A stretch of 64,000 nt of DNA from Nitrospira sp. (lineage in GTDB: Bacteria > Nitrospirota > Nitrospiria > Nitrospirales > UBA8639), in the NCBI GenBank assembly GCA_024760505.1, contig CP058931.1, positions 352,136-416,135 on the forward strand, in the 5' to 3' direction. Below, piece after piece: positions 1 to 64,000 of the stretch (position 1 is the stretch's first letter; the number at the start of each line of letters is the position of its first letter). The notes under the pieces were generated by a model. The model was not told the DNA's origin. It saw only the letters and a list, made by a program, of their open reading frames with translations, and did no database searches. The translations under genes were made by a program, and so were the position numbers.

Positions 1-831
1 CATTGAAAACGAGAGGTTAATTGAAGTTACTGCTGGTTATGGAAAACTAATCAGGCCACGAAAAACATCGCGTAATGCTCGCGAAGCATCGAAATTTCAA
101 TGGCTGGGATTTTTGCGTATGCTTTTCAGGTGTCTTGTTTTTTGGCAAAACATGGAAAGTTCATATATCTCAAATTGGAATTCTGGCAACTTGACCGTTC
201 CAAGCAGACCTCACTTGCCTGGGTGCTTGCACATCGAAACGCTTCAGCGGGACCCGGCACAAAATACGACTTCGGTTTGGTGTATTAAAAAACTTGGTTT
301 GATGTATTAAAAAATGAGGTAGGACTGAAGGACAAAGGGGGGTATTCGGAATTAAATGACAGGAACATCTTTGGGAAACGAAGGGGTTAAGATCAAATGA
401 ATCAGCCCGACGGCTAACCTATAGGTTCCTAGTGGGCTATAACGGACTAATTAGTAGTGCCCAATACTGAGATGTCTTGAGCCTGGATTATTAACATTTT
501 ATCGTCTCTCTGATTCGTGGTGCACTTTCATGCTACCAATCTGGCTGTTTCAGTCTACTGGCGAGAGGGTAGAAATCCAATTTATGTCCAGAGGACGGCG
601 CTGGCGGACTTTTTCAACAGTCCCTTACCGGGAAAGTTGGCATTCCAACATACTTAATCTCTTCTCTAAAATGTTAACAGGGAAGTTGGGTCACCATAGG
701 TAAGTTGCGGACTGGCAATAATTCGACTGTCTAGAAACCGATGGAAGGAAATGACTCAGCTCAAAAAGCTTCCCACTCTCAGAAATAGAAACATCCCTCG
801 AACCTCTATGGTGACCACTTCATGGTGCTTG

Positions 832-1755
832 TTATGAGGGATGTTGGAGACGAAGTGAAGGGATAATGACTTCTTCCCCCAATAGGCCCAATCCAAAATG
901 GGGGTTTTCTTGAATTTCATGAACACTGCGGCGACCCACGGGTGAGTGATATTCGAAATTCACAGAAATTGTCCCATTCGGTTCAATAGTCACCTCACGG
1001 TTGAGGTATTTCTTCATTCCGGCATGCCAGACCGATAACGTATAGGTTCCTGGTGGAATGTCGGATATCTCAAACCGGCCATCCTCGGTTGTAATCGCAT
1101 AATAGGGATTGTCCACCACCACCCCCCAAGAAAACATATAGGGATGAAACCCGCATTGCATCACAAATATATTCCGATCCTTTTGCAAATGAATTTTTTC
1201 GATCATTGGCTTGCCGGGTAAATGATCATGTCTGTTCATCAAATCCAATACTTTATGAAATGGATTCATTGGAAGAGGGCGATTAAACAAGACCCTTGCC
1301 CCACGATCACGAGCCGTTTCGTATCCCTGGATATCATGTTCAACTGGATCCATATTAATGACCGTCAGCTCATCCTGATCCCTCAAAACATTGACAAATG
1401 GGAGAAAGTCACAATCCTTCGCTTCGATAGTCACTTCTGGCAACTCAAACGCTTTGCCTTTTTCAATACCCTTGAGCATCACAATCGCGTCCTTCAGCGA
1501 GCCCTGGGTTCCAAGTATGAAATCTTCAACAATACGCCATCCAGTTCCGGTTGAAATTCGCCCACAAAAAACCGGATCAGGAATCGTGACCAAATTAAAG
1601 GCCATGACTTTAGGCATCCCTCCAGCTAAAGTCACTTGCCCACGGATCGTTCCTCCTTGTTTGACCTGACTTTCTTCATAGGCCCAAACCGGGATGGCCC
1701 ACATTCCCAGGACGCCCAACGTCACCCCAATCATCTGTACCACCGTGCTCTTCAT
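832..1755 (-). CDS. Secreted cupredoxin-like (type-1 copper) protein with carboxypeptidase-regulatory-like beta-sandwich segments
   Basis: N-terminal signal peptide (MKSTVVQMIGVTLGVLGMWAIPVWA). Central segment resembles a plastocyanin/amicyanin fold (LTVINMDPVEHD ... QCGFHPYM), giving a candidate H..C-x2-H-x2-M Cu ligand set like amicyanin CTPHPFM. C-terminal DGRFEISDIPPGTYTLSVWH is typical of CarboxypepD_reg-like domains. Lies 130 nt downstream of the giant MCO on the same strand. Confidence 0.6.
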   Translation of the reverse strand: MKSTVVQMIGVTLGVLGMWAIPVWAYEESQVKQGGTIRGQVTLAGGMPKVMAFNLVTIPDPVFCGRISTGTGWRIVEDFILGTQGSLKDAIVMLKGIEKGKAFELPEVTIEAKDCDFLPFVNVLRDQDELTVINMDPVEHDIQGYETARDRGARVLFNRPLPMNPFHKVLDLMNRHDHLPGKPMIEKIHLQKDRNIFVMQCGFHPYMFSWGVVVDNPYYAITTEDGRFEISDIPPGTYTLSVWHAGMKKYLNREVTIEPNGTISVNFEYHSPVGRRSVHEIQENPHFGLGLLGEEVIIPSLRLQHPS

Positions 1756-1885
1756 TTATTCCTCCACCAGCATAAAATTCCAAATGTTTTTCACCATCTT
1801 GTCTTATGGGGTTGTGTGACCAGCACGGGGAAGCCGTGTATCGGCTTCCCCGTTCCCAAACCCGTCAACTAAACATAATGCCGGC

Positions 1886-4800
1886 TCATTTCAGTTCGAC
1901 GGGTTTAATATGGACCACTTGCTCGTGTGGCAACTTGGCTTCCTTAACGCCAGAAGCCCTTCCATCCAATGACAGGATTCGTTGATCACTCCCTGGTAGG
2001 ACGCGCAAATATCCCCATTGCCCTGATTGGGAATAGGGCAACCGCTGGTTGCTCCAGACGTAATCCCCTGTGCGTTGATATGGCCCACCTGCGGCCGGAA
2101 TGAAGGCATCCAACGCTTCTGACCCCGAAAACTCCACGACGTTGATTTGATCGGCTCCTCGCATGAATGGTTCGATCGGCCATTCATGACTCTCCACACT
2201 AAACATCCCGTTCTGCTCACTGCTGGCGCCGAAAACATGGATGCGAACGGGGTCACCGGCATGGGCCTCGATGATCGGCGTGACGGGGTCTTCCGGGTGT
2301 TCCTCTGAGCAGGGCTGGAATATCCTGTCCAACGTACAACCCTGCTCTTCCCGGAATAAATAGGGTTCCGCTCGATAATTCACCCCGACCAAACCGGCCA
2401 CGTTCTGCACGTAAGGCATAAAGCTCGTACCGATAATGTTGTCCTCGTCCTGGAAGAACAAGGCCGCGTCCCGATAATTAGGTCGGTTTTCATATCCGGT
2501 CACCGTTCTGTCCACGATCACGTCGGCAATCCAACTATTTTTATTGGATATATCCGCACCTGTTTTCGGATCCCGATACGTCGCGCCTTTCGGCCCAATG
2601 ATGATGGCGCCGTAGAGCCCATTCCGTGGATTGTGCATGACATTGCCCCAATCCCAAACCAACGAAGCAATCTCCCCTAAAAACGGATCCGCGTAATAGG
2701 TGTACGTCCGACTCTCCCCAGGTGCAACCGTCTGATCGCCGGGGTTCTGTCCGACGTTGGCTCCCAACGAATCCTTAGGATCGAAGGCGAGGGAAAGCGC
2801 GGAGAACGAGGCGCGGCTTCCCTTCATTTGATTCGTCAGGTGAATCTTGAGACAGTCGCCCACATTGGCTCTCAGAGTCAGCGGCATAGGTTGAATACCA
2901 CTGGTCGTCTTTGCGACATCTTCTTCGAGCACATATATTTTTCCCTCCGGATTCTGGAGCAGAATGTTCCTTTCGAAATCGACCTCTACGGCTTCGGGTG
3001 CCTTCGTGTTGAAATTCATGGAAGGAAAATCCATCGCCACAACATTAAATGATTTCACCGGAGCCCCGGCGGGACAGACCGGACCAGGCTCTGGAATTTC
3101 ATTACGACCGGAATACCCGGCCGGCAGCTTTTGAAGATCAGGCACCTCTTTATCCAATACCCGCAGAATACCCCAGGCTCCTTCCGAGAACTTTGAAGAA
3201 CGTCCGTTAAAATGGATGTAGTCACCAGGCTGGAGCCGAGGCCCGCCTGCCTGCGGAACCACGAGATCGTATCGCTCTGCGATACCAATGTGGATGGAAT
3301 TTTTCCGGTTGGCATCACCGGCATACCGCTCGGTCAGAAAGGTATGCCCTGACAACGTCCACACCATTGATTCGTTTGTCATGGTCTCCAGCAACCGGAA
3401 CACGACCGTATCGCCGAGATACGCCCTGACCATCGGCGTATAGGGATCCCCATGAACATGGCTATTAAAGATGTTCGAGAAATCCGGATTTGCCTTGAGT
3501 CTAGCCGCGACCGGTTCGGCCCGGAAGTTAAAACTGCCACCGGTGGTGTGGGTTCCCCCGTTGAGGAACGGCATCGGTGTCATGGGAATATGTTCAGGCA
3601 TGGGAAATGAGATCGTCTTTCCCGCTTCCAGCGCGACCTCAATCGGCTGGCCCGGAGGATTCCCTGCAGTGACGATGTTGACGGAATGCGGCACACTGTC
3701 GTTCAACTGCACCATCAGTTCACGGAAGCTCCCGTTCACTCCATACCCTACCGGTTCAACCGTATGGATATCCGCAACCGGTCCACTTCGGATCGGTTCG
3801 CCCGTTTTGGGATCGTGATAGGTTGAGCCCCAGGGTTCAACAATCATCGTCCCGAACCCTCCGTGTCCCCAAGTTACACGGCCAACCGCATGGTCATGCC
3901 AGAACACGGTACCCACATCCGCATCCGCCCAGAATCGTTGTCGTACGAATTCCACGGTGACAATGTCATCCACCGGATGATCATGCTCTAACGGCCGATA
4001 CAGGGTGATCTGATTCCCATCTATGGCTTTAATGCGCCCGATCTCGTTGTCTTTCACGTTATCGGCACCGATCAGAATCTCGGTCTTCGGATGATATTGC
4101 GCGGCATTTTTTACCGTAATGGTTAGATCACCTTTCTTGCCCGGCTTCGTGAAGACCGTATTCATCGGTAGTGGCAGGCCCTTGTCAGTCGTCTTCTCCA
4201 TCATCGTAAACGGTCGCACCGATTGCTCATACGAAAAACCGGTAATCACACCATCCGACGATTGATTGTCGAACTGCATGAAATGCCAATGGGTGTTGAT
4301 CTTCGACGCATGCATGTTGAAATTGTCGTCATCAACCCATTCGTTTGTCAGCATCCAGTCAACACAGTCGTACACGTTAGACCTCACGACCAGCGGATGT
4401 CTCTTATCATTATTTTTTCGAACCTCTTCCTCCTCTTCATGCAGAACATAAATCGTCCCATCCGGATCGATGATTGCCGGTTCATCACCTTGTTTGTCTG
4501 CCACCATCATGGGGGTCTTGATGAAATGCACGTTAAACTTCTTAGAGCCGGCATTGGCTGGGCACAGGCTCCATCGTCCGTTTTCTCCAGGCTTTGCCGG
4601 ATAGGAACTCATCTGACCATCCTCGTCTAAATGGATCATTTCGAGCCATGGAGAAGGATTGTGATTTTGAGAGAATGGAACCCGTTTTCCGAAATGCGGC
4701 CTCAAGTGTGGCCATGCGATCTTACCGGTGGTGGGCTCGAACAGAATCGGCAAGCGTTCGCCGGGAGCCGGAGATTGGTATCGTGGATTGGGGATCGTGT

Positions 4801-6784
4801 TTTCCCGTTCGGTCATCGCCCGGTTTCCGTTCCAAATCCAGTCCAATACCGTCGCATCATAGGAGAGGATCTGCTCTCTCTCATCATCTTTGTGACCGGG
4901 CCTGCCCTGAGGGGGCAACTGCATTTCCACCCAGTCCTTCACCGTGACGACAGCCGGATTGGCTTTCCAATCCGTTGTCCCCTTCTCGATAATTTTAAAC
5001 TCTTTGCCGAACCAATCGACTTTCTTGTCGATAAGCTGGTCCGAAGTGACACCGGCCTTGATCCGTCCCTTGCGGTCCGGCAATTCGCGAAGGTCCGGCA
5101 TCGTATCGTTGTGAACTTCTCCCTGCTGGATGGTATTGTAAACCCGCCAATAGCCCCACATACCGGCGATATAGTGATGCGCCACGTGACAGTGAAACAG
5201 AAAATCCCCGGCCAATTGCTGGCAGAGTCCCGATCCACATTCCGTTTCCAGATCAACGGCCTCGGACGGCCCGATCACCTCCACGTCGACACGGTCCGTC
5301 TTTGTTCGGACAACCGGGAACTTCACCGGTCCGTTTTTTGCGGTGTGCCACAGGGGCATTTCGTCGATCGCACGGGGACTCCTGGGCCAGCGAATTGACC
5401 CGCCATGGGGATGATGGGAATGGAAAACCTCCGATCCCCCATGCACCAGCCGGAACTTGGCCGGATCGCCCAAATAACTGCGCGGTACAGTGGTGGCCGG
5501 ATCACCGAAGGTATAGGCGCTGTAGGCCATTGACTCGTCCTCAAATCCGAAATACTCATGCTGCGTTTGCATGTTGTCCACACCAAACGGTTCGCTTCGG
5601 TAGTTCAACGCCCGCGCGACGGGCCGGTAGACGTCAGTGACCGGATCGCGCTGCGGAATAAAGTCACCATGCTTATTGACCGGACGAAAGGCTTCATCAC
5701 CGACTTCATGGTAAATGAGTACGAACTCGCGAAAATCCGGACCGGTGCCGTTTTTGATGATCGCCTGCCAACCACTGGTCATCGGTGTCGGTTCCCCTGC
5801 GCCAAGCGGATCCAGATACGTCGAACCCTTTGGTTCCACCACAAAGGTGCCCATCAGGCCCATCACCGTCAACTCACGATCATTGCTGTAACTATGAAAC
5901 TGCCGTCCGCCTTCCTGCATCGTCGGTGGAATGTACCACTCCATGTCGACGGCTTGGCCTTCCATCGCGATCGCATCGGGGTTCGTGGTTGTCGCCGGTT
6001 GGCCGGTTGTGCTCACCATCATACTTGATCCCCCGATCTGCAAACTCACCCCTTCGCCGGTTATCAACTGATTGCGGAGAGTGAACCTCACGCAATCACC
6101 TTGATTGCCTCGGATCACCAATGGCTGAATCCAGTTATTCTGCAAACCGGTCTCAACCGCGCCGGGGTCATAACCTTCCTTCTCACGGGCCGCGGCATTA
6201 GCCGCTTCTTCCTCCCTCACCTTCTCGAGATTTTCGGTGAGGACATACATGTAACCGACATAGTAGTCGAGCCATCTATTCAACGTGATTTCCACGTCTA
6301 TGGCCGAAATATCGTAATGCTTTTCGGGCACACCAGCCGGGCACAGTCCAGGCTGACCCGAGACGGGTTCAATTTCATTGTCCGAAGCCAGAAGATAGTC
6401 TGCCGGGCCGGCTCCATATTGATGGAGCATCGTGGCGGTGTCATAAGCCCCACTCCCCTCCATCAACTTCAAATCGGCCTGCATTTGATGTCCCATTTTC
6501 GACATTAACCGTTCATGCTGCCGATCCACCTTCGCCGCACGTTCAGGATTCCCCTCGATCGAATCCTCCAGGATCGTCTGCCCCTTCAACCTCTCTACCC
6601 AATTATTCGTCTTTCCTGACGCTGCCGCCACGTTATGACCAGCATGGGAATCCGTTCCATCCTGAATCTCCCCTCCCGCATGTCCCATGGGACTCATCAT
6701 GAGCACCATCCCTATACACGCGACAACGCCTGTCACTGCGCCATACACCTTCTTCCCTGACAACATAAAACATCCCCTCCTCAT
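1886..6784 (-). CDS. Giant multicopper oxidase-like protein (1632 aa, multiple cupredoxin domains)
   Basis: Single uninterrupted ORF with an N-terminal signal/TM segment. Canonical MCO copper motifs are present: HSHHPHG (nt 5402-5422), HCHVAHHYIAGM (nt 5159-5194), THWHF (nt 4280-4294) and FWHDH (nt 3890-3904). All short ORFs on the opposite strand inside it are treated as artefacts. Confidence 0.8.
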   Translation of the reverse strand: MRRGCFMLSGKKVYGAVTGVVACIGMVLMMSPMGHAGGEIQDGTDSHAGHNVAAASGKTNNWVERLKGQTILEDSIEGNPERAAKVDRQHERLMSKMGHQMQADLKLMEGSGAYDTATMLHQYGAGPADYLLASDNEIEPVSGQPGLCPAGVPEKHYDISAIDVEITLNRWLDYYVGYMYVLTENLEKVREEEAANAAAREKEGYDPGAVETGLQNNWIQPLVIRGNQGDCVRFTLRNQLITGEGVSLQIGGSSMMVSTTGQPATTTNPDAIAMEGQAVDMEWYIPPTMQEGGRQFHSYSNDRELTVMGLMGTFVVEPKGSTYLDPLGAGEPTPMTSGWQAIIKNGTGPDFREFVLIYHEVGDEAFRPVNKHGDFIPQRDPVTDVYRPVARALNYRSEPFGVDNMQTQHEYFGFEDESMAYSAYTFGDPATTVPRSYLGDPAKFRLVHGGSEVFHSHHPHGGSIRWPRSPRAIDEMPLWHTAKNGPVKFPVVRTKTDRVDVEVIGPSEAVDLETECGSGLCQQLAGDFLFHCHVAHHYIAGMWGYWRVYNTIQQGEVHNDTMPDLRELPDRKGRIKAGVTSDQLIDKKVDWFGKEFKIIEKGTTDWKANPAVVTVKDWVEMQLPPQGRPGHKDDEREQILSYDATVLDWIWNGNRAMTERENTIPNPRYQSPAPGERLPILFEPTTGKIAWPHLRPHFGKRVPFSQNHNPSPWLEMIHLDEDGQMSSYPAKPGENGRWSLCPANAGSKKFNVHFIKTPMMVADKQGDEPAIIDPDGTIYVLHEEEEEVRKNNDKRHPLVVRSNVYDCVDWMLTNEWVDDDNFNMHASKINTHWHFMQFDNQSSDGVITGFSYEQSVRPFTMMEKTTDKGLPLPMNTVFTKPGKKGDLTITVKNAAQYHPKTEILIGADNVKDNEIGRIKAIDGNQITLYRPLEHDHPVDDIVTVEFVRQRFWADADVGTVFWHDHAVGRVTWGHGGFGTMIVEPWGSTYHDPKTGEPIRSGPVADIHTVEPVGYGVNGSFRELMVQLNDSVPHSVNIVTAGNPPGQPIEVALEAGKTISFPMPEHIPMTPMPFLNGGTHTTGGSFNFRAEPVAARLKANPDFSNIFNSHVHGDPYTPMVRAYLGDTVVFRLLETMTNESMVWTLSGHTFLTERYAGDANRKNSIHIGIAERYDLVVPQAGGPRLQPGDYIHFNGRSSKFSEGAWGILRVLDKEVPDLQKLPAGYSGRNEIPEPGPVCPAGAPVKSFNVVAMDFPSMNFNTKAPEAVEVDFERNILLQNPEGKIYVLEEDVAKTTSGIQPMPLTLRANVGDCLKIHLTNQMKGSRASFSALSLAFDPKDSLGANVGQNPGDQTVAPGESRTYTYYADPFLGEIASLVWDWGNVMHNPRNGLYGAIIIGPKGATYRDPKTGADISNKNSWIADVIVDRTVTGYENRPNYRDAALFFQDEDNIIGTSFMPYVQNVAGLVGVNYRAEPYLFREEQGCTLDRIFQPCSEEHPEDPVTPIIEAHAGDPVRIHVFGASSEQNGMFSVESHEWPIEPFMRGADQINVVEFSGSEALDAFIPAAGGPYQRTGDYVWSNQRLPYSQSGQWGYLRVLPGSDQRILSLDGRASGVKEAKLPHEQVVHIKPVELK

Positions 6785-6918
6785 AAAAATCGATCATGGC
6801 CCTTTTAAGTTATTAACGTCTCCGGGAATATAGAACCCCCTTCTATAGCGATAACATTCTCTTCTCTAATGCATTTCCTCTTTGATTCATGGCAATACTT
6901 TTTCGTTCCTTTCCATTA

Positions 6919-6934
6919 AGCAAATAGCGAGCCG
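6919..6934 (-). promoter_or_regulatory. Candidate sigma-54 (-24/-12) promoter upstream of the giant MCO
   Basis: Minus strand reads cGGCTCgctatTTGCT, against consensus TGGCAC-N5-TTGCW, with exact GG-N10-GC spacing. It lies about 135 nt upstream of the ATG at 6784. Three sigma-54 activators are encoded in the window. Confidence 0.4.
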
Positions 6935-7348
6935 CCACACGCTTCATCCACCATCTACAAATTGGCCTTATTTTCGTGGCCTCTTTTGGCAAATAACAAT
7001 CAATTCGCTGGAATGCCACGAAATATCGCTGCCGTCCACCACGATTCCACCACCGCCTTTCGTGGGAAGCATTTTTGCTGCAATGCTCAACGATTAACGA
7101 GCAGGCTTGATTGAGGATTTCTTAAGAATGAAGAAAGGAATTTCAGGATGAGGAACAACGCTCGTCCGGTTGACCGGCGAGGACAGAACAAAGGCCTTCA
7201 ATATGCAAGCAGTGGAATGAGGGTACTTAAACCTTTATCACATATAACATGAAAGATTGTGGACCGAAGGGAGAATGGTTTTGCCCTTCACCCTCAAGTT
7301 GACTGCCTCCCGATACATAGGACTTCTGAACCGACATGACTCCACCCC

Positions 7349-8542
7349 CTATGCCGGTTCGAGTCGATCACGTTTTAAAACAAGGTTCTCTCTGATAATT
7401 TCTTGGGCCAAGGACTCCGCATCGATAAGTTCATCGGCATAGATGTTCGTCTCATACTCCTGGGTGGAAGCCTCTGCCAACGAGACGTCCAGAGGGCGTC
7501 CCGGCTCGCTCACATCGATATAGGTTTTGGTCGACAATCCCGGACGGACGGGGTGCTCCAGGATCTCTTCTTTCAAAAAAGCGACCCGCACAGGCACGCG
7601 TTCCACGATATGAATGAAATTGCCGGTTGCATTTTCAGGAGGCAACAAGGCGAATACACTGCCAGTGCCGGGCACCAACCCTTCGACCATCCCATGGTAT
7701 GTGTGGTGCTTCCCGTATACGTCCACATTTATCAGTGCCGACTGACCGGGACGGACCTGCTCCATTTCGGTTTCCCGTAAATTTACTTCCACCCACAGAT
7801 GATCCAGAGGCACGATCGTCATCAATGGAACACCAGGATGAACCTGGTCTCCGACCTGGGCCTTTCGCTTGGCGACATGGCCCGAAGCCGGCGCCCGAAT
7901 GCGCTGCCGGGTGTATTCGAGATAGGCGGTGATGAATTCATGCTTGGCGGCTTCTACAGCCGGATGCTGCATGATATTCACCCCCCCCACCTCCGCGGTG
8001 ATGGATTGGTATTCCTCACGGATTTCCCTGACCTCGGCTTGAAGTGCCCGCATCTTATCAAGGGCATTCTGAAGAATTTGCTCAGATATGGCCCCACTCG
8101 GAAGCGCCTCACGGAAACGGGCCACATCGTGACGTACTAAATCGAGTCGAGCCATCCTGGAGATAAATTTTTGCTGGATCTGCCGCCTCTGGGCAAACAA
8201 TGACGCGATTCTGCGCACCTCCCCCCCCAGTAAGCCCCGCGTCCGGCCCAATTTGGCCTGGGCCTGGTGTTCATCAAGACGAATGAGAAGATCTCCTTTT
8301 TCTACATACTGGGTTTCCTCCACAAGGACCTGAGTGATAATGCCCGTTGCCTGAGCCTCCAACGTGACGAGGTTGCCGGCAATAAAGGCATTATCGGTCC
8401 ATACCCAGAAACGGGCGTAGTACCACCAGTACCCGCCGTAAGCCAATACCGCCGCAACGAGAATCCCGCCAACCAACGCCAGCCGACGGTTACGTCGGCG
8501 ACGAATCTCCTTGGAGCGAATTTTCACCATAGGGGTATCCAT
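7349..8542 (-). CDS. HlyD/EmrA-family membrane fusion (periplasmic adaptor) protein
   Basis: Single N-terminal TM (LALVGGILVAAVLAYGGYWWYY), a long coiled-coil and lipoyl/beta-barrel-like motifs typical of EmrA. I prefer the internal ATG at 8542, 4 nt after the upstream stop, over the ORF-track start at 8593. Confidence 0.85.
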   Translation of the reverse strand: MDTPMVKIRSKEIRRRRNRRLALVGGILVAAVLAYGGYWWYYARFWVWTDNAFIAGNLVTLEAQATGIITQVLVEETQYVEKGDLLIRLDEHQAQAKLGRTRGLLGGEVRRIASLFAQRRQIQQKFISRMARLDLVRHDVARFREALPSGAISEQILQNALDKMRALQAEVREIREEYQSITAEVGGVNIMQHPAVEAAKHEFITAYLEYTRQRIRAPASGHVAKRKAQVGDQVHPGVPLMTIVPLDHLWVEVNLRETEMEQVRPGQSALINVDVYGKHHTYHGMVEGLVPGTGSVFALLPPENATGNFIHIVERVPVRVAFLKEEILEHPVRPGLSTKTYIDVSEPGRPLDVSLAEASTQEYETNIYADELIDAESLAQEIIRENLVLKRDRLEPA

Positions 8543-8546
8543 GATT

Positions 8547-10058
8547 TCATTTCCTTGCTTGAGAGGATTCTTGAACGATGGGGTATCCCCCACCCAGGGC
8601 TTCGATCAAACCCACCATCGACACAAGTTGATCGGCTTCCAGGGCCTTCAAGGCGAACTCCTGATCCAATACCGCATGATGCTGTTGTAACACCTCACGG
8701 CGATCGTCTAGACCGGTGCGAAAGCGGACTTCAACAAGGTGCCGGTCGTTTTTCACCGACGTCAGGAGCCGACGGTGTGCCTCAAGCATCGAGCGAGTCT
8801 CATGCCAGACACTCAGACTGTCGGCAACTTCCCGCATGGCTTCCAGCAAGGTATCGTTATAGAGTTCCACTGCCGAGTCATATTCTCTCCGTTGCGCTTC
8901 TAGTTCTCCACGAAGACGACCGCCTTCGAACCAGGGAAGCCGCAGACCAGGTCCGCCCCCATACGCAAGACTGGAGGATGAAAACAGAAGATTACCCAAC
9001 GAACCGGCCCCGCTCGCCAAAGTCAGAGCTCTAAAGCCCACGAACCCATTCAAATCGATAGTGGGAAGAAAGCGAGTTTTCGCCACCTTGATCATCTTGG
9101 CTGCAGCCTCGGCTCGATATTTGGCGGCAGCGAGATCCGGACGGTGCGCCAACAGCCCGATCGGCAACTCGGGCGGCAAGGGAATTTGCCGTGGCAGGAT
9201 CACCCTATCAGCGAACGCATGCTCTCCCCAATCAGGCCCATGACCGCTTAGTCTGACCAGCAGATATTGTTGAAAGTCCAACTGCTCCCGGGTACCGGCT
9301 TCGCGTTTATTCGCCGCCTCTAACTCCGCCGTGGCCCGCATGACCGAGTTGCCATCATCCAGGCCGGACCGAAATCGAATCTTCGCCAGATTCAAGAGAT
9401 CGCGACGAAGTTCCACCATGGCCTCGACCACCTCAAGCTGCTGGCGCAATGCGACCCTGCGAAAATACGACCGCGCGATCGCAGTGGTTAACCGTAACCG
9501 CACCTCTGCCCATTCCGCATGATGGGCCAATTCCCTGCTCATCGCGGATTCCATCATGGCGCGATTCTTCCCCCAGAAATCCAACTCCCATCGAAAACTC
9601 AATGGATTGATGAGGCCCAACGCAATATCAATCCCCGCCACCTCAGGATTAAGGGCCGCAAACACGCCATGTTCGGAAATCCGCTCTGCCGTCAGTTCGG
9701 CATCGGCCTCCAGGAACGGCAGCAACCTCGCACCTTCGACGCGGACCAGGGCATGCGCCTCTTGGAGACGGGCGTAGGCAACCTTGAGACCGGGGTTATT
9801 CTTGAGACCTGTGTCGACCAACTCGTCCAGTTCAGGACTCCCGAACTCTTGCCACCAACGATCTTCCGGCCATTGCGGGATTGGATCCTCCGGTTCGTGA
9901 TGGGTCGCATGGGAAAGTGTCTCCTCCATGGAATCCGGTTCTAAGAATTCGGCCGGTTCCTCGCCTGGAGGAATCCAGGCACAACCGGCACAAAGGAGCA
10001 GGTTGCACAGACTGAACGCAAGAAACCAGTGCCATTTCAATGCGAGGGGATGATTCAT
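8547..10058 (-). CDS. Outer-membrane efflux lipoprotein, NodT/OprM family
   Basis: Lipobox LLLCAGC near the N-terminus. Two OEP-type repeats (LDELVDTGLKNNPGLKVAYARLQEA ... LPTIDLNGFVG...). Start overlaps the stop of the upstream MFS gene by 4 nt (10055-10058). Confidence 0.85.
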   Translation of the reverse strand: MNHPLALKWHWFLAFSLCNLLLCAGCAWIPPGEEPAEFLEPDSMEETLSHATHHEPEDPIPQWPEDRWWQEFGSPELDELVDTGLKNNPGLKVAYARLQEAHALVRVEGARLLPFLEADAELTAERISEHGVFAALNPEVAGIDIALGLINPLSFRWELDFWGKNRAMMESAMSRELAHHAEWAEVRLRLTTAIARSYFRRVALRQQLEVVEAMVELRRDLLNLAKIRFRSGLDDGNSVMRATAELEAANKREAGTREQLDFQQYLLVRLSGHGPDWGEHAFADRVILPRQIPLPPELPIGLLAHRPDLAAAKYRAEAAAKMIKVAKTRFLPTIDLNGFVGFRALTLASGAGSLGNLLFSSSSLAYGGGPGLRLPWFEGGRLRGELEAQRREYDSAVELYNDTLLEAMREVADSLSVWHETRSMLEAHRRLLTSVKNDRHLVEVRFRTGLDDRREVLQQHHAVLDQEFALKALEADQLVSMVGLIEALGGGYPIVQESSQARK

Positions 10059-11671
10059 AGCGGTTCCTCGAGGAGTGCTTCGGACCGCATTTCTTCCAAC
10101 TCTTCTTCCCGGCTTGGGTACAACGGGAGTTGAGTGGGATAGGCCAACCAGACGAGGGCGGCCAATCCCACAAACATGTAGCTGGCCAGCAGAAACGCAT
10201 CGCTCATGGCCAGAATTCCCGCATATTGCCTGACAAGTGCCAGGAGTTTGCCATTCACCATGGAAGAATCGAGCCCGACGCCCTCTAGCTTGCCAGAGAA
10301 TCCTCCCAACACGTCGAAGGAGGCATACCGCCTTCCCCCAAAATGGTTCGCCAAATGAAGCTGATGGAAGGGAAGACGTCGGAAATGCACAACCTCCTGG
10401 TAGGTAATTCCGAACGCTCCGGCGGAAATCCGCAACAGATTGGCCGTTTCCGCTGCACGTATCACCTGAACGTCAGACAATCGATGAAGCATGAGCACAG
10501 TCAGGGGGGTGAAAAATGATCCCAGGAATAGACCTTCGAGCAGCATAGGCCAGAAAATCTGATCAAATGAGTGAGGATCGTCGTATTGGCCTATCCAGTA
10601 CAGAGTCAAAGCAAATCCAAGAAAATTGAGACTCGCCAGCAGGCGAACGTCGACCCGCTTGGAGAGCTCATGCATCACGGCCACCATCGGAGCCCCCAAC
10701 AACACCATGGGAAGGAGCGCCATACCGGCAAGGAGCGAGGAATACCCCATTAACAATTGAAGCTGGAGGATCAGCAGTGTGAGTAATCCCTGGATCGAAA
10801 AGAATCCGACCACCAAACAGATGACCCCGATGGTAAAATTCCGATCAGCGAACAACCGCAGATCCAGAATAGGATGGCGTTCGCCAAACTCCCAGATGAT
10901 AAAACAAGGCAATGCCGCGATGACGACGATCAGGACGCCACGGAGGAATGGCGAGTCAAGCCAGTCAAAATCGTTCCCCATGTTTAGAAGACTCTGAATG
11001 CCACCCAAAATGACGGCCAACAGAAAAAATCCCACAAAGTCGAACCGGGTACGCTGTCGATTGAATCCCCGACCATACAGCAAGGCACCCATGAAGCCGA
11101 CGACAACCAGGGAGAGGACCACATCCATATAAAACAGATAACGCCACCCGAGATCATCCGCGATCCACCCGCCCACAGGAAGTCCAATGGTAAACGGCGT
11201 AATGGTAAACAAACCCCAGATGGCTAATCCCATGGACCTGAGCCGATCCGGGTACTCTCTGAGGAGCATGGCTTGTGAGAGAAAAATCGTGAGGCCGCCT
11301 GCAAACCCCTGAACAATTCTGGCATTCAGAAATTCCCAATGGGTCTGACTGATGGCCCCAATATACGAAGCCACGGCATACAGAAGAAAAGCGACAACAA
11401 ACACACGGGTATTGCCGTACCGGTCAGACAGCGTGCGACCAATGGGAATGCCCAGCGCCAGAGCAATCATGAAATCCGTCTGAGCCCAGGTCAGGAAACT
11501 CGGCAACACTCCCTCCAGGTCGCCGGCGACATGGGGCAACAGCGCAACATAGGACCCGGCATTGAACATCACGAGAATGTGCCCCAGACCGAGCGTGATA
11601 TTGAACAGAATAAAGTGCCAGCCTCGCAGGCGTTTAACAAACATGGCCTGCATGGGTTTCCTCTGCCTCAC
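10055..11671 (-). CDS. MFS drug:H+ antiporter, DHA2 (EmrB/QacA) family, about 14 TMS
   Basis: 538 aa, highly hydrophobic, with an MFS motif-A-like GRTLSDRYGNTRVF. Its position with the MFP and OMF genes forms an EmrAB-OMF type operon. Confidence 0.85.
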   Translation of the reverse strand: MRQRKPMQAMFVKRLRGWHFILFNITLGLGHILVMFNAGSYVALLPHVAGDLEGVLPSFLTWAQTDFMIALALGIPIGRTLSDRYGNTRVFVVAFLLYAVASYIGAISQTHWEFLNARIVQGFAGGLTIFLSQAMLLREYPDRLRSMGLAIWGLFTITPFTIGLPVGGWIADDLGWRYLFYMDVVLSLVVVGFMGALLYGRGFNRQRTRFDFVGFFLLAVILGGIQSLLNMGNDFDWLDSPFLRGVLIVVIAALPCFIIWEFGERHPILDLRLFADRNFTIGVICLVVGFFSIQGLLTLLILQLQLLMGYSSLLAGMALLPMVLLGAPMVAVMHELSKRVDVRLLASLNFLGFALTLYWIGQYDDPHSFDQIFWPMLLEGLFLGSFFTPLTVLMLHRLSDVQVIRAAETANLLRISAGAFGITYQEVVHFRRLPFHQLHLANHFGGRRYASFDVLGGFSGKLEGVGLDSSMVNGKLLALVRQYAGILAMSDAFLLASYMFVGLAALVWLAYPTQLPLYPSREEELEEMRSEALLEEPL

Positions 11672-12009
11672 AGACAGATATTTCCGCTTGGCTGAGCGGA
11701 TAGAGAAAAATATTTATGGCTGACGCGTTGAACCTGTTGAGGATCTATGGTGGCGGAGCCATGTGCACAAAACATTGTCAGGCCGGGGAAGACCACCCCT
11801 CCGACCAGGTTGCCCGGCATGTCAGGAATCTTGTTCAAAAACCTCCAGTGAGCCATACCAATCTCAGCTCCCATTACCATACCGACTGGAATGACAAACA
11901 TGGTCACCACCGCGTGTGCAATCCCCTGCGAGAAGAACAGAACCGTAGGCCTCCAAATGCCACATCCCCTCCCAATAAAGAACGTAGGGCAATAGGCAAT
12001 TACTACGGT
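11668..12009 (-). pseudogene. Truncated formate/nitrite transporter (FNT, FocA/NirC-like) C-terminal remnant
   Basis: The open frame after a TAA reads TVVIAYCPTFFIGRGCGIWRPTVLFFSQGIAHAVVTMFVIPVGM...PGNLVGGVVFPGLTMF. By eye this aligns to the FocA region ...SGRSL...FVASGFEHSIANMFMIP...DNLIPVTIGNIIGG. About 110 aa remain of a ~270-aa family, there is no in-frame ATG before 11910, and upstream DNA is AT-rich and non-coding. The stop overlaps the MFS start. Confidence 0.55.
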
Positions 12010-12205
12010 TTACCCAACCATCCAATGGTTTGACATCCTCCATGATGCTTCCTCCGACAGATGGTAAACCTCCTTATCTGAATTTCCAGGTCTCCTCCTA
12101 CTCATCAAAAATGCTCTTTTTTATCGAATTGCAATTTGGACTCCCGATGAACGAATCCTTTGTGATGAAAAAGAGTTTTTTATTATTTTTTCATATATTC
12201 AACGA

Positions 12206-12252
12206 GGAAGAGCACAAGGAGGTGAAACGTATTCCCCCCTTTGTGCTCTTCC
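12206..12252 (-). terminator. Strong stem-loop downstream of the Zn-ribbon ORF (possible terminator, no clear U-tract)
   Basis: GGAAGAGCACAA (12206-12217) pairs perfectly with TTGTGCTCTTCC (12241-12252), giving a 12-bp stem and a ~23-nt loop. It begins 24 nt after the stop at 12276. Confidence 0.35.
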
Positions 12253-12275
12253 AGCAGCGGACTTGCGGTTCTTCG

Positions 12276-12515
12276 TTAGGCTTCTATGGTTTGGGCATTT
12301 TTCCGCATTATCTGTCTGGATGGTGAAAACGTTTTAAGACGGGCCTTGCCCGCTTTGGGCCTGGGTTCGTTTTCCCGATTTTGTAAAATCAAAGAATCGA
12401 CAATTTCTCCACAGTTATAGCACTGCCAAGCCATGGACCATAACTGTCCTGAATCATTAAGATGATCTCCCATATTTAGCCAATGCATGAGACCAGCACA
12501 ACGACGACAATTCAT
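12276..12515 (-). CDS. Small Zn-ribbon protein (CxxC...CxxC), paralog of 32911-33156
   Basis: MNCRRCAGLM...WQCYNCGEIVDSLILQNR. It shares the pattern C-x2-C-x-G-L-M-x(17-20)-C-x2-C-G-[ED]-I-V-D-x2-I-L-x-N-R with the ORF at 32911-33156. Located directly downstream of nxrB. Confidence 0.55.
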   Translation of the reverse strand: MNCRRCAGLMHWLNMGDHLNDSGQLWSMAWQCYNCGEIVDSLILQNRENEPRPKAGKARLKTFSPSRQIMRKNAQTIEA

Positions 12516-12667
12516 AACATTCCCCCTTTCCGGCTTCTCCCCTTAACAGGGGAGAGACCGGGTGGCGATTTTTCCCTGACACGCATTTTTTAATCGCCAG
12601 CCGGCCTCCAGCCTCACCGAAAATTGATGGTTCCGGTTGTCTCCCACTGTATAAATAACCATGGAAC

Positions 12668-13957
12668 TTACAGCCAGTTCACCCGCTCCGCCGGGCGGAT
12701 GTAAATCGGCTCTTCCACTTGCTGCCGCACCGCTTCCTTGCCCGACTTGTTGAAGCCCAACACCGTGTCGTTGTACATCTCAAACTTCCGCCCATGGATT
12801 TGGGTTTCAAACACTTTCGGCCCCGGAATCACGTCATACCGGAAGATGATCTGCTGGCTCGCCCGCCACAACTGCAGCACCGCCAACAACTCCCGGCTCG
12901 GCACCAGATACTTCTCAATCGCATTATCCACCCCCGGCCCGAACATCTGCCGGATGTAGCCCCGCGGCGCCTGCCGCGGTGGGATGTAAAATCCGTTGGG
13001 TTCCGTGCCCCATTGCGGATACAACGGCAACGCCACTTGTTCCACCCGGATGGCATAGTACAACGGATTCCAGCGATCTTCCGCCCAGAGCCCGTCATCG
13101 CCCACCTTCACCAACCCTTGCAGCCGGATTTTGCCCACGCACGCTGCCATACACCGCGTCTCCATCGGCTCGCCCCCGGTTAAGGGGTCTTTGCCTTCCA
13201 CCCGCGGATAGCACGCAATACACTTCTCACTCACCCGCGTCGTGCCCCGGTACATCGGCTTTTTAAACGGGCATTGCTCCACACACTTCTTGTACCCCCG
13301 GCACCGGTTCTGGTCGATCAACACAATCCCGTCTTCCGGCCGCTTGTAGATGGCCTTCCGCGGACACGCCGCCAGACACCCCGGATACGTACAGTGGTTA
13401 CAGATGCGTTGCAGATAGAAGAAGTACGTCTCATGCTCCGGCAAGCTGCTGCCTTGCATTTTCCACGGCTCTTCTTTCGTGAACCCCGTCTTATCCACCC
13501 CTTCCACGATGGCCCGCATCGAGGTGGCCGTATCTTCATAAATATTCACAAACCGCCATTCCTGGTCGGTCGGGATGTAGCCAATGGCCGCCTGCCCGAT
13601 CTTGGCGCCCGCGTCAAAGATCGTCATCCCTTCAAACACCCCATACGGCGCATGGTGTTTGCGGCCCACCCGCACGTTCCACACCTGCCCGCCCGGATTG
13701 ACCTGCTCAATCAACTGCGTGATCTTCACATCGTAGAACTGCGGATAGCCCCCGTATGGCTTCGTTTCCACGTTGTTCCACCACATGTATTCCTGCCCTT
13801 TGCTGAACAGCCACGTCGACTTGTCCGCCATCGAGCAGGTTTGACACGCCAAACACCGGTTGATGTTAAAGACAAACGCGAACTGCCATTTCGGATGCCG
13901 CTCCTCATACGGATACAGCATCTTTCGTCCTAACTGCCAGTTATACACTTCAGGCAT
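12668..13957 (-). CDS. nxrB: Nitrite oxidoreductase beta subunit (Fe-S subunit of a type II DMSO-reductase-family enzyme)
   Basis: Four ferredoxin-type Cys clusters (CLACQTC, CNHCTYPGC, CRGYKKCVEQC, CIACYPRVE). I prefer the start MPEVYNWQLGRK at 13957, which has GGAGG 7 nt upstream and gives 429 aa, over the ORF-track start at 14011. Confidence 0.9.
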   Translation of the reverse strand: MPEVYNWQLGRKMLYPYEERHPKWQFAFVFNINRCLACQTCSMADKSTWLFSKGQEYMWWNNVETKPYGGYPQFYDVKITQLIEQVNPGGQVWNVRVGRKHHAPYGVFEGMTIFDAGAKIGQAAIGYIPTDQEWRFVNIYEDTATSMRAIVEGVDKTGFTKEEPWKMQGSSLPEHETYFFYLQRICNHCTYPGCLAACPRKAIYKRPEDGIVLIDQNRCRGYKKCVEQCPFKKPMYRGTTRVSEKCIACYPRVEGKDPLTGGEPMETRCMAACVGKIRLQGLVKVGDDGLWAEDRWNPLYYAIRVEQVALPLYPQWGTEPNGFYIPPRQAPRGYIRQMFGPGVDNAIEKYLVPSRELLAVLQLWRASQQIIFRYDVIPGPKVFETQIHGRKFEMYNDTVLGFNKSGKEAVRQQVEEPIYIRPAERVNWL

Positions 13958-14014
13958 TGTCGTCCTCCGTTTCAGTGAAAATGTCGGGGCTGCCCGGGAA
14001 GAGCCGGCCAACGC

Positions 14015-14434
14015 TCAGGTTGCCAACCCTCCGGTATCAACCCAGCAATCAATTTTTCGAAAATTCCTTAAGGCCATGACCCCGTTCACCATATGACTGA
14101 GATTGTGAAGATCTACGGTTTTGATCATGACCTCACAATTCCCAATTTCTTTCATTTCCTGTGGATCTATCCAACCTTCATACGCGGTAAAGATAATGGC
14201 TGGAATAGAAGAAATTTTTCGAATAGCATGCAGGGTTTCCACCCCATTCATCCCACCCATTTTATAATCCACCAAGATCACATCAGGTTCATCCCTATGA
14301 TCTCTTAAAAATTCCATCAAGGCCTCTCCCGATTCAAAGGCACGTACCGTGCAATGCAACCGAGAAAGTTTTTTCGCAATATTTAACCGAACCACCTCAT
14401 CATCATCCACCACAAATACAGAGGGTTTGCTCAC
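14015..14434 (-). CDS. Stand-alone CheY-like response-regulator receiver protein
   Basis: VFVVDDDEVV (acidic pocket), ILVDYKMGGMNG (phospho-acceptor Asp), IIFTAY and MIKT are the conserved receiver positions. There is no output domain. GTG start. Sits between nxrA and nxrB. Confidence 0.8.
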   Translation of the reverse strand: MSKPSVFVVDDDEVVRLNIAKKLSRLHCTVRAFESGEALMEFLRDHRDEPDVILVDYKMGGMNGVETLHAIRKISSIPAIIFTAYEGWIDPQEMKEIGNCEVMIKTVDLHNLSHMVNGVMALRNFRKIDCWVDTGGLAT

Positions 14435-14520
14435 CGACGGGTCCTACCTGGTTCATCTTGCTTCCCCTCACAGTTTTCATGATAAAAGGCTTACAAGAAT
14501 TATTGAGGTCCAACGATCAC

Positions 14521-14597
14521 AAAAAAAGGAGGCTGGGGGGAGGTATTCATCATATTTCTTTCTAGACGTCAATATAGAAAAAATATCCCCAGCCTCC
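14521..14597 (-). terminator. Long-loop hairpin plus T7 tract immediately downstream of nxrA (possible attenuator or terminator)
   Basis: On the minus strand, GGAGGCTGGGG (rc of 14587-14597) pairs with CCCCAGCCTCC (rc of 14528-14538) and is followed by TTTTTTT (rc of 14521-14527). The stem is 11 bp and GC-rich, but the loop is about 48 nt, which lowers confidence. Confidence 0.35.
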
Positions 14598-14604
14598 AGC
14601 TCAC

Positions 14605-17600
14605 CTACACTTTGATCTTAATGTGATCACCCTTCAGCCATTTGATCATAAACTCATTCTCCTGACCTGGCGTGAACCCGGTCCGGACGGGTTCCCACGG
14701 CCCGCGTCCGCCGATGCCGCCATCCTCCGCCTTGGTAATCCGGATGAGACACTCCTTCGGTACCGTGTTGACCGCATGATGATCAATTTCAAAACCCCAT
14801 TTAAATTTCCATTTATTCGCCATTTTGCCTGGCAACGAGTCCAATTGGTGCATCGGCATCAGCCAACTGCGGGTAAAGGACTGTTGCGCCCCATACCGGA
14901 AGTTCGATTGATAGCCGGTGTCCAGTGCAATCGCCCGTCCGTCCGGCCGGGTTTCATGCCCCTTCACCGACTTTGCCGTCGACACGTACGGCGCATGCTT
15001 GGCCATCGTGACATGGTACGGGAAGGCCGGGTTGTACTTCGCCCGGATCATCAACCGCGCCACCTTGTAATAGGGGTCGCTGGGCTTCCAGCCACGATAC
15101 GGCCGGTCCACCGGATTCCCATCGACGTAGACATAGTCCCCGTCGTTGATCCCACGATCTTTGGCCGCTGATGGGTTGACATGGATTTGATGCTCACCCA
15201 CCCCCGGTGTCCGCTTATCCATTCGATAGGCATCGCCAAAGTTGGATTCATACATCTGGACCCAATCGTTCACCGACCATTGGCTATGCACCCGATGCCG
15301 GGTCTTCGGCGTCACACAATAGAACTGATACCCCTTCTCCCAGAGCGGATTGGCGTACCGTTTAATTTCCGCCCAGGGCAACTTGATGTTGCGAACGGTT
15401 TTGTCGTCATGATGTTGCGCCGTGATCGGAATCCCATAGTCATCCGGCCGGATATACGGATTGGATGACATGATCGCATTCGGCAGGTAAGGTGTCGCTT
15501 CCGTTCCCTCCCGATGCGAGATGAAGTTTTCCCCATATTCAATAGCCTCCGGCTCCACCCGGTAAGTTTCCAGCCGGCCACTGCGGGTCCACATCGGTTT
15601 CGATTCGTTGGTTTCTTCCCACAATGGAATACGAGGATAGGTCCGGGTCATCACCATCCAGCCCTTTTCCGATTTCAACATCGTGTCCGCCGAATAGCCA
15701 TAGGAAGTGCTACCGGCATCCAACAACCGTTGAACATACACATCCACGCGATTGTCATAGACAAATTTGAAGTAATCGCGGAACCGGCCGTCACCGGTCA
15801 TTTCGGTAAGTTTGGCCGCGACGCCCGCCACCGTATCCAAATCGTTCCGCGTGTCATACAACGGCCGGATACCGCCTTTCCAAACCTGCATCCAGGGATT
15901 GGAGACAGTGGCGGTCATTTCAGGATAGGTAAACTCCATCCACCCGTTTACCGCAAAGGACACATCGGCGTGATTCACATCGGATGTCATTTCAATGTCC
16001 TGAGTCACAATCGTTTCGATGTGGGGATCCACATTCTTGACCATGTCATAATGGTGTTTGGAATTATTGAGAATATTGACATTCGCCACCCATCGGAGCT
16101 TACTCGGCGTGGGCATATGCGTCTTGCCGGTAAACACCCGACGACCATATTTTGGCGTATTCACAATCAACGCCGTATCGCCGTGGTTCCAGTACGTCGT
16201 CTCTTCGCCGTAATAGTATGGACGGTAATTAATTTCTTTCCCATGGGCATTCGGATCCGTCGTGATTTTGAACGGATTTTCCCCGGTGTGGATCCCGATG
16301 CCTTCCCCGGACCATGGCGTGGCCGCCCAAACACCAACCTTATAGTTTCCTGACCATGTATGACATCCCGAACCGAATTTCCCCATGTTTCCGGTCAGAG
16401 TCATTACCATGGCGGCTGCACGCCCCATCGACGTCATATGAAAGTAATGGCAGACGCCTTCTCCATTATGAATGGCGGCCGGTTTGATGGTCCCGTTATC
16501 TCGAGCCCATCGAACAATAAGGTCTTTCGGACATCGATTGATTTGGTGGACCGTATCCAGATCGTAATCCTGAAGATGGACTTGATACATCTGGAAAAGA
16601 GGCATGACATCCGCCTCCCTCCCACTCAGCAATTTCACCCTGAACGATCCCGTCAACGCCGGGTCAATGCCGCTCTTCTTGAAATGCCAACCCACCAGTT
16701 CTCGATGAAGCGGGACCGCCTTGTCCTGATTGAGATCCCACACCATAAACCCTCCAAGACGAGCAATCTGCGAAGGCGAAAGCCCTTGCACTTTGCCGGA
16801 GTAAGATTTGGAAAAATCCGGGAAGGCATAATCTTTAATGACATCACGCGGATCCAAATATTGCAGGGTGTCCGTGCGAATCAACAAGGGAAAATCCGTG
16901 CTGGATCGAATGAAATCGTTGTCCTGAAGTCCATCGTCTAAAATTATTTTGCAGGCCCCGAGGAATAACGCTCCATCTGTCTCGGGGCGGACCGGCATCC
17001 AATAATCGGCCCGTTGTGCCGTTGGATTGTATTCCGGGGTAATGACCACTACTCGACCACCCCGTTCAATGGACTCCAGTTTCCAATGGGCTTCCGGCAT
17101 CTTGTTTTCGACGAAATTTTTTCCCCAGCTTGTATTCATCTTGCTGAATCTCATGTCAGAAAGATCGCAATCGATGGCTTGCGCTCCGGACCAGAAGGGT
17201 TGCGAAGGATCCTGATCACCGTGCCAGGTCAAATTGTTAAAATATCGCCCCCCCTGCGCACTGTCCGGTCCGACCTTTCTCACCCAACTATCCAACAGGG
17301 CTCCACATCCTCCGTTCATCCGGGTAATACCCATTTTGCCTATGACACCTAACACGGGCATACCAGCACGAAATTTCATGCTCCGGACTCCTGAGCCCTT
17401 CATCATCTCGATCATTTCCGGAGGATACCCTTGTTCCCGTAATCGCCTCGCACCGGCCTCGCCACTATACCGGTTGGCGATCACGATCATGGCCTTGGCC
17501 AAATAGGTAAACGCGGTATCCCAGGAGACCCGCAACATATCATCCAAATAGCGCGCACTGAATTTATATTTGGTCATGACCGTTGGGTCTAATTCCGGAC

Positions 17601-18042
17601 TTCCGTCATCCATCCAGGCTTTCCAGCCACGCCGCATCAAGGGCCCCTTTAAACGGTATGGACCATACACACGCCGATGGTAGGTATACCCCTTCAAACA
17701 CATCCGGGGATTATGGGCAAAGGTCCCCCGATTCCCGTACATATCCTCATAGGTTTGATGATCGTAGTTTTGCTCTACGCGCATGACGACCCCGTTCCGG
17801 ACAAACGCCCGGATACGACAGGCATGCGTGTCATTCGGAGAACAACACCAGGTAAAGGAACTGTCATACCGGTATTGATCGTGATAAACCCTCTCCCAGG
17901 AGCGATCCGGGTATTCACCCAATGGATTGCCCACCTCCACAACCGGTTGTAATGCCGTCAACGCCAGCGCATTATCCGCCAACGCCACAGCTGCCACAGT
18001 GCCTGCTGTAATTTTTAAAAATTGTCTTTTTGTGACCAACAT
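14605..18042 (-). CDS. nxrA: Nitrite oxidoreductase alpha subunit (molybdopterin subunit, periplasmic type)
   Basis: About 1145 aa. Tat-like leader MLVTKRQFLKITAGTVAAVALADNALALTA, N-terminal Fe-S Cys cluster (TWCCSPNDTHAC) and molybdopterin oxidoreductase architecture. Adjacent to nxrB and the bd-like oxidase. I prefer the ATG at 18042, with GGAGGA 7 nt upstream, over 18057. Confidence 0.9.
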   Translation of the reverse strand: MLVTKRQFLKITAGTVAAVALADNALALTALQPVVEVGNPLGEYPDRSWERVYHDQYRYDSSFTWCCSPNDTHACRIRAFVRNGVVMRVEQNYDHQTYEDMYGNRGTFAHNPRMCLKGYTYHRRVYGPYRLKGPLMRRGWKAWMDDGSPELDPTVMTKYKFSARYLDDMLRVSWDTAFTYLAKAMIVIANRYSGEAGARRLREQGYPPEMIEMMKGSGVRSMKFRAGMPVLGVIGKMGITRMNGGCGALLDSWVRKVGPDSAQGGRYFNNLTWHGDQDPSQPFWSGAQAIDCDLSDMRFSKMNTSWGKNFVENKMPEAHWKLESIERGGRVVVITPEYNPTAQRADYWMPVRPETDGALFLGACKIILDDGLQDNDFIRSSTDFPLLIRTDTLQYLDPRDVIKDYAFPDFSKSYSGKVQGLSPSQIARLGGFMVWDLNQDKAVPLHRELVGWHFKKSGIDPALTGSFRVKLLSGREADVMPLFQMYQVHLQDYDLDTVHQINRCPKDLIVRWARDNGTIKPAAIHNGEGVCHYFHMTSMGRAAAMVMTLTGNMGKFGSGCHTWSGNYKVGVWAATPWSGEGIGIHTGENPFKITTDPNAHGKEINYRPYYYGEETTYWNHGDTALIVNTPKYGRRVFTGKTHMPTPSKLRWVANVNILNNSKHHYDMVKNVDPHIETIVTQDIEMTSDVNHADVSFAVNGWMEFTYPEMTATVSNPWMQVWKGGIRPLYDTRNDLDTVAGVAAKLTEMTGDGRFRDYFKFVYDNRVDVYVQRLLDAGSTSYGYSADTMLKSEKGWMVMTRTYPRIPLWEETNESKPMWTRSGRLETYRVEPEAIEYGENFISHREGTEATPYLPNAIMSSNPYIRPDDYGIPITAQHHDDKTVRNIKLPWAEIKRYANPLWEKGYQFYCVTPKTRHRVHSQWSVNDWVQMYESNFGDAYRMDKRTPGVGEHQIHVNPSAAKDRGINDGDYVYVDGNPVDRPYRGWKPSDPYYKVARLMIRAKYNPAFPYHVTMAKHAPYVSTAKSVKGHETRPDGRAIALDTGYQSNFRYGAQQSFTRSWLMPMHQLDSLPGKMANKWKFKWGFEIDHHAVNTVPKECLIRITKAEDGGIGGRGPWEPVRTGFTPGQENEFMIKWLKGDHIKIKV

Positions 18043-18094
18043 CAAACGCTCCTCCATACTAAGGTTGACAGTTCCGGCTCACGACACAAACCCT

Positions 18095-18283
18095 TTACTC
18101 CTCCTTTCTTTGAGACTGCCTCAACCGATGTCTTTCCCAGACATTCAATTCGGCAGGTATCACTACCGCGGTTTTTGGGGGATCGACCATAAGATTTGCC
18201 CATCCCAACACTAAGACTCCCACGAAGCTGACTATCCCGAAGATCATTTCAATCAGAGGATTTGCAACCCAAAATTCCATCAT
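18095..18283 (-). CDS. Hypothetical small single-TM protein
   Basis: 62 aa with one hydrophobic helix (MIFGIVSFVGVLVLGWANLMV) and a basic C-terminus. GGGGGA lies upstream of the ATG. Located between the bd-like oxidase and nxrA. No family recognised. Confidence 0.3.
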   Translation of the reverse strand: MMEFWVANPLIEMIFGIVSFVGVLVLGWANLMVDPPKTAVVIPAELNVWERHRLRQSQRKEE

Positions 18284-18416
18284 CTCTTTCCCCCTCTCTG
18301 TTCAATCACTCCATCATCCGCTTCACTTACATGAGTGACCGTGCCTTTCGCCCCTGTCCTCACGCTGACTTCATGAATCCCTGATTCATTCATCCCTAGC
18401 TTCCCCAGGAAATACA

Positions 18417-20402
18417 TCAGGAACGACTGGCCGGTTGTGGGGTGAACTGCGGCACAGCCGGTGACTCTGGTACCTTCGGCGTCTCCGGTACCGGCGATTT
18501 TTTACCGGCAAATGCCGCCAGCCAGAACACAAATAAAATGGTCGACCAGAACAGCAGAACATTGAAGGAGATCATATTCGCGGCAAACCCGATGGTGTGC
18601 GTATAGGCCCAGGGCGAGTTATCCCGCATCACCTCGTTGACATGCCAGAAGAGACGGACTGATGAACGGATGTATCCCATCAAGGCCATCATCCAGGTAA
18701 ATTCCGTGGCCAGGGCGATCAGAGCATATTGCGATCTCGCCGGCATTTTGCCCCATTGAATGGGGCCCGCCACCTTGGCATTTTTCAGCATGGCCAGATT
18801 CATCGGCATCATTAACAGGAGGCACGACATCGTGGTAGCCACCTGGGGTACCGATAGACCAATCCGCACGTTTGCCGGAATGAAATAACCATAGATGGCT
18901 AACCAAATAATATTGAGACTGCCGACCACGAAAAAACAGGTCATGAAAATATTGCCGAATTTTTTCCATTTCACTGCCGGAATCAAATTGCCGCGCTGAT
19001 ACCAAATGAAACTCACAATCGTCACAATGATGAGCATATTGATTCCGCCATTTTTGGCCGACATCACCCCATAGTTCCCTAAAACGGGATGCTGTTGACC
19101 TCCCATGGCTTTTAACTCAGCCGGGGTCATCACAATGGTATGGGGCGTGATAAATACCAGGAGGCCCACGACCGCAATAAACACCAGATATTTAATATAC
19201 CGTTGGAATCGTTCCGCACCCGGCATCCGGCCAAAGCATTGCCACAAGTAATAACTTGTACTCAGAAAAAGGGCACCGATCATGGTGGCCTGAATAATAA
19301 ACAACCAAGCGAGGAGGCCTCCCATCAGGGTAATTCCCATTTGCTGGCGATACGCATACACCTCCCGCATGAGCCAATAGCCCGCAAACGGCAATGGAAT
19401 GAGGAAAATGACTGCGATAAACATCGCGACGTATCCCATCCAATCGTAATGGGCACGTTCTTCATCGGTTTTCGCGGATAAAAACCGATAGGCCGCGTAG
19501 GCGGCAACGACGCTGCCTCCGAATGCCATATTTCCTAGAATTCGATGAACATTCAGCGGATTCCACAACGCGCTATGAATCGCATGCCAAATGTTCCCGA
19601 GATACCGTCCCTGTTCATCCACTCCTGCCGGTGACATCATGAAGGCGATCCACGAATTCGCTAAAAACATCAGCACGGTTCCAATGACATTCAAGACCAC
19701 GGCGATACTGAGATGCACCCACTTCAGGACGCCTTCCCTCATCCTGTCCCATCCATAGTAGTAGATATACAACGTTCCGCTTTCGGCGACGAACAGCAGA
19801 GCGTAGATGTGCATGACAGGACGAAAAATCCCTGAGAGATAACTGAAAAATGTGGGATAGAGCGTGAGAAAGGTGAAAAGGAGAATGCCCCCAAGGATTG
19901 CCGTCAACGAATAGGCGGTCAGACTGATTCTGATAAAATCATAGGCCAGCTGGTCGTATTTCTTCGCCATGGCCTTATCCTTTGTCACCATGCCGATGAA
20001 CTCAATCACCATACAGAAGATAGGAACCGCCAAGACAAAACTGCCGTAATACAAATGCTGCTGGTTCGCAACCCAAATCAGCACTCGACTTTCAAAATTG
20101 CCATAGCGGGGATAATCATGCGTATTGTCCGCGGTGACTGGAGCAGTTTCACTCGACACCACGCCTTCGGTCTTGTAATAAATATCCCGTCCCATTTCGA
20201 CCGGCGCTGCCCCTTCCTCACCCTCGACAACCTCCTGAGCAGGCGGGGAGCTTTGCCCTCCCCCCGACGCGATGGCTTCACCATTTCCAAATAGGATCGG
20301 CATCGCGATACCGATCGGCAGCAGCAACATTCCCACAATGATGCCGATCAGCATCATTGCGGCATTTTTTTTAAGCTTCATTCCCTCACGTATTCCACTC
20401 AT
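18417..20402 (-). CDS. Cytochrome bd-like oxidase (CydA-like polytopic membrane protein)
   Basis: 661 aa with about 14 hydrophobic segments and a CydA-like N-terminal region (NFESRVLIWVANQQHLYYGSFVLAVPIFCMVIEFIGM). Nitrospira genomes are known to carry such bd-like oxidases. Confidence 0.8.
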   Translation of the reverse strand: MSGIREGMKLKKNAAMMLIGIIVGMLLLPIGIAMPILFGNGEAIASGGGQSSPPAQEVVEGEEGAAPVEMGRDIYYKTEGVVSSETAPVTADNTHDYPRYGNFESRVLIWVANQQHLYYGSFVLAVPIFCMVIEFIGMVTKDKAMAKKYDQLAYDFIRISLTAYSLTAILGGILLFTFLTLYPTFFSYLSGIFRPVMHIYALLFVAESGTLYIYYYGWDRMREGVLKWVHLSIAVVLNVIGTVLMFLANSWIAFMMSPAGVDEQGRYLGNIWHAIHSALWNPLNVHRILGNMAFGGSVVAAYAAYRFLSAKTDEERAHYDWMGYVAMFIAVIFLIPLPFAGYWLMREVYAYRQQMGITLMGGLLAWLFIIQATMIGALFLSTSYYLWQCFGRMPGAERFQRYIKYLVFIAVVGLLVFITPHTIVMTPAELKAMGGQQHPVLGNYGVMSAKNGGINMLIIVTIVSFIWYQRGNLIPAVKWKKFGNIFMTCFFVVGSLNIIWLAIYGYFIPANVRIGLSVPQVATTMSCLLLMMPMNLAMLKNAKVAGPIQWGKMPARSQYALIALATEFTWMMALMGYIRSSVRLFWHVNEVMRDNSPWAYTHTIGFAANMISFNVLLFWSTILFVFWLAAFAGKKSPVPETPKVPESPAVPQFTPQPASRS

Positions 20403-20545
20403 TTCTCTCCCCCCAAAATCATTGGACTCATCTGGCCTGCAAAAATTTTTCCTCTGATAAATTCATCTCACAAGTTTTTCCGACATGGCCGTAATCTTGG
20501 TGTGACCAATTTCATTCCCGTCTTTCCTGTATGTTGTTGAACGCT

Positions 20546-20563
20546 TTGCATGGGCCATGCCCA
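20546..20563 (-). promoter_or_regulatory. Candidate sigma-54 (-24/-12) promoter upstream of the bd-like oxidase / nxr genes
   Basis: Minus strand reads TGGGCATggcccATGCAA with exact GG-N10-GC spacing, about 145 nt upstream of the ATG at 20402. Its -24 box (TGGGCAT) is identical to that of the 33268-33284 candidate. A 9-bp perfect palindrome AGGCGGTGG-ccac-CCACCGCCT at 20677-20698 lies about 125 nt further upstream and could be a UAS. Confidence 0.45.
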
Positions 20564-20857
20564 ATCAAGATAATTCATTGCCCCCAACCAATCCCTTGTA
20601 ATCCATAGTTTCTGTTGTCTTTTCTCTGGGATAACATCCGCAGACGGATCTTTGACCCACGAAAGAACGTGGTGGGAGGCGGTGGCCACCCACCGCCTTA
20701 CGTGGCTGGACTCAGGAAAATACGGGGAGAACAAAAGGGGGAAAAACTAGGAGCATGACGAAGAAGGATACGATACCCGAAAGCCCGATCACGCTCCGGA
20801 AGGCCGGGAGTTTTAACGGGCGCGATTCAGTTGGGAAAATGTGGTCTAAGAGGACAA

Positions 20858-21457
20858 TTACACGGCCGGATCGAAAATTTGCTGAAACACGGGGAATCGC
20901 ATCGTACAAATATGCCCTCCCGCTAATGCTGCCTCAGCCACATCGTGAGGAGAACGGATACCGGTAAGAAGCACCTGAGTGGAGAGACCATAGTTTCGAA
21001 AGACGGTGACAATGGTTCGAATGATCTCGTCTCCCTTGGATTGATTGTCGCCGGTGCGATCAAGGCAAATGGACACACACCAGGCACCGGCTTTGGCGGC
21101 AATCAAGGCTTGCGTGAGGGAAAAACACAAAGACACATTTACCCGGATGCCTTCGGCTGTCAACCGCTTAGTCGCCTTGAGACCCGCAGGCGTCAAAGGA
21201 CACTTCACCAAGACATTTTTATGGATTTTTGCTAATTCTTTGCTTTCCTTGACGATGGCCTCTTCTTCAATACTCAACACGCCCACACTGATCGGACTAT
21301 CCACATAACGACAGATTTCTCGAATTCCCTGATAAAAATTCAGCCCCTGCTCAGCAACCAACGTGGCGTTCATGGCTATCCCATCCAGAACCCCCAACCT
21401 GCCAATCTCCTGAATCTCTTTGAGACTCACCGTGTCGAGATAGAATTTCATGAGCAT
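20858..21457 (-). CDS. Transaldolase / fructose-6-phosphate aldolase family protein (short, divergent)
   Basis: By eye it aligns along its length to type 3B transaldolases: KFYLDT.. (Asp), VLVKCPLT (Schiff-base Lys) and LTGIR. The family TTNPS motif reads AMNAT, and the strand that carries the catalytic Glu reads SVGVLS. Confidence 0.75.
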   Translation of the reverse strand: MLMKFYLDTVSLKEIQEIGRLGVLDGIAMNATLVAEQGLNFYQGIREICRYVDSPISVGVLSIEEEAIVKESKELAKIHKNVLVKCPLTPAGLKATKRLTAEGIRVNVSLCFSLTQALIAAKAGAWCVSICLDRTGDNQSKGDEIIRTIVTVFRNYGLSTQVLLTGIRSPHDVAEAALAGGHICTMRFPVFQQIFDPAV

Positions 21458-21611
21458 TCATTACTCATGAACAGGGATTGACCCCAAGCCGCAAAAAATT
21501 CTGCCAAAACCATGACCTACTGCTCCCGCCTCTGGATCGCCGATAAAACCTGAAATCCTGACCCAAGTCTCTTTGACGAATTGATAAAAGGAAACTGGCT
21601 CCATTTTCGGT

Positions 21612-21630
21612 ATGCATACACCAAGCCACA
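21612..21630 (-). promoter_or_regulatory. Candidate sigma-54 (-24/-12) promoter upstream of the transaldolase-like gene
   Basis: Minus strand reads TGTGGCTTggtgtATGCAT with exact GG-N10-GC spacing, about 160 nt upstream of the ATG at 21457 and directly downstream of a GAF-type sigma-54 activator gene. Confidence 0.4.
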
Positions 21631-21840
21631 GTTGGATGGAGATGGGCTGAGACGAGAGACGATTGAAAACGGCGTAGATGCAAATGACAAGGACGCAGGT
21701 TAATGGACTGGCATTGAAACCCCATGAAGGATCGTGGTGGTCTCGGTGGCTCATACCACCACCCACCGTGGTTTCAGCATATGGGATTTCGCAGAAAAGA
21801 GTGAGATCAGGTAGAAAGAAAGAGTCTGAAGTTGAACAAC

Positions 21841-23364
21841 CTAGAGTCGAGTCGGGCGTTGAAGACCTAATTTTTTGATCCGGCTCCTGAGCGTGCTAGG
21901 TGCCAATCCGAGTTGTTCCGCCGCGCCACCCTCCCCCTCGATCTGCCAATTGCTGGAGGCCAGGGTCTGAAGAATATGTTGCCGTTCAAAATCAACTAAT
22001 CCGGCCGGAGCCTTTGATTCATGCGTGGCATTCTGAAGAATCAAAAGCCGTTCATCAATGCGCAGAACCTTTTGGTGGGAGAGAATCACCGCCCGTTCAA
22101 TCACATTTTCCAGTTCTCGAATATTGCCCGGCCAGGAATACCGGATAAGCCGCTGCAGAGAATTCGGTTCAATAGATTCGCAGGGCCGTTTGAGTTTCAT
22201 AGCATAATGCTCCAGAAAATGCTGTGCGAGTTCTGGAATATCTTCCGGCCGGGCACGGAGGGGAGGGATGGTAATCGGAAATACATGAAGTCGATAGAAA
22301 AGGTCAGCACGAAAACGACCTTGTTCAATGGCTGATGGCAGATCGGCATTAGTTGAGGCCATCAACCGAATATCCACTGGGATAGACTGTTTTCCACCCA
22401 CACGATCGACCATCCCGTCCTGAATTACTCGTAATAATTTTGCTTGGGTCTCCATAGGAATTTCCCCGATTTCGTCTAACAACAAGGTCCCGCCATGGGC
22501 TAACTCAAAACGCCCCTCACGTCTGGAATCGGCTCCGGTAAACGCTCCTTTTTCGTGACCGAATAATTCGCTTTCGACTAATCCTGCCGGAAGGGCCGCA
22601 CAATTGACCCTAATGAAGGGTTTGTTCGCACGCATGCTCCAATCATGAATGGCTTGGGCGAGGAGTTCCTTCCCGGTTCCCGTTTCCCCCGTGATGAGAA
22701 CAGTCGCCGTCGTAGGAGCGACCTCGCGGGCAAGTTCCAATACATGCTGAAAAACCTGACTTCGTCCTACCATGGCCCCGAAGTGTTTTGTCAGCTTGAG
22801 TTCCTCGACCAGATAGGTGTTTTCTCGTGCCAACTGCTGACGTAGCAGATTAATTTCCTCATAGGCCTGTACATGATCTATTGCATAGGCAATTTGCATT
22901 GCCACTTGGGATAAAAACTCAAGTGCATCCGGCTCCGGGTTCCCAGGATCAACGCTCCCAAGATTCAACACCCCCACACACTTTCCTCTGACCAACAACG
23001 GCAGGTTGATCATGCGTCCCAGCCCTTCCTCCACATACCATTGGTCTTCCAGAAAGACCTGCTCCTGTTTGAGATCAGGACGGACATGTAACGTCTTGTG
23101 ATCGTACACCCACCCCATTGCACTCCCAACACGCGGTATCACGGTATCGCCTTGCACCACGACCCTCGCCAAATGAGTCGTCACAACATAAAATTGAAAT
23201 CCATCAGACTTACGGTCATATAAAGTTACACTGACCCGGGCCCAAGGCATGACCTGTTCAATCTGCTCGATAATGGCCTGCCAGAGACTATCGGTATCCC
23301 GTTGTGAATTGAGCACAATCGCGACATTCAAGAGTGCCCGGTAATTTCTCTCGATTCGTTCCAC
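21841..23364 (-). CDS. Sigma-54-dependent transcriptional activator, GAF - AAA+ - Fis-type HTH
   Basis: Walker [15 protein letters not shown] sigma-54 contact loop (HEKGAFTGA), [14 protein letters not shown] and a C-terminal HTH ([21 protein letters not shown]). The N-terminal ~170 aa are GAF-like. Confidence 0.9.
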
Positions 23365-23625
23365 AGTCCTTCAATCCTTTCTTGCGACAGATTCAAGCAT
23401 AGAACCGAATGACCTGTCTAATAAGAGAAATGAGCTTGAACTTATTCGAAATCCGAAAAGGTAGTACGATTATTTTATGGTTAAGCCGTGAAGAAAAATG
23501 GCTTCGTCTTAATCGGATAAATGAAAACCCTGAGCCAACAATTGACTCAACCCCATACCAAAACGCTAGGATGATGTGAGTTCGGAGCACCTCATAACGT
23601 ATGCGACCATCAAGGAGCGTTCTCA

Positions 23626-24366
23626 ATGGGAAAACTCACCAAGCCATCCATTTATCATGTGGCATTGAGAAAGCGTCAGGAAATCGCCAAGAGTACAATG
23701 GCATTCTATTTTGATCGACCGGCTGGATTCACCTTTACAGCTGGGCAGTTTATCGATCTGTCATTACCGAATCTTTCCACATCCGATCCGGAAGGTCATA
23801 CACGGGCCCTGACTCTTGCCAGCGCTCCTTCCGAACAACATCTCATGGTCGCCACCCGTCTTCGGGACACCGCATTTAAACACATGCTGGCAGAAATGCC
23901 TCTTGGAACGACAATTGACCTTGAAGGTCCATTCGGACAATTCACGCTACCGTCTGACGATTCCCGAACAATCGTTCTCCTCGCAGGAGGAATCGGAATT
24001 ACACCGTTCCGAAGTATGCTGGTCGAAGCCGCTCATCACAAACTCTCACATCATCTCATTCTCCTGTATTCCAATCGGCATCAGGAAGATGCCGCTTTTC
24101 TTGATGAACTGCAAACCCTCCAGCAAGAGAATACGCATTTTACGTGTATTGAAACGATGACGAGCCCAAACGGAGGCACGGAAACCTGGAAAGGTGAAAC
24201 CGGCCGGATAGACCATGTCATGCTCAGAAAATATGTTAAAGAGACGGAGACGGCTTTGTATTATGTTGTGGGACCCCCTGCAATGGTTGATGGATTACGA
24301 AAGATGCTTGAGTCTACCGGCATTCCAAGGACCAATATTCGCTCTGAAGAATTTGTGGGCTATTGA
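23626..24366 (+). CDS. Ferredoxin-NADP+ reductase-like FAD/NAD(P)-binding oxidoreductase
   Basis: FAD-binding R-x-[YL]-[ST] motif (RALTLAS), NAD(P)-binding GGIGITPF and C-terminal YVVGPPAMV, typical of the FNR-like family. 246 aa. Confidence 0.8.
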   Translation: MGKLTKPSIYHVALRKRQEIAKSTMAFYFDRPAGFTFTAGQFIDLSLPNLSTSDPEGHTRALTLASAPSEQHLMVATRLRDTAFKHMLAEMPLGTTIDLEGPFGQFTLPSDDSRTIVLLAGGIGITPFRSMLVEAAHHKLSHHLILLYSNRHQEDAAFLDELQTLQQENTHFTCIETMTSPNGGTETWKGETGRIDHVMLRKYVKETETALYYVVGPPAMVDGLRKMLESTGIPRTNIRSEEFVGY

Positions 24367-24755
24367 AATTCCCCGGACTCCACGACTGAACAGTCATATA
24401 CAAATCAACAGATTTCATCATTGATCTGAAAAAGATGGCGTAGATTCCGTATAGCCTTTTGTCGCATCGGAAACCCTCTCCCACAAGGAGCTGGGAAGAA
24501 AGCCGTTTACGTGGTTTTCCTTTCTGAAAAACCTTGCTGTCGGGATGACCTGTCAATGACATGAGGAAAAAAAAGCATCTTAGTGAAGCAGGGGACGGGA
24601 CAAGGTTTCCTGATCTAAGCGGTTCGTATGCTCACAAGTCAGTCGAGGTAGGTTTCGATTGGGAGGACAAAGACGGGAGCATGGTATTTCAAATTGTTAC
24701 CTCCGGACTAACCGGCTTCTCATCTCAATCAGACAGCCCGCGATTGGGTGTCTTA

Positions 24756-26318
24756 TTATTCAGAGTGCCGCTTGATCCCGAATTTTTTCAATCGGCTTCT
24801 CAGGGTGCTGGGGTGTAATCCCAGATGCTTGGCCGCCCCTAATGGTCCATCAATTCTCCATTCACACGCCGTTAAGGCTTGGAGTATTCGAGTGCGCTCC
24901 ACGTCTTTTAATTGAGTGGGTGGCATTGCATCCATGTCGTTTGCCGGTGACTGCAACAACGAATCTTCCACATGTATGATCGACGATTGGCAAAGAATCA
25001 TGGCTCGTTCAATCACATTTTTTAGTTCCCGTACATTACCCGGCCATGGATACTGAACCAGCATTTCCATTGAACGATCATCGATGTCCTGACAGTTTCG
25101 TCTGAACTGCAACCGATTTTTCTCCATGAAATGTCGCACCAGAAGGGGAATATCATGTATACGTTCCCGGAGGGGAGGCACCACAATCGGAAAAACATGC
25201 AATCGATAATATAGGTCGGAACGAAAACGACCTTCGGCAATCGCCTTGCTTAAATCGCTATTGGTCGCGGCAATGATTCGCACATCGACGGCTTTCCCTT
25301 CGATACTGCCTACTCGTTCCACGATACCATCCTGTAAAACCCTCAGGAGTTTTGCCTGCGCTTCAATCGGCATCTCCCCGATTTCATCAAGAAACAAGGT
25401 GCCGCCATTGGCTAATTCAAATTTGCCGGGTCTTCCAGTCTCTGCACCGGTAAACGCACCTTTTTCATGGCCGAAGAGCTCACTTTCCACCAGACCTGAA
25501 GGTAATGCCGCACAATTGACTCGAACAAAGGGCTTTACTTTGCGAGGGCTCAACTCATGAAGTAATCGTGCCAATAGTTCTTTTCCGGTTCCCGTTTCCC
25601 CCATAATGAGCACCGAGGTCGTGGTCGGGGCAACGGCCTGAGCCAAGTCCAGCACGTTCTTAAACTTTTGACTGTTTCCTACCATCGCTCCAAAATCGTA
25701 TGAAACTTTGATTTCTTCTAGGAGATAGGCATTTTCACGGGTGAGCTGTTCCTTCAGATGGTGGATCTCTTCATAGGCCCGCACATGATCAATGGCAAAG
25801 GCAATTTGAGTCGCCACTTGGCGTAGGAACAAGACATTTTCCGGATCAGGATCCCCGGATTCCACACTGCCAATATTCAAAGATCCGATGCAATTATCCC
25901 CAATAATCATAGGAATATTGATCATTCTTCCCAGGCCCTCTTCGTGATAAAACGCATCTTCTAAAAATACGGGATTTTGTTGTAAATGGGGACGTATATG
26001 AAGACGCCGATGACTATACACCCACCCCATGGCACTGCCTTCTCGAGGAATGATGGCATCACATTTCAACTTTACCACCGGCATACTCGTTTCCACCGCG
26101 TAAAACCGAAAAGCATCTATGTCAGAATGATAGAGAGTAATACCCGCGCGTTCCCAAGAGATCACCTTTTTAATATGTCCGGTAATGGCTTTCCACAAAT
26201 CTTCCGTATTCCGTTGGGAATTTAAGATGTTCGTGACTTCCAGCAAGGTTTGATAGAAGTTTCGGGCTAGTTGATCGGTTGGGTAATTCATATCGACTAT
26301 CATGTGTAAGCCCCTCAC
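24756..26318 (-). CDS. Sigma-54-dependent transcriptional activator, GAF - AAA+ - HTH (paralog of 21841-23364)
   Basis: [25 protein letters not shown] and C-terminal AAKHLGLHPSTLRSRLKKFGI. Collinear similarity to the 507-aa paralog across all domains. Confidence 0.9.
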   Translation of the reverse strand: MRGLHMIVDMNYPTDQLARNFYQTLLEVTNILNSQRNTEDLWKAITGHIKKVISWERAGITLYHSDIDAFRFYAVETSMPVVKLKCDAIIPREGSAMGWVYSHRRLHIRPHLQQNPVFLEDAFYHEEGLGRMINIPMIIGDNCIGSLNIGSVESGDPDPENVLFLRQVATQIAFAIDHVRAYEEIHHLKEQLTRENAYLLEEIKVSYDFGAMVGNSQKFKNVLDLAQAVAPTTTSVLIMGETGTGKELLARLLHELSPRKVKPFVRVNCAALPSGLVESELFGHEKGAFTGAETGRPGKFELANGGTLFLDEIGEMPIEAQAKLLRVLQDGIVERVGSIEGKAVDVRIIAATNSDLSKAIAEGRFRSDLYYRLHVFPIVVPPLRERIHDIPLLVRHFMEKNRLQFRRNCQDIDDRSMEMLVQYPWPGNVRELKNVIERAMILCQSSIIHVEDSLLQSPANDMDAMPPTQLKDVERTRILQALTACEWRIDGPLGAAKHLGLHPSTLRSRLKKFGIKRHSE

Positions 26319-26853
26319 ACTTAAATATGAATACGAAGCATCCTAACCTTAACTGAAACTTTTGAACAAGAAACCATGGGCAAAAATATTACGGTTAATT
26401 TTCTAAAAAGAGGCAGCAATTACTGAGCCATTAAACGATTTTGTTGTAGTGTACAAATATCTATTTTCCTTGTCAGAATTGTCCTGGCGCCTGAACTAAA
26501 ATATGTTTTATTTTTCAATAGCTTAATAAGTCTAGCCACCACCTCTCCCATAGGGGCATCCATGTCACGCAATCGATTGGTTTCTGTAAGTAAACATTAT
26601 TAAAAAAACTTCATATTTAATTTTCGCAGAAGAGCGAAAACGCACGGAGATGTCCGTGCTCAATCGCACGCCCATTCGCCACAGGCATTTCCACACCTCT
26701 GATCTTTTATCCCACCTCATAGATGCATTGCTTTGGATAAGTTTCACCAGTGAGGCCACTTCTTCATGTGTGGAAGACGCGATGTGCCTTATATTTTTTT
26801 GCCTCAGGTCGTGAAAGGTATGCAATTCCATGGAGGTCAAAAAAACGGCTTAG

Positions 26854-26882
26854 AAAAAAAAAGCCTGGCGTAGACGCCAGGC
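26854..26882 (-). terminator. Rho-independent terminator
   Basis: Minus strand reads GCCTGGCG-tcta-CGCCAGGC, a perfect 8-bp GC-rich stem, followed by T9. It lies about 120 nt downstream of the stop at 27003. Confidence 0.7.
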
Positions 26883-27002
26883 ACAAGAATACAGGAGGGA
26901 TTTTATTCTGTTCCAGAAATGGAGAGGCTGCTGAACCTCCCCATTACATGGAACAGGGATAGACATTTATTGGCATTTGCAATTACATCATACAGGGATC
27001 AA

Positions 27003-27374
27003 CTACTCCGTCAGCTTAGCTTGATCAGCTTGCCTTATATGCCAAGCGATCTTCTCATTCAAAATACTCGCATTCCCTTTCAAGGTCGAGGAGATATGCT
27101 TCAAGGCATTTCTATGGAACCCTTTCGGGTCAAAATGTGGTTTGCTCTCAAAATGGGCTATGCGCTTATCTACATCCTGCACACGGCTTTCCAGGGACTG
27201 TACTTCCCCTTCTGAAGCTTTTGCCGCAGTCATATGATCTTGAATAGACCAACCCTGGGTCTCCATTTTCCAGGCTGAACTCTGTTCTTGACCGTTATCA
27301 CTAGCCAAGACAAATTGAGGAAATCCTAGAAGCATCCCAACAAGAAGAGCTGAAAAAATCATTTTGTTATACAT
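27003..27374 (-). CDS. Small secreted coiled-coil protein (tandem paralog 1)
   Basis: Signal peptide MYNKMIFSALLVGMLLGFPQFVLA, then WKMETQGWSIQDH...VQSLESRVQDVDKRI...FDPKGF...NEKIAWHIRQADQAKLTE. About 60% identical by eye to 28109-28480. GGAAGGAG RBS. Confidence 0.6.
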   Translation of the reverse strand: MYNKMIFSALLVGMLLGFPQFVLASDNGQEQSSAWKMETQGWSIQDHMTAAKASEGEVQSLESRVQDVDKRIAHFESKPHFDPKGFHRNALKHISSTLKGNASILNEKIAWHIRQADQAKLTE

Positions 27375-27546
27375 AACTTTCTCCTTCCAGCATTTATCAG
27401 TTTTAAAAACATCGTCGAACTTGTACTGCTAAAATTAACGTTGTTTCCAGCACTATCATTTTCAATATACAATCTATATGCCAACAAAAACTTAATAACA
27501 TTTGCTTTTATATTCAATAACTTAACATTTTATATTCTTAAACATT

Positions 27547-27608
27547 ATGTTACGAGTGTAACATTAAAATGTTACAAAAATGATTCATTTTGTTACATAA
27601 TGTTACAC
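27547..27608. promoter_or_regulatory. Cluster of TGTTAC/GTAACA half-sites (candidate operator or UAS) upstream of paralog 1
   Basis: Perfect inverted repeat ATGTTAC-gagt-GTAACAT at 27547-27564, plus three further TGTTACA copies at 27569-27576, 27591-27598 and 27601-27608. These lie 175-235 nt upstream of the ATG at 27374. Confidence 0.4.
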
Positions 27609-28108
27609 TTTTACTTGTCATGACTTCGGAAGTTTCTATCTGGTTTGATGACAGGATTTTGCCTGGAAATGTGAAGATGGAACCGGCTGAAGAAGATGCC
27701 ACCCTCCAGCATGTAGTACTCAATCAGGCCATGAGCAGTATTCTGGAGGAACAATAAAAAAAGCGAAGAGTTTTTGCTCTGCTTTGCCACCTCATCAAGC
27801 TCCTTATCCAAGACATCAGACCCGCATGGTTGATAAGGGTGACGTTCCTGTTTCTGCAAAGAAAAACTTAGCGGCACACACTTGTGCGAGGATTAGGAAA
27901 ACAACCGGCGTGAAAGGCAGACTCTGCCCCCTACAATCAGTCCAAGAAAAAAAGGGTAAGGCCAAAGTCATATTTGAGTTCGGTAAGTTTATTTGCCACA
28001 TTGGCTCGGTGACGAATAGACAACCTCCATCGACGGAAGGGTTATTCCCACATACTCAAATACCGATAGCCAGGCATACTCCCCTCTTTCTTGGAGGTTC
28101 CATTACTC

Positions 28109-28480
28109 CTACTGCGTCAGCTTGGCCTGGTCGGCCTGTCGAAAATGCCAGGCAATCTTTTCATTCAAAAGTTTCTCTTGCTCTTCCAATGTGCTGGAAA
28201 GAAGCTTTAGGGAACTTCTGGTAAACCCCTTCGGATCAAAGTATGGCTTTTTCTCCAACTTGGTAATGCGTTTATCCAATTGCTGAATGCGGTCCTCTAA
28301 AGACTGAACTTCCTCTTCTTCAGAATACGCAGCAGCTATATGGTCTTGAATGGACCAACCCTGGGTTTCCAGTTTCCACTCAGAGACCTGTTCTTTCGTA
28401 ATCTCACCAGCCAAAACAAATTGTGAAATGCCTAGGAGTATCCCCACGAGAAAAAATAACATCAATATTTTGTGATTCAT
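28109..28480 (-). CDS. Small secreted coiled-coil protein (tandem paralog 2)
   Basis: I prefer the start MNHKILMLFFLVGILLGISQFVLA at 28480 (GGGAGGA RBS). This gives 123 aa, the same length as paralog 1. Confidence 0.6.
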   Translation of the reverse strand: MNHKILMLFFLVGILLGISQFVLAGEITKEQVSEWKLETQGWSIQDHIAAAYSEEEEVQSLEDRIQQLDKRITKLEKKPYFDPKGFTRSSLKLLSSTLEEQEKLLNEKIAWHFRQADQAKLTQ

Positions 28481-28649
28481 GGCTTCCTCCCATCTTGCTG
28501 AATGCTTCAAAAGACCATCTATTGATTCATTGACTACTCTTTCACCCCCTAATCATGTCCATCCAATTTTGAGGCCAACCGTCTTAAGTCAGTACTTACT
28601 CTTTATTTCAACGGCTTAACAATTGTGAAATAAAATGATCGTGCTGAAC

Positions 28650-28700
28650 TGTTACATCTAAATGCATCAAAAGTGTAATGCGTTGATACATCATGTAACA
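28650..28700. promoter_or_regulatory. TGTTACAT ... ATGTAACA inverted pair upstream of paralog 2
   Basis: TGTTACAT (28650-28657) and ATGTAACA (28693-28700). Same half-site as the cluster at 27547-27608 and the same distance range (170-220 nt) from the start codon. Confidence 0.3.
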
Positions 28701-29078
28701 CGTCAGCCTGTCATGCCTTCAGATGCGTTTCTGATTTATCTGGATGCTGAACGACGCCTTCTCTGTGGAATATAGTAAGAAGCGGGATACTTGTGACTGT
28801 TCTAGATGAATAGATGAACAAAAAAAGAAGTGTGGGGAAATCGCGCAAGCACGCAGACAGGAGACTTCTAGGCCATGCTCCACTGCCAATCCGGGCGTCC
28901 CGGCCATCCAGGTGATTGCGGCCTGGTCTATGGAAAGCCATGCCTTAGCCTGCCAGGGTTGGCTTATTTAAAGCCGGACCTTTCTGAAATCTCCCTTACC
29001 CAGATTCGCCCGGGCCTGATAGGGGCAAATTTCCTATGCTTGGAGGATGAGTTATTCAACTGTCTCCCAAACAAGACT

Positions 29079-31022
29079 TTAAATGGAAGACGTTTTACGG
29101 CGAGCAGGAATTCCGAGGCGTGACATGCGACGATACAACGTGAGGCGTGCGATCCCAAGCAGCTTTGCTGCAGCTGAACGGTTCCCTCCCGTCTGCTTCA
29201 ATGCCGCGAGAATCTTCTCCTTATCATCATCATGGCTTGAAGGTATGTCTTCAGAGGATGCCGCTGGAAGTATTTCATCCTGATTAAGCACCTCCGGCGG
29301 CAAATCTTGAGGTCGAATAATGGTCTGAGGACATCGAATGACGGCGAATTCAATGGCATGCTTGAGTTCGCGAACGTTTCCAGGCCATGCATAGGCCATC
29401 AACAGTCGGAGCGCTTCATCACTCACGGCCTCAACAGGCCTTCCTGTTGTCGCCCGATATTGGTTTAGAAAATGGCTGATTAACAATGGGATATCTTCCC
29501 GTCGTTCCCGCAGCGCAGGCAATAACACTCTTCCGACCCGAATCCGATACAACAGGTCAGCCCGGAAGGTTCCCGCACTGACATCATTGGCAAGATTATG
29601 ATGGGTGGCCGCAAGCACACGAACATTCACTTTCCGAAGCCGAGATTCCCCAAGACGGGTAATTTCCCATTCCTGCAGAACCCGAAGCAGACTGGTTTGG
29701 ACTGTGAGCGGAATATCCCCGATTTCATCCAAAAACAAGGTTCCTCCTTCAGCGGCTTCGATCAATCCCTGCTGATCTGATACGGCGCCTGTGAAGGCCC
29801 CACGTTTATGCCCAAATAATTGGCTGGCGACCAGTGATTCGGTTAGCCCCGCACAATTCACCGCAATAAAAGGAAATTCATTGCGGTGGCTGGCTTGGTG
29901 AATGGCACGAGCGACCAGTTCCTTGCCTGTTCCGGTCTCTCCCTCAATCAGAATGGTGGAATCCACACGGGAAAAATCCTGAATCTGCTGGAAAACCAAT
30001 TGCATGGAATGACTGGCGCCAATAAGATCCTGATATTTGCCGGTCTCTCCCAATAATTGACGAAGCGTCTGCACCTCCGAGGCATCGTACAAGAAAAACA
30101 TTTTCCGTTCCGGGTCTCGTGGATCATCTCTGACATCCACATTGATCCAACGGGTGCACTCTCCACCAACCGCAGACATGCGCACTAAGACCTCCTGCCG
30201 CTCTCCAGGTGAACGATTCACCATGTCCTCTATTTGAGCATGATAGGCAGGATCGCTAAACAACGCTTTCCAGGACTCACCTGAATAAGGAAAATTCGTT
30301 TTTCCGCATAACTGTTGTGCGGCCTGACTCAGAAAGGTCACCTTTCCATCCCTATCGGTCAGGGCCGTCCCAATATGCAATTGATTTAAAATAGCAATGA
30401 GATCATCGTGATTCCGCTGGATCTCCGCAATCAAGTCTTCTAATTTCTCTTCGGCTTCTTTCCGTTGTGCCACTTCCTGCGACAGTAACCGATTGGCCGT
30501 CGTCAGGTCGGATGTTCTATCCAGCACACGCTGCTCCAGCACATCATGCGCTTCACGAAGAGCGGCTTGCGTCCGCTTCCGATCCAACTGCAGCCGGACC
30601 ATCTCTCCTAGTGAGTGCAATAAATTTCTCTCTTCCTGCAGAAAGGGGCCCTCAACTTCCGTCGGGCGCTCCTCCAGATATACGACTTCAATTTCACCCG
30701 TCGTTCCATCTCGGCAAATAAACTCCTCCCGCTGAGTCCACGGGGATACCACAAAATTAGGCGTCGTAATTTCCAGATGACCGAAACGGATCCGGGCGGC
30801 TGTGACTTCCGGGTATTGCCAGGATGGCGGAATAAGATCGGCAATACGTTGAAGTAATTCCTGAGTCGATAAATCTTCGTTGTGAAACAATTGCGTGGTG
30901 GAATGGAGTGCGGTCAGTTCCTTCACTCGTTCCTGGAGATCGTGCAAAGTCCGCTTCAATTCTTGATCCGAATCCTTCAATACATGAATATCGGTAGATG
31001 ACAAGGAACCTTTGTCTTCCAT
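29079..31022 (-). CDS. Sigma-54-dependent transcriptional activator, sensory (PAS-like) - AAA+ - Fis HTH
   Basis: 647 aa. N-terminal ~330 aa contain a coiled-coil and PAS-like segments ([23 protein letters not shown]). Then [25 protein letters not shown] and C-terminal [21 protein letters not shown]. No receiver domain. Confidence 0.9.
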
Positions 31023-31853
31023 GATGGCTTCCTATGGCATTTTAAAATAAGACAAGCTCCCCAACGACCTGGCTCAGCACCCTAAGGTCTTCGGGACACT
31101 CCTCCGCATCGAACCACTGAATGGGACCAATCGATCTCTGTCAAAGGTTTCAGCCCAATCAATTGTATGCGGGACACTGCACGCCCCATTCCCATTATCC
31201 CAGCACAAAAATGTGTGGTATGTCCTATCCATGCAATCTCCTCATTCACAGTGATCTTCTCACTTCCCAGAGGGCCTCGTCACCCGTGTTGTGATGAATC
31301 CTCTCCAAATACTCCACATGATGAAACCAATTGAGAGACGTATTAACCCATTCTACCTGAACCGGGACAATGGAGTGACCAGGCCTCTCCATATTGTTGG
31401 TGTCCTTTTGCAATTGCTCAGGGTTATGCCTAAGTTGGATTTGGCTCGATAAGGCCACAGATGGAGGTTGACCAAAACATCCATTACCCTCATAACGAAT
31501 ATTGCCATGAAAATTAATTTCATCAGACAAATAGAACATGCACATAATGGGAAATGGATGACCCACTTCTTTCGGGTTGTGGGGTTTCCCTCGTCGGGCA
31601 TACCTCACCCATATGTCTGTTTAGTAAGGATGCATTCACACTCCAATTTGAAATGAGAATTAGGGAAGGAGAGAGGATTTCAAGAAGAGGACAAAACAGG
31701 GACAGGATTCAAGACCTAGACGGCAAAATTTAATTTGTAAGGAAATTATTCGACTGGAATAGTCATCTTACGCTTCTCCTTACTCCACGCAATTCCAATA
31801 GCAATGGATCAAGAACCCACCACCCCATTTTCCAGGGTGAAATGGATACGCCT

Positions 31854-32348
31854 TCAATGATGGGCCTCTTGTTTGCGATGTACGACTTCCCGCACCATCT
31901 TCAGAATCTTCTGTTGGTCAAAAGGCTTTGAGAGGACGGCCAATGCCCCGGCATGGGTCGCTCTCAATCGCACAGAATTTGTAAGGTTTCCCGTAACCAT
32001 CACAGCAGGAGTACAACTGACCGCCGCACTCGAAATGACTTCAAGGAATTCGCATCCATCCATATGTGGCATCTGGAAATCTGTGATGATGAAATCAATC
32101 GGTTTTTCCTGAAATAATTTGAGAGCAGCAATTCCATCCGCTGCCTCTATGCAACGATAGCCCTCTCGTTCCAGGGCCATCCGGAGTATCATGCGACAAT
32201 CCACACTGTCGTCGACAACCAGAATAGAAACAGGATGTAAAGATTCAGAATCTATCCCATCCAATTTCTCCTTCGGCTTCACACGCATATATGGATGTTC
32301 CGGAGAATGGTTCTGGGAATCGGGAGCCCATACAGGAATCATAAACAT
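31854..32348 (-). CDS. Stand-alone CheY-like response-regulator receiver protein
   Basis: ILVVDDSVDCR, FIITDFQMPHMDG, VMVTG and LSKPF give a full set of receiver signature positions. No output domain. Confidence 0.8.
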   Translation of the reverse strand: MFMIPVWAPDSQNHSPEHPYMRVKPKEKLDGIDSESLHPVSILVVDDSVDCRMILRMALEREGYRCIEAADGIAALKLFQEKPIDFIITDFQMPHMDGCEFLEVISSAAVSCTPAVMVTGNLTNSVRLRATHAGALAVLSKPFDQQKILKMVREVVHRKQEAHH

Positions 32349-32439
32349 TCCTCCCTAGATTTGCCTTCCTTCACCCATCTCACTCGCTATCCAAACAACC
32401 GCACACATTAATTTCAGAGTTCCATGTGATCTATGGGTT

Positions 32440-32847
32440 TCAAAATAAATCCATCGCCCCATTTTCAAGGGCCTTTATCAGCAGACTCTTGTTTGAAGGG
32501 CTCGAGATGACCATAACCGGCGGGACAGGCATTCTTCCGCGAAGCTGAGACACGACAGCTAAACTCTTGAGGGAACTCGGTTCACAATCCCACAATATGC
32601 CATCGACGAAAGCATTATTCAGTTGATCCAATCCTTGAAAGGAATAAAAAAGACGTTTAACCGTAAACCCTAAATCCCAAAGTTTCTCCGTGAATCCAAT
32701 CCATGCGTTAAGATCGACACCGAAAACTACAATGCATTTACCACTGTCCGGAAGTTCAGGCTCATGCTCCGGATGCTTCCCATTCCGATCTTCTGTCTCT
32801 AAGTCGATACTCGCCCCATCGCGCCCGGTCAAGCTATTCACATTCAT
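32440..32847 (-). CDS. Degenerate receiver-like (pseudo-receiver) protein
   Basis: Receiver-like layout (CIVVFGVD ... GILWDCEP ... VMVISS ... ALENGAMDLF), but the N-terminal acidic pair is replaced by FGVD and the protein ends before the conserved Lys. Confidence 0.45.
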   Translation of the reverse strand: MNVNSLTGRDGASIDLETEDRNGKHPEHEPELPDSGKCIVVFGVDLNAWIGFTEKLWDLGFTVKRLFYSFQGLDQLNNAFVDGILWDCEPSSLKSLAVVSQLRGRMPVPPVMVISSPSNKSLLIKALENGAMDLF

Positions 32848-32910
32848 TGGATGATGCTTTCTTGACTGCGGCCAATCTCAATCCACACCTCGAACAAAGT
32901 ATGGGAAGAT

Positions 32911-33156
32911 TCAATGCCGAGCCCTTCCAGTGCGACTACTCAATAGGCCTTTCCCGGATCGATTCATGAGAATAACCGGATCCACAATATCGCCACACTG
33001 CAGACAGCGAGCGGACATGAATTCAATTTCATTTTCAACGAGATCAAAAACTGGCTCCCTTTTCATGAGTCCGCCACATCGACAACATGCATCGGGTTCT
33101 TGGCTAGAGGTCTGGCAGCCCTCAAAATGAGAATTTCCATTTACGTGTGCATGCAT
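32911..33156 (-). CDS. Small Zn-ribbon protein (CxxC...CxxC), paralog of 12276-12515
   Basis: CCRCGGLM...RCLQCGDIVDPVILMNR, the same motif spacing as the ORF downstream of nxrB. AGGAGA RBS. First gene of a Zn-ribbon / pseudo-receiver / receiver string. Confidence 0.55.
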   Translation of the reverse strand: MHAHVNGNSHFEGCQTSSQEPDACCRCGGLMKREPVFDLVENEIEFMSARCLQCGDIVDPVILMNRSGKGLLSSRTGRARH

Positions 33157-33267
33157 TCGAATCTCCTAGGAAAGTACAAAGCACACCATTATAAATAACA
33201 TCATGATTATGAGAGACCATTCAAAATTTTTTGAAGCCAGATTTCTTCAATTTTTCTTACCAAATAG

Positions 33268-33284
33268 TGCAACCACTATGCCCA
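33268..33284 (-). promoter_or_regulatory. Candidate sigma-54 (-24/-12) promoter for the Zn-ribbon/receiver operon
   Basis: Minus strand reads TGGGCATagtggTTGCAc with exact GG-N10-GC spacing, about 112 nt upstream of the ATG at 33156. This is the best match to TGGCAC-N5-TTGCA that I found in the window. Confidence 0.5.
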
Positions 33285-33620
33285 TCTTAAACATTCCAAG
33301 ATCTCCGAAATATCTCCATACATTTCAGCACTTCATTCCAAAGCCAGAAGATCAGGTCACCATGATAAAAAAAACCGAGCGTTGGTGCACAGACAAGCAT
33401 GAGCGAAATCACCCACTTGCTCCCCTTTCTTCACGTCTCTCTCCAAGTTTATAGATGGCCTTCCTTAGCATCTGGCGTTGAAACCGAGGCTAGTCTCTCC
33501 GGTTGAACCCTGTTATCCTGGCCACAGGTCACAGGTAATTCTCCAGACGTTCATCATGACGATGACGCATCACCACACCATTTGGATCCTCTTATCCCCA
33601 TCCCTAAGGACCTGACCCAC

Positions 33621-34370
33621 ATGAACCCGTGGGCACTGGAAATCCAACATGTCAGCAAGCAATTCCCGGATGGCACCTATGCCCTTCAGAACATTGAATG
33701 GGGTGTGAAAGAGGGGGAAACCATGGCGCTGATTGGTGAGAGCGGATCAGGAAAAACCACCTTTTTGCGTCTTCTGAATCGGCTGATAGAACCAACGACC
33801 GGTACCGTCGTCATTCAAGGCGAGCCCGCCTCTGCACAGGACCCCATTCAACTTCGTCGACGCCTGGGGTATGTCCCACAAGATGGCGGGCTTTTCCCTC
33901 ACTGGACCATTAGGCAAAATGTCTGCCTCGTCCCTCATTTATTGGGATGGACATTGGAACAGCAACTCGAACGAGTCGATATGCTCTTACCTCTCATGAA
34001 CCTGAATCCCTCGCAAATTGCCGAACGCTATCCCATTGAACTCTCAGGGGGACAGCGGCAACGCGTGGCCGTGGCACGTGCCCTGGCAGCCGATCAGCCC
34101 ATCGTCCTGCTCGACGAACCATTTGGCGCGTTAGATCCGCTCACCCGCCATGACCTACAGGACCAATTTCTCTCCCTTCAAGCCCGATTGCAGAAAACCA
34201 TGGTCCTGGTGACCCATGACATGTCAGAAGCCTTCCGGCTAGGCGACCGGATTACCATCCTCAAGGAAGGATGCATTCAGCAAGTCGGGACTCCGCACCA
34301 AATTCTCCATGCTCCAGCCACCCCCTATGTTCATTTGCTCGTTCAGCATTATCACGCTCATCGAGGTTAA
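33621..34370 (+). CDS. ABC transporter ATP-binding protein, quaternary-amine (OpuC/ProV-like) type, without CBS domains
   Basis: Walker A GESGSGKTT, signature LSGGQRQRVAVARAL and Walker B IVLLDEP. I prefer the ATG at 33621 over the TTG at 33582. Confidence 0.85.
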   Translation: MNPWALEIQHVSKQFPDGTYALQNIEWGVKEGETMALIGESGSGKTTFLRLLNRLIEPTTGTVVIQGEPASAQDPIQLRRRLGYVPQDGGLFPHWTIRQNVCLVPHLLGWTLEQQLERVDMLLPLMNLNPSQIAERYPIELSGGQRQRVAVARALAADQPIVLLDEPFGALDPLTRHDLQDQFLSLQARLQKTMVLVTHDMSEAFRLGDRITILKEGCIQQVGTPHQILHAPATPYVHLLVQHYHAHRG

Positions 34371-34380
34371 CAGGAAGGAG

Positions 34381-35976
34381 ATGAACACTGATCGGATCAG
34401 ACAACGCACTCGGAGGATCTCTAGAGGAATCGTAGTCGGACTTCTTGGATTGCTCTATGCTCTTTCCCTGCCGGTTTGGGCCTCTGACACCATTGTGGTG
34501 GGATCGAAGAATTTCATGGAAAGCCGGCTCCTGGCGGAAATGTTCGCTCAACTCATTGAGGCCCGTACCGAATTAACCGTCACGCGTCGACTGGGACTCG
34601 CCGGCACTCAAGTCTGTTTTGAGGCTTTAAAAACGGGAGGGATTGATCTTTATCCCGAATACACAGGAACAGGGCTCGTCACCATTCTGGGTGAACCGCC
34701 GATGCACGATCGAGTGTCTGTTTTGAACCGCGTTCGCACGGAATTTCTTCACCGATGGAATATTTGGTGGCTGGCACCACTCGGATTTGAGAATTCTTAT
34801 GCGCTAGCCCTTCGCCGTGATCGAGCACAATCCTTAGGACTCCGAACGATTTCTGATCTTGTGCGTGTCGCCCCTCACATGAAAGCCGGATTTGGGTATG
34901 AATTCATCCAGCGAGAAGATGGATTGGCGGGGTTGAAAAAATCCTACGGGTTACAGTTTCAGGAAGTGATCGGCATGCAACAGACCTTGAAATATCAAGC
35001 CACAGATAAGGGAGAGGTTGACCTCTTAGATGTCTACACCACAGATGGACGCTTAGCTGTGTATGACTTTGTCGTCCTGAAAGATGATCGTCAGTTCTTC
35101 CCTCCGTATGAGGCCGCGGCACTCGTTCGAGGAGAAATTCTCAAACGCCATCCGGAATTGGGACGGGTAATCAGTTTGCTCACCAATGCCATAGACCCAA
35201 CACGCATGCGTGAATTAAATCTCCGGATTCAGGAACAGGGAGAACCGGTTCCCCAAGTAGCGCATAGCGCCTTACGGGCACTCAATCTTGTGGCTGACAA
35301 TCACGTCCAACCAGCCGCCAGCACGGAATCTCGCGATTCCATTTTGTCCTACATGTGGACCACACGTTCCAATCTGGCCCTTCGCACAGGAGAACATCTT
35401 GGGCTTTCCGGACTAGGGTTGTTCCTGGGAATACTGGTCGCCATTCCATTGGGGCTGGCTCTCGAACGATGGCGAAGGGGAGCGGAGGCGATCATCCGAA
35501 TAATCGGCATGTTGCAAACGATTCCATCCATCGCACTTCTGGCCTTTATGATACCGATATTTGGCGTAGGAGCGCTCCCCGCCATCATGGCCTTATGGAT
35601 GTATTCGTTATTCCCTATTCTTCGAAATACCTATTCGGGGTTGCGAGACGCAGCTCCAAATGTTGTGGAGACCGGGCGAGCCCTTGGCATGACGGAATGG
35701 CAAATTCTCCGCACGATTCGCCTTCCACTCGCCGCGCCAACCATCATGGCGGGCATTCGCACCTCTGCCATCTGGACCGTCGGGACTGCCACACTGGCCG
35801 CCTTTATCGGCGCCGGAGGCTTGGGTGTCCCGATCGTGGCCGGCCTCCAACTTGCGGATGTTAATCTGATCTTATCCGGCGCCCTACCCGCCACCGTATT
35901 GGCGCTGTCGGTTGATGGCCTCTTGAGTCGAGTAGAACAATGGGCCCGGCCACGAGGCCTGGAACCGGTTCGATAA
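34381..35976 (+). CDS. Fused substrate-binding domain + permease of a glycine-betaine/choline-type ABC transporter
   Basis: N-terminal TM, then an OpuBC-type binding domain (IVVGSKNFMESRLLAEMFAQLIE ... DLYPEYTGT ... DGRLAVYDFVVLKDD), then a BPD-type permease (six TMS, EAA-like loop GRALGMTEWQILRTIRLP). Confidence 0.85.
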   Translation: MNTDRIRQRTRRISRGIVVGLLGLLYALSLPVWASDTIVVGSKNFMESRLLAEMFAQLIEARTELTVTRRLGLAGTQVCFEALKTGGIDLYPEYTGTGLVTILGEPPMHDRVSVLNRVRTEFLHRWNIWWLAPLGFENSYALALRRDRAQSLGLRTISDLVRVAPHMKAGFGYEFIQREDGLAGLKKSYGLQFQEVIGMQQTLKYQATDKGEVDLLDVYTTDGRLAVYDFVVLKDDRQFFPPYEAAALVRGEILKRHPELGRVISLLTNAIDPTRMRELNLRIQEQGEPVPQVAHSALRALNLVADNHVQPAASTESRDSILSYMWTTRSNLALRTGEHLGLSGLGLFLGILVAIPLGLALERWRRGAEAIIRIIGMLQTIPSIALLAFMIPIFGVGALPAIMALWMYSLFPILRNTYSGLRDAAPNVVETGRALGMTEWQILRTIRLPLAAPTIMAGIRTSAIWTVGTATLAAFIGAGGLGVPIVAGLQLADVNLILSGALPATVLALSVDGLLSRVEQWARPRGLEPVR

Positions 35977-36392
35977 CCTTACCGAATTGCCGTTTAATAT
36001 ATAAAAAACACGCCAACCCAAGTAACATTTTGGCGGACAAAAGAGCCACGTACTCATCTGATTTGGTCAATGCCCTTGTCTTGCCCGCTACCCTCTCTGC
36101 CGCTATAGTGGAGATATTGATAAATTTTCAATATATTTGCCATCATCCACCTACTGCCCTTTAGTTTTGTGCATTGAGGGCAGATCAAGGAACTTATCGA
36201 ACGAATGCTTTCTCTCATTCAGCATTACACGAGAAAAATTTAGACCAAAAGGATGTTCATTTTTCTGAACATTTTCTTTCCCTTTCCTGAACATTTTCTT
36301 TCCGTCTTATTCCAAGGATGACGTGGTCTGCGCTGACGTCTGAAGGTAGAGGTTAGACTATTGTTCACGATAGACCCCCCCGAGGAGGGCTC

Positions 36393-37376
36393 ATGTCACC
36401 ACAAACAGATCCATCAATAACCATTGATCTTCCGTTAACCAGAGAAGATCCGGACTTAGTCAAAACCCAAATCACCCGCGGTCTGCAAGCAAGCCCCAAA
36501 ACCCTCCCTTCGAAACTCTTTTATGATGAACAGGGATCCACCCTGTTTGAACAAATATGCGAATTGCCGGAATATTATCAAACACGGACCGAGCATCAGC
36601 TGCTCACCAATTGCGCCGACGAAATTGTGGCTCTCAGCGGAGCTGAAGAACTTGTGGAATTAGGATCCGGCGCAGCCACAAAAACACGGGTACTCCTCGA
36701 TGCCATGGCCAATGTTGGCCAACTGCGCTATTTCGTCCCGTTTGATGTCGATGAAACCATTGTCCGACGGGTCTCCGAAGAACTGGTCCGCGAGTACCCC
36801 GGTCTCCACATACATGGCGTGGTAGGAGATTTTCTTTTCCATTTGGAGCATATTCCGGAAGGCGGCAAACGCCTGGTGGTCATCCTTGGAGGAACCATTG
36901 GCAACCTTCCTGCTCTTGCCGCTCAAGAGTTTCTCTCCTCCGTAAACTCAGAAATGGCATCCGGGGATTATTTCTTATTGGGAGTCCAGCTCATCACGGA
37001 ACGAAGTCGCCTGGAAGCCGCATATAATGACAAACAGGGCATTACAGCAAAATTTAACAAAAATATTATTCGTGTTCTTGGTCATCATTTTGGATCTCAG
37101 GCTGATCCGGATTCGTTCGACCATATCGCCAGATACAACAATGATGAACATCGCATTGAAATGTGGCTCCGGTCACGAGAAGATCAAATTCTGGACATTC
37201 AGGACTTAGGATTACAAGTCCATCTCAAGCAAGGGGAGGAAATCCGCACCGAAATCAGCACGAAATATGACCGCCCCTTGGCCGAAACGCTTCTCGCGGC
37301 TTCGGGTTTTGCCTTGGTCAAATGGTACTCGGACCCGGACAGCCTGATTGGCCTCGCACTCGCAAAAAAACCCTAA
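36393..37376 (+). CDS. egtD: L-histidine N-alpha-methyltransferase (hercynine synthase, EgtD family)
   Basis: Collinear with mycobacterial EgtD as I recall it: LPSKLFYDEQGSTLFEQICELPEYYQTRTE, LVELGSGAATKTRVLLDAM, FVPFDVD, GGTIGNL, ITAKFNKN, RIEMWLRS. Confidence 0.85.
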   Translation: MSPQTDPSITIDLPLTREDPDLVKTQITRGLQASPKTLPSKLFYDEQGSTLFEQICELPEYYQTRTEHQLLTNCADEIVALSGAEELVELGSGAATKTRVLLDAMANVGQLRYFVPFDVDETIVRRVSEELVREYPGLHIHGVVGDFLFHLEHIPEGGKRLVVILGGTIGNLPALAAQEFLSSVNSEMASGDYFLLGVQLITERSRLEAAYNDKQGITAKFNKNIIRVLGHHFGSQADPDSFDHIARYNNDEHRIEMWLRSREDQILDIQDLGLQVHLKQGEEIRTEISTKYDRPLAETLLAASGFALVKWYSDPDSLIGLALAKKP

Positions 37377-37468
37377 GCCGGATGGTTCGAGAGAGGCACG
37401 ACCTTTTCCATCAGGATTCAGACCCGACCTAACCTCACAACCCTAGGGTACTCCGCCAACCTACTCCC

Positions 37469-38521
37469 ATGATTTATCTCAACCCGGCTGGACTCGCTCC
37501 ATTCCATCCTGACGTGCAGCAGGAAATTTCCCGGACACTCGACACGTTCAGTCAATTGTTATATGCGGAAGCCGGCATTCAGTATTACCGGGACACGCTT
37601 CAGGAATGCCGACGGACCATTGCGGATTGGTTGAGGTTGAAGGATGAACAACGGCTCGCCTTCATGCCCAATACCACAACTGCATGCAGCCTGGTCCTTT
37701 CTCGGATCAATTGGAAACCTGGAAATGTCCTTCTGACCACCACTCATGAAAATTCCACGATTCTCAATGAAATCGACAAACTCAGTGCCCGTGGAGTCCG
37801 CGTTATTACACTCGACCCGGATGTCCCCTCCGGCTTCCTTCCCGCGCTTGAACGCATTCTAAATGAACAACCCATTCAGGCCATCGTCATCAGTCACGTC
37901 TCTCATTTTGATGGGCGTATCTTTCCCATCACCGCAATCCAGGACCTGACGCAGTCACATTCCACGCTGCTCATCGTAGACGGGGCACAAGCCATTGGAC
38001 ATATTCCGGTTTCTTTTCAGGAGATTTATCCCTATGCGTATTTTTTCCCTGGCCATAAATGGTGCACAGGCCCAATGGGAACAGGTGCGCTGATTGTCGG
38101 GAAAGACCGTCACCAGGAAACGCAACCCTATTGGGCCGAATACGAATTGGGCACCCAGAATATTGGCTTGATCGCCGGATTTGCCAAAGCGTGCCATCTC
38201 AAGGCTCAACAAGATCCACACAACCACATCCTTGAACAGGTGCGAAAAGAATGGAAAGTCTGCCTCGGACACTATCCTGGCCTTCGGATTATCGAATGGG
38301 ACGGGGCGCATGCTCCCGGCATCTTATCGTTTGCCTGCCTTGACGAACATACGGAGCAGGCTATGCACACCCTTTCCTCCACTCATTCCATTGCCTGGAA
38401 AACCCTCACACATCCCTCACATCCCTCAAACCTTTCGATCCGTATCTCATGGTCAACCGACACATCAAGTGTCGACATCCGTTCGACCCTTGCATTGTTT
38501 TCCTCACTCTCAAACGAGTGA
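37469..38521 (+). CDS. Class-V aminotransferase / cysteine-desulfurase-fold PLP enzyme (possible EgtE-like C-S lyase)
   Basis: PLP-lysine context FFPGHKWCTGPMGTGALIV and LIVDGAQAIGHIP. Located 92 nt downstream of egtD on the same strand. Confidence 0.7.
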   Translation: MIYLNPAGLAPFHPDVQQEISRTLDTFSQLLYAEAGIQYYRDTLQECRRTIADWLRLKDEQRLAFMPNTTTACSLVLSRINWKPGNVLLTTTHENSTILNEIDKLSARGVRVITLDPDVPSGFLPALERILNEQPIQAIVISHVSHFDGRIFPITAIQDLTQSHSTLLIVDGAQAIGHIPVSFQEIYPYAYFFPGHKWCTGPMGTGALIVGKDRHQETQPYWAEYELGTQNIGLIAGFAKACHLKAQQDPHNHILEQVRKEWKVCLGHYPGLRIIEWDGAHAPGILSFACLDEHTEQAMHTLSSTHSIAWKTLTHPSHPSNLSIRISWSTDTSSVDIRSTLALFSSLSNE

Positions 38522-38550
38522 GGCCCCCTACACATCACATAGGGGGCCTC
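38520..38550. terminator. Hairpin between convergent genes (possible bidirectional terminator)
   Basis: GAGGCCCCCTA-cacatcaca-TAGGGGGCCTC, an 11-bp perfect stem. It overlaps the stop of the PLP enzyme gene and lies 56 nt from the caspase gene stop. No clear U-tract on either side. Confidence 0.5.
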
Positions 38551-38605
38551 AGGGTGTCATCACCAAGAAACGGAGGAACCTTTCCTTGGCTTATCTGTTT
38601 GTTCT

Positions 38606-40870
38606 CTATGGTTGAACCAGAACCGTAACCGAAACCGCCGTCCAATCAGAGATCGGCAACCCAACCGGCATGGCCTGAGCGTCCAAATGATTAGAAGGAT
38701 CAGGTGGAAAAGATTCCGCAGGGCGGTCTTGAATATATCCGATGCTTTCGGGCATGGAATTTTGGGGCGGCAGTTGATCGACCATGGCCAATGGCGTTTG
38801 TTCCACAGTGCTCATAGCGGACTGGGAAACCGGAGCCACGGAATCATCAGGAACGGTAATCAACCCTCGAGTCACACTTCCGACTAACTCCTGCCTCAAA
38901 CTGGCCAAGTGGGCTAAGGAGTTGGTGCTTTGAGGACTCCCAATGCCCTGGGAATTGCCACCCGCCACCGCCTGGCGAATCCGTTGGGCCAATTCAGAAG
39001 TCGTACTCGCAAAAACCCTGATCGTATCCACGCCCGGAGGATTCGCATAATCAAAATGGAATCCCGCTTGATTTCCGGATTGCAATGAATCGGGCAACAA
39101 GACCGTACGGCCCGCCTTGATGAAGCCATCAGGATAATACCGTGGATTTTGATAAGAATTGGGGAACAACACATTCACGTTCCCTTCCGCGTCCACATCC
39201 ACGATCGTAATGTACGCATCCGTATCGGAAGTGACTTCCAATTGCAGACTGTTAGACAACGACCGGGGTTCATTCGCCTTCCGGATGTGATAGACCGGGG
39301 CCTCCATTTTGTCGCTCACCACGGCGATCCCCCGCTCTCCGACCTGAACCACCCGCACACTCACGCTCATCTGACTCGTAGGGTTTTCCAGGTTCAGCAG
39401 TTGCGACGCATTCCGTGACTGCACCAACACTTGAGACAAGGCAGCAATCGCTTGAGTCCCGGGCTTTGCAGGCAATGACATCAACTCCATGGTGCCATCC
39501 GCGCTCAAGACATGCAGCCCGTCCCCCCGGCTTTCTACAATGAAGCGGGCGAATTCCTGATCTCCCACAAATTTCACATCACCCATTTGCTTCCCCAGCA
39601 ACTCTTTCAATTGCTTGGCTTGCACGGGTGGAACATTTCGAAGAGCAACCGGAATGGCCTTGGACTCAGGAGCCGGAGCGACGAGAACCGCACGGCTTTT
39701 CGAAGATATTTCGGCTTGTTTCGGCGAAATCACCGCTACGGCATTCTGCCCGTCCGACGCTTGCACTACCGCAAAGGCCTGGGCTTTCGCCGGATCAAAT
39801 GCCACTTCTCCTTCCGGATAGATGCCCCATACCGAACCGGGATCGGCTCCGAGCGAGAGGGCGTTCACTAACTGTACATAACCCCCTGTTTGCGGTTGCA
39901 CCGCCACCCAGGAACGACGGGCGGAACCGGTCTGCGCCTTCACGAGGCCCGGCGGTTCGGCAAGAGCCGAAAAGAATGGCAACTCCATTCTTGCCTTAGA
40001 AGCTTCAAGCTGAGGTTCGGGCATACTGGTCCGCCCGAATTGATTTTGAATCCGCTTGAGTTCCTGTTTGGCTCCGGAAAAAATCTCGCGGGTCGACGCA
40101 CCCATGGGAGCGGATTGTAAACTCTTGAAGAGGGAGTGGGTAAAAAATCCATGGTATCGGCCGTCCACCGGCCCATCCAGGGCCTCTTCATGGGAAGCCG
40201 CTCCACTGAATAGCACATACGAATGAAGATTCACCGGCACAATGGCCCGTGTCGCCACTCCACCTTTTTTATACAGATTCACCCGACGATCCGCCGGAAC
40301 GGATCGCACCCGCACTTCCAACCCCCTTGTGGCAGTCCCGGAATGACAGGAATCGAGAACAACGACCGCCTTGGACGTTTTCAATTGTGACAGGATCTCG
40401 TCCAACTCATCATCGGTAATATCGGGAACGCCTTCCGTCCGGCCATCAGCCGGAACAATCGTCTCATCCAATTGATCATCCAGCTCATCTCCATTCAGAT
40501 CCTCAACCTGAGATCCATGTCCTGAATAATGAATGTAGACCACATCATTGGGACCGGCTTCTGTCACAATCCGATGTAAACCGGCTAGGACCCCCTCCCG
40601 GGTTGCTGCTTCATCCCGGATAATGTGGATATCCTGTTCGGCAAACCCATACCGTGACAGCAGGACCTGATGCACCAAATCAATATCATTTTTTGATCCA
40701 GGGAGCTGTGGCAAAACCTGATATTTTCCAATGCCGATCAAGAGAGCTCTTTTGACCGAAGGCGCACCAGCCCCGAATGCCGCAGGCATTGTCACGATCA
40801 ACGTATGCCCGACAAATAGAACGACAGTTAAAAGAAGGAGCAGTGTGGGGGAAAATGGGCACCTTTTCAT
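38606..40870 (-). CDS. Caspase-family (peptidase C14) protein with C-terminal DUF4384-like domain, N-terminal signal/anchor
   Basis: His/Cys dyad contexts VYIHYSGHGSQ and VVVLDSCHSGT. C-terminal segment LQLEVTSDTDAYITIVDVDAEGNVNVLFPNSY...GVDTIRVFAST matches the DUF4384 pattern. I prefer the start MKRCPFSPTLLLLL at 40870 (AAGAGG RBS). Confidence 0.8.
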   Translation of the reverse strand: MKRCPFSPTLLLLLTVVLFVGHTLIVTMPAAFGAGAPSVKRALLIGIGKYQVLPQLPGSKNDIDLVHQVLLSRYGFAEQDIHIIRDEAATREGVLAGLHRIVTEAGPNDVVYIHYSGHGSQVEDLNGDELDDQLDETIVPADGRTEGVPDITDDELDEILSQLKTSKAVVVLDSCHSGTATRGLEVRVRSVPADRRVNLYKKGGVATRAIVPVNLHSYVLFSGAASHEEALDGPVDGRYHGFFTHSLFKSLQSAPMGASTREIFSGAKQELKRIQNQFGRTSMPEPQLEASKARMELPFFSALAEPPGLVKAQTGSARRSWVAVQPQTGGYVQLVNALSLGADPGSVWGIYPEGEVAFDPAKAQAFAVVQASDGQNAVAVISPKQAEISSKSRAVLVAPAPESKAIPVALRNVPPVQAKQLKELLGKQMGDVKFVGDQEFARFIVESRGDGLHVLSADGTMELMSLPAKPGTQAIAALSQVLVQSRNASQLLNLENPTSQMSVSVRVVQVGERGIAVVSDKMEAPVYHIRKANEPRSLSNSLQLEVTSDTDAYITIVDVDAEGNVNVLFPNSYQNPRYYPDGFIKAGRTVLLPDSLQSGNQAGFHFDYANPPGVDTIRVFASTTSELAQRIRQAVAGGNSQGIGSPQSTNSLAHLASLRQELVGSVTRGLITVPDDSVAPVSQSAMSTVEQTPLAMVDQLPPQNSMPESIGYIQDRPAESFPPDPSNHLDAQAMPVGLPISDWTAVSVTVLVQP

Positions 40871-41148
40871 GATAAACCTCTTATCAAGCCTGCCGTGGAA
40901 TGGATCCATAGTCTATCGGTCTTTGTGTCGTCTCTCAACCTTTTGTTATGTGGTAAGTCTCCCCATTTCCCCAAAAGGTTCAAAGGCAACCATAAGAGAC
41001 AACCAATCAACCCTTCATCATTGTCGAATTCATACATGGCACAGAGGGGAGATGGGGTATGGCGCATGATTCAAAGTCAACGCTAAACAGCCGCTGTCCC
41101 TTCCAACAGGCTCGCCTATTGTCTTCTGAAGCCTCCTCCCCTATGCTA

Positions 41149-41174
41149 GAAAACCAATTGACATGGTCATCGTC
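41149..41174 (+). promoter_or_regulatory. Candidate ECF-type promoter (GAAAAC-N16-CGTC) upstream of the ECF sigma gene
   Basis: GAAAAC (41149-41154), a 16-nt spacer, then CGTC (41171-41174), 69 nt upstream of the ATG. Resembles the AAC...CGT autoregulatory promoters of ECF sigma factors. Motif match only. Confidence 0.3.
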
Positions 41175-41242
41175 GCTTCTGACAGCCCACTCCCAGGGAG
41201 CGCAACGGCTAGATCTGCAGCTGAAATTGAACCACCCGCCCC

Positions 41243-41827
41243 ATGAGCTCGACCAACTGGCAGGACCTCACGGATTCAGACTTGCTCCAATCCTGCATCC
41301 CGAATAACCAGGAAGCCTTTGCTATCCTCTATCAACGATATGAAAAACGGGTATTCCAATACCTCATGACGATTCTGAATGAAGCGACATTAGCTGAGGA
41401 AACCTTAGTGGAAGTCATGCTGGCCATATGGAAAGGCCTCCAGACCTTTCAAGGACAATCAAAAGTTTCCACCTGGATTTTTGGGATTGCCCATCATAAG
41501 GCCGTGGACGCTCTGCGCAAAGTCACCAGCCTGCAAAGGGGCGGCATACCATTGGAGGACATCGTCGAGACAGCAGCGTCCAATGAAAATCCGTTGAACG
41601 ATACACAACAGAAACGGATGGCTGAACTCACCAACCAGGGACTCATGACCTTATCACCGGATCACCGGGAGATTTTGCATATGGCGTTCTTTGAAGAACT
41701 CTCCTATCCGGAAATTGGAAAATTATTAGACATTCCGGTTAATACGGTAAAAACGCGAGTGTACTATGCCAAGCAGCAGCTCAAAAAGAGTCTCCAGCAC
41801 CAGGGAGTGACAAAGGAAATTATTTAA
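41243..41827 (+). CDS. ECF-family RNA polymerase sigma factor (sigma-70 regions 2 and 4)
   Basis: Region 2 (FAILYQRYEKRVFQYL ... FQGQSKVSTWIFGIAHHKAVDALR) and region 4 (EILHMAFFEELSYPEIGKLLDIPVNTVKTRVYYAKQQLKK). Confidence 0.9.
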   Translation: MSSTNWQDLTDSDLLQSCIPNNQEAFAILYQRYEKRVFQYLMTILNEATLAEETLVEVMLAIWKGLQTFQGQSKVSTWIFGIAHHKAVDALRKVTSLQRGGIPLEDIVETAASNENPLNDTQQKRMAELTNQGLMTLSPDHREILHMAFFEELSYPEIGKLLDIPVNTVKTRVYYAKQQLKKSLQHQGVTKEII

Positions 41828-41832
41828 ACGAG

Positions 41833-42525
41833 ATGGAACCCGAAGAGCCGATTCATACCGAGGCAACCCTCCTCCCGGGCTATGTCAGCCGAACGCTGAC
41901 TACCAAGGAGCGCGAAGAGGTCGAACTTCATTTGGAATCATGCGCCTCCTGCCGGCAGGACCTTCAGGAGACCAAGAGCATGCATACTGCATTACAAACC
42001 GCCATCGAAAAACGGCCAGGGCCTTCACCAGCAGCTTTTGCCGAGGTCATGCGCCGTATTCAACAGGAATCTCAATCAGCGCCAACAACCGTTCGGCAGG
42101 GACAGGAGAACTCCTGGTGGGAATCGATTGAAAGAACCTTTCGTTCACTGTTCGAAGTCCGATGGGCTCCGGCCCTGGCCAGCCTATTGATTGTCGGACA
42201 GGCAGTCCTCTTGCTCTCAGTTCTCGGAGGGCCGGAAGGAGAGATTACACCTGGCTCAAGTCCGGTGATTGAACGAGGCATTCCACCAGGAGCTCCAGGA
42301 ATCCCGCGCATTAAGATTCAGGTCACATTCGTCGAAACCGCACAGGAAATCAATATTCGTCGCCTGGTGCAGGGCCTGGGCGGGCAAATAATACACGGCC
42401 CAACACCCGAAGGCTTGTATACGCTAGGGTTTGAACACAAAGGAACCGATTCTCGGGAATCCATCTTATCCGCTCTCAACGCCCATCCAGACCTCATCAA
42501 CACAGCCACAGCTCTCCACCCTTGA
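41833..42525 (+). CDS. Anti-sigma factor (zf-HC2 N-terminus, one TM, periplasmic C-domain)
   Basis: HLESCASCRQDL is the H-x3-C-x2-C zinc motif. TM WAPALASLLIVGQAVLLLSVLGG. Located 5 nt downstream of the ECF sigma gene. Confidence 0.75.
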   Translation: MEPEEPIHTEATLLPGYVSRTLTTKEREEVELHLESCASCRQDLQETKSMHTALQTAIEKRPGPSPAAFAEVMRRIQQESQSAPTTVRQGQENSWWESIERTFRSLFEVRWAPALASLLIVGQAVLLLSVLGGPEGEITPGSSPVIERGIPPGAPGIPRIKIQVTFVETAQEINIRRLVQGLGGQIIHGPTPEGLYTLGFEHKGTDSRESILSALNAHPDLINTATALHP

Positions 42526-42662
42526 ACCTTTGGGGTGTTCCTCTCGACTGACTCTCCAACAACAGCCTCGGGCAGAAAGGTCCAACTGAAATCGTGAATT
42601 TGCCCTTTCGGCAAGCAAAACCTAGAATAAAATCGAGCTATTGCTACTGATTGGAACAACCC

Positions 42663-44165
42663 ATGCCACCATCGCACCGACAGATTTATTTTGGCTCCTA
42701 TGGTCTCACGATGGCGGCGATGACGACTATCATGGGACTGTCATTCTTGTTTCCATCATCCGGACGGACGGGCTTTCTGGATAACGCCCTGGATTTTGGA
42801 AAGGATCTCCTGGGCAAAGCGGCGAGCAATTACTCAAAAAAATATGAACAAAAATTAACCCGATTGCTCCAATCCCTGCGTCAACCGGTAGTGGGCAATC
42901 AACCCTTCATTCAGGGCATCACACCCGGCAACCCCTATGACCCCAATTCGTTCGGTGGTCAAAATCCCTATGACTCGAACGGTTCCTACGGCACAACCAA
43001 ACCTAACTATGACAATCAATGGAATCCGTACGGACAAAATCCCGGATATCCTCAGGGAGCTCAACAGGGTGGCTATGCCGGGCATCCCCCTGGAATGAGC
43101 TATCCGACCGATCCCAATTATGCCGGATATCCCCCTGGCGATCCCAATGCCTATTCGCAGGGCCAAGGCTCCTATGACCCCTATAATTCCAACCAGGGCT
43201 ATCCTTCCGGTGGAGGCTATGGGCAATATCCGAACCAGACATCTCCCGCAGATCCAAATTCTGGCAATAATCCCTATGGTCAATTCCAACCATACGATCA
43301 GAGACAGGGAGGGTACCCGTTAAACGACCCAAATAGAGGAAGCGCCGGCTATCCCTCGACCCCTTATCCCCGGCAAGGAGGACAAAACCCTTCCTATCCA
43401 TATGGTGGAGAGCGATACCCTGGACAGCCGGATCCACTCTCACCGCAAGGCAGGTATGACCCTTATCAACCACAAGCTCAATCTCCGCAATCACCGGCAT
43501 ATACTCAACCCGGATCCCCTTCATATCCTTCCAACCCGAGTGTGGAACCACCAACACCACCGGCCATTGGGCTCGTTGAAGGACTTAAACTTGACGTCGC
43601 CCTCGTCAAAAAAACATTCGTCAACGGAGCCGAAACCCTTACACCAATTCAAGATGGGGATATTCTGAAAGACGGCCGCGGCAATGCAAAGACTGGGGAG
43701 AAATTCCGGATGATGTTCAGGGCAAATACCGATTGTTATGTCTATGTCATTGCCATTGACGGATCCGCCTGGGCGCAGGGGGTGTTTCCCTCGCTTACGT
43801 CGCCTTTCGCCAATCCCATCAAGCAGGGGCAACAATATGTCATCCCGGATAACAATAATTGGTTCAGCCTGGATCAATTCAAAGGAATTGAAACCGTTTT
43901 CTTTGTGGCCTCACCGGACAAACGTCGAGATATTGAAGAGATCCTGGCGAGCATTGGGGGACGGGAACGCCATCCCGCAACCACACCCCAACAGATTACC
44001 GAAGCACCGATCATTCCGGCAGGATTCTATGGACGCCAACAAAGCACCACACCTTTTACCATTGAGCAGAGCAGCGCCTCAGACCAGGATGTGATGCCGA
44101 CCACCTACTTCACCCAAAAAGCCGGCGAGGCCTTACGAGTCACTCGATGGTTCCGACACGAATAG
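42663..44165 (+). CDS. Membrane-anchored protein: conserved N-helix, ~225-aa Y/G/Q/N/P-rich low-complexity region, C-terminal DUF4384-like domain (paralog 1 of 3)
   Basis: C-terminal KFRMMFRANTDCYVYVIAIDGSAWAQGVFP...WFSLDQFKGIETVFFVASPD fits the DUF4384 pattern. Ends in LRVTRWFRHE. Low-complexity region at nt 42882-43562. Confidence 0.75.
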   Translation: MPPSHRQIYFGSYGLTMAAMTTIMGLSFLFPSSGRTGFLDNALDFGKDLLGKAASNYSKKYEQKLTRLLQSLRQPVVGNQPFIQGITPGNPYDPNSFGGQNPYDSNGSYGTTKPNYDNQWNPYGQNPGYPQGAQQGGYAGHPPGMSYPTDPNYAGYPPGDPNAYSQGQGSYDPYNSNQGYPSGGGYGQYPNQTSPADPNSGNNPYGQFQPYDQRQGGYPLNDPNRGSAGYPSTPYPRQGGQNPSYPYGGERYPGQPDPLSPQGRYDPYQPQAQSPQSPAYTQPGSPSYPSNPSVEPPTPPAIGLVEGLKLDVALVKKTFVNGAETLTPIQDGDILKDGRGNAKTGEKFRMMFRANTDCYVYVIAIDGSAWAQGVFPSLTSPFANPIKQGQQYVIPDNNNWFSLDQFKGIETVFFVASPDKRRDIEEILASIGGRERHPATTPQQITEAPIIPAGFYGRQQSTTPFTIEQSSASDQDVMPTTYFTQKAGEALRVTRWFRHE

Positions 44166-44173
44166 AGTTTTCA

Positions 44174-45613
44174 ATGAAGACACAGACACGATCCACCATC
44201 GCCACGATCCTCATCTCAGCCATGCTGGCTTCATGCTCCACTCCCCAAGGACAGGGTGACTTTTCGCAGAGCATCCCCTGCCAGTCCGGCAGTGCACAAT
44301 TGACCGAAAGTCCAATGGCATCGTTTGCGAAACAGGTCATTCTTAATCCGCTGGCCAATATCGGAGGCACGCTGTTGGCAACCGCTGCGGCAAATTACAG
44401 CCAACACTATACAGACAACTTAAATACGCTCCTTACCAAACTCGTCACACCGAAAAAGAAAAAGAAGAAGCAGTCTGATCAATCTTACGGTGACCAGGGA
44501 TTCCAGCAGGGCCAACAAATCGATCCCTACACGGGCCTTCCGGTTCAGATTGATCCCTATACGGGTCTTCCTATTCAAACCGACCCGAACACCGGCCTGC
44601 CGCTCCAGGTTGATCCCAATACCGGACTCCCCATGGAAAACCAACAAGGGTTTGATCCCGGACAATTTCCTGGAGATCCCAACTACGGGTATGGCGGGGC
44701 ACAACCCTTCAATGATGGAACATCACAATACGGATTTGATGCAAACTATCCACCTGTCCAAGGGCGTGGAGTACCGGGGCAGCTACCCCACGCAAGATTT
44801 CCCTCAACCCCTTGCGACCAGGAGGCGAACCCGCAGGCCTTCCAGGCCGGCAATTCACAAAACCAACCTTACGGCTACGATCCCAATGTGGCGCAACAAG
44901 ATTATCCTCAAGATTCGAATGCGCAGGGCTATACACAAGCAGATCCTTATGCCCAACAAACCTACCCGCAAGACTCCTATACGCAGACAGGACCGGAGAC
45001 AGGAGTCCAAACCCAGGAGACAGGAACTCCGATCGGATTGGATGTCATCATGGTGAAGAAAGCTATTCGAAACGGAGCTCCGGTGGTCCTCCCGATTCAA
45101 GACGGCGACGTCCTCAGAGACGGACGCGGGAATGCGGCGGCGGGCGACAAATTTCGGATCATGTTCAGGCCCAACAGCGATGGTCATGTCTACGTTATCG
45201 CCATTGACGGTTCAGGCTGGGCGCAAGGCATCTTTCCGCCGCCAACGGCTCCCTTGGCGAATCCGGTGAAAGCAGGCGAGCAATACGTAATTCCCGAAGG
45301 CAACAACTGGTTTAGCCTTGATCAATTCAAAGGGATTGAAACCATCTTTTTCGTCGTGTCGCAGGACAAGCGGCAGGATATCGAAGAAATCCTCCAAAGC
45401 ATCACCGGGCACGAACGTCCGGCATCCGAAAGTCCCCATCAGGTGACCAAAGTAGCCATGGTACCCAATGGGGTCGGAGGAACCCGGCCGAGCGCCAAAC
45501 CGTTCGGCCTCCCGGAAGGGTCAGGTCCGGATCACGCCATTATTCCCACAAGTTATCTGGCACAACAGGCCGGGCAGGATCTGCGGCTCACTCGCTGGTT
45601 CCGCCACGAATAG
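44174..45613 (+). CDS. Lipoprotein: low-complexity region + DUF4384-like domain (paralog 2 of 3)
   Basis: Lipobox ISAMLASC. K6 tract, four 10-aa repeats and a Q/P/Y/D-rich region (nt 44447-45028). C-terminal KFRIMFRPNSDGHVYVIAIDGSGWAQGIFP... Ends in LRLTRWFRHE. Confidence 0.75.
   Translation: MKTQTRSTIATILISAMLASCSTPQGQGDFSQSIPCQSGSAQLTESPMASFAKQVILNPLANIGGTLLATAAANYSQHYTDNLNTLLTKLVTPKKKKKKQSDQSYGDQGFQQGQQIDPYTGLPVQIDPYTGLPIQTDPNTGLPLQVDPNTGLPMENQQGFDPGQFPGDPNYGYGGAQPFNDGTSQYGFDANYPPVQGRGVPGQLPHARFPSTPCDQEANPQAFQAGNSQNQPYGYDPNVAQQDYPQDSNAQGYTQADPYAQQTYPQDSYTQTGPETGVQTQETGTPIGLDVIMVKKAIRNGAPVVLPIQDGDVLRDGRGNAAAGDKFRIMFRPNSDGHVYVIAIDGSGWAQGIFPPPTAPLANPVKAGEQYVIPEGNNWFSLDQFKGIETIFFVVSQDKRQDIEEILQSITGHERPASESPHQVTKVAMVPNGVGGTRPSAKPFGLPEGSGPDHAIIPTSYLAQQAGQDLRLTRWFRHE
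44519..44638 (+). repeat. Four tandem 30-nt (decapeptide) repeats inside paralog 2
   Basis: IDPYTGLPVQ / IDPYTGLPIQ / TDPNTGLPLQ / VDPNTGLPME, read directly from the translation and the DNA. Confidence 0.85.
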
Positions 45614-45699
45614 GGTGGAAAATGCATCGGCCACCAAGATAAGCATGGCGTCATTTCATTAGATAGTTGGCTGGTATACACCTGACCTTCAACTCTTCA

Positions 45700-46962
45700 A
45701 TGACTCACTCCCCCCCACGACGTCCCTGGCTGCTCATGGGTACGAGCCTTCTCTTCAGCGGTTGTATGGCGCTCCCCTTTTTAATTCCCCCACTCGTAGA
45801 ATTCGGGGCCAACCTCTTGAGAACAGCGGTTAACAATTACGGGGACGCCCATGAACAAAACATGGAACACCTGCTAGTGGCCCTTCAACAACGGAACAAT
45901 CCAATGATATCCCAAGGCATTATTGCTAATCCTTATGGAAAACCCGGCGGCGTTCAACAAACGGCGTATCCCGATCAGGGTTACCAGACTACGCAAGGAT
46001 ATCCCGCTCCTCAGAGATATCCATCCTCTCCAGCCTACCCTCAACAACCGTATGACCCTTATCAAAATCAGCAGCCGCAATACGCCGGGAATGGTCCCTC
46101 TCCGAATAACCCCTACCCGGACCAAGAGCAACAAGGAAATCCCTATTCCACTAATCCTGTCTACCCCAACCAACAAGCCTCGGTCCCAGGATATTCCTCC
46201 GCTCCACAGAATCAATATCCTCAGCAAAGCCAACAGGCCAATGCCTATCCGAATACTCAGACTATGTATCCCAATCAGCAGAATCCGTACCCGAATCAGG
46301 CGCCCAATCCGAATCAACCACCAGAGACTCCCGAATACCAGACCGCTCAGCTGGAAATAGCACAGACCAGCCCCGTGCCGATCAGCCTGGATGTGCTGCT
46401 GGTCAAAAAGCATATGGTCAATGGGGTGCAGTCCTACCTGCCCATTAAGGACGGGGACATCCTTCTGGATGGCAGAGGCAATCCGCAGGCGGGTGATAAA
46501 TTTCGTGTCATGTTCCGCGCCAATACCGATTGCTACGTGTATGTGATTGCGGTGGACGGATCGGCCTGGGCTCAGGGAATTTTCCCGACAGCCTCCAGCC
46601 CGTTTGCCAACCCGATCAAAGCCGGTCAGCAACATATTCTCCCGGAAGGAACGAATTGGTTCAGCCTGGATCAGTTCAAAGGGATCGAAACCATCTTCGT
46701 GGTGGCATCCCGCGCACCGCGCCAGGATATCGAACACATTCTGACGACCATTACCGGGCGCGAACGAAGTCCGACCGAAAAACCCCAAGCAGTTAGCGAA
46801 CCCGCGATCATTCCCAATGGTTATTCCGGTGCACGTCCAGGTTTATCTCCCTTTGCATTTCCAACCGCACAAAACCAGCAACAGGAATTACTTCCCACCA
46901 CCTACTTTGTCAAAACCGCCGGCGAAGACCTCCGCATCACCCGCTGGTTCCGTCATCAGTAG
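45700..46962 (+). CDS. Lipoprotein: low-complexity region + DUF4384-like domain (paralog 3 of 3)
   Basis: Lipobox LLFSGC. Q/P/Y/N-rich region (nt 45889-46341). C-terminal KFRVMFRANTDCYVYVIAVDGSAWAQGIFP... Ends in LRITRWFRHQ. Confidence 0.75.
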   Translation: MTHSPPRRPWLLMGTSLLFSGCMALPFLIPPLVEFGANLLRTAVNNYGDAHEQNMEHLLVALQQRNNPMISQGIIANPYGKPGGVQQTAYPDQGYQTTQGYPAPQRYPSSPAYPQQPYDPYQNQQPQYAGNGPSPNNPYPDQEQQGNPYSTNPVYPNQQASVPGYSSAPQNQYPQQSQQANAYPNTQTMYPNQQNPYPNQAPNPNQPPETPEYQTAQLEIAQTSPVPISLDVLLVKKHMVNGVQSYLPIKDGDILLDGRGNPQAGDKFRVMFRANTDCYVYVIAVDGSAWAQGIFPTASSPFANPIKAGQQHILPEGTNWFSLDQFKGIETIFVVASRAPRQDIEHILTTITGRERSPTEKPQAVSEPAIIPNGYSGARPGLSPFAFPTAQNQQQELLPTTYFVKTAGEDLRITRWFRHQ

Positions 46963-47041
46963 CCTAAACTACAAATGAAATGATGAAGATTGAGTGTATG
47001 GAAACTTCATTGCGGCCATTTGAAATAAAAAGGTTTTTCTT

Positions 47042-48010
47042 TTGGGAGCCGGGTTTAACCTTGACGCCAATTCATTGGTTCCCCCATATCAAGCTACAAA
47101 TTTTGCCGGACAAAAATACGAAATTCTCGGCCACTATCCAAACATGGAGAAATTAGCTTCTCTTATTTTTCCTGGTGAGACAGTTACAAATTTTGAGGCT
47201 AGGTTAGCCCAGGCAATTGAGGAGGTTGACAAAAATCGGTTGGCGAAATTTGTGGATACATTGATGGACGCCGACCATTATATAGGTGGTCGGTTGAAAG
47301 GAAACAACATTTATCAACGTTTTCTCAGATATTGCGGCCCTACGACGCTTCTAAGTTTTAATTATGATGCCTTTCTTGAAATCCAGTTATTTAAACAGGA
47401 CCTTTGGTACCCTCAGGACGGTTTTGGTGTTTCAGCCTATATTGAAGTTCCCCTAAATATTGAATATTCATCGAAAACTAAATCAACCTCCAAAGTCTTA
47501 CATTTACACGGGACATACCTTCTTTATAGTGTTGATTTTGAAATCTCAGAGCCTGACATGCACAACATAGGTCGGGTAAATCCTGCAGCTAAACCCAAAT
47601 ATATATTCGATCCGGAGCGTTTGGTGCATGATTTCCCTCCTTATGTTTCCCCGCCCGTCTCCTATGGATACAAACAACTTCAAAATAGGATCATCGCACC
47701 CCTGCCAGATAAGTCTACAGGTCTTACCGAACCCTATATTCAAGAATGCTATTCCAAAGCCATTGAAGAAGTTAGGCAATCGGATTATCTCGTGGCCATT
47801 GGATATAGCTTCGCAAAATCTGATGAAAAATCCTATGGTCCACTTTTAGGAACTTTCAGGAACCGAAGAGGAAGCGATGGGAAAATCGTAATCATAGATC
47901 CCCAAGCGGAAAATATTGCAATTCGATTGCGGGAAGAATTCCCTGGAAGGTATCAGCCTATTCCCCTCAGCTTCGCTAATTGGGTTGAACACAATTTCCC
48001 GCTTCAGTAA
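47042..48010 (+). CDS. SIR2_2-like (sirtuin-fold) domain protein, N-terminus uncertain
   Basis: LGAGFN (Rossmann Gly motif), LLSFNYD (TNYD-like), KVLHLHGTY (catalytic His context) and YLVAIGYSFAKSD. The only in-frame start is a TTG placed directly on the Gly motif. See the finding at 46983-48900. Confidence 0.6.
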   Translation: MGAGFNLDANSLVPPYQATNFAGQKYEILGHYPNMEKLASLIFPGETVTNFEARLAQAIEEVDKNRLAKFVDTLMDADHYIGGRLKGNNIYQRFLRYCGPTTLLSFNYDAFLEIQLFKQDLWYPQDGFGVSAYIEVPLNIEYSSKTKSTSKVLHLHGTYLLYSVDFEISEPDMHNIGRVNPAAKPKYIFDPERLVHDFPPYVSPPVSYGYKQLQNRIIAPLPDKSTGLTEPYIQECYSKAIEEVRQSDYLVAIGYSFAKSDEKSYGPLLGTFRNRRGSDGKIVIIDPQAENIAIRLREEFPGRYQPIPLSFANWVEHNFPLQ

Positions 48011-48194
48011 CTTTATAAATAGTCTCCCAATTTTCCAACGCCTGTTGCCCGTTCCCATGGTCGAACGCTCGTATCAAGCGGCAGGACTTACTGGTTTTGG
48101 GTCATTTTGCCGGACCAAAACCCAGCCTTTTTCGTTCATGTACATAATTTAGAGGTGGTCCTAGGAATTTGGACAGGGTGTTAGGCTACAATTT

Positions 48195-48431
48195 GTGACC
48201 AAAGGAGAGTCATGGATTATTAGTCGAACTCGAAAGAATCATCCTGCGAATTTCAAGGCTAAAGTCGCGGTGTCTGCGCTCAGGGAGGATGCGCCGATAT
48301 CGGAGCTGGCGGTGAAATATGGCGTACATGCCACCGTCATTCATCGCTGGAAACGTGAAGTCCTGGCCTCCATGGAGGCGGGGTTTTCAGGAAAGCTTGA
48401 AAAGAGCAACACCGAGCACGAGGCGCACCTC
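48195..48431 (+). mobile_element. IS3-family transposase OrfA remnant (N-terminal HTH part only)
   Basis: RKNHPANFKAKVAVSALREDAPISELAVKYGVHATVIHRWKREVL resembles IS3/IS911 OrfA. Similarity is lost after about aa 79. GTG start, and no intact OrfB follows. A possible OrfB scrap (NMVMESLSNTLRQ) lies on the opposite strand near 48710-48760. Confidence 0.6.
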
Positions 48432-49060
48432 AGAGGTGGTCCGGGACGTTTTACTCTCAAAGGCATGGAACCACCCACGGCGCTCACTGCAGCAAGCCTT
48501 TTTTTTTCCAAAATGAAAAAACGCGCCATGGGATGGTGCCCCGATTACTCTTGCAATTGCAGCTGTCAATCGATAACTTTCCAGAAATTTGTGGGTCGAT
48601 GGCCAAAAACTCTTGAAAAACAACGGAGAGCCGGATAGATACCCAATAAAAATGTGCTATAATCGGCCCCAAAATGTCCTTGAGTACGAACACATTCTCA
48701 CTTAGTCAGCTAAGCCGTGAATTGCCTCAAGGTATTGCTCAAACTTTCCATGACCATATTTTTGCGTGCGACCATCTCCAATGGCTTTCCTGCCCACAAA
48801 GTCCAATGATAGAAAGCGATCAAGGTCTCTCGCTTCTGGATTGTCCTACGATAAATTCCTCCTCTTCCCTCAGTTTTGCATACCCCCATATAGTACAATT
48901 CACGATGGAACCCAGATCACGCAGGGGGACCATCTCCCTCTTAGGCAACGCAAAATAACCTTCCCCATTGAGCATTCCTTCTTAGGTTTTTTCCTCAGTG
49001 GGATATTTTATATGGGTAGTTTCAGTTTCATAATCTTCTTACTAAACGGGAGCGTCAGTG

Positions 49061-50602
49061 ATGAGAATCTTGTTAGCTGGAATGGTCGCGATGTTCTTGA
49101 TGTTCCCCCTGCATGTCGCAGCGGGCTTCACATTCGATCAGGTGGTTCAGAAAGCGAAAAACTTAGCGGATAAACCCTATGAGGCCCCTCAACTTGTCCC
49201 AAAAATTATGCGGGAAATATCCTATGAGGCGTATAAAGGGATCCGGTTTAATCCTGACCACAGTCTATGGAAAGAGAGCCAATCAAATTTTCAAGTCATG
49301 TTTCTTACTCCGGGGTTGCATTACACCCACCCGGTGACCATCAACGTCATCGACGCCGAAGGTCCACGCCCGCTGGTTTTTAAGAAAAGCGACTTTGTGT
49401 TTGCCGACCCCGAAATCGAAAAACGGGTGCCGGCCGATGTAGGATTTGCCGGATTCAAGCTGACCTTTCCCTTGAAAAACAAAAATGAACAAAATCAGTT
49501 TTTGGTTTTCGCGGGGGCGAGTTATTTTCGGGGGGTCGGAAAGGAAAACGTGTTCGGGTTAGCAGGACGAGGCCTGGCCATTGATACGGGACTCCCCAGC
49601 GGAGAGGTATTTCCTTCATTCACGGAATTCTGGTTGGTACGCCCGTCTCCAGATGCCAAAGAAATGGTGGTTTATGGTTTACTGGACAGCATCAGTCTCA
49701 CTGGAGCATATCAATTTACCATTGTCCCCGGTAGCCAGACGAAGATGAAGGTACGCACCAAACTCTTCCCCAGAAAACCTATTCAGTTATTGGGTGTTGC
49801 CCCGCTGACCAGCATGTTCTTTTATGGAGAGAATACCCCACGACCAGCTGGAGAATGGCGCAGGGAAGTCCATGATTCGGACGGATTGCAGATTCATGAT
49901 GGCCTGACCCGTGAGTGGTTGTGGCGTCCCTTGATGAATCCTGCCAACCTTGAAATGGATTTTTTCAGCACGGACAATGTACAAGGATTCGGTTTACTGC
50001 AACGTGAGGAAAAATTTTCTGGCTACGAAGATTTAGGGGCGCATTATGAACAACGTCCAAGCGCCTGGGTCGAACCACAGGGTGACTGGGGGCAAGGAAA
50101 AGTGGTGCTCGTCCAACTGCCTACCCCCAATGAAACGCATGACAACATTGTCGCATTTTGGACACCCGTAGCGCCCGTGACCCGGGAGACCCCTTTAGAA
50201 ATGGCCTATGATGTGAGTTTTGGGAAGGCCACTCTCTCACAAAATCCGTTGGGAACCGTGGTCAATACCTTTATCGGGGACGGCAATCGGATCGGGGGAG
50301 GAAATGTTCCGCAGGCGTATCGTATCATTATCGATTTTGCGGGTGGCCCACTGAGCAAAATGCCGCCCGATGCTCCCATCAGCGGCCAGGTCACGGTGTT
50401 GGACAATAGCGACATCCTGGAGCATTTTGTGGAATATCATGAACAGATACAAGGATGGCGACTGTCCATCCTGGCCAAACCTCAAGACAAAAAGCCGCTT
50501 CATTTGCGGGCATTTCTCAAAACAGATTTGGCAACCTTAACGGAAACCTGGACGTACCGCCTACCAATGAATAACCACATTCTGGCACCAGAAAAAGAAT
50601 AA
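49061..50602 (+). CDS. opgG: Periplasmic glucan biosynthesis protein OpgG/MdoG
   Basis: Signal peptide, then FTFDQVVQKAKNLADKPYEAP..., FAGASYFRG and FWLVRP, which are characteristic of MdoG/OpgG. Confidence 0.85.
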   Translation: MRILLAGMVAMFLMFPLHVAAGFTFDQVVQKAKNLADKPYEAPQLVPKIMREISYEAYKGIRFNPDHSLWKESQSNFQVMFLTPGLHYTHPVTINVIDAEGPRPLVFKKSDFVFADPEIEKRVPADVGFAGFKLTFPLKNKNEQNQFLVFAGASYFRGVGKENVFGLAGRGLAIDTGLPSGEVFPSFTEFWLVRPSPDAKEMVVYGLLDSISLTGAYQFTIVPGSQTKMKVRTKLFPRKPIQLLGVAPLTSMFFYGENTPRPAGEWRREVHDSDGLQIHDGLTREWLWRPLMNPANLEMDFFSTDNVQGFGLLQREEKFSGYEDLGAHYEQRPSAWVEPQGDWGQGKVVLVQLPTPNETHDNIVAFWTPVAPVTRETPLEMAYDVSFGKATLSQNPLGTVVNTFIGDGNRIGGGNVPQAYRIIIDFAGGPLSKMPPDAPISGQVTVLDNSDILEHFVEYHEQIQGWRLSILAKPQDKKPLHLRAFLKTDLATLTETWTYRLPMNNHILAPEKE

Positions 50603-50850
50603 TGGCCCGATCGATTGCCGAACATACTCTCTCACGAGCCTGTGACTACCTGTCGGCAATGGGAGTAGAATTAACGCGCGAGGTCACGCTGCGGGCTCTC
50701 ACCCTGGTTGAGGCCGGACTGGCTTCAAAGCAGGAAGATCCACTGCAATTTGTGATGACAAGAATCCATGACCACTTTGCCCTGCAGAATCCTCCTCTCC
50801 CAACCACCGCTCCACCGATCACACGCGGCAGCATGAGTTTTAAAACATGA
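50602..50850 (+). CDS. Hypothetical 82-aa protein translationally coupled between opgG and opgH
   Basis: Its ATG overlaps the opgG stop (TAATG) and its stop overlaps the opgH ATG (ATGA). No recognisable family and no TM segment. Confidence 0.4.
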   Translation: MARSIAEHTLSRACDYLSAMGVELTREVTLRALTLVEAGLASKQEDPLQFVMTRIHDHFALQNPPLPTTAPPITRGSMSFKT

Positions 50851-52970
50851 AATTTCGTGAAGCCACAATCGCCGAAGCCCAGCATTCGCTGGCCACCCCC
50901 AGACGAATAAGCTGGAGAATTGCCGCAGGACTCCGGCGTGCCCTGCTCACCGTATTAGTCCTCATCCAATCTTTAGTGGCCGCTTCGTATATGACGGCCA
51001 TCCTTCCCTATCATGGAGGGAATTTCCTGGAGATGGCGATTATCACCCTGTTTTTTGTGCTATTCGTCTGGATTTCCGTTGGATTTTGGATTGGCATGTT
51101 CGGATTTGTCCTCCGGTGTTTCGGCGGGGATCGATTTTCCCCACTGGGACGCCATACCGCTGCAGAGTTAAGCTCTCAACCCCTAGCACGGACAGCCGTG
51201 GTCATGCCGATCTATCACGAACCCATTCAGCGGACATTCGGCGGGATCCGCGCAATGTATCGCTCCTTAGAACAGACCGGGCAGATTGACCATTTTGATT
51301 TTTTCATTCTTTCCGACAGCCGCAATCCGGATGTGTGGTTGGCTGAACAAGCCGCCTGGCATCGGTTATGTACCGAATTGGGAGCGGGCGGACATCTGTT
51401 TTATCGGCGCCGGTCTTTGAACCAACATTATAAAAGTGGGAATATTGCCGACTTTCTTCGCCGGTGGGGTTCCGGCTATGAGTATATGATCGTCCTTGAT
51501 GCAGATAGTCTCATGGGTGGATCCACCCTGGTCACGATGGTGCAACTCATGCAGGCTGAACCTCAAACAGGCATCCTGCAAACCAGCCCCACCTTGATCA
51601 ATGCCCGTTCAATGTTTGCACGGGTCCAGCAATTTGCCAATCATATCTACGGCCCACTGTTTACGACAGGCCTTGCCTCCCTACAGCTTGGGGAAGCAGT
51701 CTACTGGGGCCATAATGCCATTCTTCGCACACAAGCGTTTATGAAACATGCCGGCCTGAAGCGGCTTCCCGGGCCAGGACTTTTTCATGGCCCTATTCTC
51801 AGTCACGATTTTGTGGAAGCCTCATTTATGGGACGTGGCGGGTATGAAGTCTGGCTGGAACCGGAACTCTCTCACAGTTATGAAGAATCCCCTCCCACCC
51901 TTGTGGATGATCTGCAACGCGATAAACGCTGGGCCAAAGGAAATTTACAGCACATCTGGCTCATGCTGTTTGAGCCCGGCCTGCGGCCTGCGCATCGCAT
52001 GGCCTTTTTGAACGGGATTATGTCCTACCTGGCCTCCCCCTTGTGGTTAATCTTTTTGGTGTTAACAACGATCGAAGCCGCACGTCTGGTCTTGTATCCG
52101 ATCAATTACTTTCCCGAACCTCATAGTCTGTTTCCCCATTGGCCTGAGTGGAATCCGGAATGGGCCATCATTCTGGCCAGCAGCACCTTGTTCCTGCTGT
52201 TTCTGCCAAAATTTCTGTCCGTGATCGATGTCATCCGACGTCGACGGAGCAAACAACACGGTGGCATCATTCGACTGTTGATCAGCGTTTTCCTGGAAAT
52301 TGTGGTGTCCACTCTTCTGGCGCCCATTCGCATGTTGGCCCATAGCCGTTTTGTGTTGGAAGCACTGCTTAACACAACATTGCGGTGGGCCGGCCAGAAT
52401 CGGACAGATGAAACCGGCTGGTCTGCTGCCATTTTAAATCAGGCCCCGGGGACGCTGATTGCCGGAGCCTGGGCCGCATTCGCTTTCTGGCTTGATCAGA
52501 TGTTTTTTTTCTGGTCTCTCCCGGTCGCAGCACCACTCGTGTTTGCCGCACCTACCTCCGTGTTTCTCAGTCGGGTGGGACCAGGTGAACGACTGAAGCG
52601 CTGGGGATTTTTGCAAGTTCCTGAGGAACGTCATGGCTCACCGTTGTTGGATGATGTCTATGCCAGGACCTATCCTCAATTGGAGACGTACACTGAACGT
52701 TCTTCTTCCGCCATACAGGCTATCCTGGATCCGGTGCTAAACCAGGTACATCAAGCCATGGCTCATGCGCATCGAGGGGGCAAAAAACAGGAAATGATCC
52801 TCGCGCTCCGCAAACGATGCTTTGAACATGGCCCGCACGCCCTCACGCAAAAAGAACTCTGTCACCTGGTACGCGACCGGGCCAGTTTGCAATGGCTGCA
52901 TGAGCAGGCCTGGCAGGCTCCGCCTGATTCCTATTGGGGCAAAGCCCTTCAGCATCATTTTCAACACTGA
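50847..52970 (+). CDS. opgH: Glucans biosynthesis glucosyltransferase H (GT2, OpgH/MdoH)
   Basis: GT2 motifs ILSDS, VLDADS and the QRDKRWAKG (Q-x-x-RW-like) motif, with multiple TMS on both sides of the catalytic domain. Confidence 0.9.
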   Translation: MKFREATIAEAQHSLATPRRISWRIAAGLRRALLTVLVLIQSLVAASYMTAILPYHGGNFLEMAIITLFFVLFVWISVGFWIGMFGFVLRCFGGDRFSPLGRHTAAELSSQPLARTAVVMPIYHEPIQRTFGGIRAMYRSLEQTGQIDHFDFFILSDSRNPDVWLAEQAAWHRLCTELGAGGHLFYRRRSLNQHYKSGNIADFLRRWGSGYEYMIVLDADSLMGGSTLVTMVQLMQAEPQTGILQTSPTLINARSMFARVQQFANHIYGPLFTTGLASLQLGEAVYWGHNAILRTQAFMKHAGLKRLPGPGLFHGPILSHDFVEASFMGRGGYEVWLEPELSHSYEESPPTLVDDLQRDKRWAKGNLQHIWLMLFEPGLRPAHRMAFLNGIMSYLASPLWLIFLVLTTIEAARLVLYPINYFPEPHSLFPHWPEWNPEWAIILASSTLFLLFLPKFLSVIDVIRRRRSKQHGGIIRLLISVFLEIVVSTLLAPIRMLAHSRFVLEALLNTTLRWAGQNRTDETGWSAAILNQAPGTLIAGAWAAFAFWLDQMFFFWSLPVAAPLVFAAPTSVFLSRVGPGERLKRWGFLQVPEERHGSPLLDDVYARTYPQLETYTERSSSAIQAILDPVLNQVHQAMAHAHRGGKKQEMILALRKRCFEHGPHALTQKELCHLVRDRASLQWLHEQAWQAPPDSYWGKALQHHFQH

Positions 52971-53303
52971 ACAGATTTGACCGGGACCTCACCACCTCTG
53001 GACTATCCACCACCAGGCACCTGCCTACCTCAGCACTGCGTTGATCCCCCACTACCCATTTCCGTCTAATCTCAATTTCTTTTCTTTTTCGTCTCCACAT
53101 TGCATGGCCCAATTTCTGCCTCAACGCATCAGACTGGATTGCCCTACTCTTTTCCGATAAGATCCCCCATTCCCTTACAACCGGGCGCAAGGAATGGCTA
53201 CTGTGATGAGCGTTCATCAGAGATGAACCATTTCCTTGTTTCTTTCGACAAATAGACAAGAGCACACCGATATTCACTCATTCATGTCACGGAAGGAACC
53301 ATC

Positions 53304-55115
53304 ATGCGATTTCTTCGAATCCTACGATCTACAGTCCTAATGATAGGCCTCGCGATAATGATATGCTTCTACACCAGTGCGCAGGCTAGTGATTCCCTGA
53401 ATATCCAGACGATCCTATTAGAAAAGCCGGTCTACTTTACGACGGTCATTGGAGACGAGGCTCTCCTCCAGCCAGGAACCTATGAGATCCTTCCCTTGGC
53501 TGACAGCCTGCAAGTGAGTTCCCAAGATGCAAAACCACCCATCCAATTGGCCATCACCTTGGACACACATGATCAGGACTTGCGTGATCCCGTGGCCGTC
53601 TCTGTTCCCGGCATACCGGGGGGAGATTCCGCTGACCGCCATGTGCTGGCACTGTTCCTACCAGGCGGGCTTGCCTATGAAGCTGAAGGCACCTATAGCG
53701 GCATTCGCTCCCGCGCAGTTGATCCGCAATCCTTGATCACGGATCCCATGAAAATTTATCTGGAGAAACCGGTACATTTTATGAGTCCTGATGGAAACGG
53801 CCTTGAGGTGCCGATTGGAACCTACACCGTGGAGAATGCGGGAGAAGGGATTCGGTTAATGACTCCTGAAAAAGAGGAGGGCCTACTTTTGGAAGCCCAA
53901 CAAGACACAAATGATGGAGCTCTCGAGACCTCGGTCGCTCTGTCTTTACCGGGTGACGCCGAAGAAGAAGCCGATCTGCATTATATCGTCCTGATGGCGC
54001 CTACCGGAGAAAGCTTACAGGCCTTCGGGACCTATAGCGGCATTCAACAACGGGGACTCTTTCAAAATATTGCCAAAGGGGCGAAGGGAACCGTAAACCG
54101 CGCGAAAAGCACCGTGAATCGGGTTGGGCAGGGAGCGAAGCGCGCAACCCAGCAAATCGGGAAAGGCATCCAACAAACCGGACAGAACGCAGGCCAGTTC
54201 GCTCAAAAAACGGCATTGGAAGCCAAGAAAAAGGCTGAATGGCTGGCCAGACAAGCCGCGCAAGGTGCCCTGATCGCCGCCAAAGCAGGATGCAAGGCCG
54301 GCCTCACAGCTACACGCATTGCGGCAGAAGTTCAAGCCAAAATTTTAGGGCCAATAATGGGAGCATTGGCCAAGGCCCTGCAGATGGATAAAACGCAAGC
54401 AGCCCTTCGCCAAGCCATCAACACCATCAAACAACAACAGGGACCGGCCATTCAACAGGCCATTACCGCCGGATTGAGACTCACTGATCCCCAGAATGCC
54501 CAAGCGGTCAACCAGATGATGGATCCAAACCGGATGTGCGAAAAACCTGCGGCCACAGTCCAAGACACATTTCAGAAGATGGTGGGAGCTCCGTTACGAG
54601 CGGCATTGAACGAATCGCAAAACGCGAATAGTTCCGGTATCCGCTCTCGAGGATCCGTGGCCTCAGCCAACATCGGCATCGGGGGAAATTTGGCCAAAAT
54701 CGGAGGAGGCGAATTGGGTGTCAGTTATGCATTTGATTTTGTGAACCAGCCCCATTGGTACCTGGATCTGGCTGCCATGGTCAAAACCAATATCGGCGGA
54801 GGCGGAGGAGTTTCAATTGGCATCTTTCCACGAGTCAATCCGGATACTGTCGGGGGATGGTTCCTTGGCGCTGGAGTGGGTTTTCCTTTCCCCCATCCCA
54901 AGCTGGCAAAAGTCATGGATGCCGGCCTGGACGTCTTTTTTGATTTCCCGCTTCGGATCGAACCGCCCTTCAGGCCGAAATGGGATTTGACCTCAGCCAA
55001 ATTCTTTTTAGACCATTTCCAGGGATTTGCCATAAGCGTTGGCGCGGGAAAGAGCGCTTCGCCTGTCGATATTGCACTTAAGGGCGGTGTGGGCATCCGT
55101 TTGACAAAGCCTTGA
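53304..55115 (+). CDS. Secreted protein with two copies of an unannotated ~105-aa module, a helical K/A/Q-rich middle and a Gly-rich beta C-terminus
   Basis: Signal peptide ending SAQA. Modules at nt 53400-53717 and 53745-54056 end in GTYSGIRSR and GTYSGIQQRG. A third SGIRSRG occurs further on. Confidence 0.7.
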   Translation: MRFLRILRSTVLMIGLAIMICFYTSAQASDSLNIQTILLEKPVYFTTVIGDEALLQPGTYEILPLADSLQVSSQDAKPPIQLAITLDTHDQDLRDPVAVSVPGIPGGDSADRHVLALFLPGGLAYEAEGTYSGIRSRAVDPQSLITDPMKIYLEKPVHFMSPDGNGLEVPIGTYTVENAGEGIRLMTPEKEEGLLLEAQQDTNDGALETSVALSLPGDAEEEADLHYIVLMAPTGESLQAFGTYSGIQQRGLFQNIAKGAKGTVNRAKSTVNRVGQGAKRATQQIGKGIQQTGQNAGQFAQKTALEAKKKAEWLARQAAQGALIAAKAGCKAGLTATRIAAEVQAKILGPIMGALAKALQMDKTQAALRQAINTIKQQQGPAIQQAITAGLRLTDPQNAQAVNQMMDPNRMCEKPAATVQDTFQKMVGAPLRAALNESQNANSSGIRSRGSVASANIGIGGNLAKIGGGELGVSYAFDFVNQPHWYLDLAAMVKTNIGGGGGVSIGIFPRVNPDTVGGWFLGAGVGFPFPHPKLAKVMDAGLDVFFDFPLRIEPPFRPKWDLTSAKFFLDHFQGFAISVGAGKSASPVDIALKGGVGIRLTKP

Positions 55116-55182
55116 GAAGTTCCGGCCTTTGGGCCAAAAATATTGGGAATGAGCGATTTCGTGCCTCAAGAAACCTTCCCAA

Positions 55183-55210
55183 CGGGGAGCCAAAAGGCTC
55201 CCCATTTTTT
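55183..55210 (+). terminator. Rho-independent terminator
   Basis: GGGGAGCC-aaaa-GGCTCCCC followed by ATTTTTTT, 68 nt after the stop at 55115. Confidence 0.7.
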
Positions 55211-55452
55211 TGTCGAAATTTCATTGCTGCTCAATGGAAATCGGGAAAATGCTTCGATTCGTAATTACACTTTTCATCAATTATCGTGTGCAGAGTTCGA
55301 TGTTCAAAAGGGAATCTTCGGCACGCCATGTAAGCCACGCACATATTTCTCAACATGCTTTTCTCCACACAACCTCAAAAGGGCCTATGATACGAATAAT
55401 TCAGGAACCGCCTACCCCTCGCGATATCATCCCTTCGATGCTCTAGACCCAT
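55194..55452 (+). repeat. Copy 1 of a ~260-bp direct repeat flanking the TA module
   Basis: Aligns with 56229-56488 at roughly 75% identity by eye. The conserved core is TTCAAAAGGGAATCTTC.GCA.GCCA...AAGCCACG.ACATATTT.TCAACATGC. No convincing ORF on either strand. Confidence 0.7.
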
Positions 55453-55646
55453 GCTCTCAACCGTGGACAGCCCCTCATTGCCATAATGTCACTATGCCGA
55501 CCAGCATATCACGCCAATTCTACGCTGACGAAACAGTTGACAGCCCTGTAAAATCAGACGAGAATCGCGGCATAATTATTGGCCCATTAGGAGAGCGATA
55601 TACCGGTCAGCATACTATGTTTCATGAAAATAGGAGGGACAACAGG

Positions 55647-55856
55647 ATGAGTAGCACTAAAGAGCTATTAGATGAGGCAATGAAACTAAAACCAGAGGAA
55701 CGGTTTATCTTAGTTGAGGGCTTGATAAAGAGCCTGGATGAACCAGACAAGAAGCTGGATGAAATCTGGGCTGAGGAATCAGAAAACAGGCTCAAAGCCT
55801 ATCGGGAAGGAAAGCTGGAAGGCATTCCAATGCAGGAAATTTTTAACGAAGAATGA
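55647..55856 (+). CDS. Antitoxin, 'putative addiction module component' family
   Basis: MSSTKELLDEAMKLKPEERFILVEGLIKSLDEPDKKLDEIWAEESENRLKAYREGK is the typical pattern of this antitoxin family. GGAGGG RBS. Its stop overlaps the toxin start (ATGA). Confidence 0.75.
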   Translation: MSSTKELLDEAMKLKPEERFILVEGLIKSLDEPDKKLDEIWAEESENRLKAYREGKLEGIPMQEIFNEE

Positions 55857-56152
55857 TGCGCGTTATCTTCACCAGAATTGCCAGACAGGAATTGAACGAT
55901 GCTGTTCGTTTTTATGAACTCGAATATTCAGGGCTTGGGAACAAGTTCAAGGAGGAAGTGAGAAAGGCTGTATTACGAATTGTCGCGTTTCCTCACGCAT
56001 GGTCCACAGCGCGTGGAGATGTAAGAAAATGTCTCCTTCACAAGTTCCCCTACAAATTGATGTACTCTATAGAAACCGATCATATTCTTGTCATCGCCGT
56101 AGCTCATCAACACCGAAAACCAGACTACTGGGTTGATAGTAATGAAACATAA
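55853..56152 (+). CDS. RelE/ParE-family toxin
   Basis: 99 aa. ARQELNDAVRFYE...FPYKLMYSIETDHILVIAVAHQHRKPDYW is the typical ParE/RelE plasmid-stabilisation fold signature. Confidence 0.8.
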   Translation: MMRVIFTRIARQELNDAVRFYELEYSGLGNKFKEEVRKAVLRIVAFPHAWSTARGDVRKCLLHKFPYKLMYSIETDHILVIAVAHQHRKPDYWVDSNET

Positions 56153-56228
56153 CGAGAGGCTCCTACCGCAGCATGGGTACTGAGGGTCCGACTTGAATTT
56201 CATGAGGGAACCCCCTTTGGCTGGAAAT

Positions 56229-56488
56229 GGCTCCCCACTGATTTATGAGTAGATTTCAGTGCTGCTCAAAGGCGATCGGAAAAGGTTCGACTCGGAATTA
56301 CACTTTCCCTCAAGCATTGTGAACAGAGCTCTACATTCAAAAGGGAATCTTCAGCATGCCAAGCAAGCCACGTACATATTTTTCAACATGCCTTTTATCC
56401 AAACGTCCTCAAAAACGGCTATGATACGAATGGTTCAGCAACCGCCTGACCATCGCGATATCAAACCTTCGATGATCTAGACTCATAT
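56229..56488 (+). repeat. Copy 2 of the ~260-bp direct repeat
   Basis: See 55194-55452. Lies between the toxin stop and the next two-gene module. Confidence 0.7.
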
Positions 56489-56729
56489 TCTTAACTGGTA
56501 CCAGGCAGAGTCAGATGGACCAGATATGGATCTTTTCGAATGCTGCCATAGTAGACCGATCCGCATAAGATGCCATCATAAATAGCCCCGTGGTCGCAAG
56601 TCATTGAACAGAAAATGTTTTTGACGTATTCTTCAAAAAAAATCGATGGCGGGTTATCCAGACAAAAATTGGCGGATCCGACTCTTATGCGGATCCGGCT
56701 AAACATTGTTCGCTCTAGAGTATTGGCGC

Positions 56730-57329
56730 ATGATCACACTTGAGGAATTCAGAGCCCGTTGCGCGATGGATAAAGCAGAGGACATCGTTGATGAGGTATT
56801 ACTCGAAGACGATGCAGTGCATGTATCAGCAGAGAACCGCACATATCTTTTGGAGGGACTTGCGAGCGTATTGGCAGTTGAGCAGTCTTGCATCCAACTT
56901 TGGATTGTTGGCTCCGCAAAGCTGGGTTTTGCGATTACTGAAAAGAAGAAGGATGGGGAATTACTGCCACGGTATCGTCCTTTCAGCGCAATCTCCGATA
57001 TCGATACGGCTATCGTAAGCCCCGAACTGTTTCGCATTGTGTGGGACGAACTCTCTACCTATGCGCACGGCCAGCCATGGATGCCATGGAACTCGGGTCG
57101 ACTGGGCGATTATATGGTCTACGGTTGGCTTCGGCCTGATCATTTCCCCCGGGGTGGCCGAGTCAGAAAATGTGATGACTGGTGGGATCAGTTTCGCCGA
57201 TTCTCTGCCGATCCACGCTTTGGCCGCCGCAGCGTTCGTGGGGGGCTGTTTCATTCAATTTCCGACCTTCGGCGATACCTGCGCCGATCAGTATTAGAAT
57301 GCATCCATGCAGAACAGGAGCAAGCATGA
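56730..57329 (+). CDS. Hypothetical protein with a minimal nucleotidyltransferase-like motif (GS...DxD)
   Basis: LWIVGSAKLGFAI...RPFSAISDIDTAIV resembles the Pol-beta-superfamily G-S / D-x-D signature. Its stop overlaps the ATG of the DUF262 gene (ATGA). I prefer the ATG at 56730 over the TTG at 56706. Confidence 0.5.
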   Translation: MITLEEFRARCAMDKAEDIVDEVLLEDDAVHVSAENRTYLLEGLASVLAVEQSCIQLWIVGSAKLGFAITEKKKDGELLPRYRPFSAISDIDTAIVSPELFRIVWDELSTYAHGQPWMPWNSGRLGDYMVYGWLRPDHFPRGGRVRKCDDWWDQFRRFSADPRFGRRSVRGGLFHSISDLRRYLRRSVLECIHAEQEQA

Positions 57330-58360
57330 AGACGTCGCCAACCAACAAGAAGGTTCGTGAGATAATCAGCATGGTTAAGGAGGGTAAACTGATCCCAAGG
57401 CCGGAGTTTCAGAGGCGTCTCGTATGGACACACAAGGATAAGGATCACTTTCTCGACACCATCCTGCGAGGTTACCCTTTCCCTGAGATTTATCTTGCTG
57501 ACGGTGACGTCGACTTGGAATCAGGCGAGGGAACCCAGCTACTCGTGGATGGCCTTCAACGAGTCAACACCATGCTGGAGTACTTCGACGCTAGTCCAAA
57601 TCTTAGACTTCTCACGGTGACTCCGTACAGAGAGCTTCAAGAGAAGCAGAAACGAGGTTTCCTTCAATACGACATAGCTGTGCGAGACTTGGGCAGCGTT
57701 CATCGCGACGAGATCGTGGAGGTGTTCCGCCGAATCAATGCAACCAAGTACTCTCTACTGGATATCGAAGTCAATAACGCCGTATATATGGGAGAACTCA
57801 AGCAGTACGCAGAAATGCTCGCGGCCGATCCTTTTTTTATAGAAAATGATGTGTTCAATGCGCAGGATCTTAAGCGGATGGGTGACCTTCGATATGCTCT
57901 CACTCTTGTAATTACCTTCCTGCGCGGGTATTTCAACAGGGACGATGCCTTTGGTGAACTCCTTGACCGCTTCAATGATGAATTCCCTCTGAAAGAAGAG
58001 ATTGAACAACGGTTCAGGCGCTGTTTTGATCTTATAACGGAATGTGGCTTTCTACCTCGATACCGTCTTTGGAAGAAAGCCGATTTGTTCACTGTAATCG
58101 TGGAACTTGACATACTTTTCAGAGAAGATATTCCGGTGCCAGAACCATCTGAGCTGCTTGAACTGCTTACGACGTTCTATGACAGAATTGGAACGGCGAG
58201 TTTAGATACAGGCGTTCCGGGCATCTACTACAAGGCAGCTATCCAGGCAACTAACGACAAAGTCAACCGACTGCGCAGAGGTATCATAATTGCTGGCATT
58301 CTACGACGTGAAGGCGACGACGCAATTATGAATGCACTTAGGCAGCAAGGCTTGGTTTAA
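57326..58360 (+). CDS. DUF262 (ParB-like nuclease/NTPase, GmrSD N-terminal type) domain protein
   Basis: KLIPRPEFQRRLVWTHKDKDHFLDTILRGYPFPEIYLADG is the hallmark DUF262 N-terminal motif. 344 aa, with no DUF1524/HNH domain. AGGAG RBS. Confidence 0.8.
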   Translation: MKTSPTNKKVREIISMVKEGKLIPRPEFQRRLVWTHKDKDHFLDTILRGYPFPEIYLADGDVDLESGEGTQLLVDGLQRVNTMLEYFDASPNLRLLTVTPYRELQEKQKRGFLQYDIAVRDLGSVHRDEIVEVFRRINATKYSLLDIEVNNAVYMGELKQYAEMLAADPFFIENDVFNAQDLKRMGDLRYALTLVITFLRGYFNRDDAFGELLDRFNDEFPLKEEIEQRFRRCFDLITECGFLPRYRLWKKADLFTVIVELDILFREDIPVPEPSELLELLTTFYDRIGTASLDTGVPGIYYKAAIQATNDKVNRLRRGIIIAGILRREGDDAIMNALRQQGLV

Positions 58361-58563
58361 CAGGTTTTTGAAGCAATGATGAGGGAAACATTGTTCCGCC
58401 GACCGCCGGCGGCGGACGGGTGCTGACGGCGTTGGCGGTGTCGTGCTTGCTCGAAGTGCTGGAAAGTTTTAGATGAGGGGACAGCGGATGCTGGGCCAGT
58501 GGGCATGATGGGGCTGTGACCGCTCAATGTGGGCGAGAGTGCGCATGAGGAACGGTCGGCGGA

Positions 58564-58670
58564 ACGGAGTCCGCGGCTGGGGCCGCGCGTTCCCAGCCGC
58601 CTGCGGCGGCGGAACACGCAGCTCGAATCGACGGGCCAGCGGCCCGCCACTCAGCAGCCGCGGACTCCGT
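58564..58670. repeat. 16-bp perfect inverted repeat separated by 75 nt inside a GC-rich block
   Basis: ACGGAGTCCGCGGCTG (58564-58579) and its exact reverse complement CAGCCGCGGACTCCGT (58655-58670). Confidence 0.6.
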
Positions 58671-58756
58671 CGGCAGGGTAAGTCCTTGCGTAATTTTTGA
58701 CATCCGCGCCCGAAATTCGGTGGAACCCGATCGGGTGTTCCGAGTAGACTTCTTGC

Positions 58757-58957
58757 ATGAACACCATGCCACAGACTGCTGAGATAAAACGGGCGTTTCT
58801 CGAAGGAGACGCCTCCTACAACGGGCTGTTCTTCCTCGGCGTTCGCACGACCGGAATCTATTGCCGACCGACATGTCCGGCGCGGAAGCCGTTGCGGACG
58901 AGCGTTGAGTACTTCCCGACCGCACGTGCCGCCCGCCAAGGGCCGCCGCCCTGCTGA
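58757..58957 (+). pseudogene. Fragment of an Ada-type methylphosphotriester-DNA methyltransferase N-terminal Zn domain
   Basis: FLEGDASYNGLFFLGVRTTGIYCRPTCPARKPLRTSVEYFPTARAA matches the Ada_Zn_binding pattern (GIYCRPSCPAR...). The ORF stops after 66 aa, before the CxxC and any HTH or methyltransferase domain. It is embedded in a block much richer in GC than its surroundings. Confidence 0.55.
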
Positions 58958-59578
58958 TCGACCGGTGCAGGCGCCGGTCTCACCACGCGCTGCATCTGAC
59001 CGATGGGCCTTGGACGCTTTCCGAGGTTCGAAGCTCCTCCAGCACCCGCCGGCAGATGAGTATTTTCTTTAGGTATGAAATCGAAACCACGTGGTGAGAG
59101 GGAACCTGGGGAATTAGGGCCAGACTCGAATTTTCACGAAAATTTTCCTTTGGGAATTAATTGACTCCGCCCACAACTATTTCGGATGCCTGCAGCCAAC
59201 CCGAGACTGAGGATCTTGCGGTTATTATTGATTCGGAGTACCTTTCTCCAGCCAACCTTATGAAGGGACTTATGGTCCAAGGGATGCTTGGGTATGCTAG
59301 TGGCCTTATTGACTCCTTCCTTCTGTCTCTTCACTCCCTTCGGGCGGTACCGCCACGGGTGTGATCCTCCGGGTTTACCAACTCTAACTTCCCTCCCTCA
59401 CGTCGGCCTCCTTGGCGAGCTACGTTCTTTTGTTCCCAATTCAAAAATTTCGGAATTTTCATGTTTTTCACATCGGCTTAGGGACATTGAACCTTTTGAT
59501 AATCCCCTACGACCCACCCACCAGACAGTCAGGCTCTCCTGAGTTTCCAGACATAAGATTCAGGAAGGAAAGGCAAAG

Positions 59579-60637
59579 ATGAACTCCCAATCGTCTCGTT
59601 CATTATCTGCTCCCAAGAAAGAACAGCCGAATACATGCACCCCCTGGAACCCTTACCGTCACGGGTGTGATCCCCCGGTTTCCCAAATAAACCCTCCTCA
59701 CCTTTTCCCCAACATCACCGCCATTATTTTCACGACCCTTCTCAATTTTGCGTTACTTTCCTTTTCGGCCTTTTCATCCAGTGCCGCCGAAGAACCGGAC
59801 ACGTCAACGCTGGCAAACGATACGCTGACTCCTCTGTTGATTCAATTGAACCAAGCTCTGCATTTTGCTGCCCCCAATGGGCAAAGCGTTGCCGTCTTGC
59901 CGGGCATGTATCTCGTCGAACCCAGCCTCATGAAGGAACCCCAACTGGTTCTTTGGCACGAACACGGGACCGTCACACTCCAAGCCACTCGAACCACACA
60001 CGACCAACCGGTGAAGACTCCGGAAGCGTATTTGATCCAGGAGAATGCCCACAAAGACATGCACCATGTCGTCGTATTTCTACCTCATGGCCTCGCTCTT
60101 GAGGCCATCGGTTCTGTCAGCGGGATTCAGACCAGAGGAAACTTCCGTGTCACTAAGCATTACCAACTCGATGCAGCCACGGGAGTCGTCCGGTTTGGCG
60201 ACGGGCAACAGGGCCGCCGGCTTCCAACAAGTCAACCGAATATTTCCACACAATATCGTGAGGGATCGGGTAGTCAGGGTGGGACTGAATTAAACATGTT
60301 TAAGTTGCAGTCTGCGATCTCTAATCGCCAAATGGCGTTACAGGTAACTACAGCATTCCTCAACAAACTACAAGGACAATTCCAATTTGAGGAAGGTACC
60401 GACCGGCCAGGCAATGACTATGCCCGGCACATGGAAGATAGTCCAGAATCCTGCCGGACGCGTTGCGCAGGAGATGGCAATTGCCAGGCTTTCACCTTCG
60501 TGAAGCCAAATTCAGGTTCTGCTCAAGGACAATGTTTTTTGAAGCGCTCCGAACCCCAGCCGGTGGCGAATCCTTGCTGCGCGTCCGGAACCCGCAGTTC
60601 CACACAGGATAAGATCATTCAAAATATCGGACGCTGA
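59579..60637 (+). CDS. Membrane-anchored/secreted protein: one copy of the ~105-aa module plus a C-terminal PAN/Apple-like domain
   Basis: TM ITAIIFTTLLNFALLSFSAF. Module at nt 59828-60139 ends in GSVSGIQTRG. PAN-like Cys pattern CRTRCAGDGNCQAFTFVKPNSGSAQGQCFLKRS...CC at nt 60380-60583. Confidence 0.65.
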   Translation: MNSQSSRSLSAPKKEQPNTCTPWNPYRHGCDPPVSQINPPHLFPNITAIIFTTLLNFALLSFSAFSSSAAEEPDTSTLANDTLTPLLIQLNQALHFAAPNGQSVAVLPGMYLVEPSLMKEPQLVLWHEHGTVTLQATRTTHDQPVKTPEAYLIQENAHKDMHHVVVFLPHGLALEAIGSVSGIQTRGNFRVTKHYQLDAATGVVRFGDGQQGRRLPTSQPNISTQYREGSGSQGGTELNMFKLQSAISNRQMALQVTTAFLNKLQGQFQFEEGTDRPGNDYARHMEDSPESCRTRCAGDGNCQAFTFVKPNSGSAQGQCFLKRSEPQPVANPCCASGTRSSTQDKIIQNIGR

Positions 60638-60702
60638 GGTATCGAAAAGTTTCGGTTCGCTTCAACGACCACAGCAAGAGAGAAGGGAATGAGGCCACCA
60701 TC

Positions 60703-61380
60703 ATGAAACAGAGGCAAGTCATATCAGTCATTCTCACCCTCTGTCTTTTGCTAATGGCCTGTGCGGTTTCGGCATCCTCCCATCCGCCGGTTCAGGCGAA
60801 ATCTTCCGGGGAATTATCCGTCCTCCAACTGGAAAAGCTCGTACGTTTTCTCAACAGCGATGGTCTGCCTTTGAACGTTCTATCTGAAACTTATCAGGTG
60901 ACCACCCCATCACCGGACACACTTCAACTGACTTCCACAGCAACAGGAAAAGTGCAGAACCTTCATGCCGCGGCAATCACCCACACAGAATCGGTGAGAG
61001 CCCCTTACCCGTTCCTCATTATTGAGAAAGCCGGGGAACAGGCCCACGTGCACCTGATCCTCCTGCTTCCCAATGGCCAGGGATTAGATGCAGAAGGTCG
61101 CCTAGAGCACACTCAAAGCCGGGGGGTCAGGGACACGAAAAAATTTACTTTCACTCCAACACGGCAATATACCGGGGTGATTATGCAGCAAGGTCGAGTA
61201 ACCACGGATACCGATTTCAATGAACAGGAGTCCGTTGCTTCATCGGACGCGTCCGGACCTTATTCACGGGTCGTCCCTTCCCAGGGACAGGTAACGCTGG
61301 AACAAGGACGTATCCAACTCGATGAAGAGGCTCGCCAAACCTTGCTCCGGAGGTGCCGGTTTTGTGCAGGAAAACAATAG
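60703..61380 (+). CDS. Lipoprotein with one copy of the ~105-aa module
   Basis: Lipobox LLLMAC. Module at nt 60814-61125 (VLQLEKLVRFLNSDGLPLNVLSETYQV...HVHLILLLPNGQGLDAEGRLEHTQSRG). Confidence 0.65.
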   Translation: MKQRQVISVILTLCLLLMACAVSASSHPPVQAKSSGELSVLQLEKLVRFLNSDGLPLNVLSETYQVTTPSPDTLQLTSTATGKVQNLHAAAITHTESVRAPYPFLIIEKAGEQAHVHLILLLPNGQGLDAEGRLEHTQSRGVRDTKKFTFTPTRQYTGVIMQQGRVTTDTDFNEQESVASSDASGPYSRVVPSQGQVTLEQGRIQLDEEARQTLLRRCRFCAGKQ

Positions 61381-61413
61381 AAGGAGAACCATCACATTCA
61401 CAGACGGTAGGAG

Positions 61414-62199
61414 ATGAATATGTCATATCGTGAAATGAGCATTCGAAAGAGAATTTGCGGGCTTGTGCTTGGAGGAGTTCTTGGACTTCTCCCCGTTTCA
61501 ACCAACGCTGAACAACCCTCCATAACACCGTCAGATCCCGCCTTTCAGCAGGCCGTGGAGGAAATGGTGGAACAGTACATTCGTACTCATCCCGAGGTCA
61601 TCGAACAAACTCTACAAACCTTACAAACCAAGCGTGAAGCCGAGGAAAGGGAACGGGTCCGCAACCTGATCACGACCAAACAGGACGATCTGCTGAACGA
61701 CCCAAATTCTCCAGTGAGCGGCAATCTCAACGGGGATATCTCCATCGTAGAGTTCTTCGACTACCGGTGCGGGTACTGCAAGCGCGTGGCCGGAGCGGTG
61801 ACCCAGCTTCAAAAGGATGATCCAAAGGTACGGGTAATCTACAAAGATTTTCCCATTCTGGGAGAAACCTCAGTATTCGCCGCGAGCGCGGCCTTAGCCT
61901 CAAAAGCCCAAGGCAAACATGAGGCCTTTCATGAAGCCTTGCTGGCCTCTCAGCATGAACTGACTCAGGAGAACATCTTCACGATTGCGGCAGCCGTCGG
62001 ATTGGATACTGAACGGCTTACCGCAGATATGCAGGCCCCAACCATCCAGGCGACCATCGACCGCAATCGGAAGCTCGCCAGAGAGTTGGGTATCAACGGC
62101 ACTCCGGGTTTCATCATCGGGACAGAACTGATACCGGGCGCGCTGGAGCTGAAAGATCTCAAAATGCTGGTCAGGCAGGTTCGGGATGAAAAGAGATAA
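61414..62199 (+). CDS. DsbA-family thiol:disulfide oxidoreductase (periplasmic)
   Basis: Signal peptide, thioredoxin-fold active site FFDYRCGYCKR (CxxC), and C-terminal GINGTPGFIIG typical of DsbA/DsbG-like proteins. Confidence 0.85.
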   Translation: MNMSYREMSIRKRICGLVLGGVLGLLPVSTNAEQPSITPSDPAFQQAVEEMVEQYIRTHPEVIEQTLQTLQTKREAEERERVRNLITTKQDDLLNDPNSPVSGNLNGDISIVEFFDYRCGYCKRVAGAVTQLQKDDPKVRVIYKDFPILGETSVFAASAALASKAQGKHEAFHEALLASQHELTQENIFTIAAAVGLDTERLTADMQAPTIQATIDRNRKLARELGINGTPGFIIGTELIPGALELKDLKMLVRQVRDEKR

Positions 62200-62313
62200 G
62201 AGATGCGAGGCAACAAGCAGAACATCTCTGAGGAGGATGAGGGCCGTGTTGCAGAAAGAACAATCAAATAGATTTCAAAAACCCATCACAGAAATTTTCA
62301 AAGGAGGGCAATC

Positions 62314-62736
62314 ATGACACCTGTTACCCAAACTCACATGTGGATGAGAGGTCGCATGGTCCTGGGTGTGTGTGCGGGACTGATCCTGGTGTTGACATGG
62401 GTTGAGGTAAGCCTGGCTAAACCCAAAGGGACCATTTACAAACAATGCGCCTGCATTTGTCAGGCCCCTGGAGACATCATTGGCGTGATCACGGATATTT
62501 CCAACACTGGTGGGTTTTCCTGTGGAGCCTATAACGGGAAAACCTGCAACTATTCAGATCCCGCGACCGGTGGCGTGAGAAGTGGCACGACGAAATATTG
62601 CGGTCCTTATAAGCCAGGCGGGACCGTCATCTTTAGGACGCCCCTTAGCGGAATCACAGGTTCCGTATTAAGCCGTGGCATTGAAGGCGAACAGCCGGAG
62701 GAATTAGACATCGAAATCACCGTGCCAGCTGAATGA
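62314..62736 (+). CDS. Cys-rich secreted hypothetical protein
   Basis: TM/signal VLGVCAGLILVLTWVEVSLA followed by six further Cys (CACIC, SCG, TCN, YCG). Lies downstream of dsbA. Confidence 0.5.
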   Translation: MTPVTQTHMWMRGRMVLGVCAGLILVLTWVEVSLAKPKGTIYKQCACICQAPGDIIGVITDISNTGGFSCGAYNGKTCNYSDPATGGVRSGTTKYCGPYKPGGTVIFRTPLSGITGSVLSRGIEGEQPEELDIEITVPAE

Positions 62737-63014
62737 ATTTTTCTAAGGTCAAAGAGGAGAGTGTTCACACAGCCACTGCTTTGGGAGGAGGAGGCCAGGT
62801 GCAAAAATATCATCCGCAGGATTGCGGAATGTTCGAAGTCTGCATCGGAGGATGCTCTACTCTCTTTCACACCGATGCGACACAAATCCAAGGGTGGGAG
62901 AAATTCAGAGTAATCGATCAGGGCAACTGTACCTATGCGAATCAAACTGCCGGCGGATTTTTTGTGGAAATCTACAAGGATTTATCAGCGTACACGTTGC
63001 TCGCCATTCGTTGA
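62733..63014 (+). CDS. Hypothetical small Cys-containing protein, translationally coupled
   Basis: ATGA overlap with the preceding stop. 93 aa with 4 Cys. No family recognised. Confidence 0.4.
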   Translation: MNFSKVKEESVHTATALGGGGQVQKYHPQDCGMFEVCIGGCSTLFHTDATQIQGWEKFRVIDQGNCTYANQTAGGFFVEIYKDLSAYTLLAIR

Positions 63015-63153
63015 GATGGAGCATCCACTGAGAATGAGAAGTTCCATTTGGTCGCCCAGGATTGGGATCACCGGCAATTCTACAGTAAATGACCCAGTCC
63101 GGATGAAGAAGGAGAGACTTACGGGACAGTCAGCAATATGGGGTACCACCACA

Positions 63154-63726
63154 ATGAAAATAGTCTTCACGGTTTTGATCATGGGATTGTTGGTGTTCTT
63201 CGGTGGAAGACATGTCAGTACGGCAGAAGAAGGAACGCCCAGAGAGCAGCCTGGTGTTAGTTCTTCCCTGGAAAATGGACCCTCGGCACCGGAACCGGCT
63301 GAGCAACCGGGGGGAGAAATCCAGGAGCGGGGACTGACGAAAGGGACCTTGCAGAAAATGCCGCGGGGAACGAAGGTCAAGCCGCCACCAAACCAGCCGG
63401 GGGGGAATCTTCCAGCCAATTTGTGCCATCAAGAAACCCACATGATGACACAATGCCGCTGCTTCAATAATGCGGACTGTCAGGTGCTGTCGAACCTCTG
63501 TCCCGGCTCATGCCCGGTGGGAAGTCAGACTTGTCAGTGTACTCCCTTGTTCCGGGGCACCCCTCCCCCCCTGCCACAAAATCTTTGCGGAGATCAGGTC
63601 CCCTTCACTATTACGAAGTGTTCATGCAACAACGACAAAGATTGTCAGGTGCTGTCATCTATCTGCCCGGGCTCCTGCCCGGTCGGAAGTCAGAGCTGTC
63701 AATGCAATCCCTTACAAAGACGATAG
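63154..63726 (+). CDS. Secreted protein with two internal Cys-rich repeats
   Basis: I prefer the start MKIVFTVLIMGLLVFFGG (signal) at 63154. Repeats are CRCFNNADCQVLSNLCPGSCPVGSQTCQCTPL and CSCNNDKDCQVLSSICPGSCPVGSQSCQCNPL. Confidence 0.6.
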   Translation: MKIVFTVLIMGLLVFFGGRHVSTAEEGTPREQPGVSSSLENGPSAPEPAEQPGGEIQERGLTKGTLQKMPRGTKVKPPPNQPGGNLPANLCHQETHMMTQCRCFNNADCQVLSNLCPGSCPVGSQTCQCTPLFRGTPPPLPQNLCGDQVPFTITKCSCNNDKDCQVLSSICPGSCPVGSQSCQCNPLQRR

Positions 63727-63921
63727 AAATTTCTTTCAAGAAGCGGGACAAAAGAAACCATGGGAAAGCCGAGCAGGACCGCCAAATTAGGTTGCAAAAT
63801 AAGAACTAGGCAGGTACCCGATGCCAGAACGGATAAACCGCGAACGAATTTCGTTCGACCCACCATCATAGAGCCACATAATTTTCTTTCATAATAAATC
63901 CTTATTTCACGGAGGGACATC

Positions 63922-64000
63922 ATGACCAATGTGAGACAAAGAATTCAGCAAATGAGCATTGGAGGGGCGTTGTGTTTGAGAGTTCTCGTTTTCCACTCGG
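63922..64000 (+). CDS. 5' end of a CDS running off the window (hypothetical)
   Basis: GGAGGG RBS, then ATG and a signal-like start MTNVRQRIQQMSIGGALCLRVLVF. Only 26 codons are visible. Confidence 0.3.
   Translation, partial: MTNVRQRIQQMSIGGALCLRVLVFHS

What the first reader, a model, noticed from the sequence alone, without database searches (positions are those of the whole stretch)
12276..20563. nxr locus with a CheY-like receiver gene inserted between nxrA and nxrB
The order on the minus strand is bd-like oxidase, 62-aa TM ORF, nxrA, stand-alone receiver (14015-14434), nxrB, Zn-ribbon ORF. As far as I know, nxrA and nxrB are normally directly adjacent in Nitrospira.

Here a complete receiver domain (DD pocket, phospho-Asp, T, K) separates them. 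An 11-bp GC-rich stem followed by T7 (14521-14597) sits right after the nxrA stop. That would allow nxrA and receiver-nxrB transcript levels to be uncoupled, and it places a phospho-signalling protein inside the operon of the key energy-conserving enzyme. No nxrC candidate is visible in the window.
Basis: partly seen in the sequence, partly recalled or inferred. Interest (0 to 1): 0.65.

Follow-up and report, generated by a model that had tools for sequence, protein, structure and literature searches.

The report
Receiver gene and anti-start RNA inside nxr operon
A small phospho-signalling (receiver) gene does sit between the two main nitrite-oxidoreductase genes, but this is the normal, already annotated layout in marine Nitrospira; the "terminator" next to it is a conserved RNA hairpin that is antisense to the ribosome-binding site and start of an nxrA gene.

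Summary
On the minus strand the order is bd-like oxidase, 62-aa membrane ORF, nxrA, 139-aa stand-alone receiver, nxrB, 79-aa Zn-ribbon ORF. An 11-bp stem plus T7 follows the nxrA stop at 14521-14597.

- **Arrangement.** nxrA and nxrB are directly adjacent in about 74 of 80 Nitrospirales loci. nxrA-receiver-nxrB is nevertheless the conserved layout in marine lineage-IV Nitrospira: Ca. N. neomarina, Ca. N. allomarina, Ecomares 2.1, MA-1 and several MAGs.
- **N. marina Nb-295.** A 138-aa receiver is annotated between nxrA_3 and nxrB_3. It was detected at 1-3 spectral counts against about 450 for NxrA_3. No paper I found discusses it.
- **Receiver family.** It is a small family seen only in Nitrospirales or unnamed metagenome sequences, under purifying selection, and always nxr-linked. 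Its nearest multi-domain relatives look NtrC-like.
- **Hairpin.** It is not a plain terminator. It is a conserved ~83-nt element, also present in loci with no intervening receiver, and the T-run is often missing. Its core is the reverse complement of the nxrA Shine-Dalgarno, ATG and first eight codons. It matches another nxrA paralogue in the same genome better than its own gene.

The functions of both the receiver and the element are inferred, not shown.

The parts
20548..20563 (-). Candidate sigma-54 (-24/-12) promoter GGGCATGGCCCATGCA, about 160 nt upstream of the bd-like oxidase gene
   Evidence: Pattern hit. It is identical and at the same distance in syntenic locus L007. It has 3 mismatches to the consensus and the pattern is not enriched in the window, so this is weak evidence.
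18417..20402 (-). Cytochrome bd-like oxidase, first gene of the cluster
   Evidence: PF01654, E 1e-14. It is 94% identical in L007. The same position is occupied in MA-1 (L164), and in N. marina bd-like_1 sits two gene numbers before nxrA_2.
18095..18283 (-). 62-aa hydrophobic ORF
   Evidence: ORF. It is conserved in L007 (84%), and a 65-aa gene is called at the same place in L164. No Pfam family.
14605..18057 (-). nxrA. The real start is probably the ATG at 18042 (M6), with Shine-Dalgarno GGAGG at 18051-18055. The Tat motif reads KR instead of RR (MLVTKRQFLK).
   Evidence: Pfam. Other NxrA proteins align from residue 6. Translation-initiation-region comparison.
14520..14602 (-). Conserved ~83-nt structured element directly after the nxrA stop. 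It has an outer 11-bp stem (14597-14587 with 14538-14528), an inner U-rich/purine-rich stem, and then T7 (14527-14521).
   Evidence: Sequence and fold. It is conserved in 17 loci. Pair counts give 91.6% paired cells and 5 pairs with changes on both sides. Covariance model R1 scores 92.6 bits, E 4e-22, and finds full-length hits only after nxrA. No Rfam family matches.
14539..14573 (-). Anti-TIR core of the element. It is the reverse complement of an nxrA Shine-Dalgarno, spacer, start codon and codons 2-8 (GGAGGT-N7-ATG TTT CTT TCT AGA CGT CAA T).
   Evidence: Model positions 18-65 hit the opposite strand at the nxrA start in about 45 loci.
14015..14434 (-). Stand-alone receiver (single-domain response regulator), 139 aa, with a GTG start and a weak AGGA Shine-Dalgarno at 14442-14445
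   Evidence: PF00072. Invariant D10, D11, D56, T83 and K105. AlphaFold2 gives a (beta-alpha)5 fold at pLDDT 78, and Foldseek returns Spo0F, CpxR-REC and RR468. dN/dS is 0.09-0.28. The GTG start is found in all ten loci examined, window included.
12668..13957 (-). nxrB (429 aa from the ATG at 13957; Shine-Dalgarno GGAGG at 13964-13968)
   Evidence: Pfam Fer4_11. It is 94-100% identical to 80 Nitrospirales NxrB loci.
12276..12515 (-). 79-aa Cys-rich (Zn-ribbon-like) ORF downstream of nxrB
   Evidence: ORF. It is conserved in L007 (87%), L002 (78%) and L017 (72%), and a 74-aa gene is called in L164.
21841..23364 (-). GAF-AAA+-HTH sigma-54 activator (NifA-like, no receiver domain) upstream of the cluster
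   Evidence: Pfam. The same type of regulator flanks nxr loci in L165 and L010 and in N. moscoviensis according to the literature.
24756..26318 (-). Second GAF-type sigma-54 activator
   Evidence: Pfam.
832..6784 (-). 1632-aa multicopper-oxidase-like gene and 307-aa CarboxypepD_reg gene. In other genomes this pair directly precedes a second nxrA-receiver-nxrB cluster.
   Evidence: Pfam. The same pair lies upstream of nxrA in L001, L162 and L163. The paralogous receiver P0018 is on the same 3.70-Mb contig. The second cluster itself lies outside the window.

Best explanation
**What it is.** The window holds one of the nxr clusters of a marine lineage-IV (Nitrospira marina group) nitrite oxidiser. 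The order is bd-like oxidase, small membrane protein, nxrA, 83-nt RNA element, single-domain response regulator, nxrB, small Zn-ribbon protein. The receiver between nxrA and nxrB is an inherited, selected feature of this clade's nxr clusters, not a recent insertion.

**Receiver (inferred mechanism).**
- The receiver is most likely transcribed with nxrA and nxrB. This is inferred from the 57-nt gap to nxrB, the absence of a conserved terminator, and nxrB's need for high expression.
- It is translated poorly, because it has a conserved GTG start and a weak Shine-Dalgarno sequence. The cell therefore makes a small amount of phospho-acceptor in proportion to nxr transcription.
- The receiver family is related to NtrC-type receivers. 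In sister loci it sits directly after a GAF-type sigma-54 activator that lacks a receiver of its own.
- My best guess is that, once phosphorylated by an unidentified histidine kinase, it modulates the nxr-linked sigma-54 activators. That would be a split NtrC-like arrangement giving feedback and paralogue choice.

**Hairpin.** It is a conserved RNA element whose predicted single-stranded loops are antisense to the ribosome-binding site, start codon and first codons of nxrA. Here it does not match its own nxrA but the canonical MFLSRRQ-type nxrA of another cluster. The most likely role is therefore to stabilise or partly terminate the nxrA message, and to pair in trans (in some clusters in cis) with an nxrA translation-initiation region, setting the hierarchy among NXR paralogues.

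**Shown versus inferred.** Shown: gene content, conservation, selection, complementarity. Inferred: co-transcription, the partner of the receiver, and any RNA-RNA regulation.
For: **Arrangement.** All nine genomic contexts recovered for receiver homologues lie between nxrA and nxrB. The N. marina annotation and proteome detection are.

**Family.**
- 76 homologues were found; every one that carries a name is from Nitrospirales, and the rest are unnamed metagenome sequences.
- Only one representative cluster scores below E 1e-30 among 1.8 billion proteins, followed by a few singles at 46% identity.
- dN/dS is 0.09-0.28 and the catalytic residues are invariant.

**Low translation.** The GTG start and AGGA Shine-Dalgarno occur in all ten loci examined, window included. 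In N. marina the receiver gave 1-3 spectral counts, against 351-474 for NxrA_3 and 45-69 for NxrB_3.

**Link to sigma-54 activators.**
- GAF-type activators sit beside the cluster.
- Loci L010, L011, L012, L018, L021 and L023 carry nxrA, element, nxrB and, about 2 kb downstream, a related stand-alone receiver. In L010 the gene between nxrB and that receiver was confirmed as a GAF-type activator.
- In a neighbour-joining tree the nearest multi-domain relative is a 462-aa ORF next to nxrAB in L034. It reads as receiver, AAA+ and HTH by eye; Pfam was not run on it.

**Element.**
- It is conserved in 17 loci while the flanking spacer is only 35-48% identical.
- Compensatory changes occur in the outer stem.
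- Full-length covariance-model hits occur only after nxrA, and core hits lie antisense at nxrA starts.
- Same-genome duplex energies favour the other paralogue: -77 against -57, -75 against -55, -62.5 against -53 and -66.7 against -49.6 kcal/mol.
- The window element pairs with its own TIR at -22 kcal/mol, which equals the shuffled background. It pairs with canonical TIRs at -52 to -56 kcal/mol.
Against: - No histidine kinase is encoded in the window.
- No experiment links the receiver to any activator.
- The neighbour-joining tree is crude.
- Receiver abundance in N. marina did not change with O2.
- Co-transcription is unproven. Metatranscriptome contigs cover the receiver but never span from the element to the receiver.
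- The nxrA/element inverted repeat could be maintained by gene conversion between paralogous clusters, which are visibly recombining, without any RNA-level role.
- In the most divergent genome (L032, L034) complementarity is only modest.
- The window genome's other nxrA start regions could not be retrieved.
Confidence: 0.45

Rival explanations
1. The hairpin is just an intercistronic stabiliser or partial intrinsic terminator, as found after nxrA in many Nitrospira. Its similarity to the nxrA start is a by-product of an old inverted duplication, kept similar by gene conversion among nxr paralogues. It has no antisense function.
For: - Nearly all nxrA-nxrB spacers carry some GC-rich hairpin right after the nxrA stop, with unrelated sequences in other lineages.
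- nxr clusters recombine. The window's receiver is a mosaic of two paralogues, and nxrB recombination is documented in N. moscoviensis.
- The window copy does have a T7 tail.
Against: - The core is invariant (CGTCT..AAGAA..AT) across clades whose NxrA is only 85-88% identical, while the adjacent spacer is 35-48% identical.
- The Shine-Dalgarno-to-ATG spacer, which is non-coding and variable, matches the other paralogue in the same genome exactly (L011/L013 and L023/L022).
- The parts complementary to the Shine-Dalgarno, AUG and codons 5-8 are predicted to be unpaired loops.
- The T-run is absent in most copies.
Confidence: 0.35
2. The receiver is a phosphate sink or connector in a phosphorelay unrelated to transcription of nxr. 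It could resemble Spo0F or a CheY-type sink, or a CpdR-type adaptor acting on protein stability. It would be placed in the operon only to be co-expressed with NXR.
For: - It is a single-domain architecture with a full phospho-acceptor pocket.
- The best sequence and structure matches include Spo0F and RR468.
- It has low abundance.
Against: - It is repeatedly adjacent to sigma-54 activators, and its nearest multi-domain relatives look NtrC-type.
- No phosphotransferase or kinase gene is nearby.
Confidence: 0.2
3. One reading: the hairpin is a regulated terminator. It uncouples nxrA from a separately controlled receiver-nxrB transcript.
For: - An 11-bp GC stem plus T7 lies directly after the nxrA stop in the window.
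- Estuary metatranscriptome contigs of the receiver have much lower depth than nxrA 3' contigs. These depths pool many populations.
Against: - The T-run is missing in L001, L162, L165, L010-L012, L018, L021 and L023.
- The loop is 48 nt and the scan did not call it a terminator.
- NxrB is needed in comparable amounts to NxrA, and NxrB is abundant in N. marina.
- No sigma-70-like or sigma-54-like promoter was found between the hairpin and the receiver.
Confidence: 0.12
4. The receiver acts post-translationally on NXR biogenesis, for example by gating cofactor insertion or Tat export of the cytoplasmic NxrA-NxrB precursor.
For: - The gene sits exactly between the two subunit genes.
- NXR is assembled in the cytoplasm before Tat export, which is established knowledge for Tat-exported molybdoenzymes.
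Against: - The receiver is present at about 1% of NxrA, so it is sub-stoichiometric.
- Related receivers sit next to activators rather than between subunit genes.
- No precedent is known to me.
Confidence: 0.05

Closest known systems
Nitrospira marina Nb-295 nxrA_3 / receiver / nxrB_3 cluster (IMG 2597406883-885) and nxrA_2 cluster behind bd-like_1 (Bayer et al. 2021, PMC8115632, supplementary data sets)
   Same: [quoted passage not shown] For the second cluster, bd-like oxidase sits two gene numbers upstream, as in the window. nxrC is encoded elsewhere.
   Different: The paper's text only says that nxrA and nxrB are 'colocalized in three clusters'. It does not mention the receiver or any RNA element. 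Sequence identity to the window's receiver is about 73-75% for this type.
Canonical nxrAB loci of Nitrospira lineages I/II (N. moscoviensis, N. defluvii) and nxrABC of Nitrospina gracilis
   Same: NxrA and NxrB are the same proteins (82-83% and 94% identity to N. moscoviensis). Sigma-54 / NifA-like regulators are adjacent. A hairpin follows the nxrA stop.
   Different: nxrA and nxrB are separated by only 44-170 nt, with no gene between them. Their hairpins are unrelated in sequence and are not antisense to the nxrA start. Nitrospina adds nxrC to the operon.
Single-domain response regulators (CheY, Spo0F, DivK, CpdR, SdrG)
   Same: It has the receiver fold only, a complete acidic pocket with T and K, and no output domain.
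   Different: There is no chemotaxis or sporulation context. The position three residues before the conserved Lys is Val, not the aromatic switch residue of CheY. Its nearest multi-domain relatives look like NtrC-type activator receivers. Its partners are unknown.
NtrC/NtrC1/DctD-type sigma-54 activators (receiver-AAA+-HTH)
   Same: The receiver sequence type is similar (motifs LTAY-G and K-[ST]-[VI]-[DE]-L). It is genomically associated with sigma-54 activators and with sigma-54-like promoters.
   Different: Here the receiver is a separate polypeptide and the neighbouring activators carry GAF or PAS domains instead. Regulation in trans is hypothetical.
3'-UTR/5'-UTR pairing of Staphylococcus aureus icaR mRNA, the fold-back inhibition element of hok mRNA, and 3'-UTR-derived sRNAs
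   Same: A sequence just downstream of a coding region carries an anti-Shine-Dalgarno / anti-start segment able to pair with a translation-initiation region.
   Different: Here the complementarity is 33-36 nt, covers the first eight codons, sits between two cistrons of an operon, and fits a paralogous gene's start better than its own. No experimental evidence exists for it.

Membership tests
Response regulator receiver domain (PF00072), single-domain type | Profile match above the curated threshold | tested here: met
   70.5 bits against a cut-off of 30.2, covering profile positions 1-110 of 111.
Response regulator receiver domain (PF00072), single-domain type | Acidic pocket (DD), phospho-acceptor Asp, and conserved Thr/Ser and Lys | tested here: met
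   D10, D11, D56, T83 and K105 are invariant in 32 homologues at 52-90% identity.
Response regulator receiver domain (PF00072), single-domain type | (beta-alpha)5 fold | tested here: met
   The AlphaFold2 model has pLDDT 78 and five strand/helix pairs. Foldseek returns Spo0F, CpxR-REC and RR468 with target-normalised TM-scores of 0.85-0.89.
Response regulator receiver domain (PF00072), single-domain type | No output domain | tested here: met
   The ORF is 139 aa, bounded by the nxrA spacer and the nxrB Shine-Dalgarno. Homologues are 127-150 aa.
Response regulator receiver domain (PF00072), single-domain type | Phosphorylation by a cognate kinase or by acetyl phosphate | not testable with these tools
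   No kinase gene is in the window. A biochemical assay is needed.
CheY proper (chemotaxis regulator) | Encoded with che or flagellar genes, with the aromatic switch residue three positions before the conserved Lys | tested here: not met
   No che genes are in the window. The position three residues before K105 is an invariant Val. 'CheY-like' applies to architecture only.
Periplasmic Nitrospira-type nitrite oxidoreductase locus (nxrAB) | NxrA with molybdopterin and Fe4S4 domains and a Tat signal; NxrB as a ferredoxin-type FeS subunit (its four clusters are from established knowledge) with high identity to known Nitrospira NxrB | tested here: met
   Pfam. NxrB is 94% identical to N. moscoviensis NSP M-1 and up to 100% to marine MAGs. 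NxrA is 82-96% identical.
Rho-independent (intrinsic) terminator | GC-rich stem immediately followed by a U-tract | tested here: met
   The window has an 11-bp stem and T7.
Rho-independent (intrinsic) terminator | Short loop, and a U-tract conserved in orthologous copies | tested here: not met
   The stem encloses a 48-nt structured insert, and the scan did not call it. The U-tract is absent in L001, L162, L165, L010-L012, L018, L021 and L023.
Rho-independent (intrinsic) terminator | Transcript 3' ends at the site in vivo | tested here: inconclusive
   The metatranscriptome contigs are fragmented and come from mixed populations. None spans or ends informatively at the hairpin.
Antisense / anti-TIR regulatory RNA element (icaR-3'UTR-like, hok fbi-like, 3'-UTR sRNA-like) | Extended complementarity, on the transcribed strand, to the Shine-Dalgarno and start codon of a target mRNA, beyond chance | tested here: met
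   Covariance-model core hits lie on the opposite strand at nxrA starts, with E 1e-6 to 1e-4 in about 45 loci. Paired runs of 33-36 nt give duplexes of -62 to -77 kcal/mol, against about -24 +/- 4 for shuffled targets.
Antisense / anti-TIR regulatory RNA element (icaR-3'UTR-like, hok fbi-like, 3'-UTR sRNA-like) | Conserved structure presenting the antisense segment | tested here: inconclusive
   The outer stem has compensatory changes, with 91.6% of cells paired and a clear peak at slide 0. Loops carrying the anti-Shine-Dalgarno/AUG segment are only predicted. There are few independent lineages.
Antisense / anti-TIR regulatory RNA element (icaR-3'UTR-like, hok fbi-like, 3'-UTR sRNA-like) | Effect on translation or stability of the target | not testable with these tools
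   This needs reporter, toeprint or RNase III experiments.
Sigma-54-dependent operon | Enhancer-binding proteins nearby and a -24/-12 promoter | tested here: inconclusive
   Three activators are present. One GG-N10-GC site lies at -160 of the bd-like gene and is conserved in L007. It has 3 mismatches, and the pattern is no more frequent than in shuffled sequence.

The most novel reading that the evidence does not exclude
Marine Nitrospira choose among their paralogous nitrite oxidoreductases by two operon-embedded devices that have not been described.
- An intercistronic anti-TIR RNA lies at the 3' end of nxrA. It pairs with, and silences or destabilises, the translation-initiation region of a different nxrA paralogue. 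In the one three-cluster genome available, both elements pair best with the receiver-less cluster.
- A low-abundance stand-alone receiver is translated from the same mRNA. It feeds the level of nxr expression, plus a kinase signal, back to the GAF-type sigma-54 activators.
Probability: 0.25. Interest if true: 0.8.

Novelty: new variant of a known kind. Interest (0 to 1): 0.55.

Why it matters
Nitrite oxidoreductase is the sole energy-conserving enzyme of these globally important nitrifiers, and most Nitrospira carry several near-identical nxrAB copies. The reasons for this redundancy and the way the copies are regulated are still open.

If the receiver and the anti-start RNA element really act on paralogue choice, they give concrete, testable handles for that question: a protein to knock out or pull down, and a roughly 35-nt pairing to mutate. 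N. marina already shows differential NxrA_1 and NxrA_3 abundance under low O2.

If they do not act this way, the practical value is smaller. It corrects the assumption that nxrA and nxrB are always adjacent, which matters for nxr primer design, assembly and operon annotation in marine Nitrospira.

Tried and rejected
- **Metagenome scan.** It was uninformative.
- **Window's own genome.** Look-ups of the paralogue P0018 and of the window's 307-aa protein found nothing on record. The genome's other nxr clusters could therefore not be read.
- **MA-1 type-1 cluster.** The contig starts 246 nt before the receiver, so there is no nxrA start to test.
- **NxrA homologue search.** It did not return the neomarina paralogues.
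- **Rfam.** No family matches in 12000-21000.
- **Metatranscriptomes.** The receiver is transcribed, but contigs are too fragmented and mixed to show read-through or termination.
- **Promoter between hairpin and receiver.** No sigma-70 match was found and no sigma-54 pattern.
- **Dispersed repeat (REP/MITE).** Rejected, because full-length model hits occur only after nxrA in 1.27 Mb.
- **Inversion switch.** I considered the inverted repeat as a DNA inversion switch for nxrA. I rejected it on logic, because inversion would only destroy the gene.
- **Disulfide between conserved Cys28 and Cys100.** Rejected, because they lie on opposite edge strands of the sheet.
- **Literature.** Searches found no paper describing a gene between nxrA and nxrB or an nxrA antisense element. 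The library is not exhaustive.

Full report
**1. Observation**

ORF listing and Pfam scans confirm the stated minus-strand order:
- bd-like oxidase, 18417-20402 (PF01654);
- 62-aa hydrophobic ORF, 18095-18283;
- nxrA, 14605-18057 (molybdopterin, Fe4S4 and Tat signal);
- a 139-aa receiver, 14015-14434 (PF00072, 70.5 bits);
- nxrB, 12668-14011, with its real start most likely the ATG at 13957 behind a GGAGG;
- a 79-aa Cys-rich ORF, 12276-12515.

GGAGGCTGGGG lies at 14597-14587, CCCCAGCCTCC at 14538-14528, and T7 at 14527-14521. The two arms enclose 48 nt that fold on their own, and the generic terminator scan does not report the site.

Three sigma-54 activators are present: two GAF-type and one PAS-type. 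No histidine kinase and no NxrC-like domain were found among the window ORFs scanned. A few mid-size ORFs were not scanned.

**2. Is the arrangement unusual?**

For Nitrospirales as a whole, yes. I scanned GTDB species representatives with NxrB and kept the best 80 loci, then mapped NxrA, receiver and NxrB onto them.
- About 74 loci have nxrA and nxrB separated only by a spacer of roughly 40-170 nt. This includes both N. moscoviensis loci recovered.
- Nitrospina has nxrABC.

For the clade the window belongs to, no.
- The receiver has 76 homologues. Every one that carries a name is from Nitrospirales, many of them marine lineage-IV organisms; the rest are unnamed metagenome sequences.
- Every genomic context I could recover places it between nxrA and nxrB. 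These are Ca. N. neomarina, Ca. N. allomarina, Ecomares 2.1, MA-1 and a JGI contig, and MAG loci L003, L007, L017 and L032.
- A more distant receiver (31% identity, PF00072 E 2e-22) occupies the same slot in L073, a MAG whose NxrB identity (94%) matches the non-marine loci.

The supplementary data of the N. marina Nb-295 paper show the same layout.
[quoted passage not shown] It lies between nxrA_3 (…883) and nxrB_3 (…885).
- One unlisted gene number separates nxrA_2 (…875) from nxrB_2 (…877), with bd-like_1 at …873, as in the window.
- nxrA_1 and nxrB_1 are adjacent.
- The paper's text says only that the genes are 'colocalized in three clusters'.
- None of the other papers I could search mentions the receiver.

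The layout is therefore a conserved and publicly annotated trait of marine Nitrospira that has gone undiscussed.

The window genome itself has a second copy.
- Paralogue P0018 (74% identity) is on the same 3.70-Mb contig.
- The window's left end carries the multicopper-oxidase-like gene and the 307-aa gene. In L001, L162 and L163 these directly precede the other nxrA-receiver-nxrB cluster.

**3. The receiver**

It is a bona fide single-domain response regulator.
- D10, D11, D56, T83 and K105 are invariant in 32 homologues.
- The AlphaFold2 model is a (beta-alpha)5 fold with a long alpha-5 and a disordered tail.
- Its best structural matches are Spo0F, the CpxR receiver and RR468.

It is under purifying selection, with dN/dS of 0.09-0.28.

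The family is small and discrete. Among 1.8 billion representatives only one cluster scores below E 1e-30. A few 130-145-aa proteins at about 46% identity follow, and then generic receivers.

A crude neighbour-joining tree gives three groupings:
- the nxr-embedded receivers, with the L032 type as sister;
- a related clade of stand-alone receivers in loci L010, L011, L012, L018, L021 and L023. These lie about 2 kb downstream of nxrB. In L010 the intervening gene is a GAF-type sigma-54 activator;
- as nearest multi-domain relative, a 462-aa ORF adjacent to nxrAB in L034. By eye it has a receiver, AAA+ and HTH layout like NtrC, but I did not scan it with Pfam.

All ten loci examined, window included, start the receiver with GTG behind a weak AGGA. 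nxrA and nxrB use ATG behind GGAGG. This fits the N. marina proteome, where the receiver gave 1-3 spectral counts, NxrA_3 351-474 and NxrB_3 45-69, with no O2 effect on the receiver.

The window's receiver is a mosaic.
- Its first ~200 nt are 92-93% identical to the other cluster type (L001) but only 62-77% to the syntenic bd-context receivers (L164, L007).
- The tail and the spacer to nxrB are again of the other type.
- This indicates gene conversion between the two clusters.

**4. The hairpin**

Aligning the region after the nxrA stop shows a conserved ~83-nt element in all receiver-bearing loci that share the window's receiver family (L073 lacks it). It is also present in seven loci with no receiver between nxrA and nxrB.
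- The core CGTCT(A/G)..AAGAA..AT is invariant.
- The outer stem shows compensatory changes in L032, L034 and L007. Overall 91.6% of cells are paired, with a sharp maximum at the correct register.
- The spacer just downstream is only 35-48% identical between loci.
- The T-run is not conserved.
- Rfam has no match.

A covariance model built from the 17 copies found full-length hits only after nxrA. Unexpectedly, its core also hit the opposite strand at the start of nxrA in about 45 loci.

Reading the sequences explains this.
- The element's core is the reverse complement of GGAGGT-N7-ATG TTT CTT TCT AGA CG(T/G) CAA T.
- That sequence is the Shine-Dalgarno, spacer, start codon and codons 2-8 (MFLSRRQ, the Tat signal) of lineage-IV nxrA.
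- Because the element lies on the nxrA sense strand, its RNA is antisense to that translation-initiation region (TIR).
- In the predicted fold, the anti-Shine-Dalgarno/AUG part and the part opposite codons 5-8 are loops. Only AGAAAGAA is sequestered.

The element fits another paralogue better than its own gene:

| Genome | Element to other paralogue's TIR | Element to own TIR |
|---|---|---|
| CBDCWC01 (L011 to L013) | 36-nt run, -77 kcal/mol | 19-nt run, -57 |
| OZ244992 (L023 to L022) | -75 | -55 |
| CALOBY01 (L018 to L016) | -62.5 | -53 |

- In these pairs the variable Shine-Dalgarno-to-ATG spacer matches the other paralogue exactly.
- In the three-cluster MAG CAWDGE01, both elements (L003, L007) pair best with the receiver-less cluster L004, at -66.7 and -60.0 kcal/mol.
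- The window's nxrA has a divergent start (MLVTKRQ, KR instead of RR; probable start ATG at 18042). It pairs with its own element no better than shuffled sequence (-22 against -20.7 +/- 4). The element pairs with canonical starts at -52 to -56 kcal/mol.

**5. How it most likely works**

*Shown:* the gene order; its conservation and selection; low receiver protein in N. marina; the element's conservation and its complementarity to nxrA start regions.

*Inferred:*
- (a) nxrA, the receiver and nxrB form one transcript, with the element acting as a stabiliser or at most a leaky terminator, since NxrB must be produced in amounts comparable to NxrA.
- (b) The receiver, made at about 1-5% of NxrA, reports nxr expression and a kinase signal to the GAF-type sigma-54 activators. 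Such activators are already proposed in the literature to regulate nxr paralogues differentially.
- (c) The element pairs with the translation-initiation region of another nxrA paralogue, and in type-1 clusters more weakly with its own. This would set a hierarchy among NXR isoenzymes.

The main rival for (c) is that the inverted repeat is a recombination relic kept alike by gene conversion. For (b) the main rival is a generic phosphate sink. Read-through could not be tested: metatranscriptome contigs show the receiver is transcribed but are too fragmented.

**6. Comparison and novelty**

- The receiver is an ordinary member of the receiver superfamily, and the arrangement is already present in annotated genomes. 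The finding as written is therefore not new sequence biology, though it is undiscussed.
- 'CheY-like' holds only for architecture.
- The terminator label fails two of its defining features.
- The nxr-linked stand-alone receiver family and the anti-TIR element are, as far as the searchable literature goes, undescribed variants of known kinds: single-domain regulators, and 3'-UTR/5'-UTR or antisense control.

**7. Verdict**

- Interest is moderate (0.55). The 'insertion' is a lineage trait, but following it up exposed a specific, testable candidate mechanism for regulating NXR paralogues.

Noticed in passing
window 14539-14573 (minus strand); L005 3473-3517; L048 3465-3514 and about 45 other loci: The core of the post-nxrA hairpin is the reverse complement of the nxrA Shine-Dalgarno, ATG and first eight codons. 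In four genomes it matches the start of a different nxrA paralogue better than its own.
   Followed up: yes
window 14015-14441 compared with L001, L003, L164, L007: The window's receiver is a mosaic. Its 5' ~200 nt and the tail plus spacer to nxrB are 81-93% identical to the other cluster type. The middle is unlike either type. This suggests gene conversion between the two nxr clusters.
   Followed up: partly
window 1-6784 (minus strand) and beyond the left edge: The 1632-aa multicopper-oxidase-like gene and the 307-aa CarboxypepD_reg gene precede a second nxrA-receiver-nxrB cluster in L001, L162 and L163. Paralogue P0018 is on the same contig. A second cluster therefore probably starts just outside the window.
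   Followed up: partly
window 18040-18057: The first ATG of the nxrA ORF overlaps a GGAGG. The likely start is the ATG at 18042. bd-context NxrA proteins (window, L007, L164) have a KR rather than RR Tat motif (M[LF]VTKRQFLK), whereas all others have MFLSRRQFLK.
   Followed up: partly
L010 8656-10731; also L011, L012, L018, L021, L023: In L010 the order is nxrA, element, nxrB, GAF-type sigma-54 activator, stand-alone receiver (146 aa, about 41% identical to the window's). The other five loci show the same receiver about 2 kb downstream of nxrB. An IS200-like transposase sits upstream of nxrA in L010.
   Followed up: partly
L073 3330-3725: A 131-aa receiver (31% identity) lies between nxrA and nxrB in a Nitrospira MAG whose NxrB identity (94%) matches the non-marine loci. 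There is no element of the marine type. This could be an independent or an ancient occurrence.
   Followed up: partly
L003 6526-6942; L163 7001-7384: Some receivers end at ...MRQ*, with the usual WVDTGGL(A/P)T tail left behind as untranslated sequence. The tail therefore seems dispensable.
   Followed up: no
window 31854-32348 and 32440-32847 (minus strand): Two more small receiver-type ORFs (164 aa, strong; 135 aa, weak) lie upstream of a 120-aa ORF and the PAS-type sigma-54 activator at 29079-31022. They are unrelated to the nxr receiver clade.
   Followed up: no
window 38606-46962: A cluster with a caspase-domain (Peptidase_C14)/DUF4384 protein, an ECF sigma factor, a zf-HC2 anti-sigma factor and three further DUF4384 proteins.
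   Followed up: no
window 33582-38521: A glycine-betaine-type ABC transporter (ATPase plus fused OpuAC-permease), followed by an EgtD-like histidine methyltransferase (PF10017, E 1e-101) and a class-V aminotransferase-fold protein. This looks like osmolyte or ergothioneine-related metabolism.
   Followed up: no
window 26001-28000: G+C drops to 0.41, against about 0.50 elsewhere. The small ORFs here have no Pfam family.
   Followed up: no
window 55143-58360: An antitoxin-like ORF (Unstab_antitox) and a GmrSD-type restriction endonuclease N-terminal domain protein. A transposase HTH fragment lies at 48195-48638.
   Followed up: no
L012, L018, L021, L165, about 200 nt upstream of nxrA: A sigma-54-like motif, (C/T/A)GGA(A/G)TG-N4-TTGCA, recurs at -197 to -211 of nxrA in four loci.
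   Followed up: no

What the first reader, a model, noticed from the sequence alone, without database searches (positions are those of the whole stretch)
38606..46962. Caspase-DUF4384 protease divergent from an ECF sigma/anti-sigma pair and three tandem DUF4384 proteins: candidate undescribed envelope system
Six genes form a compact unit.
- A signal-anchored C14 caspase-like protease has an intact His/Cys dyad (HYSGHGS, DSCHSG) and ends in a DUF4384-like domain.
- Transcribed divergently from it are an ECF sigma factor, a zf-HC2 anti-sigma factor and three tandem paralogs (504, 488 and 431 aa as ORFs; paralogs 2 and 3 have lipoboxes).
- Each paralog has the same layout: an N-terminal anchor, a conserved helix (A..NY.....LL..L), a long low-complexity linker and the same DUF4384-like domain as the protease.

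A shared C-terminal domain on a protease and three co-located putative substrates or partners, together with a dedicated extracytoplasmic signalling pair, suggests a regulated proteolytic or assembly module at the cell envelope. I know of no characterised system with this composition. DUF4384 has no assigned function, and bacterial caspase homologs are mostly uncharacterised or linked to defence or programmed cell death.
Basis: partly seen in the sequence, partly recalled or inferred. Interest (0 to 1): 0.8.

Follow-up and report, generated by a model that had tools for sequence, protein, structure and literature searches.

The report
Sigma-factor-controlled periplasmic caspase module
Nitrospira-type nitrite oxidisers carry a conserved, uncharacterised gene set in which a stress sigma factor switches on a secreted caspase-like protease and its partner lipoproteins, and sequence evidence suggests the protease in turn frees the sigma factor and processes secreted enzymes.

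Summary
All six ORFs and all claimed domains are present (C14 caspase + DUF4384, ECF sigma, zf-HC2 anti-sigma, three DUF4384 paralogs).

The association is not chance:
- Among 60 species-representative genomes with enough flank, 93 % have the sigma/anti-sigma pair next to the caspase-DUF4384 gene.
- 88 % have at least one detectable paralog.
- The gene order occurs in two rearranged layouts.

New findings:
1. An ECF-type promoter motif, TGAAC(C)-N16-18-(C/A)GAC-NN-A(C/T), precedes the caspase gene, the first paralog and the sigma operon in most loci. The window has 5 hits against 0.3 expected.
2. The protease is metacaspase-like and secreted.
3. A motif [IV]xxR|[GS] is present in 61/62 anti-sigma juxtamembrane linkers. 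It also occurs in the protease's own disordered loops.
4. The same motif ends a previously unmodelled secreted N-terminal module, which is fused to variable cargo (amidase, phospholipase C, PAN) and whose genes carry the same promoter.
5. The paralogs lack the motif.

Best model: a self-regulated envelope module in which the metacaspase is the site-1 protease for the anti-sigma factor and a maturase for module-cargo proteins, with the DUF4384 lipoproteins as partners rather than substrates. All mechanism steps are inferred.

Closest known are DdvA/DdvS, Craspase Csx30-RpoE and protease-effector modules. It is a new variant of a known kind.

The parts
38606..40870 (-). Secreted metacaspase-type protease. 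Order of parts: signal peptide, C14 domain, two middle domains, DUF4384-containing domain, disordered segment, terminal beta strand. The ORF extends to 40909, but homologues start at M14 (nt 40870).
   Evidence: Pfam PF00656 and PF14326. 69-sequence alignment. AlphaFold model with pLDDT 69.5 and pTM 0.63. Best PDB relatives are metacaspases: Yca1 E 8e-34, and AtMC9 by Foldseek E 2e-14.
40010..40753 (-). Peptidase_C14 domain (aa 53-300). Catalytic His131 (nt 40517-40519) and Cys188 (nt 40346-40348). Acidic cluster DLNGDE..DD..DE.
   Evidence: The acidic cluster and DSCHSG align with Yca1 DLDGDE-EDGMDD and DSCHSG.
40244..40315 (-). Disordered loop after the catalytic Cys, with two conserved [IV]xxR|[SA] motifs: VRVR202|S and VATR221|A. 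These are candidate autoprocessing sites.
   Evidence: R202 motif in 67/69 homologues. R221 is Arg in 69/69, with the full motif in 44/69. Model pLDDT is below 50 in this loop.
39329..39343 (-). VGER526|G motif in a disordered loop just before the DUF4384-containing domain of the protease.
   Evidence: Motif in 51/69 homologues. pLDDT is below 50 for model residues 513-522.
38999..39250 (-). DUF4384 core of the protease (aa 554-637).
   Evidence: Pfam E 7.5e-19. hhalign to the paralog domain gives probability 86 %, E 5e-6.
40953..40982 (-). ECF-type promoter motif upstream of the caspase gene: TGAACCTTTTGGGGAAATGGGGAGACTTAC.
   Evidence: Present upstream of the caspase gene in 57/74 loci.
41119..41147 (+). 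Sigma-70-like promoter TTGTCT-N17-TATGCT, about 95 nt upstream of the sigma ATG.
   Evidence: Conserved block TTGTCTT...CCTATGCTA in the alignment of 24 type A intergenic regions.
41228..41257 (+). ECF-type promoter motif overlapping the sigma start. The ATG lies in the spacer, and the -10 CGAC lies in codons 3-4.
   Evidence: Found in 49/66 loci. In 48/48 the ATG is at the same offset. Codon 3 is always NCG.
41243..41827 (+). ECF (group 4) sigma factor, 194 aa.
   Evidence: Sigma70_r2, Sigma70_r4 and Sigma70_ECF. TIGR02937 scores 93.8 bits against a cut-off of 42.9.
41833..42525 (+). Single-pass zinc-finger anti-sigma factor. Parts: zf-HC2 (aa 13-41, H33-x3-C37-x2-C40), TM helix at about aa 110-132 (nt 42160-42228), Pro/Gly-rich linker, and an alpha/beta periplasmic domain of about 80 aa.
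   Evidence: Pfam zf-HC2. NCBIfam anti-sigma hits are below cut-off. Alignment of 62 orthologues.
42265..42279 (+). V145-I-E-R148|G149, the predicted site-1 cleavage motif, 16 residues outside the membrane.
   Evidence: Arg in 62/62 and [IV]xxR[GS] in 61/62 orthologues, including gammaproteobacterial ones, while P3 and P2 vary freely.
42523..42552 (+). ECF-type promoter motif upstream of paralog 1: TGAACCTTTGGGGTGTTCCTCTCGACTGAC.
   Evidence: Present before the first paralog in 46/57 loci and before later paralogs in 0/34.
42651..44165 (+). DUF4384 paralog 1. Parts: signal-peptide-like N-terminus without lipobox, helix, PQGYN linker, C-terminal domain (DUF4384 core at nt 43689-43919).
44147..45613 (+). 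DUF4384 paralog 2. Parts: lipoprotein (LASC, Cys30), helix, conserved poly-Lys run, linker, C-terminal domain (DUF4384 core at nt 45140-45367). Likely start is nt 44174.
45667..46962 (+). DUF4384 paralog 3. Parts: lipoprotein (FSGC, Cys33), helix, linker, C-terminal domain (DUF4384 core at nt 46489-46719). Likely start is nt 45700.
   Evidence: AlphaFold model: helix 48-74 at pLDDT about 93, residues 82-230 disordered, domain 240-431 at pLDDT above 90.
53224..55115 (+). Promoter motif (53224-53253) plus a 603-aa secreted protein. It has two N-terminal modules ending GIRSR137|A and GIQQR250|G, followed by Lys/Ala-rich helices and a Gly-rich hydrophobic tail. Predicted regulon member and substrate.
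   Evidence: No Pfam hit.
59488..60637 (+). Promoter motif (59488-59517) plus a 352-aa secreted protein. It has one N-terminal module ending GIQTR186|G, then a PAN domain. Predicted regulon member and substrate. A weaker module copy lies in the next ORF, 60703-61380.

Best explanation
The six genes are the core of a conserved, self-regulated cell-envelope signalling and proteolysis module.

**Shown by computation**
- The ECF sigma, the anti-sigma, the caspase-DUF4384 protease and the DUF4384 proteins travel together across Nitrospirales. The sigma/anti-sigma/protease trio also occurs in some Gammaproteobacteria.
- One ECF-type promoter motif, TGAAC(C)-N16-18-(C/A)GAC-NN-A(C/T), precedes the protease gene and the first DUF4384 gene and overlaps the sigma start.
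- The same motif precedes genes for secreted 'module-cargo' proteins.

**Inferred from sequence and models**
- The sigma factor is held at the inner membrane by the single-pass zinc-finger anti-sigma.
- The protease is exported and is a metacaspase-type enzyme cutting after Arg/Lys.
- The DUF4384 proteins are lipoproteins, or in one case a soluble periplasmic protein.

**Proposed mechanism (inference)**
1. After self-activation at [IV]xxR|[SA] sites in its disordered p20/p10 loop, the protease cuts the anti-sigma factor after the invariant Arg of [IV]xxR|[GS], 16 residues outside the membrane. This is site-1 cleavage.
2. Intramembrane proteolysis then releases sigma.
3. Sigma raises expression of the protease, the DUF4384 proteins, the anti-sigma and the module-cargo proteins.
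4. The protease removes the N-terminal module of the module-cargo proteins at G[IV]xxR|G. This liberates cargo such as a cell-wall amidase, a phospholipase C, a PAN domain or a Gly-rich tail.
5. The DUF4384 lipoproteins lack the motif and have almost no Lys or Arg in their linkers. They are proposed to be non-substrate partners that tether or gate the protease through DUF4384-DUF4384 contacts.
For: **Synteny**
- Of 60 species-representative loci, 56 have sigma plus anti-sigma, 53 have at least one paralog and 51 have all three.
- There are two layouts. In 18 loci the caspase is divergent from sigma-anti-paralogs. In 38 loci sigma-anti-caspase are co-directional with one divergent paralog.
- Independent contexts agree.

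**Regulon**
- The motif precedes the caspase gene in 57/74 loci, sigma in 49/66 and the first paralog in 46/57.
- It precedes the anti-sigma gene in 1/60 and later paralogs in 0/34. About 0.025 per region is expected by chance.
- The window has 4 exact matches against 0.00 expected, and 5 relaxed matches against 0.3 expected, all in front of system genes.
- The -10 element is conserved as DNA inside sigma codons 3-5.

**Protease type**
- Yca1 matches at E 8e-34 with shared DSCHSG and acidic cluster. Foldseek's top hits are metacaspases.
- Metacaspases cleave only after Arg or Lys, and VRPR is a preferred tetrapeptide of AtMC9 (PMC10235996).

**Motif conservation**
- Anti-sigma linker: Arg in 62/62 and the full motif in 61/62, with variable P3 and P2.
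- Protease loops: R202 motif in 67/69, R221 Arg in 69/69, R526 motif in 51/69, all in low-pLDDT segments.
- Module ends: 155/167 are [IV]xxR and 147/167 are [IV]xxR[GAS] in 142 independently retrieved representatives. The median module start is residue 28.
- Paralogs: no conserved motif column, and linkers with 0-2 % Lys+Arg.

**Cargo and precedents**
- Cargo diversity: Amidase_2, PI-PLC-X, Lcl_C, TIG, Big_7 and PAN_4.
Against: - No experiment supports any step. All evidence is comparative sequence analysis plus two AlphaFold models.
- [IV]xxR[GAS] is short. The anti-sigmas average 1.5 matches per protein, so only its positional conservation carries weight. The Arg could be conserved for a structural reason or for another protease.
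- S1-pocket specificity was read from an alignment and not from a validated structural comparison.
- The assignment of the promoter motif to this sigma rests on position and ECF-like form only.
- The motif at the sigma gene overlaps the start codon. Transcripts from it could not encode full-length sigma, which does not fit simple positive autoregulation.
- Module-cargo genes were found within 10 kb in only 22 of about 80 loci. Many of those lack a detectable motif.
- No site-2 protease gene was looked for.
- The role assigned to the paralogs is the weakest part. No interaction was modelled. The conserved poly-Lys run in paralog 2 could itself be a cleavage site.
Confidence: 0.5

Rival explanations
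1. Output-only model. The sigma/anti-sigma pair senses an unrelated envelope signal through the anti-sigma periplasmic domain and is released by another protease or by a conformational change. The caspase and the DUF4384 lipoproteins are then only effectors of the response, for example by maturing secreted proteins or remodelling the envelope. They do not feed back on signalling.
For: - The caspase gene and the first paralog gene carry the sigma-type promoter, so both are certainly candidate targets.
- The anti-sigma has its own folded periplasmic domain with conserved residues, which could act as a sensor.
- That domain shows no similarity to the protease or to the paralogs.
Against: - In 38 of 60 loci the protease is encoded in one co-directional string with sigma and anti-sigma. 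This trio persists in Gammaproteobacteria where no homologous paralog is detected. That position is typical of regulatory partners.
- The anti-sigma linker carries the same [IV]xxR|[GS] motif as the protease's own loops and the module ends. It does so in 61/62 sequences, with variable P3 and P2.
Confidence: 0.25
2. First reader's version. The three DUF4384 paralogs are the protease's substrates, recruited through the shared DUF4384 domain. Cleavage would fall in or next to the linker and would release their C-terminal domains from the membrane anchor.
For: - The protease and the paralogs share a domain.
- In type III-E CRISPR systems, some Csx30 substrates of the caspase-like Csx29 carry a DUF4384 C-terminal domain behind a flexible linker.
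- Paralog-2 orthologues have a conserved poly-Lys run directly after the membrane-proximal helix. Metacaspases also cut after Lys.
Against: - No column of the paralog alignments conserves the [IVL]xx[RK][GAS] motif. The best column reaches 28/85 and lies inside a beta strand.
- The linkers contain 0-2 % Lys+Arg over 180-500 residues.
- The poly-Lys run is confined to one paralog type and is absent from the single paralog of type B loci.
Confidence: 0.15
3. The unit is an anti-phage or programmed-cell-death system of a known kind, such as an EACC1-type or another catalogued caspase-based defence system, and not an envelope signalling module.
For: - There is a generic PADLOC caspase hit (E 3e-20) and a sub-threshold NCBIfam hit to the EACC1-associated caspase type.
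- Further caspase-family genes (WD40-C14, Sel1-C14, TPR-CHAT) recur nearby. Some carry the same promoter motif.
- Lytic-type cargo is present: an amidase and a phospholipase C.
- Protease-licensed death effectors are a common defence logic.
Against: - The PADLOC hit covers only positions 5-130 of a 453-position profile, and no other component matches.
- The NCBIfam score is 68.8 against a cut-off of 140.
- The protease and its partners are exported, and there is no NTPase or other sensor domain.
- The locus is syntenic across a whole order, with caspase identity falling from 95 % to about 45 % across the retrieved genomes. It is not patchy like defence islands.
- The window's flanking genes are housekeeping: EgtD-like, an aminotransferase, and MdoG/H.
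Confidence: 0.1

Closest known systems
DdvA/DdvS of Myxococcus xanthus: a transmembrane zinc-binding anti-sigma with a periplasmic TPR-CHAT caspase-like domain, and its ECF sigma (PMC11506125)
   Same: - An ECF sigma is held by a single-pass zinc-finger anti-sigma.
- A caspase-fold domain with a His-Cys dyad sits in the periplasm.
- A flexible juxtamembrane linker is proposed as the site of caspase-like cleavage that precedes RseP-type intramembrane proteolysis.
   Different: - Here the protease is a separate secreted protein, not a domain of the anti-sigma.
- It belongs to the C14 metacaspase branch and not to CHAT, and it has no TPR.
- The anti-sigma periplasmic part is about 95 aa.
- DUF4384 lipoproteins and module-cargo proteins are additional components.
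- The DdvS regulon is a CBASS/CRISPR island, whereas here the regulon encodes envelope proteins.
Type III-E CRISPR Craspase: Cas7-11, Csx29 (TPR-CHAT), Csx30, Csx31 and RpoE (bioRxiv 10.1101/2022.08.17.504292; PMC10028731)
   Same: - A caspase-like protease is coupled to an ECF sigma factor.
- The cleaved partner has two parts joined by a flexible linker.
[quoted passage not shown]
   Different: - Craspase is cytoplasmic and RNA-guided, and its protease is CHAT.
- Csx30 itself binds the sigma factor.
- Here there are no cas genes. The sigma is held by a classical zf-HC2 anti-sigma, DUF4384 sits on the protease and on exported lipoproteins, and the paralogs show no sequence match to any solved chain.
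Protease-effector modules of anti-phage defence: EACC1, Pepco, MBL and alpha/beta-hydrolase with linked caspase-like or serine proteases (PMC12642450; PMC7159879; PMC8195603)
   Same: - A dedicated protease licenses latent effectors by site-specific cleavage.
- A constant part is fused to variable effector parts.
- EACC2-caspase neighbourhoods often include an ECF sigma.
   Different: - Those systems are cytoplasmic and coupled to STAND or other sensors.
- EACC1 is cut after Asp.
- Here all parts are exported, and the input is an ECF sigma/anti-sigma pair.
- The predicted P1 residue is Arg.
- The constant module is a different, beta-rich domain of about 110 aa with no Pfam model.
- The NCBIfam EACC1-type caspase model is not met.
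Regulated intramembrane proteolysis of RseA (DegS, RseP, sigma-E) in E. coli.
   Same: - A periplasmic site-1 cut close to the membrane in a single-pass anti-sigma is followed by a site-2 protease and release of an ECF sigma.
- The response includes autoregulated operon members.
   Different: - There the site-1 protease is a PDZ-containing serine protease activated by outer-membrane-protein C-termini.
- Here the candidate is a metacaspase with a DUF4384 domain, and it is itself a target of the sigma.
Metacaspase-sigma factor operons noted by Asplund-Samuelsson et al. 2012 (PMC3501461)
   Same: - A C14 metacaspase gene sits in a predicted operon with a sigma-70-family sigma factor.
- The arrangement recurs in several genera (Myxococcus, Anaeromyxobacter, Haliangium, Sorangium, Ralstonia, Fibrobacter).
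   Different: - It was only recorded as a recurring configuration.
- That survey describes no anti-sigma, no DUF4384, no promoter, no cleavage motif and no mechanism.
- Whether those operons are homologous to this one was not tested here.

Membership tests
Peptidase C14 (metacaspase/orthocaspase branch) | Match to PF00656 above the gathering score | tested here: met
   87.2 bits against a cut-off of 21.4, aa 53-300.
Peptidase C14 (metacaspase/orthocaspase branch) | Catalytic His-Cys dyad | tested here: met
   H131 (HYSGHGS) and C188 (DSCHSG). Both are invariant in 69 homologues.
Peptidase C14 (metacaspase/orthocaspase branch) | Closer to metacaspases than to caspases or CHAT, with an acidic S1 and Ca-site residues implying Arg/Lys specificity | tested here: inconclusive
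   The best PDB matches by sequence and by fold are metacaspases. DSCHSG and the DLNGDE..D..DE cluster align with Yca1. The pocket geometry was not checked in the model.
Peptidase C14 (metacaspase/orthocaspase branch) | Proteolytic activity and autoprocessing | not testable with these tools
   Only candidate sites were found: R202, R221 and R526, in low-confidence loops.
DUF4384 (PF14326) | Match above the gathering score (27 bits) | tested here: met
   Caspase 68 bits. Paralogs 43.9, 44.0 and 41.7 bits.
ECF (group 4) sigma factors | Sigma-2 and sigma-4 regions without sigma-3, and a match to TIGR02937 | tested here: met
   Sigma70_r2, r4 and r4_2. TIGR02937 scores 93.8 bits against a cut-off of 42.9. 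No equivalog-level model is met.
Class I zinc-binding (zf-HC2/ZAS) single-pass anti-sigma factors | N-terminal zf-HC2 with H-x3-C-x2-C, one TM helix, and a gene directly downstream of the sigma | tested here: met
   PF13490 at 34.5 bits. H33-x3-C37-x2-C40 and the hydrophobic stretch at aa 110-132 were read from the sequence. The gap to sigma is 5 nt.
DdvA-type anti-sigma (periplasmic TPR-CHAT fused to the anti-sigma) | A TPR-CHAT domain of about 900 aa on the anti-sigma polypeptide | tested here: not met
   The anti-sigma is 230 aa with about 95 periplasmic residues and no CHAT or TPR hit. It shows no similarity to the protease.
Type III-E CRISPR Craspase module | Cas7-11 effector, TPR-CHAT Csx29, and Csx30/Csx31 next to rpoE | tested here: not met
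   None of these appears among the Pfam-annotated ORFs of the window. The paralog profile matches no solved chain, Craspase-Csx30 entries included. CRISPR arrays were not specifically searched.
EACC1-associated caspase systems | Caspase matching NF047832 above its cut-off, plus an adjacent EACC1 protein | tested here: not met
   68.8 bits against a cut-off of 140. No PADLOC hit for any neighbour.
Catalogued anti-phage defence systems (PADLOC 2.0) | Matches for the system's component set | tested here: not met
   Only a partial generic caspase hit (profile positions 5-130 of 453) and a weak PDC-S21 hit on the non-conserved ORF at 47042-48010.
Sigma-E type RIP cascade (DegS/RseP) | A PDZ serine site-1 protease and an RseP-type site-2 protease | not tested
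   No S1/PDZ or M50 gene was seen among the annotated window ORFs, but the genome outside the window is unknown.

The most novel reading that the evidence does not exclude
A periplasmic caspase cascade works as follows. An envelope insult, or phage attack, lets a secreted metacaspase cut its cognate anti-sigma factor. The freed ECF sigma then amplifies the protease, giving a switch-like loop. That loop is damped by a sigma-dependent promoter that can express anti-sigma but not sigma. The protease also unleashes a polymorphic set of exported pro-effectors (cell-wall amidase, phospholipase C, Gly-rich membrane-active tails) by removing a constant N-terminal module at G[IV]xxR|G. This would be an extracytoplasmic counterpart of caspase-licensed effectors such as gasdermins or EACC1, used for programmed lysis, kin or competitor killing, or drastic envelope remodelling in nitrite-oxidising bacteria. 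DUF4384 would be its dedicated docking domain.
Probability: 0.25. Interest if true: 0.85.

Novelty: new variant of a known kind. Interest (0 to 1): 0.72.

Why it matters
**Why the organisms matter.** Nitrospira and its relatives carry out nitrite oxidation in soils, waters and wastewater plants (general knowledge).

**What it would add.**
- It would be a defined, order-wide ECF pathway with a predicted promoter, a predicted regulon and a predicted cleavage motif. Each of these can be tested directly with peptides, reporters and transcription start mapping.
- It would give a first functional context for DUF4384. That domain is fused to caspases and kinases and also occurs in some CRISPR-associated Csx30 proteins.
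- It would define a new secreted N-terminal module, with hundreds of 50 %-identity clusters and no Pfam model, that looks like a protease-removable pro-domain.
- It would extend two current themes to the periplasm: caspase-like proteases that release ECF sigma factors, and proteases that license latent effectors.
- It would provide a stand-alone test of the still unproven idea, raised for DdvA, that a periplasmic caspase-fold protease performs the site-1 cut of an anti-sigma factor.

Tried and rejected
- **Fold of the paralog domain.** Foldseek of a confident model against the PDB gave nothing significant. The best hit was E 0.07, to RhoGDI and ML-type Ig-like sandwiches. CagX, PilP and Csx30 were not among the 50 matches listed. 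A profile search against PDB sequences found nothing. Only 'beta-sandwich' can be said.
- **Shared docking domain.** hhalign of the anti-sigma periplasmic domain against the protease C-part and the paralogs, and of the secreted module against all three, found no similarity.
- **Gammaproteobacterial partner.** The 447-515-aa proteins occupy the paralog slot. They have the same layout, a similar C-terminal tail (..NIVFHHR), and in L062-L064 the same promoter motif. Homology to the paralogs was not significant (E 0.2-0.9), so they are treated as analogues only.
- **Anti-sigma-centred search.** It was meant to test whether the pair ever occurs without the protease. The word-indexed search returned only relatives at 47 % identity or more, so it gave no independent test.
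- **Tectimicrobiota locus L005.** The helix-bearing 133-aa ORF lies upstream of a 177-aa DUF4384 ORF. The end of the first ORF looks out of frame, so this is probably a frameshift. It is not used as evidence for a helix-domain interaction.
- **SIR2_2-like ORF at 47042-48010.** It is not conserved in any related locus, so it is not part of the system.
- **Generic scans.** The sigma-70 and terminator scan was at or below shuffle level, and Rfam found nothing across 38000-48500.
- **Literature.** No paper links ECF with Peptidase_C14, or metacaspase with 'extracytoplasmic function', in a relevant way.

Full report
**1. Observation**

Their domains are confirmed by Pfam and NCBIfam.
- The 767-aa protein has Peptidase_C14 (aa 53-300, E 1.8e-24) and DUF4384 (aa 554-637, E 7.5e-19).
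- Divergent from it lie an ECF sigma (Sigma70_r2/r4; TIGR02937 above cut-off) and a zf-HC2 anti-sigma.
- Three proteins follow that each match DUF4384 above the gathering score.
- The His (HYSGHGS) and Cys (DSCHSG) of the dyad are invariant in 69 homologues.

The paralogs are 47-48 % identical overall and share one layout.
- A lipobox (paralogs 2 and 3) or a signal-peptide-like N-terminus without Cys (paralog 1) comes first. A conserved amphipathic helix follows immediately.
- The linker is 180-500 residues long in the family and is 57-83 % P/Q/G/Y/N.
- A C-terminal beta-rich domain of about 190 residues is modelled with pLDDT above 90. Its last strand is the invariant tail TRWF[RK]H[EQ].

The window itself is a Nitrospira-type chromosome. 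It has NxrA/NxrB-like genes, a bd-like oxidase, EgtD/EgtE-like genes upstream and MdoG/MdoH downstream.

**2. Conservation**

The caspase-DUF4384 protein has more than 1,200 full-length relatives. The paralog module has only 65 hits, all of those with source names being Nitrospirota apart from one Tectimicrobiota protein.

A scan of one genome per GTDB species returned 79 loci. I called ORFs in these loci and searched them with pieces of the six window proteins.

Among the 60 loci with at least 4 kb upstream of the caspase gene:
- 56 have sigma plus anti-sigma adjacent.
- 53 have at least one paralog.
- 51 have all three.

Two layouts exist.
- Type A (18 loci, caspase 59 % identical or more) matches the window. 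14 of them have three paralogs.
- Type B (38 loci, caspase about 45-50 % identical) has sigma, anti-sigma and caspase in one co-directional string, with a single long paralog divergent from it.

Several Steroidobacteraceae and other Gammaproteobacteria keep the sigma/anti-sigma/caspase string. In the paralog slot they have a protein with the same layout, but its homology to the paralogs is not significant. The association survives rearrangement and crosses phyla, so it is functional and not accidental.

**3. A shared ECF-type promoter**

Aligning the divergent intergenic regions exposed TTGAACC-N16-(C/A)GAC-NN-AC.
- The window has four exact matches where shuffles give none.
- It has five relaxed matches against 0.3 expected.
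- These lie upstream of the caspase gene, at the sigma start, upstream of paralog 1, and upstream of two ORFs outside the six-gene unit (53304-55115 and 59579-60637).

Across loci the motif precedes:

| Gene | Loci with motif |
|---|---|
| Caspase | 57/74 |
| Sigma | 49/66 |
| First paralog | 46/57 |
| Anti-sigma | 1/60 |
| Later paralogs | 0/34 |

About 0.025 per region is expected by chance.

In the Gammaproteobacteria it also sits at the start of the partner ORF. In three type B loci it sits in front of a WD40-C14 caspase gene.

I infer that this is the cognate promoter of the locus's sigma, and that the protease and the DUF4384 proteins are its regulon. A sigma-70-like TTGTCT-N17-TATGCT is conserved about 95 nt upstream of the sigma gene in type A loci.

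**4. Nature and location of the protease**
- By sequence and by fold, the closest solved relatives are metacaspases. Yca1 matches at E 8e-34, and AtMC9/AtMC4 are the top Foldseek hits.
- The match includes DSCHSG and the acidic DLNGDE..D..DE cluster.
- Metacaspases and orthocaspases cut after Arg or Lys (abstract of PMC6426788; PMC10235996).
- The N-terminus is a hydrophobic helix followed by A-x-A-like sites in the homologues. Together with the lipoboxes and the single-pass anti-sigma, this places all partners outside the cytoplasm. This placement is inferred, as no signal-peptide predictor was available.

**5. A candidate cleavage motif**

The anti-sigma factors have a Pro/Gly-rich linker after the TM helix.
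- At one aligned position Arg is present in 62/62 sequences, and [IV]xxR[GS] in 61/62.
- P3 and P2 vary freely: IE, ST, TT, IS, YE, VP and others.
- In the window this is V145-I-E-R148|G149, 16 residues outside the membrane.

The protease carries the same pattern in segments that the model leaves disordered.
- VRVR202|S occurs in 67/69 homologues, just after the catalytic Cys.
- VATR221|A has Arg in 69/69.
- VGER526|G occurs in 51/69, before the DUF4384 domain.

The two extra motif-preceded ORFs of the window belong to a third family.
- They are secreted proteins with one or two copies of a beta-rich N-terminal module of about 110 aa.
- The module ends in ..LEA.G[ST]YSG[IV]xxR|G.
- A search of 1.84 billion cluster representatives found 562 relatives.
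- In 142 of the best 150, the module starts at a median residue 28. 155 of 167 complete modules end in [IV]xxR, and 147 of 167 end in [IV]xxR[GAS].
- What follows the module varies: Amidase_2, PI-PLC-X, Lcl_C, TIG, Big_7, PAN, or unannotated Lys/Ala-rich and Gly-rich tails.
- The module has no Pfam model and is unrelated to the other components.

A hydrophobic P4 with Arg at P1 fits the VRPR preference of AtMC9. The paralogs have no conserved instance of the motif, and their linkers contain 0-2 % Lys+Arg.

**6. Model**
1. The sigma is made from the housekeeping promoter and held by the anti-sigma.
2. The exported metacaspase, once self-activated, makes the site-1 cut at R148.
3. Intramembrane proteolysis then releases sigma.
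4. Sigma induces the protease, the DUF4384 proteins, the anti-sigma and the module-cargo proteins.
5. The protease matures the module-cargo proteins.
6. The DUF4384 lipoproteins are partners (tethers or gates) and not substrates.

Synteny, motif statistics and domain identities are shown. Every biochemical step is inferred.

The main rival is that the protease and the lipoproteins are outputs only.

**7. An unexplained detail**

In 48/48 loci the sigma ATG lies in the spacer of the ECF-type promoter.
- Codon 3 is always NCG (Ala, Ser, Thr or Pro) and codon 4 is always ACN. The -10 element is therefore conserved as DNA inside the coding sequence.
- No conserved alternative start follows.
- Transcripts from this promoter could encode the anti-sigma and the downstream genes, but not full-length sigma. 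That suggests negative feedback, but it is untested.

**8. Comparison with what is known**

Closest by mechanism:
- DdvA/DdvS has a periplasmic caspase-like domain fused to a zinc anti-sigma. Site-1 autoproteolysis is proposed for it but not shown.
- In Craspase, Csx29 cuts Csx30 bound to RpoE, and one Csx30 group has a DUF4384 C-terminal domain.
- Protease-effector defence modules work by proteolysis-gated effectors.
- EACC2-caspase neighbourhoods include ECF sigmas.
- Metacaspase-sigma operons were recorded in 2012.

Membership of each of these families fails on at least one defining feature. There is no CHAT or TPR on the anti-sigma and there are no cas genes. The EACC1-type caspase model scores below its cut-off. 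PADLOC gives only a partial generic caspase hit.

The unit is therefore a new variant of the 'protease-gated ECF sigma / protease-licensed effector' kind. It is extracytoplasmic, metacaspase-based, and has DUF4384 partners.

**9. Verdict**
- The system is real, conserved and uncharacterised. The mechanism is a testable hypothesis.
- Interest is 0.72.

Noticed in passing
window 41228-41257 and sigma codons 1-5 (41243-41257): The ECF-type promoter overlaps the sigma start codon in 48/48 loci, with the ATG in the spacer and CGAC in codons 3-4. Codon 3 is always NCG, so the conservation is at the DNA level. Transcripts from this promoter could not encode full-length sigma. This may be a negative-feedback device that expresses only the anti-sigma and the downstream genes.
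   Followed up: partly
window 53304-55115, 59579-60637 and 60703-61380; also L001 11297-13030, L056 3426-4631 and 6859-7932, L013 1358-3052, L063 2157-4571: A family of secreted proteins with a constant N-terminal module of about 110 aa that has no Pfam model. The module ends in SG[IV]xxR|G and is fused to variable cargo (Amidase_2, PI-PLC-X, Lcl_C, TIG, Big_7, PAN, Gly-rich tails). It has 562 representatives in 1.84 billion clusters. Many of the genes are preceded by the same promoter motif.
   Followed up: yes
L003 13343-15466, L004 4283-6349, L005 12025-14016, L065 6241-8445 (Sel1-C14); L033 1709-5731, L034 2521-5661, L028/L029/L037 (WD40-C14); L062 4676-7291 (TPR-CHAT): Further caspase-family genes cluster within a few kb of the system in many genomes. 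In L003 and L005 they lie next to an autotransporter-type barrel gene. The WD40-C14 genes of L028, L029 and L037 carry the same promoter motif. None of these is present in the window.
   Followed up: partly
window 44400-44440 (paralog 2 aa about 92-98) and the orthologues in type A loci: A conserved run of six or so Lys (LVTPKKKKKK) lies directly after the membrane-proximal helix of paralog-2-type lipoproteins only. The rest of each linker is almost free of Lys and Arg.
   Followed up: partly
L062 7307-8737, L063 7271-8737, L064 1250-2593, L067 6818-8365, L077 6620-7774: Gammaproteobacterial proteins in the paralog slot. They have a signal peptide, P/Q/Y-rich sequence, a hydrophobic helix and a beta domain ending ..NIVFHHR or ..NILFRHR. 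L062-L064 and L077 are preceded by the same promoter motif. Homology to the Nitrospira paralogs was tested for L062, L063 and L067 and was not significant.
   Followed up: partly
window 47042-48010, 48195-48638, 55143-55856 and 57182-58360: Downstream of the cluster lie a weak SIR2_2-like ORF (not conserved in related loci), an ORF I judged by eye to be a transposase N-terminal fragment, an antitoxin-like gene (Unstab_antitox) and a GmrSD-type restriction endonuclease. This suggests a small variable or defence-like patch between the core cluster and the module-cargo genes.
   Followed up: no
window 12668-20402: A nitrite-oxidoreductase-like locus: a molybdopterin subunit of 1150 aa, a 4Fe-4S subunit of 447 aa and a bd-like oxidase of 661 aa. 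Sigma-54 activators lie nearby at 21841-23364, 24756-26318 and 29079-31022. This identifies the source as a Nitrospira-type nitrite oxidiser.
   Followed up: no
window 1886-6784: A very large (1632 aa) ORF with only a weak multicopper-oxidase (Cu-oxidase_3) match. It is otherwise unannotated.
   Followed up: no
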